A DNA stretch of 42,000 nucleotides from positions 1 through 42,000 of IMG/VR virus record IMGVR_UViG_3300046786_000257; one strand, given 5' to 3'. The stretch is from a virus. Its lineage: Duplodnaviria; Caudoviricetes. Made by a program: the position numbers and the translations under genes. Each line of letters opens with the position of its first letter. Positions within the stretch are counted from its first letter, which is position 1. Below are positions 1-42,000 of the stretch, piece after piece. The notes beneath the pieces were generated by a model. That model saw only the letters and a program-made list of their open reading frames with translations, ran no database searches and had not been told where the DNA came from.

Positions 1-511
1 AACCTCTGATATTAAATTAGAGGTAGACTCATTTGATCAAGAATGGTAACAGAACACATCAAGACAAGACAACAATATTGTCCATGTCAACACAAAAATG
101 TTTCAGATTAAATACTTTAGCTATGACTGGACTCGTGATCAAGATATACATATAGAAGAAAAAAATTCTTTTAAGACAGATGGCGCATCAAAGCAACTAC
201 AAGATATTTATAATAAAGTAGAGTCCTATTACTCTGGTAAGGTAGTAAGAGCTGAAGTAATTAAAATGATGCCAAATACCAAGATAATTAGACATGTCGA
301 TGGCGGAGAAATGCTTACATTAACAAGAAGATGTCACATACCAATAACTACTGCGGATGAAGTATACTTTGGAGTTTTTGGAAATACCATTAACATGAAG
401 GTGGGAACAATTTATGAGATCAATAACTTATTGCCACATGAAGTAGAAAATAATAGCAAAGTAGAAAGAGACCATTTAATACTAGACATACTCCCATTCG
501 AAGTGTTATAA
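1..511 (+). CDS. Aspartyl/asparaginyl beta-hydroxylase-like 2OG-Fe(II) oxygenase; 5' part interrupted by an in-frame TAA at 47-49 (open ORF 98-511)
   Basis: HVD (HxD), RCHIPI, distal His (LPHEVEN) and ERDHLILD motifs of the AspH-like cupin fold. The same frame reads as plausible protein from position 2 except for one TAA. Confidence 0.7.
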
Positions 512-512
512 T
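483..512 (+). promoter_or_regulatory. Sigma70/HrdB-type promoter: TAGACA-18-TATAAT with TG extension
   Basis: TAGACA 483-488; TGTTATAAT 504-512; ATG at 519 with no SD sequence. Confidence 0.6.
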
Positions 513-518
513 ATGATT

Positions 519-1208
519 ATGGACAATACAATTAATAGCATAGGTTTTACTTCTAAGCATGAGCTCTTTCCTGGAGTATGGGTTTATAAAAATGTAATTA
601 AGCCAGAACACAGATTTGTTGAGCGTGTAGATGAGATTATTCAGTCAAGCAACGGTAAGCATATTTGGCAAGAGGCCTTAGTTGGATATTCTGAAAAAAG
701 ACCAGAGTATAGAGATTGCCAGGACTTTAAGCTATCTAAGAACGAATATGCTTCTTCTTTAGATGATCTAGAGTTAAATACGATTTGGCAAGAAGCACAT
801 GACGCTCAAAATATTGCAGTTGAAGATTACTCAGCAATGTATAGTCTAAGACTTGAGTATTGGGAAGCAATGAATTTTATTCAGTATGGTCCAGGACAAC
901 ACTTTCAAGAGCATGCCGATCATGGATTTTCATATGTAGCCACAGTATCTCTTGTTGCATATCCAAATGATGGATATGAGGGAGGGGAGCTATATTTCCC
1001 TAAGCTTAACTTAAATATTAAGCCAGAAGCTGGAGACCTATACATATTCCCTTCAACTTATTTATTCTCACATGTTGCAAAACCAGTTACATCTGGAAGA
1101 AAGTTTTCTATTGTTACAATGCTTGACTATAATGATGAGTGTCATAATGAGGACTTTATGAGACTAAGAGGGCAAAGACTTCAACGTGCACGAAATAAAA
1201 GCCTATAG
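519..1208 (+). CDS. 2OG-Fe(II) oxygenase, prolyl-4-hydroxylase-like (start 513 or 519)
   Basis: HAD, YPNDGYEGGELYFP, HVAKPVTSGRK: HxD...H triad and basic 2OG-binding residue. Confidence 0.9.
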   Translation: MDNTINSIGFTSKHELFPGVWVYKNVIKPEHRFVERVDEIIQSSNGKHIWQEALVGYSEKRPEYRDCQDFKLSKNEYASSLDDLELNTIWQEAHDAQNIAVEDYSAMYSLRLEYWEAMNFIQYGPGQHFQEHADHGFSYVATVSLVAYPNDGYEGGELYFPKLNLNIKPEAGDLYIFPSTYLFSHVAKPVTSGRKFSIVTMLDYNDECHNEDFMRLRGQRLQRARNKSL

Positions 1209-1893
1209 GACCCAGCCAGGCCTGGCAGATATAGCCCCGCTTGGAATCAAAAGAGACTGGATGGATGAAACCTGGGAGGCTCACGCATACAAATGCTTTC
1301 CAGTAAGTCTAGCTAATGGCTTAGGCTGGTATCTTTCTTTTCCAGAAGATATTGTTTTTATTTGGGATGGAATTTCTGATTCAACTGCGGACCACGTTAA
1401 AGTTCTAAAGGGTGAAAAATATGCATATCCAGAAAGAGGAAATGCAACAATAAGCTTTAATACGGGAATCATGTTTAGATCAGATGAAAATATTAGTATG
1501 TTACATATGCCAGTTCCAAATTATTTAAGAGATGGTGTGCAGCCATTCTCTACATTAATTAGCACTTCATTTTTTAATGGAGACATCCCTTGTGCGTGGA
1601 GAATTACCCGCCCAAACGTAGAAATAACAATTAAAGCTGGAACACCAGTCATTGCTCTTGTGCCAATAAACTTAGAAGAAATTCAAAATTCATCTATTGT
1701 ATTTGAAGATATAAAGTCTTTTGATTCAAAGGGATTTGACTCAGACGGATATTCAAGAGCATTGGGTCGCTTAAATAAAGAAGCAAAGTGGTCTAATTTT
1801 TATAGGGATGCCGTAGATCATTTAGGCAGGAAAATAGGCAAGCATCAAGTTAAAGCAATAAGGCTTTCTGTGAAAGATACCCTAGATAACTAA
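1186..1893 (+). CDS. DUF6065-like conserved protein (commonly beside phage 2OG oxygenases)
   Basis: KRDWMD...HAYKCFPVSLANGLGW motif and C-terminal WSNFYRDAVD, recalled as DUF6065-like. Confidence 0.6.
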   Translation: MHEIKAYRTQPGLADIAPLGIKRDWMDETWEAHAYKCFPVSLANGLGWYLSFPEDIVFIWDGISDSTADHVKVLKGEKYAYPERGNATISFNTGIMFRSDENISMLHMPVPNYLRDGVQPFSTLISTSFFNGDIPCAWRITRPNVEITIKAGTPVIALVPINLEEIQNSSIVFEDIKSFDSKGFDSDGYSRALGRLNKEAKWSNFYRDAVDHLGRKIGKHQVKAIRLSVKDTLDN

Positions 1894-1911
1894 CTGCTTT
1901 TGTGGTAAAAT
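1883..1911 (+). promoter_or_regulatory. Promoter TAGATA-17-TAAAAT with TG extension
   Basis: TGGTAAAAT 1903-1911 in the intergenic gap; the same 9-mer recurs at 7837 and 28351. Confidence 0.55.
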
Positions 1912-1938
1912 AATAGTACTGAGCGAATTGAGGATTTC

Positions 1939-2616
1939 ATGGAAATATCAAATAAAGACATAAAGCATAGAGCACCTAAATCAATTACACCTTCTGGATT
2001 TTTTGGTGATTCAAGTAGCAATATTGTAGAGCTAGTAGACTTTTTAACAGAACAAGAACAAAAGCGCCTTATTGATTTTGCAATGAATAATAAAATTTGG
2101 GACCAGACAGAAACTCATGTTGATGAAGACGGCTTGGTTCTTTATGATGCTAACGTTTGGCAAGATCGAGTCTGCACATACAACTCCCTAATGAAATCAG
2201 ACCCAGAAATTTTAGAATTAATTAACTCCATGATTTATCGCTTAAAGCTAGAGGTAGACAAATTCTTTAACGTCGATGCTAAAGAAACTGGACCAGCAAT
2301 TGTTAGATGGCCTGTTGGAGCAAGACAAGAGCCACATGCAGATAAAGAATTTCACACTGGTATAGAGGCTGGCAGGCCAAATGATTTCCCATGGTATGAC
2401 CTAGCTGGACTATTTTATTTTAACGATGACTACGAAGGTGGCGAACTTTATTTTCCACAACATGGAATTGAGTTTAAGCCAAAAGCAAGGGCAGCATATT
2501 TTTTCCCAGGAGATAGATACTATACTCATGGGGTAAGACCAGTTAAGTCTGGCAATAGATTTACTTCACCGTTCTTTTGGACGATTATGAGACATACAGG
2601 AGAAAGACAGCCATGA
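1939..2616 (+). CDS. 2OG-Fe(II) oxygenase, P4H-like
   Basis: HAD, YFNDDYEGGELYFP, HGVRPVKSGNR; SD GAGG upstream. Confidence 0.9.
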   Translation: MEISNKDIKHRAPKSITPSGFFGDSSSNIVELVDFLTEQEQKRLIDFAMNNKIWDQTETHVDEDGLVLYDANVWQDRVCTYNSLMKSDPEILELINSMIYRLKLEVDKFFNVDAKETGPAIVRWPVGARQEPHADKEFHTGIEAGRPNDFPWYDLAGLFYFNDDYEGGELYFPQHGIEFKPKARAAYFFPGDRYYTHGVRPVKSGNRFTSPFFWTIMRHTGERQP

Positions 2617-3437
2617 GCAATTTAGAATATGTAGAGCTATACCCAAAAGTTGATGTATATAGAAATGTACTTAAAGATCCACAACAGCTTTATGATGTAA
2701 TGAAAGACTCTGAAAGAAATGCTAATGGAGAGTTCTATCTTAAGACCTGGGATCCGTGGGCACATTTTGGTACGTATACTCAGCATAAGGGGTCACACGA
2801 GATAACTCCTGAAATGGAACAGCTTGATAAGTTTAAAGCTGAGAAGGCATTTGTGGATGAGGTTGAAGCTGCATATGCGGCAGTTATAGCAGACTATGTT
2901 GAAAGACATAACGTTGAAATGCCAGAAGGCTGGAGATTTAGCGGATGCTCTTTTTCAAAGTATAATCCTCAAGTCGATGTTCTTAAAAACAAAATGACAA
3001 TGCAGTACCATACTGACTTTATTATTTCACAAAGAGACATGCCAGGAACAAAATTTTTCTTAACATGTACAATGTATATTAATGATGACTATGAAGGTGG
3101 AGACATCGAGTTTTATATTGATGGTGACGGAACTATTATTAACCATAAGCCTAAAGCTGGAGACATCCTTGTATTCCCATCAACAGATCCTTATTTCCAT
3201 GGCGTAAAGGTTATCAACGAAGCAGAGAAGTTTTTTGTTAGAAACTTTGTCGTCTATGACTACGATGGATCAGAAGAATGGCTCGCTAATCAAAAGAGAT
3301 TTGGTGCTTATGCATGGTCAAAGAAAGAGCTTGAAAGAATTGAAGAAGAAGATAAAAAGAATATGATCTACTTAAAAGATGGGGCTCGTGTAGAACACAA
3401 GGACGCATACGCTAATAGAGATCAGGGTGGGATGTAA
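2613..3437 (+). CDS. 2OG-Fe(II) oxygenase, P4H-like
   Basis: HTD, YINDDYEGGDIEF, HGVK; ATGA overlap with the upstream stop favours start 2613. Confidence 0.88.
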   Translation: MSNLEYVELYPKVDVYRNVLKDPQQLYDVMKDSERNANGEFYLKTWDPWAHFGTYTQHKGSHEITPEMEQLDKFKAEKAFVDEVEAAYAAVIADYVERHNVEMPEGWRFSGCSFSKYNPQVDVLKNKMTMQYHTDFIISQRDMPGTKFFLTCTMYINDDYEGGDIEFYIDGDGTIINHKPKAGDILVFPSTDPYFHGVKVINEAEKFFVRNFVVYDYDGSEEWLANQKRFGAYAWSKKELERIEEEDKKNMIYLKDGARVEHKDAYANRDQGGM

Positions 3438-4195
3438 TGGAGTTAATTAAGTTAACAGAAGACATTCACCTTTATAAAAACTTTATATCAAAAGAAGAAA
3501 GCGAAGCCGTAGTAGCCCTGCTAAATAAGATTGCAGAAACAGAAGAGGGTTACTGGAAAGGTATTTCTTTTTATGAGTCATACTCAGCACGTTACCCATT
3601 TGACGGAGAAGAAATTCTAAAAGAATACGGACTTAGCGATACATGGTTTTCTGATATTCAGCAAAGGTTTAAAGAGGCAGCAGCGGTAGTTGCTGGAAAG
3701 TCTGCAGACGAGATGTCTAAGATCAGCTTTCACGTTCAAAGATGGCTTCCAGGAGCATTTGCCCCAAAGCATTCAGACAACAGCAGCAATGAAGGTGTCC
3801 TAGGTGCATTTACAAGAAGCAGATATGCTGGATTTCTTTATTTGAACGATGACTTTGAAGGCGGAACATTAAAGTTTGACGCAGAGCATGGGAAGACACC
3901 GTTGGAGATAGTTCCAGAGACTGGATCATTTTTAGTATTTCATGGTGGTCATAAAAATATGCACGAAGTAACAGTTGTTAAGGGTAAGCCAAGATACACG
4001 CTAGGATCATTTTGGGATGATAGAGAAGAAGAAGATTATCCCAAAGAGCTTAGAGATGAATGGGCAGACGAACTTGCAGAGGTCAGAGCTTATCAAAAAG
4101 GTGAGCAGGAACAGTGGCAGGATATTCGTGAAAAAGGCTTAAGGCTCTCTCCGTATGGAAAGACTGTACCAGCTTCAGAAGTAGAGGAAATTTAA
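3437..4195 (+). CDS. 2OG-Fe(II) oxygenase, P4H-like
   Basis: HSD, YLNDDFEGGTL, HEVTVVKGKPRY; TAATG coupling. Confidence 0.9.
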   Translation: MELIKLTEDIHLYKNFISKEESEAVVALLNKIAETEEGYWKGISFYESYSARYPFDGEEILKEYGLSDTWFSDIQQRFKEAAAVVAGKSADEMSKISFHVQRWLPGAFAPKHSDNSSNEGVLGAFTRSRYAGFLYLNDDFEGGTLKFDAEHGKTPLEIVPETGSFLVFHGGHKNMHEVTVVKGKPRYTLGSFWDDREEEDYPKELRDEWADELAEVRAYQKGEQEQWQDIREKGLRLSPYGKTVPASEVEEI

Positions 4196-4845
4196 TGGAA
4201 ACTGATAAGCAATTTGATCAATATATAATGTTTGACCTGAAGGTCTTGCACCCAGACATTTGGTATTTTGAAAATGCTATTAGCTATTCAGAGCTTATCG
4301 CTGCTTTTGTCGAGGAGTTGGATAAAGATTTTAGATCTTACATGAGAATCCCAGGCTGGCAAAACTGGACTGCAAGTGATGACTCCTCTGTTGTTTATGG
4401 AGCTACAAAAACAATTAGGCCAGACTATCTTAGAGAATCAACTGGGGATGCAAGAATAGATCAAAAGACTTTGTATATTATAAACAGCCTTACAATGGCA
4501 GCAGAGATGTGCTCCGATAGATATCTTGATGGTCACGGGCTAGATAAGTCTAAGTACAACCTAGACTTAAGTTCAATTCAGTTTAAAAAATGGAATGCTG
4601 GACAGTCTATGGGACCGCATTTTGATGGTCAAGACGGGGACACCTCATTGGCATTCTCTATGGTTTCATATATCAATGATGATTATGAAGGCGGAGAAAT
4701 TAGTTTCCCAGATCATAATATAGCTATTAAGCCAAAGGCTGGTAGCTTGATTATGTTCCCATCTCAGCTTCCTTTTATGCATGAAGTAAAGCAAATTAAA
4801 TCTGGAACAAGATATATGGTTCCTTATTTAGTATATAATAAATAA
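4195..4845 (+). CDS. 2OG-Fe(II) oxygenase, P4H-like
   Basis: HFD, YINDDYEGGEISFP, HEVKQIKSGTRY; TAATG coupling. Confidence 0.9.
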   Translation: METDKQFDQYIMFDLKVLHPDIWYFENAISYSELIAAFVEELDKDFRSYMRIPGWQNWTASDDSSVVYGATKTIRPDYLRESTGDARIDQKTLYIINSLTMAAEMCSDRYLDGHGLDKSKYNLDLSSIQFKKWNAGQSMGPHFDGQDGDTSLAFSMVSYINDDYEGGEISFPDHNIAIKPKAGSLIMFPSQLPFMHEVKQIKSGTRYMVPYLVYNK

Positions 4846-4850
4846 CCAGG

Positions 4851-4859
4851 TGGTATAAT
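4851..4859 (+). promoter_or_regulatory. Extended -10 promoter TGGTATAAT, probably leaderless
   Basis: Consensus TGnTATAAT with ATG 6 nt downstream (4866) and no SD sequence. Confidence 0.65.
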
Positions 4860-4865
4860 AAAAAA

Positions 4866-5969
4866 ATGAGTATCGGAGTAAATGGCTGGAGATTTCCAGA
4901 CTATTCAGACACGCCAGACGTCCCTAGAGACCTTGGTAACCTTGGCGATGACATTGCGGCATTCATTGAGGCTCATCCAGGGCCACAGGGCGATCCAGGG
5001 CCTTCTAACACCCTTTCTATAGGAACTGTAACAACAGTTACATCTGAAACTGGAGCTTCAGCAACAATAACTGGAACTTCACCAACACAAACATTAAACC
5101 TTCAAATACCAAGAGGTATTGATGGAATTATTGGTGGTCCTGGCCCATCAAATGTTTTAACAGTTGGAACAGTTACAACAGGTGCTGCTGGCGTAGATGC
5201 AGAAGTTTCAATTACTGGAACATCTCCAGAGCAAGTTATTAATTTTGTCATACCAAGAGGCGCAACTGGACTAACTGGTGCACAGGGAGATAAAGGCGAT
5301 AAGGGTGATGCAGCAGCAACAATAACTGTAAACTCCACAACAACAGGCGCAGCTGGAACAAATGCATCGGTTACAAATACTGGAACTTCAAGTGATGTAA
5401 TTCTTAATTTTGTAATTCCAAGAGGAGCAGATGGCGCAACTGGCGCAACTGGCGCAACTGGAGCAGACGGAGCTCCAGGTGCAGATGGATTAAATGCAAA
5501 CTTAGAACCCATCGATAATAAAATTCAATTAAACCCTCCAACAGTAACAGGGTCATTTGGTGTTAATGGAAACTGGTATCCAGCATATAATAATTTAAAT
5601 TATTTAGGACAGTTAGCGGATTCTGGACAGATACCTGCATGGCAGGCGAGAGTTTGGAAGAGTGCATATTTGCAGATATCTCCAACAATTACTTCTGATA
5701 TTAGAGCAAAAGAAAATATATCTGACTCCACACTAGGATTAGATTTTATTAATGATCTTCGTCCAGTTAGATATCACTACGGATTAATTGCTCAAGAAGT
5801 AAAAGAAGCAATAGATGCTTCAGGAGTAGAAGACTTTGGAGGGTGGGTAAAAGAAGACCTAAATGATCCAGAATCATCTGAACATTTAAGATATGAAGAG
5901 CTAGTTGCTCCATTAATTAAAGCGGTACAAGAACTTACAGCTAGAATACAAGCACTAGAAGCGAAGTAA
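4866..5969 (+). CDS. Collagen-like fibre protein with C-terminal peptidase S74 intramolecular chaperone
   Basis: Gly-X-Y tracts; three ~40-aa repeats ending IPRG; SDIRAK...HYGLIAQEV...LIKAVQEL chaperone with terminal coiled coil. Confidence 0.85.
   Translation: MSIGVNGWRFPDYSDTPDVPRDLGNLGDDIAAFIEAHPGPQGDPGPSNTLSIGTVTTVTSETGASATITGTSPTQTLNLQIPRGIDGIIGGPGPSNVLTVGTVTTGAAGVDAEVSITGTSPEQVINFVIPRGATGLTGAQGDKGDKGDAAATITVNSTTTGAAGTNASVTNTGTSSDVILNFVIPRGADGATGATGATGADGAPGADGLNANLEPIDNKIQLNPPTVTGSFGVNGNWYPAYNNLNYLGQLADSGQIPAWQARVWKSAYLQISPTITSDIRAKENISDSTLGLDFINDLRPVRYHYGLIAQEVKEAIDASGVEDFGGWVKEDLNDPESSEHLRYEELVAPLIKAVQELTARIQALEAK
5433..5459 (+). repeat. Perfect 9-bp tandem repeat (GGCGCAACT)x3 encoding Gly-Ala-Thr collagen triplets
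   Basis: Seen directly. Confidence 0.9.
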
Positions 5970-5971
5970 CC

Positions 5972-7792
5972 ATGTCATACAAGTACACAGTCTTGCGTGA
6001 TAACCCAGTATCCTTTTTTCTGCTAGACGAAGTGCAGTCTGGAACAACAGTAAGCTATGACGTATTACTAGATCAGTTTTCTACATATCAAGATCTAAAA
6101 GACAATGGCGTTTCCTATTCCGCTCTTACGGGCCTACCTATTCATGATTATTCTGGTAATTTAAATGATGGCTATGCAATTGGGGCTTCTGGCAAAAATA
6201 TAATGCCATTAATTCCAGGCGGGATAAGAGGAACGGAAGTCCTTGATACTACAAGAATTCACCTAATAGCTCCAGGTATAGCTACTAAAGATTACGCAGA
6301 TAACTCATTCTCAATAGAGCTTTGGGTAAGACCTCCCAAGGTTTCAAACTCTAAGGTATCGATTCTTGCAGACAGTAGTAACAATGTTGGCTTATTTTGG
6401 CAAGATGGAGATATCATATTCCAGGTTGGATCAAGTCTTATAAGATACAAGGTTTCAAATAATAAAGCTCACCACGTAGTGGGAACATTTAGCGGGAAAT
6501 CGATTGGGCTCTTCATCGACGGCGCACTGGTTGATTCACTTTCTCTATCTGCATTTAAGTTCTCAAATTCTGAGGTTGATTTTATTATTGGTCCAGCAAC
6601 CACTGGAGATACATTCATAGTTGATTCAGCTGCATTCTATCGATATGATATGTCTTTAAATAAAGTAATTAATCACTTCATTGAGGGGTCTTCAGAAATA
6701 CCTTATTCTCAAATTGTATATCCAGAAAATGGAGAGCTATTTAGTCTCAATCACGAAAAAATAAGATCTCAATTTAGAATTAACTACCCTATTATAAAGC
6801 CATGGAATGAGATTGCTACGGCTGATGTACTATTGGCATCAGATGACTCATATATAACATTTGCTAAAACAGATTCAGCCGCTACTGCCTCATTTTCATT
6901 TGAGGAAGAGATACTAATACCATCAAGTTTAGACATTATTTCCTCTCAGCTTAGCTATGACGATGATATTGAAAACATTGTAGTTGAGGTTAGGATCCCA
7001 GATCAGCCATGGGTTGTTTGCAAAAACAATTCACCTCTCCCATATTATAATAAAAATGATAATATGTTTTCGCAGCTTCTATTTTTAAAGGTTACAATAA
7101 GCTCTTCCGACACAAGAACAGACCTGCCTAGACTAAAATCTCTGTCCATAGACATGTTCGCTAATAAAGACTATTATGCTGATAATTCATCCAGCATTGT
7201 ATCATCTGCCTCTGACTATTCTTTATCTAGATTCAACAAGAATATATTATCTTATGACAAAAATAATGGCCTATCTATGATTGATGGTGGCGGATTTGAT
7301 ATAACAACATCCCTGTCCCCAAGATCAATAGAAATGATATTCTATCCTGATGGCCTTGAAAATGTTTTATTTTCTAGCAACTCTAAAATATTTGGATGGG
7401 ATGATCTTGGAGCGATAGAGAGGTCTGGAATTTCTGCAGTCTACCTTAACGGGGTCGATATCACAGCAGAGACTAATATCTTGGACTTTGTTTCTATTGG
7501 TTCACCTCACCACCTAGTGTTAGTCTTTTCATCTGCTGCAACTAGCAATATTAAGATTAACACCAATCAAGATTCAACTGTATATGGAATGGCTAACTCC
7601 TATAGCAATATTGCCCTATATGAATCAGCGCTCACGCTAGGAGATGTGCTAACTCATTATGCAATATATACTGGCACCCTGACATCAGATGTGACAATGG
7701 CGTCAGTTGGCATATCAGAAGCAGACACTGGAGATAGCAATACTGGCTTCTACTTGAATGAATTAAACTGGAGTACGACATCTTTTAATTAA
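5972..7792 (+). CDS. Virion structural protein with LamG/concanavalin A-like domains
   Basis: FSIELWVRP, HHVVGTF, LFIDG, and a second HHLVLVF...IALY motif; N-terminal VLRDNPVSFFLLDE. Confidence 0.7.
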   Translation: MSYKYTVLRDNPVSFFLLDEVQSGTTVSYDVLLDQFSTYQDLKDNGVSYSALTGLPIHDYSGNLNDGYAIGASGKNIMPLIPGGIRGTEVLDTTRIHLIAPGIATKDYADNSFSIELWVRPPKVSNSKVSILADSSNNVGLFWQDGDIIFQVGSSLIRYKVSNNKAHHVVGTFSGKSIGLFIDGALVDSLSLSAFKFSNSEVDFIIGPATTGDTFIVDSAAFYRYDMSLNKVINHFIEGSSEIPYSQIVYPENGELFSLNHEKIRSQFRINYPIIKPWNEIATADVLLASDDSYITFAKTDSAATASFSFEEEILIPSSLDIISSQLSYDDDIENIVVEVRIPDQPWVVCKNNSPLPYYNKNDNMFSQLLFLKVTISSSDTRTDLPRLKSLSIDMFANKDYYADNSSSIVSSASDYSLSRFNKNILSYDKNNGLSMIDGGGFDITTSLSPRSIEMIFYPDGLENVLFSSNSKIFGWDDLGAIERSGISAVYLNGVDITAETNILDFVSIGSPHHLVLVFSSAATSNIKINTNQDSTVYGMANSYSNIALYESALTLGDVLTHYAIYTGTLTSDVTMASVGISEADTGDSNTGFYLNELNWSTTSFN

Positions 7793-7816
7793 AATGTCCA
7801 TGAGCTTGACATTATC

Positions 7817-7845
7817 TGGACTTTGACAATAAAGAATGGTAAAAT
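7817..7845 (+). promoter_or_regulatory. Promoter TGGACT-17-TAAAAT with TG extension, upstream of head genes
   Basis: TGGTAAAAT 7837-7845; ATG at 7854; no SD sequence. Confidence 0.6.
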
Positions 7846-7853
7846 AAATACCT

Positions 7854-8192
7854 ATGGATATCACAAAAATCAATCAGTCAGTTATAGAAGAGACACGCCT
7901 GGGCATTTATGTCTGGGAGATGCCCGATGGCCGCTGGATTGGCGATGACGACGGAAACTTCTTGTCTATAACTTCGACTAAAAACAATAAGTCTAAGATC
8001 GAAGCTTTAGCAGAGGTAGTTCGGTCATACGGCATATCTGAAGGCCAACCTAAATTTTTATCAGGCCGCAGAAAAATTGATGATGAAGAATTTGAGTATC
8101 AAAAACAAAGACTAAACTGGGGATTAACTCCAGACCCTCTAGATATCGGAGTTTATAAAGATGGTCTTTTGAGAGGTGGACAGGTTCAATGA
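7854..8192 (+). CDS. Hypothetical protein preceding the portal gene
   Basis: Clean ORF with ATGA overlap into the portal gene. Confidence 0.75.
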   Translation: MDITKINQSVIEETRLGIYVWEMPDGRWIGDDDGNFLSITSTKNNKSKIEALAEVVRSYGISEGQPKFLSGRRKIDDEEFEYQKQRLNWGLTPDPLDIGVYKDGLLRGGQVQ

Positions 8193-9772
8193 CACAATTT
8201 ATAGAGGATGATGCATCTAGCTCTAATCAGATAGAGTTGTCAAATGCTGCTGACTGGTTTCAGTTTAAGAAAGAAAAAGAGCACTTTGATCCATTTGCAA
8301 TTGAGCTAGAAGAGATTAAAAAGCTTCGTGGGCTGGGTCCAACATTTAAAAGAAAAGTTAATCGTGATTTTGCAAAAGCATTCGACGGAATGGGCGGAAC
8401 TGGAACCCAGCAAAACTTATTAGCACAAGCAATTACTGGCTATGCAATGTTTGACCTTATTCAGCCAGTTTATAATTTAGAGTATTTATCACAGATTTAT
8501 GAAGTGTCTACATATAACTATGCTGCTATTAATGCAAAGGTTGCAAATATCGTCGGGCTGGGATACAGCTTTACAGAAACCAAAAAAACAAATGACGCAA
8601 TAGACAGCATTACAGATGATAAGCAGCTAGAGAGAGCACGTAAAAAGATTAATAAGCTTCGCCAAGATTTAGAAGAGTGGCTTGAGGCAACTAACGATGA
8701 AGATACATTTACAGAAACACTGATTAAGGTTTATACAGATTTAGAAGCAACAGGGAATGGGTTCCTTGAAATAGGAAGAACTGTAACTGGTGAAATTGGA
8801 TATATTGGACATATCCCAGCAAAGACAATGCGTGTTCGTCGCCTTCGTGATGGATTTATGCAATTGCTTTACGGTAAAGCTGTATTCTTTAGAAACTTTG
8901 GTGATACAGAGACACCTAATCCAATATTGGGTGCAGAAGATAGACCAAATGAAGTAATTCATTTAAAGAAGTATACTCCAATGAATAACTATTATGGAGT
9001 TCCAGATATCGTTGCTGCTCAGATGGCACTTGCTGGAAATGAATTTTCTGGAAGATATAACCTTGATTACTTTGAGAACAAAGCTGTTCCAAGATATATT
9101 ATTACAGTAAAGGGCGCTAAGCTTTCTCCAGAGTCAGAAAGAAAATTGCTAGAGTTTTTCCAGGTTGGATTAAAGGGCAAAAATCATAGATCTCTTTATG
9201 TGCCACTTCCAGCTGATAGTCCAGACAATAAAGTTGAATTTAAGATGGAGCCAATTGAGGCGGGAGCCCAGGAATCATCTTTCAATGTCTATAGAAAGAC
9301 TAACAGAGACGAGATCCTCTTGGCTCATAGAACTCCAATTTCTAAAATTGGAATCCCAGAAGGAATTAACCTAGCAGCAGCAAGAGATGCTGATAAAACA
9401 TTCAAAGAGCAAGTTTGTAAGCCAGCACAATTGAGACTAGCAAAGAAGATTAATCTAATTATTGGTGAAAAGACTGATGCTTTAATGATTGAATTTAATG
9501 AGCTTTCTCTTACTGATGAAAATACTCAGTCCCAAATTGACGAAAGATATTTAAGAAATCAGGTCGTAACTCCTAATGAAATAAGAATTAAAAAGGGCAT
9601 GATTCCTATCGATGGCGGAGATGAAGTAATTCAGATAAAGCCACAGGTTGCTGCAGATCAAGCTGCAAATGCTGGAAAAACAAGATCTCGTGATTCAGAA
9701 AGATCTGCCAATCAGTCAGATAAAACTGGAGAGGGCAGAAATGCCAAGGGAGACGGTCCAAAAGTCAAGTAG
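8189..9772 (+). CDS. Portal protein (HK97/PBSX-like)
   Basis: DLEATGNGFLE, EVIHLK..P.NNYYGVP, YFENKAVP, TPNEIR...PIDGGD motifs; position before the protease. Confidence 0.93.
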   Translation: MTQFIEDDASSSNQIELSNAADWFQFKKEKEHFDPFAIELEEIKKLRGLGPTFKRKVNRDFAKAFDGMGGTGTQQNLLAQAITGYAMFDLIQPVYNLEYLSQIYEVSTYNYAAINAKVANIVGLGYSFTETKKTNDAIDSITDDKQLERARKKINKLRQDLEEWLEATNDEDTFTETLIKVYTDLEATGNGFLEIGRTVTGEIGYIGHIPAKTMRVRRLRDGFMQLLYGKAVFFRNFGDTETPNPILGAEDRPNEVIHLKKYTPMNNYYGVPDIVAAQMALAGNEFSGRYNLDYFENKAVPRYIITVKGAKLSPESERKLLEFFQVGLKGKNHRSLYVPLPADSPDNKVEFKMEPIEAGAQESSFNVYRKTNRDEILLAHRTPISKIGIPEGINLAAARDADKTFKEQVCKPAQLRLAKKINLIIGEKTDALMIEFNELSLTDENTQSQIDERYLRNQVVTPNEIRIKKGMIPIDGGDEVIQIKPQVAADQAANAGKTRSRDSERSANQSDKTGEGRNAKGDGPKVK

Positions 9773-9789
9773 GTTTACTCAACCACTAT

Positions 9790-9818
9790 TTGCCTTTTTA
9801 CATATATGTCGATAAAAT
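9790..9818 (+). promoter_or_regulatory. Promoter TTGCCT-17-TAAAAT, probably leaderless
   Basis: -35 at 9790-9795; -10 at 9813-9818; ATG at 9826. Confidence 0.6.
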
Positions 9819-9825
9819 TAAGCAT

Positions 9826-11163
9826 ATGAATATCGAAAAATCATTGTGGGTTTCTGAGGGCGATAACATCGCTCTTTCAGTGCCTTTCACAAAAGTAAAC
9901 CGTGAACGCAGAACTGTATCTGGTTTTGCTACACTCGATAACGTTGACCAAACAGGCGACGTAGTAACTTCAGAAGCAAGCCTTAAGGCATTTGAAAACT
10001 TCCGTGGAAATATTCGTGAGATGCATACACCTCTCGCAGTAGGAAAATTAGTTTCATTTAAGCCAGAGACTTTCTATGATCCAATCTCAAAGAATTTTTA
10101 TAATGGCGTTTACGTAGATGTTTATGTTTCAAAGGGTGCACAGGATACTTGGGAAAAAGTTCTTGATGGCACTCTTTCTGGTTTTTCAATTGGCGGAAAG
10201 ATTACAGAGTCAGACAATGAAGTAAACAAGTCTAATGGAGAGCAAGTAAGATTCATTAAGGCTTATGATCTTATTGAGTTGTCGATTGTTGATTCACCAG
10301 CAAACGAACTATGTAATGTTCTTTCAATTTCAAAAGTTAATGGCCAGTTAGTATTTAAGGGCATTGCTACTGAAGTAACAACAGAAAATATTTTTTACTG
10401 TCCAGAAAGTGAATCTATTTTTATCTCAACAGAAAAGACTTATGTTTCACCTATTACTGGAAAGCAAACAGAGCTTATAGGTTGGGTAGAAACCAACGAT
10501 GTTAATAAAGCAAAAGAAATAGATAAGATTCTTGATTCATTTAAGAAGTCAAGATTACCGTTGCCTGAAAACCAAATCGCAAAACAGGCAAACGTAGAAG
10601 GAGGTAATGAAGTGTCAGATATACAGAATGATGATGTAGTCGTTGAAAAGTCTACAGATCTAGCAGAAGCACCAGTTGTTGTTGAAGAGACAGCTCCCGT
10701 TGCTGAAGAAGCACCTGTTGCTGAAGATGCACCTGCAGATGCAGAGGCAGAAGCTTCTACCGACTCCGTTGAAAAAGCAGTAGAAGCAGAAGATGCTCCA
10801 GCTGTTGAACCTGATTTTGCAAAAATGATGGTCGACCTTAAGGGCTTTTTCTCGGACACTCTAACTAAGGCTGCAGAAGTAAATGCTGCTCAGGTTTCTG
10901 AAATTAAAGAAACAGTTGAGACATTCAGCAAGAGCGTTGATAGCAGAATTACAGAGTTGGTAGAGAAGCATGCAGCACTTAGTGCAGCAGTAACAGACAT
11001 AAAGGGCACCATTGATGGTGTTCAGAAGCGAGTAGATGCCGTAGAAGGCGAAACCGCATTTAAGAAGTCCTCGGACCTTGGCGGGTCTCAGGAAGTAGTA
11101 ACAAAATCAAAATCAAAATGGAACGGTTCTTTCCTCGGTTCCGTGAATGATATATTTAACTAA
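9826..11163 (+). CDS. Prohead protease (HK97-like) fused to an acidic/coiled-coil scaffold
   Basis: VSGFAT..NVDQTGD, REMH, GTLSGFSIGG, ELSIVDSPAN motifs; Glu/Ala/Pro-rich linker and heptad C-terminus; start MNIEKS preferred. Confidence 0.9.
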   Translation: MNIEKSLWVSEGDNIALSVPFTKVNRERRTVSGFATLDNVDQTGDVVTSEASLKAFENFRGNIREMHTPLAVGKLVSFKPETFYDPISKNFYNGVYVDVYVSKGAQDTWEKVLDGTLSGFSIGGKITESDNEVNKSNGEQVRFIKAYDLIELSIVDSPANELCNVLSISKVNGQLVFKGIATEVTTENIFYCPESESIFISTEKTYVSPITGKQTELIGWVETNDVNKAKEIDKILDSFKKSRLPLPENQIAKQANVEGGNEVSDIQNDDVVVEKSTDLAEAPVVVEETAPVAEEAPVAEDAPADAEAEASTDSVEKAVEAEDAPAVEPDFAKMMVDLKGFFSDTLTKAAEVNAAQVSEIKETVETFSKSVDSRITELVEKHAALSAAVTDIKGTIDGVQKRVDAVEGETAFKKSSDLGGSQEVVTKSKSKWNGSFLGSVNDIFN

Positions 11164-11177
11164 GGTAGGTATAAAAA

Positions 11178-12227
11178 ATGAGCAATGAATTGTTAGAAAA
11201 AGCAATCGCCTCTGGTACCACAGCTACAGGATCTTTTGGATCTTCAACTGGCGGTACAGGTATCCACGTTGCGTCTGAAGACGGCAACGGCGGTTTACTA
11301 AACCCAGAGCAATCAGCTCGCTTCCTGGACTACATGTTTGATGCCACCGTTATCGGTAAGGTAGCACGTACAGTTCGTATGAAAGCTGATACAACAGAGA
11401 TTGATCGCATCGGAGTAGGCGAAAAGCTTATGAAGCTTGCAACAGAAGGTGACAACACAGGTACAAACGCTGCTGTTACATTCTCAAAGATTTCTCTCAC
11501 AACAAAGAAATTACGTCTTGACTGGGAACTCTCAACAGAGTCTCTCGAAGACAACATCGAAGGGCCAGATCTTGAGGACCACATCGCACGTATGATGGCA
11601 ACTCAGGCTGGTAACGACATTGAAGATGTAGTCCTTAACGGAGATACAGATCTTTCATCAGATGCACTTTATAAGGCATTTGATGGTGTTGTTAAGAAGG
11701 CTAAGGATAATGCACACGTTGTTGACGCAGCAGGTGCAGCGATTTCTCGCAACGTCTTTAACTCAGCTCTTAAGGCTCTTCCACGTAAGTATAAGCAGCG
11801 CAGAACAGATCTTCGCTTCCTCTCAGGTTCAAACTTGATCCAAGATTACTTATACTCAACATCTAACTCAACCAACTTCGCTAACCCACAGGATATTGCT
11901 TCAGGCATCATCCGTGGTGAGGTTGCACCAGTTTCAGGTCCAGCAGGATACGTAGCTCCATACGCATTTGGTATTCCAATCGTTGAAGTTCCACTCCTTC
12001 CAGAGACACAGACAGGTACATACTCAGGAGCTTCAGGTTCACACGGTGACGTTCACCTTACATTCCCAAATAACGTTGTTATTGGTATTAAGCGTGACGT
12101 AACAGTTTACCGTTTCTTCTGGCCACGTAAGGACTCAATCGAGTACACAATGTATACTCGTGTTGGCGTTCAGATCGAGCAGGCAGACGCTTGGGTAGTT
12201 GTTAAGAACGTTAAGGTTGCTAGCTAA
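11178..12227 (+). CDS. Major capsid protein (HK97 fold)
   Basis: GGLLNPEQ, ELSTESLEDNIEG, VLNGD motifs; position; strong codon bias (CGT, ACA, TCA). Confidence 0.93.
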   Translation: MSNELLEKAIASGTTATGSFGSSTGGTGIHVASEDGNGGLLNPEQSARFLDYMFDATVIGKVARTVRMKADTTEIDRIGVGEKLMKLATEGDNTGTNAAVTFSKISLTTKKLRLDWELSTESLEDNIEGPDLEDHIARMMATQAGNDIEDVVLNGDTDLSSDALYKAFDGVVKKAKDNAHVVDAAGAAISRNVFNSALKALPRKYKQRRTDLRFLSGSNLIQDYLYSTSNSTNFANPQDIASGIIRGEVAPVSGPAGYVAPYAFGIPIVEVPLLPETQTGTYSGASGSHGDVHLTFPNNVVIGIKRDVTVYRFFWPRKDSIEYTMYTRVGVQIEQADAWVVVKNVKVAS

Positions 12228-12250
12228 TTAATTAGCTAAATACTACAGAG

Positions 12251-12284
12251 AGGCCCCCAATTAATTTTGGGGGCTTTTCATTTT
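12251..12284 (+). terminator. Intrinsic terminator after the capsid gene
   Basis: GCCCCCAA-TTAATT-TTGGGGGC followed by TTTTCATTTT. Confidence 0.9.
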
Positions 12285-12294
12285 AATTTAACAA

Positions 12295-12303
12295 TGCTAT
12301 AAT
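12295..12303 (+). promoter_or_regulatory. Extended -10 promoter TGCTATAAT
   Basis: Consensus motif just after the terminator; SD AAGGAG and ATG 12333 follow. Confidence 0.65.
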
Positions 12304-12332
12304 TGAAGAACCTAGAAAAAGGAGAATTAAGT

Positions 12333-12725
12333 ATGTCGTTTGACACATTAAAGGTAGCCGAATTAAAAAAGATTGCAGAAGATTTCGCAGTCGATACAGA
12401 CGGACTAAAGAATAAAAAGGACATAATTGCAGCATTATCAGAAGAAGGTGTCACCTATTCAGTTTATGCAAAAACAGTAGACGCAATTGAAGAGGCAGCA
12501 GAAGAGATTGAAGTTTTGCCAAGGTTTGATTTAAATTCTCAGCCAGAGAATACAGTCTTGGTAAGAATGACTAGAGCTAATTTTAGATACGACGCTATGG
12601 GATCTACGTTCACACAAGAGCACCCATTTGTAGCAATGTCTGAAGAAGATGCTCAAAAAATATTCGATAACGAGGAGGGTTTCCGTTTAGCAACTCCAAA
12701 GGAAGTTCAAGAGTTTTATAACTAA
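12333..12725 (+). CDS. Hypothetical protein with an N-terminal Rho-N/SAP-like helical motif
   Basis: FDTLKVAELKKIAEDF...KKDIIAAL pattern; good SD. Confidence 0.6.
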   Translation: MSFDTLKVAELKKIAEDFAVDTDGLKNKKDIIAALSEEGVTYSVYAKTVDAIEEAAEEIEVLPRFDLNSQPENTVLVRMTRANFRYDAMGSTFTQEHPFVAMSEEDAQKIFDNEEGFRLATPKEVQEFYN

Positions 12726-12742
12726 ACGAAAACATATAAGAT

Positions 12743-13732
12743 ATGGCAGAGATTTATAAGGATCAAACATCACCAGTTAAAACCAAGATATTTTGGGGCG
12801 GGGAGATTGTTGATGCCGATAATGATATTGTTACGGCAATAGTTTATGACATATCTGAAGATGGTACTATTAACCCAGCTGTTGACCCAAATGTGCCAAT
12901 ACTGGAGCTAGATGCAACTAAAGTTGAAACAGATAGAGGCACTTACCAAATAGTAATTCCATTTGAATACTGCAGAAGAAATAGAAAGTTTAAAATTGAG
13001 TGGAGCTACTCTGTAGATGGAAATGAAGCTTCTCATATCTACTTTACAGATGTAGTTACTCCATATGCAAACCTTTCCGATATTATGGAAGATCTAAACT
13101 TTGGAACAGACCCAGGAGATCCTTCATACAAAACTTATCATGAGTTACAGATGGCTGAAAAGTATGCAAGAAAATTAATTGAGATTTATACAGCTCAATT
13201 TTTTTATTTATATGACGATAGACAAATTGTATATGGCAGCGGAGCAGATATTTTGCCACTTCCATTTAAGCTTAATGAGATTCATGAAGTTTATGAAAAC
13301 GATGTTCTTCTTACAGACAACATTAATAACGTATCTAATTGGATATACACACCAATCGTATCTGAGTCTGGATTTGGTATTAGAGTAAACAAACAGGACT
13401 TTGCCGATAATACTGTGTATACTGCAAATGGCCTAGTCCCTCCAAGTATTAACGATAGAGGATTTTCTGGGGCGTTTAAAAAAGACTATAGATATTCAGT
13501 TCAAGGTAGATTTGGATGGTCAGCAGTTCCAGATAATGTTGAAGAGGCATGTATTATTCTTATAGGTCAGTTCTTCGAGAAAGACACTGCCTGGAGAAAT
13601 AAGTATGTAAAGGGTATCAGCACATTTGACTGGAAGTTTGATTTCATGGAAGATGCACACAGAGGTACTGGAAACCTATATGCAGATCAACTTCTTTCAC
13701 CGTATGTGATTAATGGTATGTTGGCCTTCTAA
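12743..13732 (+). CDS. Head-tail adaptor with an Ig-like N-terminal extension
   Basis: ARKLIEIYT..FF and GRFGWSAVPDNVEEACIIL motifs; synteny. Confidence 0.75.
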   Translation: MAEIYKDQTSPVKTKIFWGGEIVDADNDIVTAIVYDISEDGTINPAVDPNVPILELDATKVETDRGTYQIVIPFEYCRRNRKFKIEWSYSVDGNEASHIYFTDVVTPYANLSDIMEDLNFGTDPGDPSYKTYHELQMAEKYARKLIEIYTAQFFYLYDDRQIVYGSGADILPLPFKLNEIHEVYENDVLLTDNINNVSNWIYTPIVSESGFGIRVNKQDFADNTVYTANGLVPPSINDRGFSGAFKKDYRYSVQGRFGWSAVPDNVEEACIILIGQFFEKDTAWRNKYVKGISTFDWKFDFMEDAHRGTGNLYADQLLSPYVINGMLAF

Positions 13733-14158
13733 ATGGATATAATTAATTCTGTACTCCCACTATATCTAGATGTTTATGTTCAAACTGACATTCAAGATCC
13801 AAATACTGGCGCAATTAAAAAAGAATGGAACTATTCATTAACAATACCATGTAGCGCTAAAGGTGTGATCAGTAACTCTACATCTGCTAGAAATAGTGAT
13901 AACCAGCTAATGGGAAGCAGATATCAAAATGAACAAATGGTGCAAATTAGAACGGTTTCTAAATTAAGCATCAGACATAAGATAACAAACATTAGAGATA
14001 AAAATGGCGTAGTTGTTTGGACTGAATTAGACTATCCATCAGATACTCCAACAGTGTTTGAAGTATTTGGAGTCACTCCAATAACAGACCCATTTGGCAC
14101 GATTCTTGGTTACAATTCTGTTGCCAAGAGATCGGAGAACCAGAACATTGGAATCTGA
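13733..14158 (+). CDS. Head closure (stopper) protein
   Basis: Size, beta-rich pattern (QDPNTGAIKKEW) and synteny. Confidence 0.65.
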   Translation: MDIINSVLPLYLDVYVQTDIQDPNTGAIKKEWNYSLTIPCSAKGVISNSTSARNSDNQLMGSRYQNEQMVQIRTVSKLSIRHKITNIRDKNGVVVWTELDYPSDTPTVFEVFGVTPITDPFGTILGYNSVAKRSENQNIGI

Positions 14159-14942
14159 TTTAGCATTAGTTCAAGCCTCTAGCGGATTAGAAAGATTAAT
14201 GGTTAGCGATGGTAAAGCTGGTCCTGTAAAAGAAAGTATGGTTGTACAGATCTCGGCATTTCTTTACTACCAAGCAAATGTAATGAATAGTCTTCATTCA
14301 AATAAAGCTTTTCATAAAATGTTTAGGGATACTCTATTTAGACAAATCGATAAAGATTTTGGGGAGTATGTAGATGCTCAGGCCAGAATGAAGCCGAAGT
14401 CGTTGCATCACGTGTATGAGTGGGATAAGGCTGGAATTCCTGGATCAAGACTCTTTAGTCTTTCTACTACAGGAAGCGACATGCTTTCTTTTGGAATTAA
14501 ATACAGCTTTAAGATGTCAAAGTCCGCAGTGCCATCAAGAAACAAAAAACAAAGACGCAGATATGTATTTAAAGAAAAGGCTAGGATTATGGAATCTGGT
14601 ATGCCAGTTGTTATATCTCCAAAGTCAGCTGAGAGACTAGTTTTTGAATTAGATGGACAAACAATTTTTATGCCAAAGGGTGCTTCAGTGACTGTAAAGA
14701 GTCCTGGAGGTAAGGCATCAAGCAATCAGTTTGGATTAATGTACTCCAGATTCTTTGCCAGCGATTTAGTTAATTCATCTATTAAAAGATCTGGGTTTAA
14801 TAACATATTTAATGCTAAAATTGCTAAAGCATTACAGGTCCCAACATCTATTAAAAAGATTAAGTATTCATTCTCTCCTAATGTGGTTAGAAAAGAAGCG
14901 GACATGGCAGTTGCACAAGCATTTGGAGGTGGGGCACTATGA
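14148..14942 (+). CDS. Neck/tail-completion protein (basic)
   Basis: Synteny; TTG start at 14148 behind GGAG (longest ORF starts at 14094). Confidence 0.55.
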   Translation: MESDLALVQASSGLERLMVSDGKAGPVKESMVVQISAFLYYQANVMNSLHSNKAFHKMFRDTLFRQIDKDFGEYVDAQARMKPKSLHHVYEWDKAGIPGSRLFSLSTTGSDMLSFGIKYSFKMSKSAVPSRNKKQRRRYVFKEKARIMESGMPVVISPKSAERLVFELDGQTIFMPKGASVTVKSPGGKASSNQFGLMYSRFFASDLVNSSIKRSGFNNIFNAKIAKALQVPTSIKKIKYSFSPNVVRKEADMAVAQAFGGGAL

Positions 14943-15448
14943 CAGTAGATTACAGCATAGACGCAGTATATGAAATGAGAAGACATCTTTGGGCTGAGCT
15001 TTTAGATAAAAAGATATTCATTTCAAGAGATTACTATAATGATTCAATAGGACAAGAGATAGTGCCAATTATTCCAGTCCAGCAATCCCCAGAGCTAAAT
15101 CAGTTTTTGAGCGGGAAAACCCATATAGTCTATGATAAGATAGGCATGTCATACGATGAGAACTGGATGATCTGTAATGAGAAGGTATTATTTACCCTAT
15201 ATTCTACAGACTATTCTGAATTAAACATTATTAGAAACTTAATGATAGATGTATTTAGAAGAATGGATGACTCTGCCAGAGACTTAAATGACTCTAGATC
15301 TACAAACCTAGTCAAGTTTCATAGCACTGTGATACTCGAAATATCCCCTACAGAGCCTTCAGATGAGCTTCAGGGCTTCTTATCCTGTGATGTGGTAGTT
15401 GAAGTTAAGTACTCAAGGATTGTTGATGGAGTAGGTAGATTCATCTAG
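14939..15448 (+). CDS. Tail terminator protein
   Basis: Position immediately before the major tail gene; size. Confidence 0.6.
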   Translation: MTVDYSIDAVYEMRRHLWAELLDKKIFISRDYYNDSIGQEIVPIIPVQQSPELNQFLSGKTHIVYDKIGMSYDENWMICNEKVLFTLYSTDYSELNIIRNLMIDVFRRMDDSARDLNDSRSTNLVKFHSTVILEISPTEPSDELQGFLSCDVVVEVKYSRIVDGVGRFI

Positions 15449-15449
15449 G

Positions 15450-15478
15450 TTGCTTTTTTGCCCTTAATCCACTAGAAT
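15450..15478 (+). promoter_or_regulatory. Promoter TTGCTT-17-TAGAAT for the major tail gene
   Basis: Resembles the 9790 promoter (TTGCyTTTT...TArAAT). Confidence 0.6.
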
Positions 15479-15541
15479 TGTACTAAGAGGAAAGCGCCTA
15501 GCCAGCAAATTGTACAATTTCACTTATATGGAGGTAATATC

Positions 15542-16234
15542 GTGGCAACACAAGTAGCAGGTAATGCTAAAAATATCCTCGTTGGTGCATCCCCACTATT
15601 CATTTCGAATCAGGATTCAACAACATCAGGTTATTCAGCAAAAGAGAATTCAGAGCCAGGCTCAGCAAACGCTGGAGCATTCGCAACTGGAACATCTTAC
15701 ACAGACACACTTAATGCAATTGATGCTTCAACAAGCACATTCGCATACCGTAACGTAGGTTACACAAACAATGGTCTTCAAATTACTTACAACCCAACAT
15801 ACGGTTCAGTAACAGTAGATCAGCTTCTTGATACAGCAAAGCTTTTCAAGGAGTCAATGGAAGTTATGATCGCAACAGAAATGTCAGAAGGTACTCTTGA
15901 AAACGTTCTCGTCGTTTTCGGTCAGCCATCAGACACTCTTACAACAACAGGAACAGGAACATCTAAGGTCGATACACTCGGTCTTGCAGCAGGTGCTCTT
16001 GGTGTAGCTCCAACAGAGCGTCAGCTTATTGCAGTTGGACAGGCTCCAACAGCAGCAGCTACAAAGGCAGAGCGTGTATACTATGCACGTCGTGTTCTTT
16101 CTGTACAGCAATCACAGTTCTCTCTTGCTCGTAACGCAGCAACAGTATTCCCAGTTAACTTCCGTCTTCTCCCAGACGGTGCTTATCAGGGCAAGGAATA
16201 CGGTGTAATCGTTGACCGTGTTCTTACAGCATAA
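15542..16234 (+). CDS. Major tail tube protein
   Basis: NILVGA, VGYTNNGLQITY.P, VDQLLD, FPVNFRLLPD motifs; GGAGG SD with GTG start; capsid-like codon bias. Confidence 0.88.
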   Translation: MATQVAGNAKNILVGASPLFISNQDSTTSGYSAKENSEPGSANAGAFATGTSYTDTLNAIDASTSTFAYRNVGYTNNGLQITYNPTYGSVTVDQLLDTAKLFKESMEVMIATEMSEGTLENVLVVFGQPSDTLTTTGTGTSKVDTLGLAAGALGVAPTERQLIAVGQAPTAAATKAERVYYARRVLSVQQSQFSLARNAATVFPVNFRLLPDGAYQGKEYGVIVDRVLTA

Positions 16235-16251
16235 TTAATATAATTTAATTG

Positions 16252-16284
16252 CAGAGACCCCCGATTCGTCGGGGGTTTTCTGTT
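16252..16284 (+). terminator. Intrinsic terminator after the major tail gene
   Basis: ACCCCCGA-TTCG-TCGGGGGT followed by TTTCTGTT. Confidence 0.9.
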
Positions 16285-16311
16285 GTACATATAATATGTA
16301 TATGTTATAAT
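16283..16311 (+). promoter_or_regulatory. Promoter TTGTAC-17-TATAAT with TG extension
   Basis: TGTTATAAT 16303-16311; SD AGGAGG before 16339. Confidence 0.6.
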
Positions 16312-16338
16312 TATTATACAATCCATAGGAGGATATAA

Positions 16339-16671
16339 ATGGCAAGTACAGTATATGATGTAGAAGAAATTCAATTACAAAATGGCAATGTCGTCAAACT
16401 AAAGCCTTTAACAATTAAAGAGCTTAGAAAGTTTATGGCAGCTATTTCAAAGACAGCGGACGCTACAACTGAAGATGAAACACTTACAATTTTAATTGAT
16501 GCATGTGCAGTAGCACTTGAAAAGCAACTACCAGATTTAGTTGCAGATCGTGACGCATTCGAAGATGTATTAGATGTTCCAACAATCAACCGTATCCTTG
16601 AGGTATGTGGTGGTATTAAGATGGATGATGCAAATTTGATAGCGGCAGCGGTTCTAGCTGGGGAGAACTAG
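16339..16671 (+). CDS. Tail assembly chaperone (gpG analogue)
   Basis: Between tail tube and TMP; VKLKPLTIKELRKF motif. Confidence 0.85.
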   Translation: MASTVYDVEEIQLQNGNVVKLKPLTIKELRKFMAAISKTADATTEDETLTILIDACAVALEKQLPDLVADRDAFEDVLDVPTINRILEVCGGIKMDDANLIAAAVLAGEN

Positions 16672-17000
16672 ATCTAGCTGCTTTAGAAGGAGAAGTTTTT
16701 CTCCTTGGTCATTGGAAGAGTTACGAAGAACTTGAAGACAATCTTTCAATGCCAGAACTGGTTCAAACTCTCAAAGCTATACAAAAGAAAGAATCAGAAA
16801 ATAGAAAGTTTCTAGCATCAATGCAAGGTGTTGATCTAGAAGAAGAAGTACAAGAAGAAAAAGGTTCTACCTTTGAAGATGTTCGAAGAAGAGCTCTTGG
16901 AATTGAAGCCACACAAGATGATGTTGTTTCACTACAAGGACAATTCGCAGCGGAAGCTGGATTCGGAATCAATGCAGGGTTAGGATACTCGAAGGAGTAA
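16629..17000 (+). CDS. Tail assembly chaperone frameshift extension (gpT analogue; fusion 16339-17000)
   Basis: -1 frame reads ...SWGELDLAALEGEVFLLGHWKSYEELEDNLSMPEL...; ATG 16749 lacks an SD. Confidence 0.8.
   Translation, partial: CKFDSGSGSSWGELDLAALEGEVFLLGHWKSYEELEDNLSMPELVQTLKAIQKKESENRKFLASMQGVDLEEEVQEEKGSTFEDVRRRALGIEATQDDVVSLQGQFAAEAGFGINAGLGYSKE
16632..16638 (+). other. Programmed -1 frameshift slippery site A AAT TTG
   Basis: XXXYYYZ heptamer in the correct phase; the -1 frame is open from 16629 to 17000. Confidence 0.65.
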
Positions 17001-17004
17001 ATGG

Positions 17005-20000
17005 TTGTCTGAGCAAAATATTAATACGAACATAACTGCTACGGCTAATTTTTCTGGCCTAACGTCGCAGTTGCAAGCGGTGACCGCTGAATTAATAAAG
17101 CTCCAAACAACAACCGTAGGACTCAATAAAAACTTACAAAACCAGATAGGCGTCATGAACCGTTCTTTTGCGGATTCAATGACGTCTACTGGCCAATTCT
17201 CAAAACACTTTGTTACGCTTACATCTGATGTTGAGAAGTTCGGCAAGAATCTTGATAGCGGTAGACTAAAGCTAAGCCAGTACTACAACACTTGGCAGGG
17301 TCACGTAAAGAACTCTAACACCCTTATTAAAGATCTAGCAAAGCAACAGGTGATGCTAGAGAATGCAATTATTCAGCCTTTAGGTAAAAATGCACAAGGC
17401 TTAATGCAGTATAACGTAATGGTTCAAAGAGGGCTAGACACTACAAAAGAAAAGATGTCCCTCTTAAGACAAGAGCAAGCTATTGTTAATAAGGTTATGC
17501 AAGATGGTGCAAACCAATTAATTAACTGGGGTAAAAATACCCAATGGGCTGGTCGTCAGTTAACAGTCGGACTCACAGTTCCAATTGCAGCCTTTGGCGT
17601 TGCTGCATCAAAAGCATTTAGAGAAGCTGATCAAGAACTTGTTAGACTAACTAAGGTTTATGGCGGATTAACAGCTGTATCTTCTGCTGAGTTAGCTAAA
17701 GTAAGAAAAGATATCTCTGAAACAGCAAAAGAATTAGCATCGTCTATGGGTGCATCTTATAAAGAAACAATTGGATTAGCAGCTGATATTGCCGCAACTG
17801 GTAAAGAGGGTGTAGACTTAATTGCTGCAACTAAAGAAACAACAAGACTAGCGGTACTTGGTGAGGTTGACAGACAAGAAGCAATGAAAGCCACGCTTGC
17901 AATTCAGTCAGCATTTAAGCAAAACACTGATGAGCTTACAAAATCAATTGACTTCCTCAACTCAGTTGAAAACCAGACTTCTACTAGCCTAGCAGATTTA
18001 GTTGAAGCAATTCCTAAAGCAGGTCCAGTAGTACAAGCAATGGGTGGAAGCATCAAGGATGTTGCGCTCTATTTAACAGCTATGCGTGAAGGCGGAATTA
18101 ATGCAAGCGAGGGTGCTAACGCACTCAAGTCTGCGTTAGCATCATTAGTAAACCCAACCAAGGTTGCTAAAGAAATGTTTAACGGCTTCGGTATTGATTT
18201 AAGCGGGATTGTAACAAAGAATGCTGGAAACTTAACAGAGACAATCCTGCAGCTACAATCTGCATTAGATACTCTTAACCCACTTCAAAAGCAACAAGCA
18301 ATCGAACAGCTATTTGGAAAGTTCCAGTTCTCTAGAATGAACGCATTGTTTGCTAACTTAGGAAAAGAAGGATCTCAAACCCTTAAGGTTTTAGATCTTA
18401 TGAAAGCAAGCTCCTCACAGCTTGCAGACATATCTGCTCGAGAATTAGCGCAGGTCACAGAGTCTGCATCTGGACGATATAAGAGAGCTCTTGAATCTGT
18501 TAAAGCAGATTTAGCAGGAGTTGGAGAATCCTTCCTTAAGATTAATACATATGTACTACAGGCAATTGATGGCATCGTTAAATTCGTTAATCATCTTCCT
18601 GGGCCAATCAAGAGCGTCCTGACATTTGTAGGCGGTCTAACAGCCCTTGCAGGCCCTCTGATCATGCTTACAGGTGTGCTTGGCAACTTCCTTGGATACG
18701 TAATTAAGGGAGTCTTTGCCCTTAAAAATATGGGCAAAGGTAAAGATGGATTTAAGCTATTAACACCAGAAATTATGGCGGCAGCAAAAGCTGGAAACCT
18801 TCTTCATGATTCATTTTATAGCGATGCAAAAGCTACAGAAACATTAAGAGATTCTGTATTTTCATTAGCTGAAGCATTTAATGCTGTTAAGGTGGCAGCT
18901 TTAGAAGCTGGGGTAGCAACAAATAAAGTTATATCTACAGCTCAAGGCAACGTAATAATTTCTCCATCTTCAAGAGCAATTAATGGTGAAAGAGTTGCAA
19001 ATAAAAACAGCCCATTTATTGGAGCTCCATATACAAGAGATATGGTTCACACAAATCCAACTGCAAGCAAGTCTGCAGAGGCAAGAGCAGCAGAAACAAT
19101 TTTCTCAACAGTTCCTGGGCCAAAGCCAGTAAATCAAAAGGTTTCAAATAACCCACAAATTTACATGAACAACGATCTTCCAAAAATTAATGGAATCACA
19201 TCTGTAAATGGAGTATCAACTGGAATAGTTGCTGCAGAGGCAGCAAAGTGGCATGCTATGACAGCGGCTATTGCTACACAATCAGAAGCAGAAATTGCTA
19301 AGCTAAAAACTGAAGTTGCTGCTACAGGAACTGTCACATCAGAATTAAGCGATGCATATCAACAAATGCTTCCAGCTATGTCAGAGCTCACAACACTTGC
19401 TGCTCAAGATGCAGAGATGATTGTCAAAGAACTTCAAGCTGGCACACTAACAGTTGAAGCTGCAAGAGCAAAAATATTCCAGTTAAATGCAACAGTGGAA
19501 GCTATGATGGCGGAAACAGCAACTCAGATTGCAACTGGCATGGGAAGAAATATAAACTTAACTACAGTACCGTTGACAAGCCAGCCAGTAGTATCAGCAG
19601 CTGGCAAATCAAATATGAAAGAGCTTTTTCACAAAACAGAAACATCGGCATTAGCAGATGCAATTGCAAGAAACTTAGGCGTTAGAACATCTGGCGGCGG
19701 ATATAGTATTGAGACTACTATACCTAAGAGACTTAATTCTGGTGGCAAGGTCGGCGGAGTATATAATCCTAATGTTCATGGGGCAGTTGTTCCTGGTGAC
19801 ACATCAATAAATTATGATAATACTCCAGCCAGAGTACCACTTGGTGGATTTGTATTAAATCAAGAAGCTTCAAGAAATAATCCAGAATTAGTAGAACGTG
19901 CTAAAAATGGATATAACGCTGGTGGACAAATTGATGCACTTCTTACTCCAGGAGAAACTGTTGTAGATCCAAGAACATATCAAGAAAATAGATCAGCTTA

Positions 20001-23000
20001 TGATATGGCTAATTCTTCAAGAAAAAGAATTTCATTTAGAAATGCAGGCGGTCTACTCGGTGGACAAGTCGTGCCAAGAAGACTAAATTATGGAGAAGTA
20101 AATAGCGATGCTCAATTAAAGTATTATACAGAGTTCCATACAAGTAAAGACTGGAACCCTTATGCAAGAGCGGGTGCAATTGCAAATGATGCTGAGGCTT
20201 TGGCTAGAAATGGCGTACCATACAAAGAGGCTGTAAGAGAAGCAACTAAATGGTTTGATGATAGATGGGCTAGAACACTTGCTGAAAATGGTGGAGAATT
20301 TAGTCAAGCTAAGTTTACTGAAATTACTCAGGGTAGCTATAAGAACTTTGAAAAAGAATTAAGAAAGAAATATACTCTCAAGAAATCTCTTTCTAAAGAC
20401 TGGAATAAGAGAACAGGTTCTGGCGCTGCCCCTACAAGAAAAGATTGGCAGTACACATCTGGCGGAATCGACATTAATTTAAGAAAAGATATTCTTACTG
20501 AAATGTTGGATGATAAGAACATTAGCTCAAGTGCTGTAAGCAGATTAATTAAGGAGTCTGGAGTTGCAACTTTGCATAGAGCTCATGCAGTCCCAGGTGT
20601 AGAAAACAAGCTTTCAGGATTCAACTACCTTGGCCAGGCAGTTTTGCAGCCAGGCGAAATAAATACATTGGCTAAAGATTTAAATCATTATGGTATTCAT
20701 CCAAACGCTTTCTCATTAGATGTTAATGAGAATAAAAAGTCAATGAATACAGTTGCCAAAAAGCTTGGCTATCTTGACCATGAAGATATGGTTAAGAGCT
20801 TATCTTCAAGACAGTCTGCTCAAGCTAGACCACCAAGAAGATGGGCAGTAAGAAATGGCATGACTGCCATTATGGAAAGATTAGTTAAATCAAGCCCAGC
20901 AGACTTTAGAGCATACATGGCCCGTCCAATGATTGCCAATAGATTGGCAATGAATTCTGGAGGAGAGATCGGTGGAGTTGTAACATCTGGTAAAAAGAAT
21001 TACGGAATCACTATTGGAGAAAGAGGCTTTCCACTATTTAAGGGAAGATACAAATCTCCATTAATGTTGCATCCTGAGCAAGTTAAGCTTCAGGAAAAAA
21101 GAACTGCAGAGCGTTTAGCTAAAGCTCCAAAAGACGCAGAAGGAAGAATTTGGCAGACTCCATTAGAGCTAGCCTATATTAGAGAAGGAAAGATGAGCAT
21201 GGGTAAAAACCCTATGCCAAAATCTTACTATCAAGATTTATCAAATGATGATCCAGCACATGGAGCATTACAGATTGGAAGATATAGACCTCCAATTCAT
21301 GTAAGAAATCAATATGTCGGAGAGCAGATTAGATACTCTTCCCCAACAAACTGGAGAGGGCGAGAGGGAATTTCCTCACCAGCATTTGAAGTTGGCACCC
21401 TTGAAACTAGAGCAAAGTCTGCGTTGTATAAATATATGCAGGGAGATTACTCTGCAATAGATGATCCAGCAGTTCAAAAATATTTATCTACACTAAGAAC
21501 TAAATTCACTGGCACCCTTCATAGAGGAGTTAGACACACATCTAGTCTGCCTCCAGTAATTAGAGATTTAATTCAGCAAGGCAAATGGGCAGAGCTAGTT
21601 GGCAAAGAGTTCATCATGCGTCGCTCATCATGGAGCACAAATAAAGATACGGCAGAAGGATTTGGTCAGCTTCAGCTTATTGCTAATGTGAAAAATAGAA
21701 ATGCGGTACCAGCATCTCAGATTTTCCCAGATTTGACTTTCCAGTCTGCTCAAGGGCCAGTCCCAGTAAATGAAAGCGAAGTTTACATGGGTGGAAAGTT
21801 TAGAGTTGTTGGTGCAGAAAAGAATAAACTTAGACTCCAAGCTATTTATGATGCAGCTCGTGAAAAGGGCGGTCCTGTTAATAAGAGTAGACCATACCTA
21901 GTTGGCGAAAAGGGCCCAGAGCTCTTTGTTCCAAATGCTAATGGAAAAATTGTTCCAGGCTACAACATGGGCGGAATTATTAAGCAACTATTAGTTATGG
22001 CTGGAGTTGGTCAAGCATCCTCTATGGTAGGACAAAAAGTTGGTGGAGTTGGCGGAGAAGCAATATCAACTATTGGTCAACTTTTACCATTCCTCATGAT
22101 GGGCAATGCGGGAATGGGGTCAGGAAGTAAACTAAGTTCTAAGTTGCCATCAAGCTGGAATCAGGCGGCATTTGTAGAATCAAAGGGAGGATCTAGTTTA
22201 GCATCCTCACTTGGTGGAAATACAAAGATGCTGTCTGCGTATGGCGCAAAAATGACACAGTTGGCAACAACAGGTGGAAAATTTGGATCTACAATTGGTA
22301 AGCTAGCCCTAGGCATGAGCAGATTTAATTTGGCTCTTGGTGTAGGAACAACAGCTGCTGTAGTGGCATGGAAGGCTTGGAAGAATCATAACGAACACTT
22401 AAGAGTTGGTGCTCTTCAATATGGCCTTACTGCAGAAGCTGCTAAAAAAGCAGGACTTAAATTTACTGATTACAATCAAAAAATGAAAGATGCAGTTTCA
22501 ACAATTAAAGACCTTAATGAAAAAAATCAATTGATTTATGAAAGCATGACTCAATCTGATACTCCTATTAACCTTACAATAAAACAGTATAAGGCATTGA
22601 AGAAAGAAGTTCAGTCAACTTATGCCGATCAAATTAAACTTATTAATCAGACAAAAGACTCTAAGTCTATAAATAAAGTAGCGCTTGATCTTAAAACTCA
22701 ATTAATTGCAGCAGGAATGTCAGCAGAAGAAGCGACTAAAAAAATCTATACAATGTTTAAACTTTCAAATAAAGCATCTAGTGCCGTTGCTGCAACGGTT
22801 GGCAATACAAGATTTAATCAAATCAGTGACCCTCAAACAGCAGCAGTTGCAGCTGTTGGAGGATATAAGTCTGCATCTAAAGAAGGCGGAGTAGAAGGTG
22901 CAAATGCTGTGAATACTGCATTAACTGCAATTGATACAGGAATTCAAGACAGTATTGAAAGAAGTAAAAAAGCTGCTATGGCTGATAAGACTGGAAACAC

Positions 23001-24669
23001 TAAAGTCCTTACGCAGTATGAAGCAGAATTAAAGATGATTAATAGAATTAATAATTCTAAAAAAGATGGAACCAAAATTACAAAAGACACTATTGATCAA
23101 TTAGCAAAAGAAAATCCTGCTATAAGAGAAATAGCTACCGAACAAGATACAGTAGTAAGCTTATGGCAAAAAATGGATCTAGCTACAAAAGGCTATTCTG
23201 GAAATCTTTCAGAACTTGGCTCAGAAGCTGTAGCTACTTTAAGTAAAATAGCACAGGCTATATCAAATGCAACCATTGCAGCTAATAAAGAAGGTCTTCT
23301 AAAAGATCAATATAACTTATTAGATAAGCTCACTGCACAAAGAGACAAATTACTTAAGGCTGCAAAAGGACAGAGTGTACAACAGCAGATAAATGATAGA
23401 GATGCCCTTGCTGCGCTAAATAAGCAAATTGATAAAAACAATAAGCTTGCTGATGCTAGAAAAAAGGCACTTGATGCTGCAAAACAAGATGCTGATTTAG
23501 CTAGAGCTATTGAAAAGAAAAAGCTTGAAATACAAAGCGCTATTGCTTCTGGAAATGATACACAAGCTCAACAGGCCCAACTGGACATGGAAGGCCTTTT
23601 AAAGCAACAGCAATATGAGTCACAAGTAAAAGCAATTGATAAATCTGTTGAAGATGCAAACGCACCACTTTTAAAACAAATTGAGGCTATACAGAATAAG
23701 CAGCAAAAATTAGCTGATGGCGCCGCTTTAGCTGGAGAAGGTTTATCTAAGCTAAATGACAAAATTGCTACACAGAAAGATAAAATTGATGCAGTAAATA
23801 CTGCTATGACATCATTTAGACTAAATGCAGCGGCTGCTGGAAAGTCTTTAGAGGAATGGGCAAAAGATCCAGATGGAATGAAGCAAGCAACTGCTATAAC
23901 TAATGCTGCAAAAAATGCTGGAGTTAAAACAACGGCAGGACAAAATAGCGTTACATATACTCCAGGAATAGGTCCAGTTGTAAATAAGGTAACAAATTCT
24001 CAAGCGGGACTTGATCTTTTAAAAACAACTCAAGCTGCAGTAGAAAAAGGATTATCTGCACAAAATATGGAAGTTCAAAACTCTGGTGATATATACATAA
24101 ATGGATCAAAACAAACTGTTCAAAAAAATGTTGATGCTGGAGGAAAAGCTTTAAAAACAATAACAGCAAAAATTGAAACAACTGGCTATAGCGCAAATAC
24201 AGTAGGCAAAGGGTCATTAATGGCTGCTGGTGTACCATTGATCAAAGGCGCAATGTTTTTAGACAGTGCTGGTAAGAAGTGGGTAGTAGGAGATCAAAGC
24301 GATAGAATGGGAATGAATTTCCATGTAACGCAAAAGGCTGGATATGGTCTTATGAATATTGATCCAAAGAAGCCTACAATTGTTGGTGACCGTGGACCAG
24401 AGATGATTTTTGGGAATATGGTTATTCCAAATATGGCAAAGGTTCCGTTTGCTGGACCAAGATATGATGTAGCAAAAGCATCTATGAAGATGAAGGATAT
24501 GGGCATGTCATCTTCAAATGGCACATATAACGTAACTCAAAATATTTACGCATCAGACGGAATGGATGTAGAAGCACTTGCAAATATGGTTGTTAAGCAA
24601 ACTAAGTTAGCAATTGGACAAGAAGCTAAGGTTAATGCTAAAATGGTTGGAGTAAAGAGGACAATCTAA
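17005..24669 (+). CDS. Tape measure protein (2554 aa) with internal enzyme-like cassettes
   Basis: TP901-type core (AFREADQELVRL...EGANALKS...IEQLFGK), hydrophobic segments, coiled coils; follows the chaperone pair; TTG start behind AAGGAG. Confidence 0.95.
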   Translation: MSEQNINTNITATANFSGLTSQLQAVTAELIKLQTTTVGLNKNLQNQIGVMNRSFADSMTSTGQFSKHFVTLTSDVEKFGKNLDSGRLKLSQYYNTWQGHVKNSNTLIKDLAKQQVMLENAIIQPLGKNAQGLMQYNVMVQRGLDTTKEKMSLLRQEQAIVNKVMQDGANQLINWGKNTQWAGRQLTVGLTVPIAAFGVAASKAFREADQELVRLTKVYGGLTAVSSAELAKVRKDISETAKELASSMGASYKETIGLAADIAATGKEGVDLIAATKETTRLAVLGEVDRQEAMKATLAIQSAFKQNTDELTKSIDFLNSVENQTSTSLADLVEAIPKAGPVVQAMGGSIKDVALYLTAMREGGINASEGANALKSALASLVNPTKVAKEMFNGFGIDLSGIVTKNAGNLTETILQLQSALDTLNPLQKQQAIEQLFGKFQFSRMNALFANLGKEGSQTLKVLDLMKASSSQLADISARELAQVTESASGRYKRALESVKADLAGVGESFLKINTYVLQAIDGIVKFVNHLPGPIKSVLTFVGGLTALAGPLIMLTGVLGNFLGYVIKGVFALKNMGKGKDGFKLLTPEIMAAAKAGNLLHDSFYSDAKATETLRDSVFSLAEAFNAVKVAALEAGVATNKVISTAQGNVIISPSSRAINGERVANKNSPFIGAPYTRDMVHTNPTASKSAEARAAETIFSTVPGPKPVNQKVSNNPQIYMNNDLPKINGITSVNGVSTGIVAAEAAKWHAMTAAIATQSEAEIAKLKTEVAATGTVTSELSDAYQQMLPAMSELTTLAAQDAEMIVKELQAGTLTVEAARAKIFQLNATVEAMMAETATQIATGMGRNINLTTVPLTSQPVVSAAGKSNMKELFHKTETSALADAIARNLGVRTSGGGYSIETTIPKRLNSGGKVGGVYNPNVHGAVVPGDTSINYDNTPARVPLGGFVLNQEASRNNPELVERAKNGYNAGGQIDALLTPGETVVDPRTYQENRSAYDMANSSRKRISFRNAGGLLGGQVVPRRLNYGEVNSDAQLKYYTEFHTSKDWNPYARAGAIANDAEALARNGVPYKEAVREATKWFDDRWARTLAENGGEFSQAKFTEITQGSYKNFEKELRKKYTLKKSLSKDWNKRTGSGAAPTRKDWQYTSGGIDINLRKDILTEMLDDKNISSSAVSRLIKESGVATLHRAHAVPGVENKLSGFNYLGQAVLQPGEINTLAKDLNHYGIHPNAFSLDVNENKKSMNTVAKKLGYLDHEDMVKSLSSRQSAQARPPRRWAVRNGMTAIMERLVKSSPADFRAYMARPMIANRLAMNSGGEIGGVVTSGKKNYGITIGERGFPLFKGRYKSPLMLHPEQVKLQEKRTAERLAKAPKDAEGRIWQTPLELAYIREGKMSMGKNPMPKSYYQDLSNDDPAHGALQIGRYRPPIHVRNQYVGEQIRYSSPTNWRGREGISSPAFEVGTLETRAKSALYKYMQGDYSAIDDPAVQKYLSTLRTKFTGTLHRGVRHTSSLPPVIRDLIQQGKWAELVGKEFIMRRSSWSTNKDTAEGFGQLQLIANVKNRNAVPASQIFPDLTFQSAQGPVPVNESEVYMGGKFRVVGAEKNKLRLQAIYDAAREKGGPVNKSRPYLVGEKGPELFVPNANGKIVPGYNMGGIIKQLLVMAGVGQASSMVGQKVGGVGGEAISTIGQLLPFLMMGNAGMGSGSKLSSKLPSSWNQAAFVESKGGSSLASSLGGNTKMLSAYGAKMTQLATTGGKFGSTIGKLALGMSRFNLALGVGTTAAVVAWKAWKNHNEHLRVGALQYGLTAEAAKKAGLKFTDYNQKMKDAVSTIKDLNEKNQLIYESMTQSDTPINLTIKQYKALKKEVQSTYADQIKLINQTKDSKSINKVALDLKTQLIAAGMSAEEATKKIYTMFKLSNKASSAVAATVGNTRFNQISDPQTAAVAAVGGYKSASKEGGVEGANAVNTALTAIDTGIQDSIERSKKAAMADKTGNTKVLTQYEAELKMINRINNSKKDGTKITKDTIDQLAKENPAIREIATEQDTVVSLWQKMDLATKGYSGNLSELGSEAVATLSKIAQAISNATIAANKEGLLKDQYNLLDKLTAQRDKLLKAAKGQSVQQQINDRDALAALNKQIDKNNKLADARKKALDAAKQDADLARAIEKKKLEIQSAIASGNDTQAQQAQLDMEGLLKQQQYESQVKAIDKSVEDANAPLLKQIEAIQNKQQKLADGAALAGEGLSKLNDKIATQKDKIDAVNTAMTSFRLNAAAAGKSLEEWAKDPDGMKQATAITNAAKNAGVKTTAGQNSVTYTPGIGPVVNKVTNSQAGLDLLKTTQAAVEKGLSAQNMEVQNSGDIYINGSKQTVQKNVDAGGKALKTITAKIETTGYSANTVGKGSLMAAGVPLIKGAMFLDSAGKKWVVGDQSDRMGMNFHVTQKAGYGLMNIDPKKPTIVGDRGPEMIFGNMVIPNMAKVPFAGPRYDVAKASMKMKDMGMSSSNGTYNVTQNIYASDGMDVEALANMVVKQTKLAIGQEAKVNAKMVGVKRTI
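21400..21852 (+). other. ADP-ribosyltransferase (R-S-E clade) domain inside the TMP
   Basis: ALYKYMQGDY helix, LHRG (R1507), SSWST (S1542-x-S1544), NESEV (E1590-x-E1592), then GKFRVV. Confidence 0.8.
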
Positions 24670-25121
24670 TGACATTATACTTACCAGTTGGTTCCGCTCT
24701 GTTTGTTGATACTTCAATAACCAGCACACCTTCATGGCAAAAACTTACTGAGCATAACCGTCAGCCAGTTGGAATAGACTCTAATAGAATTGAAAAGGTA
24801 CAGAGAACTTCTAATGGAACCCTTAGAAAGATATTCATTGCTGATAAGATTAGCGTCAATACATCCTGGAGTGCTCTTCCCTCATACAGCACAATGACAG
24901 TTGATGCAGGCTGGGGAGCCGAAGACATGAGATCCTTTTATAATGATAAGGGTAAGGGCACCTTTAAGGTTAAGATAGCCTATAACTCATCTAGATCAGA
25001 AGAAAAGCTAATGGCATTTAATTCATTTAACATGACAATGACTAAAAGAAATGTCAAGGAAAAAATTAGCGATACCCCGCAGGCATTTTGGGAGATAAGC
25101 TTTTCATTGGATGAGGTCTAA
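24669..25121 (+). CDS. Distal tail (Dit-like) minor tail protein
   Basis: Directly after TMP; RTSNGTLRK and terminal WEISFSLDEV. Confidence 0.65.
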   Translation: MTLYLPVGSALFVDTSITSTPSWQKLTEHNRQPVGIDSNRIEKVQRTSNGTLRKIFIADKISVNTSWSALPSYSTMTVDAGWGAEDMRSFYNDKGKGTFKVKIAYNSSRSEEKLMAFNSFNMTMTKRNVKEKISDTPQAFWEISFSLDEV

Positions 25122-28100
25122 TGTTAACAGCAACTCAAGCTACTTTAGATAAAATAAATAAGTCATATTCTTATTCCATGCTTCCTGGATGCTGGATTGA
25201 ATATAATATGAATGACCTTATTGATGGTGCTGCGATTAATAATTATGATGTATCTGGGGCGGTAGCAAATACATATAAGCGTGATGTTAATGGTATTAAG
25301 TATGAGCCATTCTCTAAACTTTTCCCAATTACCTCTATTATTGATCCAAGAAGACCAAAAGTGTCTGGTATCAAATATAAGATTTTAAATCCAAATGTCC
25401 CAGACGAGGTTATTGATTATAAGTCATCTGGCAACATGCCATACAGATTATACTTTGCTGGACAAAAAATACAGTATAAGTATTGGGTTAGCCCTCCAGG
25501 TGGAGCATGTAATCTTAAATTAACATATCCTGAAGCAAAGACAGCACAAGTAAATAAGGTGGTAGTAAAATTTGAAGTATCACACTCAAAGCCAACTGCA
25601 TGGACTGTAAAGATAACTAAGCTAGATGGAACACAGCAAACTGTCACAAATCCAACTGTTCCAGATAATGGAGTAGTCAGCTTATATTACAACGGATCTA
25701 CCTGGACAACAACAGAATTTACAACTCCATCTGATCCAGTTGGGGTAAAAGAAATAGCAGTACAGGTTACCTCAATTAGTGTTGCAGATGAGTACACTGG
25801 AATCATAGAGCTATCTGGAAGATATGTCTTGGATGTATCTGACAAGCTAATAGGCTATCAAATATCAAAGAAGTCTTCTGATAGCAGTGATGGAATTGTT
25901 CCAGTTGGAAATGTTACATCTAACTCGATGTCTCTCACAATTAACTCATTTGATAGATCGGTTATATCTTTTGACAAGACTTACACATTTGATAAAACAA
26001 AGATAAACCTATATAAGAATATTAAAGTGACTCCGTTTTATACAATAGACTCAGAAAAGATTAATCAGGGGACATTTTATATAGAGTCATTTAGTATTGG
26101 AGAGTATGGAGACATTACAATCCAGACTATGGATGGGGCAAAGTTTCTTCAGGAAACAATGGCTCCAGATATTCTTATTAGCGACTCTCCATCGCAGGCT
26201 ATAATAAGACGGCTACTAGATAGCATTGGATTTACTAACTACAACTTTAATACTTCTTCTACAGATACATCTACAATTAGACCTTACTACTGGTATACAG
26301 ACGACACAAGAACCGTATGGGATCATATTCAGGATCTATGCAAAGATACCCAAATGATAGCCACGTTTGATGAAAATGATGTCCTGCAATTCTATACACG
26401 TGAGTACCTGTTTGATAAAACTAAAGCAGTGTCGCAAACATTTAGATATGAAGCCAATGGAGATCTTCTACCTAATATAATGAGCTTTCAAAAAGATGAT
26501 GTTGCGTCAGTAAAAGCTGTAAAAGTTATTTATACTCCACAAATTAGTGGAGCTTATGGAGCTTCAGCAGATCCTTTATATCAAGCACCGCTTATTACGT
26601 TAGGTGCATCTGCACTGACTAAGACATTGACTGCAGCTGCTACAACTGGTGATTCCATGTTCCTTGAGCCTGTAATTATATACAGCACAATAACAGATTC
26701 TGTTACAAGAAATAAGAGTGGCTACTTTGTCCTCAATGATGAAATAATTGAATTTGATGCTGTGAAGTATATGTATAAGGTAGCTAATACAGAAACAGTT
26801 GCAGACATTTGGATTACAAATGATTTAGATGTTTCAAAGGCTTTAGGTCTTTCCAGCCCAGGAACTCTTAAGCCTACTGGTGAATATAGAATTAAAACAA
26901 GAAATGCCTTTAATGCCCTTCCAGAACCTAAAGAGCACAAGGTTGATTTAGATGGGCTAAGAGCTGAATGGACCACAAAGGTTTTGGATATCAAGGCTAA
27001 GACTTCATCTTCTGATGAGTCTAAGGTCTCAATTACATCTACAAACTCAGATAAAAAGCAGGTTCCAAGGTCAATGCTTGAAGTAACTGCAATGGAAGAT
27101 AATCTAAAGTATACGATAGCTACTACTACAAAGGCTAAGTTTTTATCTTCAACTTCAGAAAACTTTATTATAGGAACAACAATGTTCTTTCCATTAGTTA
27201 CAGATCCTAAAACAGGTAGAGCAACTGGTGAGCAGAAAACAGTTGGAGGACTTGCATTTTCTTTAACTGAAGATTGTAAATCAGGGTATCTCCTAAAAAT
27301 AGGAACTTCTCAGAATGTAACAAAGGACCAATCATATCGTGATGTTCAATTGTATAAGATTGTCAATGGCGAGCTGAAACCTTTAACAGATAATCAAAAG
27401 AAGCCAGAAAGTTCAATTACTGGAGTTAGAGGTGGAGAACTTTATAAGGTTGATATTAAAGTAAGCAAAACTGTTCCAGCAGGAACAACTGGTGACCTTC
27501 TAACATTTAAAATAATGTTTAATAACGAAATTATATACGCAACAGATCCAGACCCTCTGACACTAAGAGAAAGAGTTGGTTTGGTTGGTATAGAAGGCAC
27601 TAGTTCATATGACTACGTTTATACATCGTCGATCACACCAGATGAATTTACAAAGAATGAGGCTTATAACCTATACCAAGGGTTCCTATCTGGTTCAGGA
27701 GTTCTAACAAAAACATTTGGAGATTTTGCACTTACAAAATCTACAACTACAGAAAAACAAATGTGGACAGCAGAGTTTGGCCCAGTAGCAAGAGAGCTTA
27801 AGAAAATTGTTACAAAATATGCAACACGCCCAGGTATACCTATGTACCCGCAGCTAACCCTCAACCCGTTTGCCACAATAGTGGGATACTCGCTAGATTC
27901 ATTTGGAGTAGAGATGTTTGTTTTAAATAACTCTGGAACCTTTATTCCTCTTTCTGACAATGAGGATAAGGGCCTATCTGTAGTTGGAAGATCCATTATT
28001 TCTCAAGACCCATTTGAATACCTTGACCCAGAACTGTCAGCAACACAAAATCAAGAGCAACTGGCATTTGAATCTACATGGATCCAGAAAGAGACGGAGG

Positions 28101-28345
28101 CAAAAGCTTTGTCATCATGGATGAAAACTCAATGGTCCAAGCAGCAATCTGTTATATCTATGGATGTATTCCCAAACCCTTTAATCCAGATAGGTGATGT
28201 TGTAGAGATATCTTACCCACTCAATAACGTTTATGCAACAGGTGACTCTGGTACAGCCTCTAAGTATCTAGTTCTCGACGTAGACCAATCGTGGGATTCA
28301 AATGAGCCTAGCACCTCGGTAGTTTGTAGATCGATTTATGTATAA
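25121..28345 (+). CDS. Baseplate hub / large minor tail protein
   Basis: TVWDHIQDLC..TQMIATFDENDVLQF and NPLIQIGDVVEI hub motifs. Confidence 0.75.
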   Translation: MLTATQATLDKINKSYSYSMLPGCWIEYNMNDLIDGAAINNYDVSGAVANTYKRDVNGIKYEPFSKLFPITSIIDPRRPKVSGIKYKILNPNVPDEVIDYKSSGNMPYRLYFAGQKIQYKYWVSPPGGACNLKLTYPEAKTAQVNKVVVKFEVSHSKPTAWTVKITKLDGTQQTVTNPTVPDNGVVSLYYNGSTWTTTEFTTPSDPVGVKEIAVQVTSISVADEYTGIIELSGRYVLDVSDKLIGYQISKKSSDSSDGIVPVGNVTSNSMSLTINSFDRSVISFDKTYTFDKTKINLYKNIKVTPFYTIDSEKINQGTFYIESFSIGEYGDITIQTMDGAKFLQETMAPDILISDSPSQAIIRRLLDSIGFTNYNFNTSSTDTSTIRPYYWYTDDTRTVWDHIQDLCKDTQMIATFDENDVLQFYTREYLFDKTKAVSQTFRYEANGDLLPNIMSFQKDDVASVKAVKVIYTPQISGAYGASADPLYQAPLITLGASALTKTLTAAATTGDSMFLEPVIIYSTITDSVTRNKSGYFVLNDEIIEFDAVKYMYKVANTETVADIWITNDLDVSKALGLSSPGTLKPTGEYRIKTRNAFNALPEPKEHKVDLDGLRAEWTTKVLDIKAKTSSSDESKVSITSTNSDKKQVPRSMLEVTAMEDNLKYTIATTTKAKFLSSTSENFIIGTTMFFPLVTDPKTGRATGEQKTVGGLAFSLTEDCKSGYLLKIGTSQNVTKDQSYRDVQLYKIVNGELKPLTDNQKKPESSITGVRGGELYKVDIKVSKTVPAGTTGDLLTFKIMFNNEIIYATDPDPLTLRERVGLVGIEGTSSYDYVYTSSITPDEFTKNEAYNLYQGFLSGSGVLTKTFGDFALTKSTTTEKQMWTAEFGPVARELKKIVTKYATRPGIPMYPQLTLNPFATIVGYSLDSFGVEMFVLNNSGTFIPLSDNEDKGLSVVGRSIISQDPFEYLDPELSATQNQEQLAFESTWIQKETEAKALSSWMKTQWSKQQSVISMDVFPNPLIQIGDVVEISYPLNNVYATGDSGTASKYLVLDVDQSWDSNEPSTSVVCRSIYV

Positions 28346-28350
28346 TGAAA

Positions 28351-28359
28351 TGGTAAAAT
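28351..28359 (+). promoter_or_regulatory. Extended -10 promoter TGGTAAAAT, probably leaderless
   Basis: ATG 28366 lies 6 nt downstream with no SD. Confidence 0.55.
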
Positions 28360-28365
28360 GTAAAT

Positions 28366-28758
28366 ATGACAAGTAAAAGCCCAAAGATCAGTGGAAGTCA
28401 GATAGCTCCAAGACAAAAGATTAAGCTATTGCCAGACAGTCCGCTCATTGATATACTAAAGCCAGAGCATTATGAGATTGTTGATCCAGGATCTCTTGAG
28501 TCATTTGATGTTGCATATCAGGGCCTACCAAATTCAAAAGGTGAATATGACTTAGAGTCCGACCTGGGTCTTGTAGAGGAGCCAGAAGACTTAGACGAGT
28601 TTATGGCATCCTTGGTTGCTCCAAACCTAGACGATATTCAGCTAGTCAAGTCAGAGACCTACTTTGATGTCAATGGAAATGAAGTCGCAAGATTTAGCTT
28701 TAAAATTAGAAACCATGTCGGAGATTTGGTTGTGGGGGTAAATGGTTATGGGTCATAA
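28366..28758 (+). CDS. Hypothetical tail-region protein
   Basis: Clean ORF in the tail module. Confidence 0.6.
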   Translation: MTSKSPKISGSQIAPRQKIKLLPDSPLIDILKPEHYEIVDPGSLESFDVAYQGLPNSKGEYDLESDLGLVEEPEDLDEFMASLVAPNLDDIQLVKSETYFDVNGNEVARFSFKIRNHVGDLVVGVNGYGS

Positions 28759-29695
28759 TATTTCAATGAATGGTGAATATGTATTCTATGAAAATGGAAT
28801 AGAGGTTCATAGAGAAAAGAATCTAATTACTAAATTCGGTAAGAGGTTTTTAACTGGCTACTTAGCTGGACAGAGCTCATTTACTCAAAAAGATATTGCA
28901 GTTGGAATAGGCACAACAGCAGCATCAGTAGATGATAATCAGCTAGAGTTTGAATTCTATAGATCTTCTGTATTTTTGTCTAGCATGGATATCCAAACAG
29001 ACTCTATAACTGGAGAGTCTACCTACTCTGTTGTATATAAAACAACTCTTCCTGTAGATGTAGATGGAGTTATTACAGAGGTAGGGCTTTTCCCTTCTGC
29101 CACAGTTGGCAATACAGATTTTTCAAGTAGGTTTATAACTTCGTTTGAGAATCCAAACTCATGGACGGATTCAAATGGAGACCTTCCAGAAACTGTCAAT
29201 ACTCCAGATCCAAGAATTGGTCAATCCTTATTTAAAATCTCAGCTTTATCTGGAGCAGAAAAAGAATATTGGTTTGCCACATCATTTGATGTTTCTGGGT
29301 ATAGCAATAATGACTCATTGTCTTTGGCATTTAGGCAGGCAGATGCAAACTTAGACTATGCATTTATTAGATTTTATAATTCCGATACAGCATATTATGA
29401 AATTCAATTTCCAGGATCGTCTGCAGGTAATAAGCTAATTAAATTAACTATGGATAATTTATTTAATAATCTAACTGGTACTCCAGAGTCTTCAGAAGTA
29501 ACAAAGATTTCTGCTGGAATTAAAGCAAAATCAACTGGAGCGGCTACAGCATATCTTGATGGATTAAGAATAAATGACGAGGACTCATATAACCCACAGT
29601 ACGGACTGATCAGTAGGTCAGTTTTGGACACGCCAATAACCAAGGTTATTGGAAGACAGATGGATATAGAGTATAGACTAGGATTATCTCTATAA
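28742..29695 (+). CDS. Minor tail/baseplate protein (start may be 28766)
   Basis: NLITKFGKRFL, IAVGIG, ITEVGLF motifs typical of tail-collar-like proteins, with an inserted carbohydrate-binding-like region. Confidence 0.65.
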   Translation: MVMGHNISMNGEYVFYENGIEVHREKNLITKFGKRFLTGYLAGQSSFTQKDIAVGIGTTAASVDDNQLEFEFYRSSVFLSSMDIQTDSITGESTYSVVYKTTLPVDVDGVITEVGLFPSATVGNTDFSSRFITSFENPNSWTDSNGDLPETVNTPDPRIGQSLFKISALSGAEKEYWFATSFDVSGYSNNDSLSLAFRQADANLDYAFIRFYNSDTAYYEIQFPGSSAGNKLIKLTMDNLFNNLTGTPESSEVTKISAGIKAKSTGAATAYLDGLRINDEDSYNPQYGLISRSVLDTPITKVIGRQMDIEYRLGLSL

Positions 29696-29696
29696 T

Positions 29697-32453
29697 ATGT
29701 TGCCACCAGATTCTTTAGACTACACAGACACAAACCTTGGACTTTCTGTTCCAGCTGATGTGCAGGCTGATCCTGCAAAAGCTGCAAGCCAAGTTTCTAA
29801 AGATTCATATGACATAGTTTTAGAGGGCATGCCAATAAGAGTTGGAAAAGAATTTGTTTTTTCATTTCAGTATGTATATCAAAACCCAACCACTGGAACT
29901 TTAATAAACGGTCCATCTTCTGCATTATTTAGAACTGGATTACAGATTGTAGATAGAACTGAGGCTGTGTCAAATCTATCAGTTAAAGCTGGGTATAAGA
30001 GCTATGAGCTAAAGTGGGACCCAGTTACATTTGAGGGATTTATCGACCTTCAGGTTTTTGAATCCTATACCAGCGATTTTGCAGTAGCAGAGCTTAAGTA
30101 TGTCGGTAAATCAAATCAGGTTAATATACTTACAGCAAATACAACTGCAAGATACGTCAAGGTCATCACAAGAGACAAATGGAATAACTCAAAGACATAT
30201 GTTCATCCTACTGCAATTATTCCATTAAATCCAGATCCTGATACATCAACGCCACCATCACCACCATCTGGAGCAGTAGCAACTGGATCAATAGATTCAA
30301 ATGACCTCAGTGGATTTGGCGGACAGATTATAGTATCTTGGACTGCAAATACAGATTCTAATACATCTGGATATATTATTAGATGGTCTACGGACAATCC
30401 GTCATCTGTAGCAACACCCAATTGGGAGTATGGTCAAGTAGAAGGAAAGACAGTAACATCATTTAAAGTTACAGGCCTTCTTCTAAACACAACATATTAT
30501 TATCAGGTTACAGCAAAAAGTCCGTACAATTCCTTATCTTGGACTGCATCACCTGTACAAACACTATCCCCAATAGTTGATTCTACAGCTGGCGGAGCTT
30601 GGTCAAGAATTAAATCATTTTTAACTATTGGCGGAGCTACTGGAGATCTGTTTAAATTTGGAACAGCTATCCCAGCATCATTAAACTTTAGTACAACTAC
30701 CACACCATCATTGACTTCTGGAACATATAATGGAACTATTTTAAATATATCAACAACAAATGTTGGCAACAACTACTGGCTAAACACTGGTAGATTTAGA
30801 GTAGGAAGTGCAACATCATTCCTTTATTGGGATGGCTTAGATATATATACTACTGGAAAGATTAATGCCACTGGTGGATCATTTACAGGAGATGTTCAAT
30901 TAAATGGCGGAAGCTTATATGCTGGATCTCTTCCTAATAGCGGACAAAGGGTTAGACTAAACTCATCTGGAATATTTGCATATAACTCTTCTGGGACCCA
31001 AACCTTCTCTCTAGATACTGCTGGATATATAAATGCAATATCTGGCTTAATAGGAGGTTGGACACTAGGATCAACTTCATTGTCTTCTAATGGTGTAACA
31101 ATAAGTAACACGGGACAGATATCCCTTGGTGATACTGCTACAAATAGCGTATACTTAAGCTCAGTAGATACTGGGTATAGATTATGGATTGGTTCAAATT
31201 CAGGATCCAATGCTCCATTCAGAGTAAGTAAAGCTGGAGTTTTATATGCAAGTGGTGCAACAATTGATGGCAATTCAAGCATATCTGGTACGGTAAGCAT
31301 TGGAGGGTCATCCGCTTCTACCGTTGTTTCAAACGCTAATGGTGCACTTCAGCCAGGCGGAACTTTGACTGGATCTGTTTCTGGTACTGCAACCATTAAT
31401 GGAACTACAGCTTCAACTGTTGTCAGCCGAGCAACTGGTGCAGTGCAACCAGGAAATGGAGTTGGAGTAAACGCCACTACAAGGACAATTGAAACTATTA
31501 CTGCTGGAACAACACTAACTTTAAAATCTGGTGGAGCAAAACCTGTTATTTTAGACAATACAGGTTTAAGAATGAATGATGGAACGCAGGATACTTTATT
31601 TTTAGATGCATCAACTGGATCTGCAGTATTCAGGGGAACTATCTATGCATCAGCAGGATCATTTGCAGGATCTTTATCTGCTGCAAGTGGTACATTTTCT
31701 GGAACCATAACATCTGGTAATGGAAGCTCCCTTGGAGACTGGAAGGTAGACTCAGAGGGCACTTTAGGGAGCGGTTTAGGTTTAGGAGGAACTTATCTTT
31801 ATGCTAATAGTGCTTCTGGTAGCGGAGTAACATTTTCTATATACACTGGCAAAATGATTTTTGCCGCTCAAGGATTTTCCTCTACAGCAGCTGCACCGAT
31901 AGTATTTGCAAATGCCTCTCCGCAAATATCTTCAGCTGGTGGAGTAAGAATAAATAATGCATTTGCTCCTTCTGCAGACGATAGTTTTTCATTAGGGTAC
32001 ACTACAGCAAGATGGCAAATTGTGCGATCTGCTGGAGGGGTATCAACAACATCTGACAGAAGAATTAAGACTAATATTGAAACATCAGATTTAGGATTAG
32101 ACTTTATTAAACTATTAAAGCCAGTTAAATATAAGTTTATTAGTGGAGGCAAGGTCCCAGCAAATGGGGTTGGCCCTATCATTGTAGATGATAAGGTAGT
32201 AGATACAGAGTATATAGATATACCTGGAGTGAGAGATCATTACGGATTTATTGCTCAAGATGTAAAAGAGGCCATCGATATATCTGGAGTTAATGATTTT
32301 GCAGGATGGCAGCTAGAAGATAAAGATGATCCAGATTCTCAACAAGCTCTAGTGCATCACCATTTTATTGCTCCTCTTACAAAGGCTGTACAAGAATTGT
32401 CTAATATGGTAGAATCATTACAACAAGAAGTAAATACTCTGAAAGGTATATAA
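29697..32453 (+). CDS. Tail spike/fibre with FN3 domains, Gly/Ser-rich beta repeats and a C-terminal S74 chaperone
   Basis: VSWTAN...GYIIRW...VTGLLLNTTYYYQVTA (FN3); SDRRIK...HYGFIAQDV. Confidence 0.85.
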   Translation: MLPPDSLDYTDTNLGLSVPADVQADPAKAASQVSKDSYDIVLEGMPIRVGKEFVFSFQYVYQNPTTGTLINGPSSALFRTGLQIVDRTEAVSNLSVKAGYKSYELKWDPVTFEGFIDLQVFESYTSDFAVAELKYVGKSNQVNILTANTTARYVKVITRDKWNNSKTYVHPTAIIPLNPDPDTSTPPSPPSGAVATGSIDSNDLSGFGGQIIVSWTANTDSNTSGYIIRWSTDNPSSVATPNWEYGQVEGKTVTSFKVTGLLLNTTYYYQVTAKSPYNSLSWTASPVQTLSPIVDSTAGGAWSRIKSFLTIGGATGDLFKFGTAIPASLNFSTTTTPSLTSGTYNGTILNISTTNVGNNYWLNTGRFRVGSATSFLYWDGLDIYTTGKINATGGSFTGDVQLNGGSLYAGSLPNSGQRVRLNSSGIFAYNSSGTQTFSLDTAGYINAISGLIGGWTLGSTSLSSNGVTISNTGQISLGDTATNSVYLSSVDTGYRLWIGSNSGSNAPFRVSKAGVLYASGATIDGNSSISGTVSIGGSSASTVVSNANGALQPGGTLTGSVSGTATINGTTASTVVSRATGAVQPGNGVGVNATTRTIETITAGTTLTLKSGGAKPVILDNTGLRMNDGTQDTLFLDASTGSAVFRGTIYASAGSFAGSLSAASGTFSGTITSGNGSSLGDWKVDSEGTLGSGLGLGGTYLYANSASGSGVTFSIYTGKMIFAAQGFSSTAAAPIVFANASPQISSAGGVRINNAFAPSADDSFSLGYTTARWQIVRSAGGVSTTSDRRIKTNIETSDLGLDFIKLLKPVKYKFISGGKVPANGVGPIIVDDKVVDTEYIDIPGVRDHYGFIAQDVKEAIDISGVNDFAGWQLEDKDDPDSQQALVHHHFIAPLTKAVQELSNMVESLQQEVNTLKGI
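31287..31454 (+). repeat. Internal duplication with a 32-aa period in the tail spike
   Basis: GTVSIGGSSASTVVSNANGALQPG versus GTATINGTTASTVVSRATGAVQPG. Confidence 0.75.
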
Positions 32454-32605
32454 TGGATAACAGATTAGAATTAGTAGTTCAAGCACTACAAGAAAGAATT
32501 GGACAGCTGGTCTCACAGTATGAGACACATGTTGCAATTCTTCGTGCTGAAATTACAGAGTTGCAAAACAAAATTAATTCCCAAGAGGGAAAAACGGGAG
32601 AATAA
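32453..32605 (+). CDS. 50-aa coiled-coil protein not in the ORF track
   Basis: TAATG coupling; SD AAAGGT; MDNRLELVVQALQERIGQLVSQYETHVAILRAEITELQNKINSQEGKTGE fills the gap exactly. Confidence 0.8.
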   Translation: MDNRLELVVQALQERIGQLVSQYETHVAILRAEITELQNKINSQEGKTGE

Positions 32606-32608
32606 AAA

Positions 32609-33046
32609 ATGGCTCAAAACTTGCTAGATATGAATATTAATCCAGGGGATCCAGTTACCTCTGACTTGCTGAGTAATATTATTACTAATATTCAAAAAAT
32701 TAATACTGGGGCAAGCGCATCGGTAGTTGGTGTCAATATTGGTAACTCTACAACTACTCCAGAAAAAACTTATACAACTGGTGCTTCAGTGCCTTATTAT
32801 GCAACTAAAGATGTTACTAAAATTAAAAGTAAAACAGTTACAATGTCTGGATTTGCTAGCCCACCAGTAGTAAGTTTAACATTAAAAGTAAAATCAGCAG
32901 CAGAGCAGTTAACAAAGAAGTATCAGCCAGTATTGATTGATGTTACTGCAACTTCGTTTACATTTAGATGTATCCCGTATGGAGCATCAGCAAACGGACC
33001 TGTTGAGATAAATTGGATTGCAGTAGGAGATCCAGCTACAAGCTAA
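32609..33046 (+). CDS. Small fibre-tip/H-type-lectin-like structural protein
   Basis: GFASPPVVSLT, VTATSFTF, INWIAVG C-terminal motif. Confidence 0.65.
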   Translation: MAQNLLDMNINPGDPVTSDLLSNIITNIQKINTGASASVVGVNIGNSTTTPEKTYTTGASVPYYATKDVTKIKSKTVTMSGFASPPVVSLTLKVKSAAEQLTKKYQPVLIDVTATSFTFRCIPYGASANGPVEINWIAVGDPATS

Positions 33047-33049
33047 CTA

Positions 33050-33090
33050 TTGACAAGCTAGACCAATATGCTACAATTCAGTTGTAGCAT
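33050..33090 (+). promoter_or_regulatory. Promoter TTGACA-16-TACAAT (TG-extended) overlapped by a 9-bp inverted repeat
   Basis: TTGACA 33050-33055; TGCTACAAT 33069-33077; ATGCTACAA-N5-TTGTAGCAT 33068-33090. Confidence 0.7.
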
Positions 33091-33091
33091 C

Positions 33092-33117
33092 AAAGTCACG
33101 TACCCGTGACTTTTTTC
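33092..33117 (+). terminator. Intrinsic terminator-like hairpin at the structural/replication boundary
   Basis: AAAGTCACG-TACC-CGTGACTTT followed by TTT. Confidence 0.75.
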
Positions 33118-33132
33118 GTATAAAGGTAGATA

Positions 33133-33936
33133 ATGAGTAACGATTTGAAATGGATGCTTTCATCCGACCAGCAATTTCCTTATCAAGATGATAAGATGAT
33201 TGCTCTGTGGTTTAAGGTAATGAAATGGTTTAAGCCAGACGTCGTAGACTACCTTGGTGATACAGACGATCAGGCATGTTATAGCAAGTACACAGAAGGA
33301 AGATCAGCGGAATTTCTACAGCTTCATAAAGATGATAGCCGTGATTTAATTGTTCCAATGATGCGCCACGAAGCAAAGGGTGCTAGAGATTTCTATGCTA
33401 AGACACGTGAGATGCTTCCAGATGCTCAGCTATTTTCTGCTTTAGGAAATCACGATATCCGCATTTTTGATTACATTGATAAGAAGCTTCCCGATTATGC
33501 TAAAGACGTTACTCCAGAGTCGCTATGGAGTCTAGACTCCCTTGGATATGAGTATATCTACTACAATGATTTGCCTAAGCGTCGCTTTGGTGACATTCAC
33601 GTGCACCACGGACTTTCAGTTGCAGCAGGCGGAGCAGCAAGAAAAGACATGGAAGATCTGCAGATTTCTTTAATTAGAGGACATTCTCATAGAATTGCAT
33701 CCCACATGGTTACATATGAGCTCAGAAACAACGGAGAGGGAGAAACTCTTCGTGGATATGAGATTGGCCACATGTGTGATGAAAAGTCTGATGGTATGAA
33801 GTATACCCAGCACCATGATTGGCAAAAGGGTTTTGCTATCGCACATATTGAAAATGGAGAATACCCACACGTACAAATGATTCACGTATCTCCAGAATAT
33901 AGTTGTGTAGTTGATGGAAAGTTATTTACACTATAA
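33133..33936 (+). CDS. Calcineurin-like metallophosphoesterase
   Basis: SDQQ, LGDTDD, GNHD, HHG, GHSH motifs. Confidence 0.88.
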   Translation: MSNDLKWMLSSDQQFPYQDDKMIALWFKVMKWFKPDVVDYLGDTDDQACYSKYTEGRSAEFLQLHKDDSRDLIVPMMRHEAKGARDFYAKTREMLPDAQLFSALGNHDIRIFDYIDKKLPDYAKDVTPESLWSLDSLGYEYIYYNDLPKRRFGDIHVHHGLSVAAGGAARKDMEDLQISLIRGHSHRIASHMVTYELRNNGEGETLRGYEIGHMCDEKSDGMKYTQHHDWQKGFAIAHIENGEYPHVQMIHVSPEYSCVVDGKLFTL

Positions 33937-34121
33937 TGAGATGCGCTAAATGTAATGGAAGAGTTTTTATTGACCGTGTGTTTTCACAAAAGCTACACAT
34001 GGAGCTATACTGCGTAATGTGCGGTAAGCGATGGATGATTAATAAGGAAACGAGTGCATTCGGAAGATGGCTAGATCTAGTAGAAGAAGACTACAAAAAA
34101 GGTTTCTCTATTTCTTCCTAA
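33936..34121 (+). CDS. Small zinc-ribbon protein
   Basis: CAKC...CVMCG; TAATG coupling. Confidence 0.75.
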   Translation: MRCAKCNGRVFIDRVFSQKLHMELYCVMCGKRWMINKETSAFGRWLDLVEEDYKKGFSISS

Positions 34122-34549
34122 ACGAAAAGCTTCATAAAGTCTTAAGTGCTTCTCGTGCAAAAGACGAACTGATTGCTTGGTGTTATAAAGACAAGAAAAG
34201 AGTTCTTTATTCTTATTCACAGGTTAAGAAGTATATGGAAGAAGCATATACGGTAGTTCAAGTTGCCGAGATGCTGGGTAGACACAGGGTTACAATCCAG
34301 GACTACATCCTGGACGGTAAAATTATTACCCCTGAAAAAGTTTATCCAATAGGTGATCCAGAAAGCGAATGGTATAAATATATGTTTAGTCAAAAAGACA
34401 TTTTAGACTTACATGAGTTTTTATTAGAATCTGGTCACACACAAGAACTACCATCACGAGCAGAGCTATTGGCTCTTCTCAAAAACAATTTAGTACTGTA
34501 TACTAAGACAGAAGACAATCGGTTTGTACCAGTATGGAAGGCGGAGTAA
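34067..34549 (+). CDS. HTH DNA-binding protein (MerR/excisionase-like)
   Basis: YTVVQVAEMLGRHRVTIQDYILDGKI. Confidence 0.75.
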   Translation: MARSSRRRLQKRFLYFFLNEKLHKVLSASRAKDELIAWCYKDKKRVLYSYSQVKKYMEEAYTVVQVAEMLGRHRVTIQDYILDGKIITPEKVYPIGDPESEWYKYMFSQKDILDLHEFLLESGHTQELPSRAELLALLKNNLVLYTKTEDNRFVPVWKAE

Positions 34550-34758
34550 TGTCAGCAGATACAAAAGTTAGTGTTGATCTTAGCTTTACACGTAATTTAG
34601 GTAATTACGAAAGCATTAAGATTAACATCGGGGTTCAAGATATAGTTAGACAAGGCGAGACAGTAGATACTGCCACAGAGCGTATCTATGCATTTGTTGA
34701 GAATAAGCTTATTGAAAAAACCTCAGAAGTAGAAGCAGAGCTTAAGAGTGGCAAATGA
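34549..34758 (+). CDS. Conserved hypothetical phage protein
   Basis: SFTRNLGNYESIKINIG motif; TAATG coupling and SD GGAG favour start 34549. Confidence 0.7.
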   Translation: MSADTKVSVDLSFTRNLGNYESIKINIGVQDIVRQGETVDTATERIYAFVENKLIEKTSEVEAELKSGK

Positions 34759-35071
34759 AAAAGAGCCATACGTTCTTATAGGGCTGTACCAGTCATTGTA
34801 TAAGGAGCGATATGGCAAGACACCACAAGTAAATAAGTTCCGTGAAAAATGGGCTATGCAAGATGTTATTGATAGTGTAGGATTCGAACGAGCTAAGGAA
34901 ATACTTATTTATTACTTCTCTTTAAATAAGCATGGTCATCCACTGCAGTTCTTTTTCTATAATTTTGATAGACTTGATTCTGCAATTACGGATGTTGAAA
35001 AAGATAAAGAGAGACGTCGTTTGTTATTAGAAGAGACGAAGCATATGGTTGAAAGAGGCGGAATAGAGTGA
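34748..35071 (+). CDS. Hypothetical protein upstream of the helicase (possible loader)
   Basis: ORF coupled to dnaB; function inferred from position only. Confidence 0.6.
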   Translation: MANEKEPYVLIGLYQSLYKERYGKTPQVNKFREKWAMQDVIDSVGFERAKEILIYYFSLNKHGHPLQFFFYNFDRLDSAITDVEKDKERRRLLLEETKHMVERGGIE

Positions 35072-36315
35072 ATACAGAAGCAACATTAATCTCAGCAGTT
35101 TGTAAGAATAAAGATATCAGCACACTGCTAGCAGATAACGTAGACGATCTATTTACTTCCCATAAAGATATTTGGGAAGGATTAAAGGCATACTACTATA
35201 AGTTTAAAGCCGTACCAGAAGCTGGAGTTTTGCTAGAAAAGTTTAAAGACTTTGAGATAGACACTAATGTAAAAGCTGAGACTGGCTACTATTTAGACAA
35301 GCTTAAAAATGAATACCTTTCTAACCGACTTAAGAATATCATTCTTAAAGGCGGCTCAATGCTTAAAGAAGATGCAGCCTCTAGAGTTTTATCAGAGATG
35401 CAGGCGCAGCTCGCAAGCCTATCTAAATTTACAAGCAATGTGCGAGACCTAGATGTAACAGATTCAGATGCTGCTGTTAGACACTTTGAAGCAACAAAGG
35501 TTCGCTCTGCAGAAATGGGTGGATCTCCAGGAATTAAAACTGGATTTCAGGCTATTGATTTGGCATACCCTACTGGAATGGCACCAGGACACCTTATCGT
35601 TGCTATTGGTTGGCCAGGGCGTGGTAAGACGTGGTTTACTTCATACCTAGCTTGCAAGGCTTGGGAGCAAGGCTTTAAGCCAATGATTGTTTCACTTGAA
35701 ATGTCTCCAGAGAATATGCGTGACCGTATCTACACTATGCTTGGTTCTGGATTGTTTAAGGCAAGTGAACTTGCAACTGGTGATATCAACCTTGATGATT
35801 TTAAGTCATGGTCGAATAAAAAGTTTGAGAATAAGAATGGCTTTGTTCTTGTTTCCAATGAGGGAATGGCAGAAGTTACACCAGCAACAATTCAAGGTAA
35901 GATTGACCAGCACAAACCTGACCTAGTTATTCTAGATTATCACCAGCTGTTTTCTGATAATAAAAAGAGCCAGGGTGCTACAGAGCGTAACATGAATATT
36001 TCACGTGAGTTCAAGATGCTTGCTATGACAAATAACATTCCAGTTATTGATATCACAGCGGCTACAATGGATGATGTATCTGATCAGGATAATCCTCCTA
36101 TGTTATCTCAGGTTGCATGGTCAAAAGCTATTGAGTATGATGCTGATATGGCTATTGCAATTCACAAATATACTGGGACTCAAATGGTTGAGGTTGTGTC
36201 ACGAAAGAACCGTCACGGCTCAGAGTTTGGTATGTACTTAGATTGGGATATCAATAGAGGTATCGTCAAAGAGATTTACGAGAACCCTTTCCAGAATGAC
36301 TCACAAAAGAATTAA
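35068..36315 (+). CDS. dnaB: Replicative DnaB-like helicase
   Basis: GWPGRGKT Walker A, SLEM, VILDYHQL, IEYDAD, KNRHG. Confidence 0.95.
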   Translation: MNTEATLISAVCKNKDISTLLADNVDDLFTSHKDIWEGLKAYYYKFKAVPEAGVLLEKFKDFEIDTNVKAETGYYLDKLKNEYLSNRLKNIILKGGSMLKEDAASRVLSEMQAQLASLSKFTSNVRDLDVTDSDAAVRHFEATKVRSAEMGGSPGIKTGFQAIDLAYPTGMAPGHLIVAIGWPGRGKTWFTSYLACKAWEQGFKPMIVSLEMSPENMRDRIYTMLGSGLFKASELATGDINLDDFKSWSNKKFENKNGFVLVSNEGMAEVTPATIQGKIDQHKPDLVILDYHQLFSDNKKSQGATERNMNISREFKMLAMTNNIPVIDITAATMDDVSDQDNPPMLSQVAWSKAIEYDADMAIAIHKYTGTQMVEVVSRKNRHGSEFGMYLDWDINRGIVKEIYENPFQNDSQKN

Positions 36316-36595
36316 AAGATTTCAGATTGAATTTTGTTCTGTAGATGACACTCAGATTATCAAGATGAAAGATCTATCTGAAAAGACTTTAGTTACTCAG
36401 ATGAGAGATTCTGGGTATATAAGAGTACTTGACATAGACCCAACACTTAATATAGAATTCAACGGAACAACATTTAGATACCTTATGACAATTCATGGGG
36501 TTTACGTAGGAAAGAAGCAGGCATGGCAATTAGAGGGTATAACACAAAACAAGTTGATACCACGCACTACGCCCCAGCACACATCAAATCAATAA
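36296..36595 (+). CDS. Hypothetical protein
   Basis: ORF between helicase and primase, overlapping both. Confidence 0.65.
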   Translation: MTHKRIKRFQIEFCSVDDTQIIKMKDLSEKTLVTQMRDSGYIRVLDIDPTLNIEFNGTTFRYLMTIHGVYVGKKQAWQLEGITQNKLIPRTTPQHTSNQ

Positions 36596-37518
36596 TTAAA
36601 TCTATTGGTTTAGATGTTGTTGGAGAGACAAACAACGATTTCCTATGCTACTGTCCATTTCATTCCAATAGACATACTTCAAGCTTTAGCGTAAGTCGTG
36701 AGAAGGGTGCGTTCATTTGCTTTAATCCTTCCTGCGGTGAAGCTGGAACCCTATTAGATCTTGTTAAGCGTACTATGCAAAAGAATGATTTTGAAGCTAT
36801 GCGATTTATTTCTTCTATGGAAACGGAAGCTCTAGAGAACTTTGATGAGTTGTTATCTGAGGCAATGTTGGATACACCAGACTTCGATACCTTCTCACAG
36901 GAAACAATTAATAGACTTCATGCAGATCTAGCTGGATATAAGCCTGCAAGAGATTACTTAGAGTCTAGAAGAATTAATTCTGACTCAATGAAATACTTTT
37001 TATTAGGTTACTCTCATCCAATGAGCATGGTTGTGACTCCAGTTCATAGCCCATTTGGTGATCCAATCGGTATTGTTGGCAGATCAATTGAAGGAAAATC
37101 TTTTAAGAACAGTACCAACCTTCCTAAAAGCAAAACTCTTTTCAATGTTCATCGTGCTAAGAAAATTGGAGAGCATGTAATAGTTGTAGAGTCTAACTTT
37201 GATGCAATTAGAATTCATCAGGCTGGCTTTCCAAATGTTGTTGCAACACTAGGTGGATTCTTGTCGGCAGACCAGCAGCATTTGTTGAATAGATATTTTA
37301 ATAAAATTACTATCATGACTGATGCTGATAAAGCTGGAAGAGATTTGGGACTTAGCATTGCTACCAAATTAAGAATGAAGGATATTATGTGGGCCTCTTA
37401 TGAATATGGCAAGGTTTTCCCGCATGATGCAAAGGATGCTGGCGATATGACCGATGATGAGATTAAAGCCTGTATTAAAAATGCGGTGTCAGATATTGAA
37501 TACCGCTCATGGAAATGA
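36523..37518 (+). CDS. dnaG: DNA primase (CHC2 zinc finger plus TOPRIM)
   Basis: CPFH...CFNPSC, VVESNFD, DADKAG, KDAGD. Confidence 0.93.
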   Translation: MAIRGYNTKQVDTTHYAPAHIKSIIKSIGLDVVGETNNDFLCYCPFHSNRHTSSFSVSREKGAFICFNPSCGEAGTLLDLVKRTMQKNDFEAMRFISSMETEALENFDELLSEAMLDTPDFDTFSQETINRLHADLAGYKPARDYLESRRINSDSMKYFLLGYSHPMSMVVTPVHSPFGDPIGIVGRSIEGKSFKNSTNLPKSKTLFNVHRAKKIGEHVIVVESNFDAIRIHQAGFPNVVATLGGFLSADQQHLLNRYFNKITIMTDADKAGRDLGLSIATKLRMKDIMWASYEYGKVFPHDAKDAGDMTDDEIKACIKNAVSDIEYRSWK

Positions 37519-37524
37519 TATAAT
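37496..37524 (+). promoter_or_regulatory. Promoter TTGAAT-17-TATAAT with TG extension for the SSB gene
   Basis: TGATATAAT 37516-37524. Confidence 0.7.
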
Positions 37525-37572
37525 AGTAGTAACAGATGGATATATACCATCACATACAACAAGGAGATATAA

Positions 37573-38250
37573 ATGGGTATCGTAAAAGGTCTTAAGGGAC
37601 TTAATCAAGTAATGGACAAGCCTTCTTACTCAGAAGGAGATGGAACAAAAGCTCGTTGGGCTAAGCTAGAAGATGCAGAAAGCGTTAAGATTCGCTTTTT
37701 ACAGGAGTTAGATCCTGATTCACCAACATACAATGAAAAGAACGGCCTAGGATTTATTGCCGTTGAACACACAAATCCAAAAGACTATCGTCGCAAGGCG
37801 CTGTGCACCATGGAAGACCAAGGTAAGTGCTATGGTTGCGAGCAACATCGTAAGGACTACAAGGCGGGATGGAAGGGTCGTTCACGACTTTACATCAACG
37901 TGCTAGTTGATGACGGTAAGGAAGATCCTTACGTTGCAATTCTTTCACAGGGTTCAAGTGGCAAAACAATTACACCTACACTTATTGAATACGCTGGAGA
38001 AATGGGATCTATCACAAATCTCATGTGGCGTATTAAACGCTCTGGTACAAAAACAGATACCAGCTACACAATCATCCCTTTGGCTAAGGATGAAGCTCCT
38101 TTTGATAGCTCAGCTCTTGAGCTATACGATTTGGAAACAACAGCAGTTCGTGATCTTCCATATGTAGAGCAGGATGCATTCTTTGCAGGAGAAAATGGAC
38201 ACGCAGAAGAAGAGTCAAGCTCTTCAACCAGTAGCAGCCTAGACTGGTAA
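37573..38250 (+). CDS. Single-stranded DNA-binding protein (T4 gp32-like)
   Basis: VKIRFL; His and Cys ligands (C...CYGC); IKRSG.KTDTSY; acidic/Ser tail ending LDW; strong SD. Confidence 0.8.
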   Translation: MGIVKGLKGLNQVMDKPSYSEGDGTKARWAKLEDAESVKIRFLQELDPDSPTYNEKNGLGFIAVEHTNPKDYRRKALCTMEDQGKCYGCEQHRKDYKAGWKGRSRLYINVLVDDGKEDPYVAILSQGSSGKTITPTLIEYAGEMGSITNLMWRIKRSGTKTDTSYTIIPLAKDEAPFDSSALELYDLETTAVRDLPYVEQDAFFAGENGHAEEESSSSTSSSLDW

Positions 38251-38261
38251 TTAATTAAAGT

Positions 38262-38295
38262 CGGGGCCAGTCTATTGACTGGCCCCGTTTTGTTT
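38262..38295 (+). terminator. Intrinsic terminator after the SSB gene
   Basis: CGGGGCCAGTC-TATT-GACTGGCCCCG followed by TTTTGTTT. Confidence 0.92.
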
Positions 38296-38303
38296 GATAG
38301 AAT
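38275..38303 (+). promoter_or_regulatory. Promoter TTGACT-17-TAGAAT with TG extension, embedded in the terminator; probably leaderless
   Basis: -35 spans the hairpin loop and 3' arm; TGATAGAAT 38295-38303; ATG 38310. Confidence 0.7.
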
Positions 38304-38309
38304 GACCAC

Positions 38310-38516
38310 ATGATTTCATACGAGATACCAGATCCATTTGAGACTTTTGTTGCAAACAAATATAAATCGGCTGTAGGATTGAAGTACGACTTCTTTGCTA
38401 AAGAATGGTATTTGAAAACAGCATGCTGTGGCGAAGAACTTTATGCACCAAATAAAAAAACAATGACTAAGATTAGACTTTATCATACAAGAAATGAATG
38501 TTTAGGCGGATACTAA
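38310..38516 (+). CDS. Small Cys/His-containing protein
   Basis: ACCG...HTRNEC; TAATG coupling to dnaE. Confidence 0.7.
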   Translation: MISYEIPDPFETFVANKYKSAVGLKYDFFAKEWYLKTACCGEELYAPNKKTMTKIRLYHTRNECLGGY

Positions 38517-41500
38517 TGAGCTTTACACACTTACATGTTCACTCATATTACTCTTTAATGGATGGACTTAATTCTCCAAAGGAGCTATGTCAGGCTGCTT
38601 TAGATGCTGGACAAACAGCAATTGCAATTACTGACCATGGAACACTGGCCTCACATCGTGATATGCAGATAGCCGCAAAGGAGCTTGGCATTAAGCCGAT
38701 CCTTGGAGTTGAAGCTTACATCTCACCGACAGATAGATTCGATAGGTCATCTAAAACAGATAAGTCTATTCAGGCTTATAACCACATCATCCTCCTTGCT
38801 AAAAACAAAAAGGGGCTTGAGAATATTAATGCCCTACAAGAGATTGCATGGAACGAAGGCTTTTATCATAAGCCACGTATTGACAGAGAGGTTTTAAATG
38901 AATATAAAGAAGGTATTATTGTCCTTTCTGGATGCCTTAACGGGCTTATTTCTAAGGCTATTGAAAAGGGAGAATTTGGAGAAGCGAAACTCCTTCTACA
39001 AGGCTTTAAGAAAACTTTTTCTGAAGACTTTTATGTTGAGGTACAGTCTCACAACCCGACAGAAATAAATTCAAAACTACTTGAAATTGCAGACGAGCTT
39101 AAAATTAAAGCGGTGGCAACAGGAGATGCCCATTTTGCTAAAGAAGAAGATAGAATTCTAGAAGAAGCACTGCTCATCTTGTCTACATCACCAAAGGTAG
39201 ATAAGGAAACAGACTTTGAGATGTCTAGAAACATGAAGGATATGCTAGATCGCTTTAATTATTTATATCCAGATAGACGTATCTCATTTCAAGACTATAA
39301 CCTATTTATTCAGTCACGCTCAGAGATTGAGGCTGACTTCAATAAGGCTGGAATCTCACGTACTGATATTTATGAGAATACAATGGAGATTGCCAATAAG
39401 GTAGGAGAGTATGACTTTTATCAAGGATTAGACCTTCTGCCAGTCCCAAAGACAGACGCTGATGAAAAGCTTAAGGCTATGGCTTATGAGGGCTTAGAGA
39501 GGCTTCAGAAGGCTTCAGATGAGGTCTATGTGGCCCGTGTAGAAGAAGAACTTGGGATTATTGCTCAAAAGAACTTTGCATCTTACTTCTTGGTTATCGC
39601 AGATATGATTAATTGGGCTAAAACAAATAATATTAAGGTTGGCCCTGGACGAGGATCCGCAGCAGGGTCACTAGTTTGCTACACACTTGGTATTACAGAT
39701 GTGGACCCAATTAAATATGACCTTCTTTTTTTCCGATTTATTAATCCAGAGCGTAATGACTTTCCAGATATTGATACAGACTTTGAGGACCGTCGACGTA
39801 AAGAAGTAAAGGATTATTTGAAGAAAAAGTTTAAGCACGTTGCTTCTATCTCGACATACACTTATTTTAAAGATAAGGGAGTTGTACGAGATGCTGCACG
39901 AGTATTTATGATTCCATTACAGGAAGTTAATCGTGCATTGAAGTCTGTAGACACCTTTGAGGATTTTGCAGAGTCTCCAAATACTAAAGAGTTCAGATTA
40001 AAGTATCCAGAAGTTGTTTGGCTTGCCGAAAGACTGCGTGGAAGAATTAGATCTGTTGGTGTTCATGCTGCTGGAGTTGTTGTTGCAAAAGATGACCTAA
40101 GAAAGTTTGCTCCAGTTGAGTCAAGAGAAGACTCACAAGATAAGGTGTCTGGCCGTATCCCAGTTGTTGCATATGACATGGATACAGTTGCGGACATCGG
40201 ACTTATCAAGCTAGATGCCCTTGGACTTAAAACACTATCTGTTATTTCAGATACACTTCAGTCTATTAAAGAGCGACACAAGAAAGATATTAATCTTTCA
40301 GAGCTTACCTTAGAAGACCCCAAGGTATATAAAATGCTTAACGAAGGTTACACTAAGGGAGTCTTTCAGGCAGAAGCAACACCATACACAAACCTTCTGA
40401 TTAAAATGGGTGTTGATAAGTTTGAAGATCTTGCAGCATCAAATGCTTTGGTTCGTCCAGGTGCGATGAACACAGTTGGAGCTGCTTATATTAATCGTAA
40501 GCAGGGTCGTGAGGCAGTTGAATTTACACATACCATCCTTAAGCCTTTTACAGAGAATACATATGGTGTTATCATTTATCAGGAACAGGTTATGCAGGCA
40601 TGCGTATATTTAGGAGGGATGTCATGGTCTGAGGCTGATAAGGTTCGTAAGATCATCGGTAAAAAGAAAGATGCAAAAGAGTTTGACCAGTTCAAGGATC
40701 AGTTTATTGATGGGGCTTCAAAGCACATTGCTAAGAAAAAGGCGGAAGAGCTTTGGCATGACTTTGAGGCACATGCTGGGTATTCTTTTAACCGCTCTCA
40801 TGCTGTTGCTTACTCCATGCTTTCTTATTATACTGCTTGGCTTAAAACTTATTACCCTCTTGAATTTATGTTTTCAATCCTTAAGAATGAAAATGATAAG
40901 GACGCCAGAACAGAATACCTAATTGAGGCTAAGCGCCTAGGGCTTCGTGTAAAGCTTCCGCATATTAATGAGTCTGATTTGTACTTCTCTTTAAAGGGAG
41001 ACAGTATTGTGTTTGGTCTTGCAGAAGTAAAGTTTATTTCAGATAGCATTGCAAATAAGATTATGGAACGCAGACCATTCTCAAATTATGCTGAGTTTAT
41101 CGATAAGGCATCTACAAAGGGAAGCGGAATTAATAGTAGAGCGATATCTGCATTAAATGCAATTGGCGGCGCAGCATTTGAAGATAACCCAAGGCAGGGA
41201 AATGAGAAGGATAATTACTACGAGTACCTTGGTATTCCGACATTCAACTTGGACCTTCCACCAAGAATTAAATCTCAGGCTAGACCAATTGAAGAGTTTG
41301 ATGACCTAGGATCCTTTGTAATGTTTGGAATGGTCAAGGGCATTAAAAGAGGAACAGGCTGGGCAAGAGTTGAGCTTGTAGATGAAACTGGAACAATTGG
41401 GCTATTTCATACAGAGCAAACGCAAATTGAGACAGGGCAGATGTACTTTATCCTTGTTGGAGATAATAGAATTGCTCGCTATATTAAGGTTAGTGATATT

Positions 41501-41782
41501 GATCCTAAATCCGCAGACTTGTTCGTAGACTATCTATATAGAAAAGAATATGACCTGCAAGAAGATGAGTATATAGTCGTAAACTTTACTCCGTATACAA
41601 CAAAGGCAGGCAAGCAGATGAGCCACATTATTCTTTCAAATAGGGATAAAGAGCTTACCAGAGCAATTGTTTTCCCATCTATGTACAAGATGTCATTGGC
41701 TAAAATGCGTGAGGGAATGAAGTGTAAGGTTGTTCTGTCTAAACTGGACGATGGAACTTTAATGGTAAAGGAAATTAAATGA
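38516..41782 (+). CDS. dnaE: DNA polymerase III alpha subunit (family C)
   Basis: HLHVHS.YSLMDG PHP domain, GPGRGSAAGS, PDIDTDF, HAAGVV, KLDALGL, YSFNRSHA. Confidence 0.97.
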   Translation: MSFTHLHVHSYYSLMDGLNSPKELCQAALDAGQTAIAITDHGTLASHRDMQIAAKELGIKPILGVEAYISPTDRFDRSSKTDKSIQAYNHIILLAKNKKGLENINALQEIAWNEGFYHKPRIDREVLNEYKEGIIVLSGCLNGLISKAIEKGEFGEAKLLLQGFKKTFSEDFYVEVQSHNPTEINSKLLEIADELKIKAVATGDAHFAKEEDRILEEALLILSTSPKVDKETDFEMSRNMKDMLDRFNYLYPDRRISFQDYNLFIQSRSEIEADFNKAGISRTDIYENTMEIANKVGEYDFYQGLDLLPVPKTDADEKLKAMAYEGLERLQKASDEVYVARVEEELGIIAQKNFASYFLVIADMINWAKTNNIKVGPGRGSAAGSLVCYTLGITDVDPIKYDLLFFRFINPERNDFPDIDTDFEDRRRKEVKDYLKKKFKHVASISTYTYFKDKGVVRDAARVFMIPLQEVNRALKSVDTFEDFAESPNTKEFRLKYPEVVWLAERLRGRIRSVGVHAAGVVVAKDDLRKFAPVESREDSQDKVSGRIPVVAYDMDTVADIGLIKLDALGLKTLSVISDTLQSIKERHKKDINLSELTLEDPKVYKMLNEGYTKGVFQAEATPYTNLLIKMGVDKFEDLAASNALVRPGAMNTVGAAYINRKQGREAVEFTHTILKPFTENTYGVIIYQEQVMQACVYLGGMSWSEADKVRKIIGKKKDAKEFDQFKDQFIDGASKHIAKKKAEELWHDFEAHAGYSFNRSHAVAYSMLSYYTAWLKTYYPLEFMFSILKNENDKDARTEYLIEAKRLGLRVKLPHINESDLYFSLKGDSIVFGLAEVKFISDSIANKIMERRPFSNYAEFIDKASTKGSGINSRAISALNAIGGAAFEDNPRQGNEKDNYYEYLGIPTFNLDLPPRIKSQARPIEEFDDLGSFVMFGMVKGIKRGTGWARVELVDETGTIGLFHTEQTQIETGQMYFILVGDNRIARYIKVSDIDPKSADLFVDYLYRKEYDLQEDEYIVVNFTPYTTKAGKQMSHIILSNRDKELTRAIVFPSMYKMSLAKMREGMKCKVVLSKLDDGTLMVKEIK

Positions 41783-41967
41783 TTGATGATGTCGATGAGA
41801 TCGCAAAGTCTTTAAATATTAATAAGATATTAATCTCTGTTCTAGAGTCAGTTGGAGAAGTAAGAGTCCCAGCTCTTACATTTTTAGATGGCAACGATGA
41901 CAAAGTTTTAGTAGTAGAGTATGATGAAGTAAATTCTTCATTCATTTTTAAATTAAAGGATAAGTAA
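41779..41967 (+). CDS. Hypothetical protein
   Basis: ATGA overlap with the dnaE stop; SD AAGGA. Confidence 0.65.
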   Translation: MIDDVDEIAKSLNINKILISVLESVGEVRVPALTFLDGNDDKVLVVEYDEVNSSFIFKLKDK

Positions 41968-42000
41968 ATGGAATTGGTGACAGATTATGGACTGGATGCA
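41968..42000 (+). CDS. 5' end of a gene truncated by the window edge (MELVTDYGLDA...)
   Basis: ATG directly after the previous stop, with SD AAGGA; only 11 codons visible. Confidence 0.45.
   Translation, partial: MELVTDYGLDA

What the first reader, a model, noticed from the sequence alone, without database searches (positions are those of the whole stretch)
19729..21981. Tape measure protein built as a modular effector carrier with repeat-delimited cargo cassettes
Seen: the helical TMP is interrupted by a region punctuated by NxGG-type motifs: RLNSGG (N911), GYNAGG (N971), FRNAGG (N1013), AMNSGG (N1317), AREKGG (E1620) and GYNMGG (N1654). Short beta motifs (PARVPLGGFVLN, DALLTPGETVV, YLVGEKGPELFVP) flank it. 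Between the motifs lie two globular, charged/aromatic segments unlike tape-measure sequence; one has an ART signature and one a possible nuclease signature. Known: TMPs leave the tail during infection and are often proteolysed; the TMP enzymatic domains I know of are mainly muralytic; injected ARTs are known as separate proteins (T4 Alt), and toxin fusions are known on MuF. Inference: this is a polymorphic delivery system in which swappable enzymes ride in the tail lumen, are released at the repeats and act before phage gene expression (host takeover, anti-defence or superinfection exclusion). No adjacent immunity gene is evident.
Basis: partly seen in the sequence, partly recalled or inferred. 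Interest (0 to 1): 0.92.

Follow-up and report, generated by a model that had tools for sequence, protein, structure and literature searches.

The report
Tape measure with swappable enzyme cassettes
The tail "ruler" protein of this uncultured phage holds two extra domains, a likely ADP-ribosyltransferase and a possible nuclease, in slots that related phages fill with different domains swapped at a short repeated linker, so the tail likely carries a changeable enzyme kit into the host cell at infection.

Summary
Observation confirmed; interpretation partly supported. The 2,554-aa tape measure protein (TMP) has all six motifs where stated. Among 149 non-redundant orthologs the flanks are conserved while the middle (426-1,317 aa) shows 19 slot combinations. 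Slot 1 holds at least six divergent families; slot 2 an ART-like, kinase-like and/or unknown domain. Contents change repeatedly on the tree, and 44 of 54 swap boundaries lie at the NxGG linkers (22% expected). Cassette 2 keeps an R-S-ExE ART signature almost invariantly, but no profile match to a known ART was significant. Cassette 1 folds confidently with an invariant His/Asn on a strand-strand-helix element, yet matches no solved fold. WhiB in 5 of 5 relatives points to actinobacterial hosts. Five cultured Streptomyces/Rhodococcus relatives lack the cassettes and carry an M23 peptidase between similar GG modules. Flanking genes are conserved, with no immunity gene. Release by cleavage is unsupported: the GG module is generic in TMPs, and P23-45's TMP-fused polymerase stays full-size in virions. 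Best reading: a TMP-borne, combinatorial set of injected host-modifying enzymes. This scan noted motif-bounded TMP cassettes on other DNA before; my ten searches found no paper on it.

The parts
17005..24669 (+). Tape measure protein, 2,554 aa
   Evidence: ORF; Pfam PhageMin_Tail; phrog_10030 E 4e-127; gene order as in Stanwilliamsviridae tail operons
17719..18318 (+). PhageMin_Tail domain, aa 239-438, in the conserved N-terminal carrier
   Evidence: aa 1-600 are 61-98% identical in 76 of 77 loci
18607..18726 (+). Hydrophobic, predicted membrane segment, aa 535-574
   Evidence: hydropathy; present in 144 of 149 orthologs
19729..20094 (+). Entry linker zone aa 909-1030: two GG/beta modules (N911, N971) and the first cassette linker FRNAGG...NYG (N1013)
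   Evidence: swap boundaries fall here
20095..20946 (+). Slot-1 cassette C1, aa 1031-1314: globular domain with invariant H1194 (20584) and N1220 (20662); possible His-Me finger nuclease
   Evidence: H and N invariant in 43 of 43 and 174 of 174 hits; AlphaFold2 pLDDT 85, pTM 0.83, strands 161-165 and 183-187 then helix 188-199 of the model; no fold match; dN/dS 0.06 against L001
20947..21006 (+). Inter-cassette linker AMNSGG...NYG, aa 1315-1334
   Evidence: whole-cassette insertions begin or end at this linker in relatives
21007..21855 (+). Slot-2 cassette C2, aa 1335-1617: likely R-S-E ADP-ribosyltransferase; R1507 (21523), S1542 (21628), E1590 (21772), E1592 (21778)
   Evidence: R in 174, S in 174, ExE in 170 of 175 hits; Atlas features 0.89-0.91 with three ART-linked families; no significant profile match
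21856..21981 (+). Exit module AREKGG...YLVGEKGPELFVP...GYNMGG, aa 1618-1659; a widespread TMP module
   Evidence: matches in 80 phage records of unrelated hosts; no meaningful solved-structure match
21976..22404 (+). Glycine-rich stretch aa ~1658-1800, glycine-zipper-like, before the coiled-coil half
   Evidence: sequence; a hydrophobic segment lies here in 114 of 149 orthologs but does not reach the threshold in this protein
24334..24432 (+). Degenerate C-terminal GG/GDRGPE module; relatives carry a second passenger zone at about this place, this protein does not
   Evidence: sequence; 36 of 128 complete orthologs have over 800 aa after the C-terminal conserved domain, this one 459; passengers listed
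16749..17000 (+). Upstream gene, likely tail assembly chaperone; conserved neighbour, not an immunity gene
   Evidence: adjacent in 54 of 54 loci; same position as annotated chaperones
24669..25121 (+). Downstream small tail gene; conserved neighbour, not an immunity gene
   Evidence: adjacent in 53 of 54 loci; same position as annotated minor tail genes

Best explanation
The tape measure protein of this phage family carries two exchangeable slots of folded passenger domains, which are likely enzymes (here a likely protein ADP-ribosyltransferase and a possible nuclease) that would be ejected with the tape measure and likely act on the actinobacterial host at the moment of infection, as T4 Alt or T7 kinase do. 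Shown: the slots, their combinatorial filling, exchange at the linkers, purifying selection on the cassettes. Inferred: the domains lie extended in the tail tube, refold after ejection, reach the cytoplasm (they sit between two hydrophobic stretches and contain none themselves), and stay tethered to the membrane-inserted TMP near the entering DNA. The NxGG linkers are protein-level connectors that also give recombination its crossover points; cleavage is not required. Variation is most likely driven by host defences or host targets that differ between strains.
For: Flanks conserved, middle variable: C1 found by BLAST in 10 and C2 in 26 of 77 loci, aa 1-600 in 76 of 77. 19 slot combinations in 149 orthologs. 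51 slot-1 and 26 slot-2 changes on the N-terminal tree against minima of 6 and 5. Clean whole-cassette indels at linkers: 346-aa kinase-like unit (P0154 vs L040), ART unit (P0116 vs P0114), and a slot-1 swap between 96% and 97% identical flanks (P0037 vs P0125). 44 of 54 boundaries at linkers, 22% expected. Catalytic-type residues near invariant while the rest diverges to 15-30% identity. Cassette dN/dS 0.02-0.35 in eight pairs. The alternative slot-2 domain shows kinase motifs in order: Gly-rich loop, VFVK lysine, helix Glu, DxDxxxxN, DxG (read by eye). No hydrophobic segment inside cassettes in 149 of 149. The same ART family also sits near the C-terminus (P0020, P0027) or just after the N-terminal carrier (P0043), and the second zone holds CHAP, LysM, OmpA and weak kinase hits. 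Precedent: P23-45 gp96 carries an active RNA polymerase as part of the full-size TMP in virions (PMC10770324).
Against: No significant match of either cassette to a known enzyme by Pfam, PHROG, PDB sequence, Foldseek or VIA; ART profile against six Alt-family sequences gave probability 0.5%. Atlas hits share only 119-143 of 256 features, below the usual level for true family members; C1 was not recognised. A nuclease delivered beside the phage's own DNA needs a protection or specificity that I cannot identify. No activity, virion or host data exist. Boundary enrichment is partly circular, since linkers are the only sequence shared between unrelated cassettes. The ortholog set is enriched for ART carriers by ART-directed searches.
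Confidence: 0.6

Rival explanations
1. Polyprotein release: the TMP is cut at the GG linkers during tail maturation or after ejection, and the cassettes act as free enzymes.
For: The motif is kept at protein level with all four Gly codons used. Lambda gpH is cleaved in a glycine-rich region near its C-terminus at an unknown site, and T5 TMP is cleaved (PMC12617516). Polyvalent phage proteins are proposed to be split by their own metallopeptidases (PMC5512222), and 12 of 128 complete orthologs hold an HExxH-type motif. Linkers flank both sides of most cassettes.
Against: No HExxH in this TMP and none in 116 of 128 by the pattern used. The module is generic in TMPs and bounds the M23 passenger of cultured relatives. 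P23-45 gp96 is full-size in virions. DNA-level crossover plus a structural connector explains the pattern without cutting.
Confidence: 0.22
2. The passengers are non-catalytic or degenerate modules that bind host envelope or cytoplasmic partners, or tune tail length and evade TMP-sensing defences; the motifs are structural remnants.
For: No enzyme fold or profile match; the 152-aa D157 domain has no recognisable catalytic motif; 3 of 149 orthologs lack slot 2 and five cultured relatives lack both slots.
Against: The invariant residues are the ones expected for catalysis, in the expected order, in three unrelated families.
Confidence: 0.1
3. Trojan-horse toxin: the ART acts on a protist grazer that eats the virion or infected cell, as proposed for freshwater phage ARTs.
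For: 24 freshwater phages with VIP2-like ARTs were given this reading (PMC6802176, passages); hosts are likely actinobacteria.
Against: The ART is interchangeable with kinase-like and unknown domains in one slot, is buried in a late structural protein that is ejected into the bacterium, and has no detectable VIP2 similarity.
Confidence: 0.04
4. Anti-competitor role: the enzymes attack co-infecting phages or resident elements (superinfection exclusion) and leave host machinery alone.
For: Fast turnover of slot 1 fits phage-phage conflict; a nuclease tethered at the entry site could act on other incoming DNA (inference).
Against: A handful of molecules per virion and no immunity gene; no data on targets.
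Confidence: 0.04

Closest known systems
Thermus phage P23-45 gp96, TMP fused to a virion RNA polymerase (PMC10770324; section 6 and passages read)
   Same: A cytoplasm-acting enzyme is part of the TMP polypeptide and is proposed to work at the TMP pore.
   Different: One fixed N-terminal polymerase with shown activity; here internal, combinatorially swapped, motif-bounded cassettes of conflict-type enzymes.
Polyvalent proteins of phages (Iyer et al. 2017, PMC5512222; passages read)
   Same: Several unrelated enzyme types (ART, kinase, metallopeptidase, wall hydrolases) in one large virion-linked polypeptide, proposed to be delivered with the DNA.
   Different: Carriers named in the passages I read are MuF, portal, N4-like RNAP, DdrB, ArdC; 'tape' occurs 0 times in the main text (supplement not seen). 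Its ARTs are of the HYD clade, this one is R-S-ExE. No repeated linker is described in the passages read.
MuF-fused toxins, e.g. MuF-VIP2 ART of Microbacterium phages Percival, Goodman, Johann (PMC7302621, passages); MuF polymorphic toxin family (recalled)
   Same: A virion structural protein carries an optional ART that close relatives lack.
   Different: Head protein, terminal toxin; immunity genes are typical (recalled). Here a tail-lumen protein, internal slots, no immunity gene.
T4 Alt (annotation; PMC5512222 passages)
   Same: Virion-packaged mono-ART injected with DNA; the working model for C2.
   Different: Stand-alone head protein; no significant profile similarity to C2.
TMPs of Streptomyces phages Bmoc, Tomas, BillNye, TunaTartare (Stanwilliamsviridae) and Rhodococcus phage Trina
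   Same: Closest cultured homologs (33-36% identity over the N-terminal part), same gene order, M23 peptidase bounded by GG modules near the C-terminus.
   Different: No mid-protein cassettes in 5 of 5 examined; the window TMP has no wall-hydrolase domain by Pfam.

Membership tests
Siphophage tape measure protein | PhageMin_Tail/TMP family match | tested here: met
   PF10145 E 3.7e-30; phrog_10030 E 4e-127
Siphophage tape measure protein | Position after tail tube and chaperone genes, before distal tail genes | tested here: met
Siphophage tape measure protein | Length sets tail length | not testable with these tools
   uncultured phage; no particle data
R-S-E ADP-ribosyltransferase (cholera-toxin-like class, incl. 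T4 Alt, VIP2; definition recalled) | Arg in first strand, S-x-S motif, E-x-E catalytic loop, in order | tested here: met
   R1507, S1542-W-S, E1590-x-E1592; 174, 174 and 170 of 175 hits
R-S-E ADP-ribosyltransferase (cholera-toxin-like class, incl. T4 Alt, VIP2; definition recalled) | Profile or fold similarity to known ARTs | tested here: inconclusive
   Atlas 0.89-0.91 to PF03496-, PF15962- and PF26816-bearing clusters; PF03496 E 0.006 in 1 of 5 records with 4 of 14 controls also ringing; nothing; the only C2 model was unusable (pLDDT 40)
R-S-E ADP-ribosyltransferase (cholera-toxin-like class, incl. T4 Alt, VIP2; definition recalled) | NAD-dependent transfer to a substrate | not testable with these tools
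   needs assay
His-Me finger (HNH, beta-beta-alpha-metal) nuclease (definition recalled) | Catalytic His on first strand, second strand, conserved Asn on the following helix | tested here: met
   H1194 ends strand 161-165, strand 183-187, N1220 in helix 188-199 of the model
His-Me finger (HNH, beta-beta-alpha-metal) nuclease (definition recalled) | Metal-site geometry and second metal ligand | not testable with these tools
His-Me finger (HNH, beta-beta-alpha-metal) nuclease (definition recalled) | Structural match to a solved member | tested here: inconclusive
   best VIA Z 3.9 (rmsd 8.1, 126 aligned), no Foldseek hit below E 0.6
Polymorphic toxin system (definition recalled) | Conserved carrier with variable effector domains | tested here: met
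Polymorphic toxin system (definition recalled) | Toxin at the C-terminal tip | tested here: not met
   cassettes at aa 1031-1617 of 2,554
Polymorphic toxin system (definition recalled) | Adjacent cognate immunity gene or orphan cassettes | tested here: not met
   conserved tail genes abut the TMP in 53 of 54 and 54 of 54 loci; the rest of the genomes was not searched
Polyvalent proteins (PMC5512222) | Several functionally diverse enzyme domains in one phage polypeptide | tested here: inconclusive
   met in architecture, but enzyme calls rest on motifs
Polyvalent proteins (PMC5512222) | Hub domains such as zincin MPTase or LPDs | tested here: inconclusive
   no HExxH in the window TMP, motif in 12 of 128 orthologs; one weak LPD14 hit, E 0.066; the paper gives MPTase in only about 36% of members
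Polyvalent proteins (PMC5512222) | Delivered into the host with the DNA | not testable with these tools
   inferred from TMP biology (PMC12617516, PMC11445458 passages)

The most novel reading that the evidence does not exclude
A large family of aquatic actinophages uses the tail tape measure as a general-purpose magazine: two zones of cassettes (nuclease-like, ART, kinase, peptidase, GNAT-like and unknown domains) joined by one GG connector that is both recombination site and cleavage signal, so each virion injects a strain-specific cocktail of free effectors that disarms host defence before any phage gene is expressed; slot 1 is a radiation of new, partly circularly permuted His-Me finger enzymes.
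Probability: 0.2. Interest if true: 0.9.

Novelty: new variant of a known kind. Interest (0 to 1): 0.72.

Why it matters
TMPs are treated as rulers and DNA channels with, at most, wall hydrolases or one fixed polymerase. If these slots hold active ARTs, kinases and nucleases, the tail lumen is an overlooked route for pre-expression effectors, and a family with at least 875 sequence clusters offers a catalogue of new enzymes invisible to Pfam and PDB. Natural swaps at one linker show where foreign domains are tolerated in a tail, which bears on phage engineering, and cultured Streptomyces relatives that lack the slots give a chassis to test delivery.

Tried and rejected
Pfam and PHROG scans of cassettes: nothing significant. 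PDB sequence searches with single sequences and profiles of C1, C2 and the kinase-like domain: nothing significant. Single-sequence fold of C2: pLDDT 40, not used. Fold searches with the C1 model: no match in PDB, VIA-wide or BFVD; this does not exclude a His-Me finger. C2 against T4 Alt and an Alt profile: only the first strand aligned. Kinase-like slot-2 profile against a C-terminal kinase-like passenger: unrelated; PF00454 touched only one record, below cut-off. Profile comparison among slot-1 families: only E1-E3 related (88%), C1-E3 38%, the rest not. GG modules against PDB: chance matches only. Exact DNA repeats in the window: linkers share at most 81% over 26 nt, so not a recent duplication. 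Naturally split TMPs: 7 of 148 closed ORFs stop early; of three examined, one is a frameshift, one an in-frame stop inside a cassette and one a complete ORF, so read as errors or broken genes. No stand-alone form of C2 was evident: 44 of 45 profile hits were long TMPs or fragments of them and the last was an unrelated beta-propeller protein. Ghai et al. 2017 on freshwater actinophages is not held and was not read. No complex prediction was run.


Full report
Setting. The window is a 42-kb virus record, about 39% complete, holding the structural and replication genes of a siphophage. The finding lies in a 2,554-aa tape measure protein (TMP) at 17005-24669. The closest cultured homologs of its N-terminal part are TMPs of Streptomyces phages (127 of 154 matching records; Stanwilliamsviridae in the four I opened), then Rhodococcus, Gordonia and Tsukamurella phages. 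WhiB is found in 5 of 5 related 110-115 kb records tested and not in this partial record, so an actinobacterial host is likely. That the family is from fresh water is my recollection of similar genomes plus PMC6802176 (passages), not a result of a call.

The observation. All six motifs are at the stated residues and all five N-x-G-G words of the protein lie between aa 911 and 1654. Over 149 dereplicated orthologs with a complete middle (from 336 of 404 proteins gathered; the others lacked one of the flanking domains) the motif density is 10.7 per 1,000 aa between cassettes and 0.24-0.36 elsewhere. The exit module (AREKGG...YLVGEKGPELFVP) also matches 80 phage records of unrelated hosts, several annotated as TMP, so it is a generic TMP element.

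The middle is polymorphic. In the first 77 loci, aa 1-600 matched 76 at 61-98% identity, while cassette C1 matched 10 and cassette C2 26. Iterated profiles resolved two slots. Slot 1 held the C1 family in 60, E2 in 24, E1 in 20, G in 15, E3 in 12, E4 in 3 and unassigned sequence in 15 of 149; in those 15 the space was still 311-437 aa long. Slot 2 held the ART-like family in 75, kinase-like plus a 152-aa domain (D157) in 48, either alone in 11 each, ART plus kinase in 1 and nothing in 3. ART counts are inflated because part of the set came from ART-directed searches. There were 19 combinations and the middle spanned 426-1,317 aa. On a tree of the N-terminal carrier, slot 1 needs 51 changes (minimum 6, shuffled mean 81) and slot 2 needs 26 (minimum 5, shuffled mean 64): contents follow descent in part and are exchanged often. 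The family is large: 875 clusters at 90% identity matched aa 690-1030 among 7,994 candidates scored.

Exchange happens at the linkers. In 25 pairs sharing no protein, with at least 90% N-terminal identity and different contents, 44 of 54 boundaries of divergent blocks fell within -8 to +25 residues of a motif, against 22% expected. This is partly circular, because linkers are all that unrelated cassettes share. The clean cases are stronger: a 346-aa kinase-like unit inserted inside the motif (P0154 vs L040), an ART unit inserted linker to linker (P0116 vs P0114), loss of D157 between motifs (P0128 vs P0155), and a slot-1 swap between 96% and 97% identical flanks (P0037 vs P0125). The two glycines use all four codons in 82 loci and the window's linkers share little exact DNA, so the motif is kept at protein level as well.

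What the cassettes are. C2 has Arg1507 in an LHRG strand, an S-W-S motif at 1542-1544 and E1590-x-E1592, the order that defines R-S-E ADP-ribosyltransferases, with ExE typical of arginine-directed ones (recalled). Among 175 family hits, not dereplicated, R was kept in 174, S in 174 and ExE in 170. The ESM Atlas recognised the sequence (2340) and listed clusters bearing PF03496, PF15962 and PF26816 at 0.89-0.91, sharing 119-143 of 256 features, behind unnamed clusters at 0.93. Against this, Pfam, PHROG, PDB and Alt-profile comparisons were not significant, a PF03496 search rang weakly in 1 of 5 records and in 4 of 14 controls, and no usable model was obtained. I rate ART identity at about 85%. 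C1 has only two invariant residues, H1194 and N1220 (43 of 43; 174 of 174). AlphaFold2 on that alignment gave pLDDT 85 and pTM 0.83, a helical domain with the His at the end of a strand, a second strand, and the Asn on the next helix. That is the His-Me finger arrangement (recalled), but no structure search found a match and the Atlas did not recognise it; about 60%. Families G and E3 show a similar His...Asn order, and E1 and E2 show the Asn helix early and a His strand at the end, which may be a permutation; read by eye only. The alternative slot-2 domain shows a Gly-rich loop, a VFVK lysine, DxDxxxxN and DxG in kinase order with no database match. All cassettes tested are under purifying selection, dN/dS 0.02-0.35 in eight pairs.

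Context. Conserved tail genes abut the TMP in 53 of 54 and 54 of 54 loci: no immunity gene or spare cassette lies next to it. A hydrophobic segment at about aa 535-574 is present in 144 of 149, none lies inside a cassette, and one follows the last cassette in 114 of 149, though in this protein the Gly-rich stretch there stays under the threshold. Of 128 complete orthologs (1,957-4,319 aa), 36 have a long second passenger zone near the C-terminus, again cut by GG motifs, holding CHAP, LysM and OmpA domains, weak kinase hits and, by eye, zincin, ART and GNAT-like motifs. The C2 family itself occurs there in P0020 and P0027, so position does not strictly sort cytoplasmic from wall enzymes. Five cultured relatives have no mid-protein cassette and carry an M23 peptidase near the C-terminus, between GG modules in the three sequences printed.

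Mechanism. TMPs fill the tail tube, are ejected first and form the DNA channel (PMC12617516 and PMC11445458, passages). Folded 250-330 aa domains in several copies are unlikely to fit the tube, so they would lie extended and refold after ejection (inference). P23-45 gp96 shows that a TMP can carry an active cytoplasmic enzyme, and it is full-size in virions (PMC10770324). I therefore favour tethered or passively delivered enzymes acting at once on host proteins or nucleic acid, like T4 Alt (confidence 0.6). Release at GG remains open (0.22): lambda gpH is cut in a Gly-rich region at an unknown site and only lambda and T5 TMPs are reported as cut in particles, but this TMP has no HExxH motif and only 12 of 128 orthologs do. 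Unexplained: how a nuclease would spare the phage DNA, and what D157 does.

Relation to what is known. It works like the polyvalent proteins of Iyer et al. (PMC5512222, passages; 'tape' occurs 0 times in the main text, supplements not seen) and like optional MuF-ART fusions (PMC7302621, passages). It fails two tests for a polymorphic toxin system: terminal position and immunity gene. Searches for TMPs with ART, polymorphic, effector or cargo domains (listings only unless cited as read) found no description of this architecture; the library lacks most subscription papers. PMC7824862 and PMC10240207 were seen as passages and do not describe it. Earlier notes of this scan report motif-bounded TMP cassette arrays in other phages and a kinase-bearing TMP in this family; they are unchecked and not counted as support, but one led me to the P23-45 paper. 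Verdict: a real, new variant of virion-delivered enzyme cargo; interest 0.72.

Noticed in passing
L100, L106, L166, L182, L212, L216, L232, P0036, P0077, P0099, P0113, P0123 (C-terminal thirds): A second GG-bounded passenger zone near the C-terminus of long orthologs: CHAP, LysM, OmpA by Pfam; kinase-like, HExxH, ART-like and GNAT-like motifs by eye; many units start with a hydrophobic leader reminiscent of pre-toxin linkers.
   Followed up: partly
L003:9980-10435 and relatives: D157, a 152-aa highly conserved slot-2 domain of no known family, present in 59 of 149 orthologs, usually right after the kinase-like domain.
   Followed up: partly
L032:8979-9701, L021:8973-9656: Slot-1 families E1 and E2 have the conserved Asn helix early and a His strand at the very end, the reverse of C1, E3 and G; possible circular permutation. 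E1 and E3 align at 88% probability.
   Followed up: partly
P0042, P0043, P0020, P0027: More distant TMPs reuse the same ART and kinase-like cassettes at other positions; P0042 has a second, unrelated R-S-E-like unit between them.
   Followed up: partly
window 98-4845: Run of seven genes: five 2OG-Fe(II) oxygenases, one Asp/Asn hydroxylase-like and one DUF6065, just before tail-fibre-like and portal genes.
   Followed up: no
window 16339-17000: Two small genes in the place of the tail assembly chaperone pair; a relative is annotated with a frameshifted joined product. Slippery site not checked.
   Followed up: no
window 17005-24669: This TMP has no wall-hydrolase domain by Pfam, unlike all five cultured relatives examined, which carry M23.
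   Followed up: partly
L075 near 8967; L067 near 8521: TMP reading frames broken by a frameshift at the first cassette linker and by an in-frame stop in slot 1; likely assembly errors.
   Followed up: partly
window 35068-41782: DnaB helicase, primase and a DnaE-type polymerase III alpha subunit.
   Followed up: no

Follow-up and report, generated by a model that had tools for sequence, protein, structure and literature searches.

A Gly-Gly joint resembling the T5 pb2 cleavage site recurs between exchangeable cassettes of a phage tape measure protein

The tape measure protein (TMP) whose gene lies in the window, i.e. in the whole 42,000-nucleotide stretch analysed here, contains a short Gly-Gly motif that recurs at the borders of two internal cassettes, and since a related copy of it lines up with the mapped cut in pb2 of phage T5, these joints are likely cutting sites. 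With a probability of roughly 60% we assume that a TMP maturation site has been repeated in this protein, which would make it a polyprotein cut into injected effectors, with the joints doubling as points of recombination.

The 42-kb fragment carries genes for the portal, prohead protease, capsid and tail, as well as for DnaB, primase and DnaE. Since the best matches of the capsid belong to Streptomyces phages (58–59% identity) and whiB, an actinobacterial marker, is present in four of five related records, the host is probably an actinobacterium and the virus a probable actinobacterial siphophage. The TMP matched PF10145 (E 3.7e-30, above the cut-off) and the TMP families of PHROGs (best phrog_10030, E 4e-127), and its gene order corresponds to that of Streptomyces phage tail operons: the longest tail gene, preceded by genes for the tube and chaperones and followed by those for distal and minor tail proteins. 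Pfam found PhageMin_Tail alone in this protein. Elsewhere in the window six consecutive genes of 2OG-Fe(II)-type oxygenases (five 2OG-FeII_Oxy_3 and one Asp/Asn hydroxylase) together with DUF6065 lie directly upstream of the structural genes (98–4845), and fibre-like proteins at 4866–5969 and 29697–32453 both end in Peptidase_S74 intramolecular chaperone domains. Features of the TMP locus, by their positions in the window, are:

16339-17000, tail assembly chaperones
17005..24669, + strand, TMP, 2,554 aa (PF10145, PHROG TMP families, gene order)
17719..18318, + strand, PhageMin_Tail scaffold domain, aa 239-438 (Pfam)
18613..18723, + strand, hydrophobic segment upstream of the array, probably membrane-spanning, aa 537-573 (hydropathy scan)
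19732..19911, + strand, type I GG module a, L-NSGG...D..PA...GGFV...N..L, aa 910-969, containing the partial copy of the leader (37 bits, module profile)
19912..20037, + strand, type I GG module b, Y-NAGG...LTPGE.V...AN, aa 970-1011 (28.7 bits)
20038..20094, + strand, leader 1, R-NAGG...NYG, aa 1012-1030, closing type I module b; predicted cut after R1012 (from the T5 register)
20095..20949, + strand, cassette 1, basic, mostly helical, nuclease-like but unassigned, its strand-strand-helix unit bearing the invariant residues H1194 and N1220
20950..21006, + strand, leader 2, M-NSGG...NYG, aa 1316-1334; predicted cut after M1316
21007..21858, + strand, cassette 2, its C-terminal part (21394-21858) modelled as an R-S-E ADP-ribosyltransferase (ART) fold (structure model, conserved residues)
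21859..21960, + strand, type II GG module, R-EKGG.V.....YLVGEKGPE..P, aa 1619-1652 (its alignment with T5 pb2 begins at the mapped cut)
21961..21981, + strand, closing joint Y-NMGG, aa 1653, after which the Gly-rich scaffold resumes (motif match)
24328..24459, + strand, degenerate type II module about 100 aa before the C terminus, corresponding in place to the cut in T5 (43 bits)

The initial annotation reported a duplicated 18-residue leader in this protein, and both copies were found in frame in the ORF 17005-24669: leader 1, NAGGLLGGQVVPRRLNYG (20041-20094, aa 1013-1030), and leader 2, NSGGEIGGVVTSGKKNYG (20953-21006, aa 1317-1334), with nine of 18 residues in common. Their likeness is indeed maintained at the protein level, as had been proposed, for the DNA is identical at 30 of 54 positions and four of the nine shared residues use different codons. 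The full leader pattern never occurred in 20,000 shuffles of the TMP and its part N.GG..GG.V averaged 0.0005 per shuffle, both patterns being post hoc, i.e. taken from the copies themselves. Regions behind the leaders proved unrelated, as claimed, since the profile-profile alignment of the two cassette families (hhalign) covered only the first 21, leader-derived, columns (probability 91.7). The partial copy reported at 19735 is present, but its V lies one residue earlier and the second GG is found in only two of 26 aligned relatives.

As a conserved unit the 18-mer did not survive comparison with relatives: the first NxGG is absent in 25 of 54 distinct leader instances, and the unit of conservation is therefore not the 18-mer. 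It is a shorter core, bulky/Arg-[NAE]-x-Gly-Gly-x-[VI], in which the residue preceding N (R, M, L, Y or F) is part of the motif, and the doubling of GG and the NYG tail are elaborations specific to the clade. GG, V/I and YG occur in all 54 distinct NYG-ending instances, but these residues were part of the search pattern; conservation is loose at the P1 position (R, Y, F, L, K, M), and synonymous codons differ at G, V and Y across 70 leader instances. Six core copies were registered in aa 910-1659 (at aa 910, 970, 1012, 1316, 1619 and 1653), with a degenerate one near aa 2442-2485, and outside the TMP the core occurs once in 10,817 aa (34 other ORFs tested). An FSIGG match in the prohead protease was set aside, as we take it to be, probably, the catalytic-serine motif of that enzyme.

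The motif opens and closes two small modules that are common among TMPs. Type I, with the consensus xxGG...D..PA.L..GE.V...N..xxGG, occupies aa 910-1016, and type II, R.xGG.V.....Y.VGE.GPE..P, occupies aa 1619-1652; by eye, GG.V..GK..YG, the latter half of the leader, looks like the first half of type II with one residue more. It is known since the 1970s that TMPs are cleaved. The type II module matches 226 phage records (E<=1), and among the 30 matches listed TMP annotation prevails. Its alignment with T5 pb2 (residues 1125-1162) scored 7.9 bits compared with 3.9 for the best of 1,000 shuffles, a modest match, and the cut-site sequence of pb2, R|AEGG, coincides with the module start, so that T5 R1127|AEGG falls in register with the window's R1619|EKGG as well as with its R|NAGG and M|NSGG. 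Cleavage of pb2 after R1127 is reported (PMC10038345), as are intact masses of the pieces, 121,683 and 9,702 Da (PMC11937500); the masses for this cut recomputed from the sequence record were 121.68 and 9.70 kDa. An older study, as cited in a reply paper (PMC11937520), placed the cut at V1148, which also falls within the type II module.

The cleavage-signal reading has indirect support from the sibling module at aa 1619 that aligns with the T5 cut site, and the two leaders themselves may be linked to the T5 and lambda sites through the five-residue pattern, by which alone both match the T5 cut site, and through adjacency to the modules; the leaders as such do not score against T5 or lambda, leader 2 reaching -3.1 bits with the type I profile. 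In both proteins R-[AE]-x-GG opens a GG..Y..GE.G.E..P module of a siphophage TMP, but T5 has one site, 92 aa from its C terminus, whereas six copies fence internal cassettes in the window. The GEHGTE sequence of T5 (pb2 aa 1142-1148), which we take to be the metallopeptidase motif of the T5 paper, corresponds to GE-x-GPE of the module (window 21904-21921). Because its His is replaced by K, R or N in the window clade, the HxxE metallopeptidase reading may be T5-specific or coincidental.

For lambda gpH the module in question is type I. The first profile, built from 14 sequences, did not separate gpH from shuffles (6.3 vs 6.4 bits), but the iterated one gave 25.0 bits for gpH 728-798 with 5.1 for the best of 500 shuffles. 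The lambda module, F733-ATGG...GEF...Y778-ATGG, is homologous to window aa 910-1016, leader 1 occupying the place of Y778-ATGG, and by these profile comparisons the flanking modules of the window are homologous to T5 pb2 and lambda gpH. Lambda differs in having a single module and no cargo enzymes; its module lies inside the span of TIGR01541 (tape_meas_lam_C), whereas the window modules have no match to this family. Maturation removes a piece of about 14 kDa from gpH near this module, and a paper of 2025 gives both the site and the catalyst as unknown and lets gpHC start tentatively near residue 690 (PMC12617516). Cutting where the module begins would release about 12.8 kDa, an imperfect fit to the quoted value of about 14 kDa. 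The type I profile found no match in T5 pb2, nor did the type II profile in gpH; type I has no family in Pfam, PHROGs or NCBIfam, and searches of PDB sequences with the module profiles were empty or weak, one TMP chain matching the type II module with E 0.016.

Among 1.84 billion proteins the module-region profile matched 974 at E<=0.001, and the best 150 of these reach 7,872 aa and up to 11 module copies. Of 12 matches scanned for domains ten contained PhageMin_Tail, one had no hit and one was a DUF5801 repeat protein. In two longer relatives the C-terminal half of the TMP additionally contains CHAP and LysM domains (P0008, aa 2674-2869; P0032, aa 2493-2687). Module copy number rises with protein length (rho 0.81, 149 database proteins), and such scaling, with one motif copy per folded domain, would also be expected if the motif were a tag for binding or threading, recognized by chaperones, partner TMP chains or an unfolding step, that keeps cassettes loadable into the tube, with the terminal copy alone being cut. 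Conservation of the NYG tail and basic residues beyond the cut-like core, and the degenerate C-terminal module, which like the T5 site lies some 100 aa short of the end, fit this idea too. We consider it improbable: the C-terminal copy lacks GG and is less similar to the T5 site than the internal ones, and our analyses point to no binding partner.

Under the preferred reading, a repeated maturation site, the TMP would be made whole, serve as a ruler and be cut after tail assembly before each [NAE]-x-GG, that is after R1012, M1316, R1619 and at the other copies, yielding cassette pieces of 34.0 and 33.9 kDa. These would be stored unfolded in the tail tube and ejected into the host ahead of DNA; pb2C of T5 and gpHC of lambda are both described as staying in the tube (PMC10038345 and PMC12617516, respectively). 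The ART-fold cassette and the possibly nucleolytic one would then refold and act on proteins of the host as T4 Alt does. As a guess, the Glu that is conserved in the adjoining module (GE/GPE) may take part in recognition or self-cutting. Since the signal has to stand at both ends of every cassette, these short repeats would supply homology for crossovers, and so for gain, loss and exchange of cassettes. A more specific version, in which a maturation site became a portable tag for cutting, the tail tube holds a polyprotein magazine of host-takeover or anti-defence enzymes, the GE/GPE module is a processing device, possibly a self-cutting one, and lambda gpH is cut after F733 or Y778, is offered as a tentative proposal with the odds somewhat against it.

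Cassette exchange was studied in relatives. Scanning viral contigs yielded 76 loci, which together with the window comprised 58 distinct variable regions (one locus having no anchor), 46 of them with both anchors and 33 non-redundant; in the latter the variable region spans 449-1,289 aa. The core motif occurs 194 times in their 29,838 aa (mean 9.5, maximum 19 in 200 shuffles) and 23 times in 27,100 aa of the N-terminal scaffold parts. Cutting the variable regions at the motif gave cassette families, of which ART was found in 15 of the 33 proteins, C1 and C2 in 14 each, C4 in 12, the kinase-like family in nine, C8 in six, C7 in four and C6 in three. Internal protein alignments start within -10 to +25 aa of a motif in 63% of 184 cases and end there in 53% of 216 (null 19%, maximum 24%), and 53% of 64 DNA alignment ends lie near a motif (null 17%, maximum 34%), all these tests being partly circular because shared motifs attract alignment ends.

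Individual pairs are clear. L028 and L032 are 95.6% identical up to NYG, exactly where their DNA identity is lost, then their first cassettes are only 25% alike, and the sequences rejoin at the next leader. Between L035 and L047 one whole kinase-like cassette is missing in the latter, leader to leader, with flanks 88% and 83% identical. All four combinations of the first cassette (C1 or C6) with the second one (ART or kinase-like) occur, the kinase-like cassette replacing cassette 2 in some relatives, and the profile alignment of ART and kinase-like cassettes is limited to 27 leader columns. On a quick scaffold tree of 25 rows, from which four N-terminally incomplete rows and the cassette-less or divergent L065, L071, L072 and L073 were left out, cassette types are scattered, with C8 and ART in separate clades. 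The leader as a boundary marker and recombination joint, the other suggestion of the initial annotation, is supported by such exact exchange and loss, and within the clade the motif does mark domain boundaries in other TMPs.

The same exactness is what one would expect from a flexible joint that is never cut and is a scar of recombination, the enzymes working while tethered to the membrane-inserted TMP. The leader is of low confidence and unstructured in both cassette models (pLDDT 31-35), and gp96 of Thermus phage P23-45, likewise a giant TMP, carries an enzyme, the virion RNA polymerase, into the host, where it is proposed to act at the pore (PMC10770324). This polymerase is an N-terminal fusion which the source, as far as available, describes without a cut, and therefore TMP cargo need not be released. 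Against such a joint stand conservation of the protein sequence with varied codons and the spacing bulky-[NAE]-x-GG-x-[VI], which is tighter than a linker would require and is seen again at the T5 cut, so that we find this explanation rather doubtful.

As to the cargo, neither cassette has a family in Pfam, PHROGs or NCBIfam, and searches of PDB sequences with the cassette profiles were empty or weak. In His-Me finger (beta-beta-alpha) nucleases the signature His stands at the end of strand 1 and an Asn in the helix. Both residues of this signature are present in cassette 1, where they are invariant in 29 of 29 homologues and the model places strands at 179-183 and 201-205 and a helix at 206-217. 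Fold and profile comparison with known nucleases found nothing at E<=0.001, the best Z being 4.3 and an HNH endonuclease appearing with E 0.48 only; there was no significant Foldseek or VIA match, and the best Atlas score, 0.87, was to no family. A limited search found no homologues of 147-576 aa and two longer ones. Judging by these residues and the predicted unit, cassette 1 recalls His-Me finger nucleases, which no search confirmed, and is possibly nucleolytic.

The last 155 residues of cassette 2, in the predicted model, fold like ADP-ribosyltransferases of C3/VIP2/Tre1 type (Foldseek E about 1e-5, 87 PDB matches at E<=0.001; VIA Z 10.7, rmsd 3.0, 134 residues aligned); the mean pLDDT of the cassette is 61.7 and is higher in the ART domain. 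Enzymes of the R-S-E class are marked by Arg, an STS-like motif and ExE. Their counterparts here are R1507, S1542-W-S1544 and E1590-x-E1592, of which R1507 and S1542 are kept in 15 of 15 ART cassettes, and E1590 and E1592 in 14 of 15. The exception, L032, has no C-terminal end in its ART cassette, and its aligned Glu come from the next module. At L032:9119-9268 the cassette, devoid of C-terminal strands, runs directly into the type II module, and the close relative L028 has these strands. For the ART fold Pfam gave no more than E 0.073, in one relative. Thus, by model and residues, the C-terminal part of cassette 2 is an R-S-E ADP-ribosyltransferase fold (C2/C3/VIP2/Alt-like).

Since its fold neighbours include VIP2, C2 and C3, one may ask if this ART cassette serves as an anti-predator toxin ("Trojan horse") directed at protist actin instead of the bacterial host, whatever the joints do, and this idea has been published for ARTs of freshwater phages (PMC6802176). 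It appears very improbable here: the top VIA matches, tied within 1 Z unit, include antibacterial effector-immunity pairs, the slot is exchanged with a kinase-like cassette, and few TMP copies are present per virion and go into the bacterium, as is established for T5 and lambda (PMC10038345, PMC12617516). The kinase-like cassette (L002:2401-3453 and relatives; nine of 33 non-redundant relatives) has no Pfam match, its nearest named Atlas clusters being PI3/PI4 kinase, LepB_N and HipA_2 with scores of 0.90-0.91, and kinase identity is a lead only.

Maturation of TMPs is already known, as are TMPs bearing enzymes and polyvalent proteins that are injected. In MuF-type polymorphic toxins the toxin is C-terminal and an immunity gene comes next; this type does not fit, the cassettes being internal and the next gene a conserved tail-operon gene. 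Polyvalent proteins are large late-gene products mixing ART, kinase and nuclease-type domains with mosaic turnover, for which, as for T4 Alt, injection with DNA has been proposed (PMC5512222). The window clade likewise has several effector-type domains in one late-gene protein, but the ARTs of polyvalent proteins are of the H-Y-D type whereas that of the window is R-S-E, and the description available for them has no repeated joint (PMC5512222). The main text of that paper (Iyer et al. 2017) has 0 occurrences of "tape measure", and the typical polyvalent domains (MPTase, ArdC-N, LPDs and H-Y-D ART) are absent from the window TMP according to Pfam and ART residues. Streptomyces phages of BE/BK type (Stanwilliamsviridae) and Rhodococcus phage Trina share the tail gene order, and the N-terminal part of their TMPs is 33-42% identical, but none of the six TMPs of these cultured relatives examined (2,088-2,380 aa) has the internal cassette array or internal leaders, only weak C-terminal modules.

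A literature search, with subscription papers mostly outside its coverage, found no paper on a repeated maturation-type GG joint fencing TMP cassettes. The shared motif gives residue-level predictions for T5 and lambda. Should cutting occur at the internal copies, the tail tube would be a general route delivering several enzymes before DNA, and the cassettes missed by Pfam would then represent a reservoir of host-takeover or anti-defence factors that lack annotation.

Among the relatives one conserved cassette of 150-157 aa, C2 (L002:3454-3924 and relatives), is present in 14 of 33 and belongs to no known family. Relative to other TMPs, the longest open frame of L033, L067 and L070 has a late start or an early end, and split genes, frameshifts or assembly errors are possible. 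At L062:7313-9253 many short NxGG units follow in tandem, 9-20 aa apart, which suggests that the joint itself expands by slippage.
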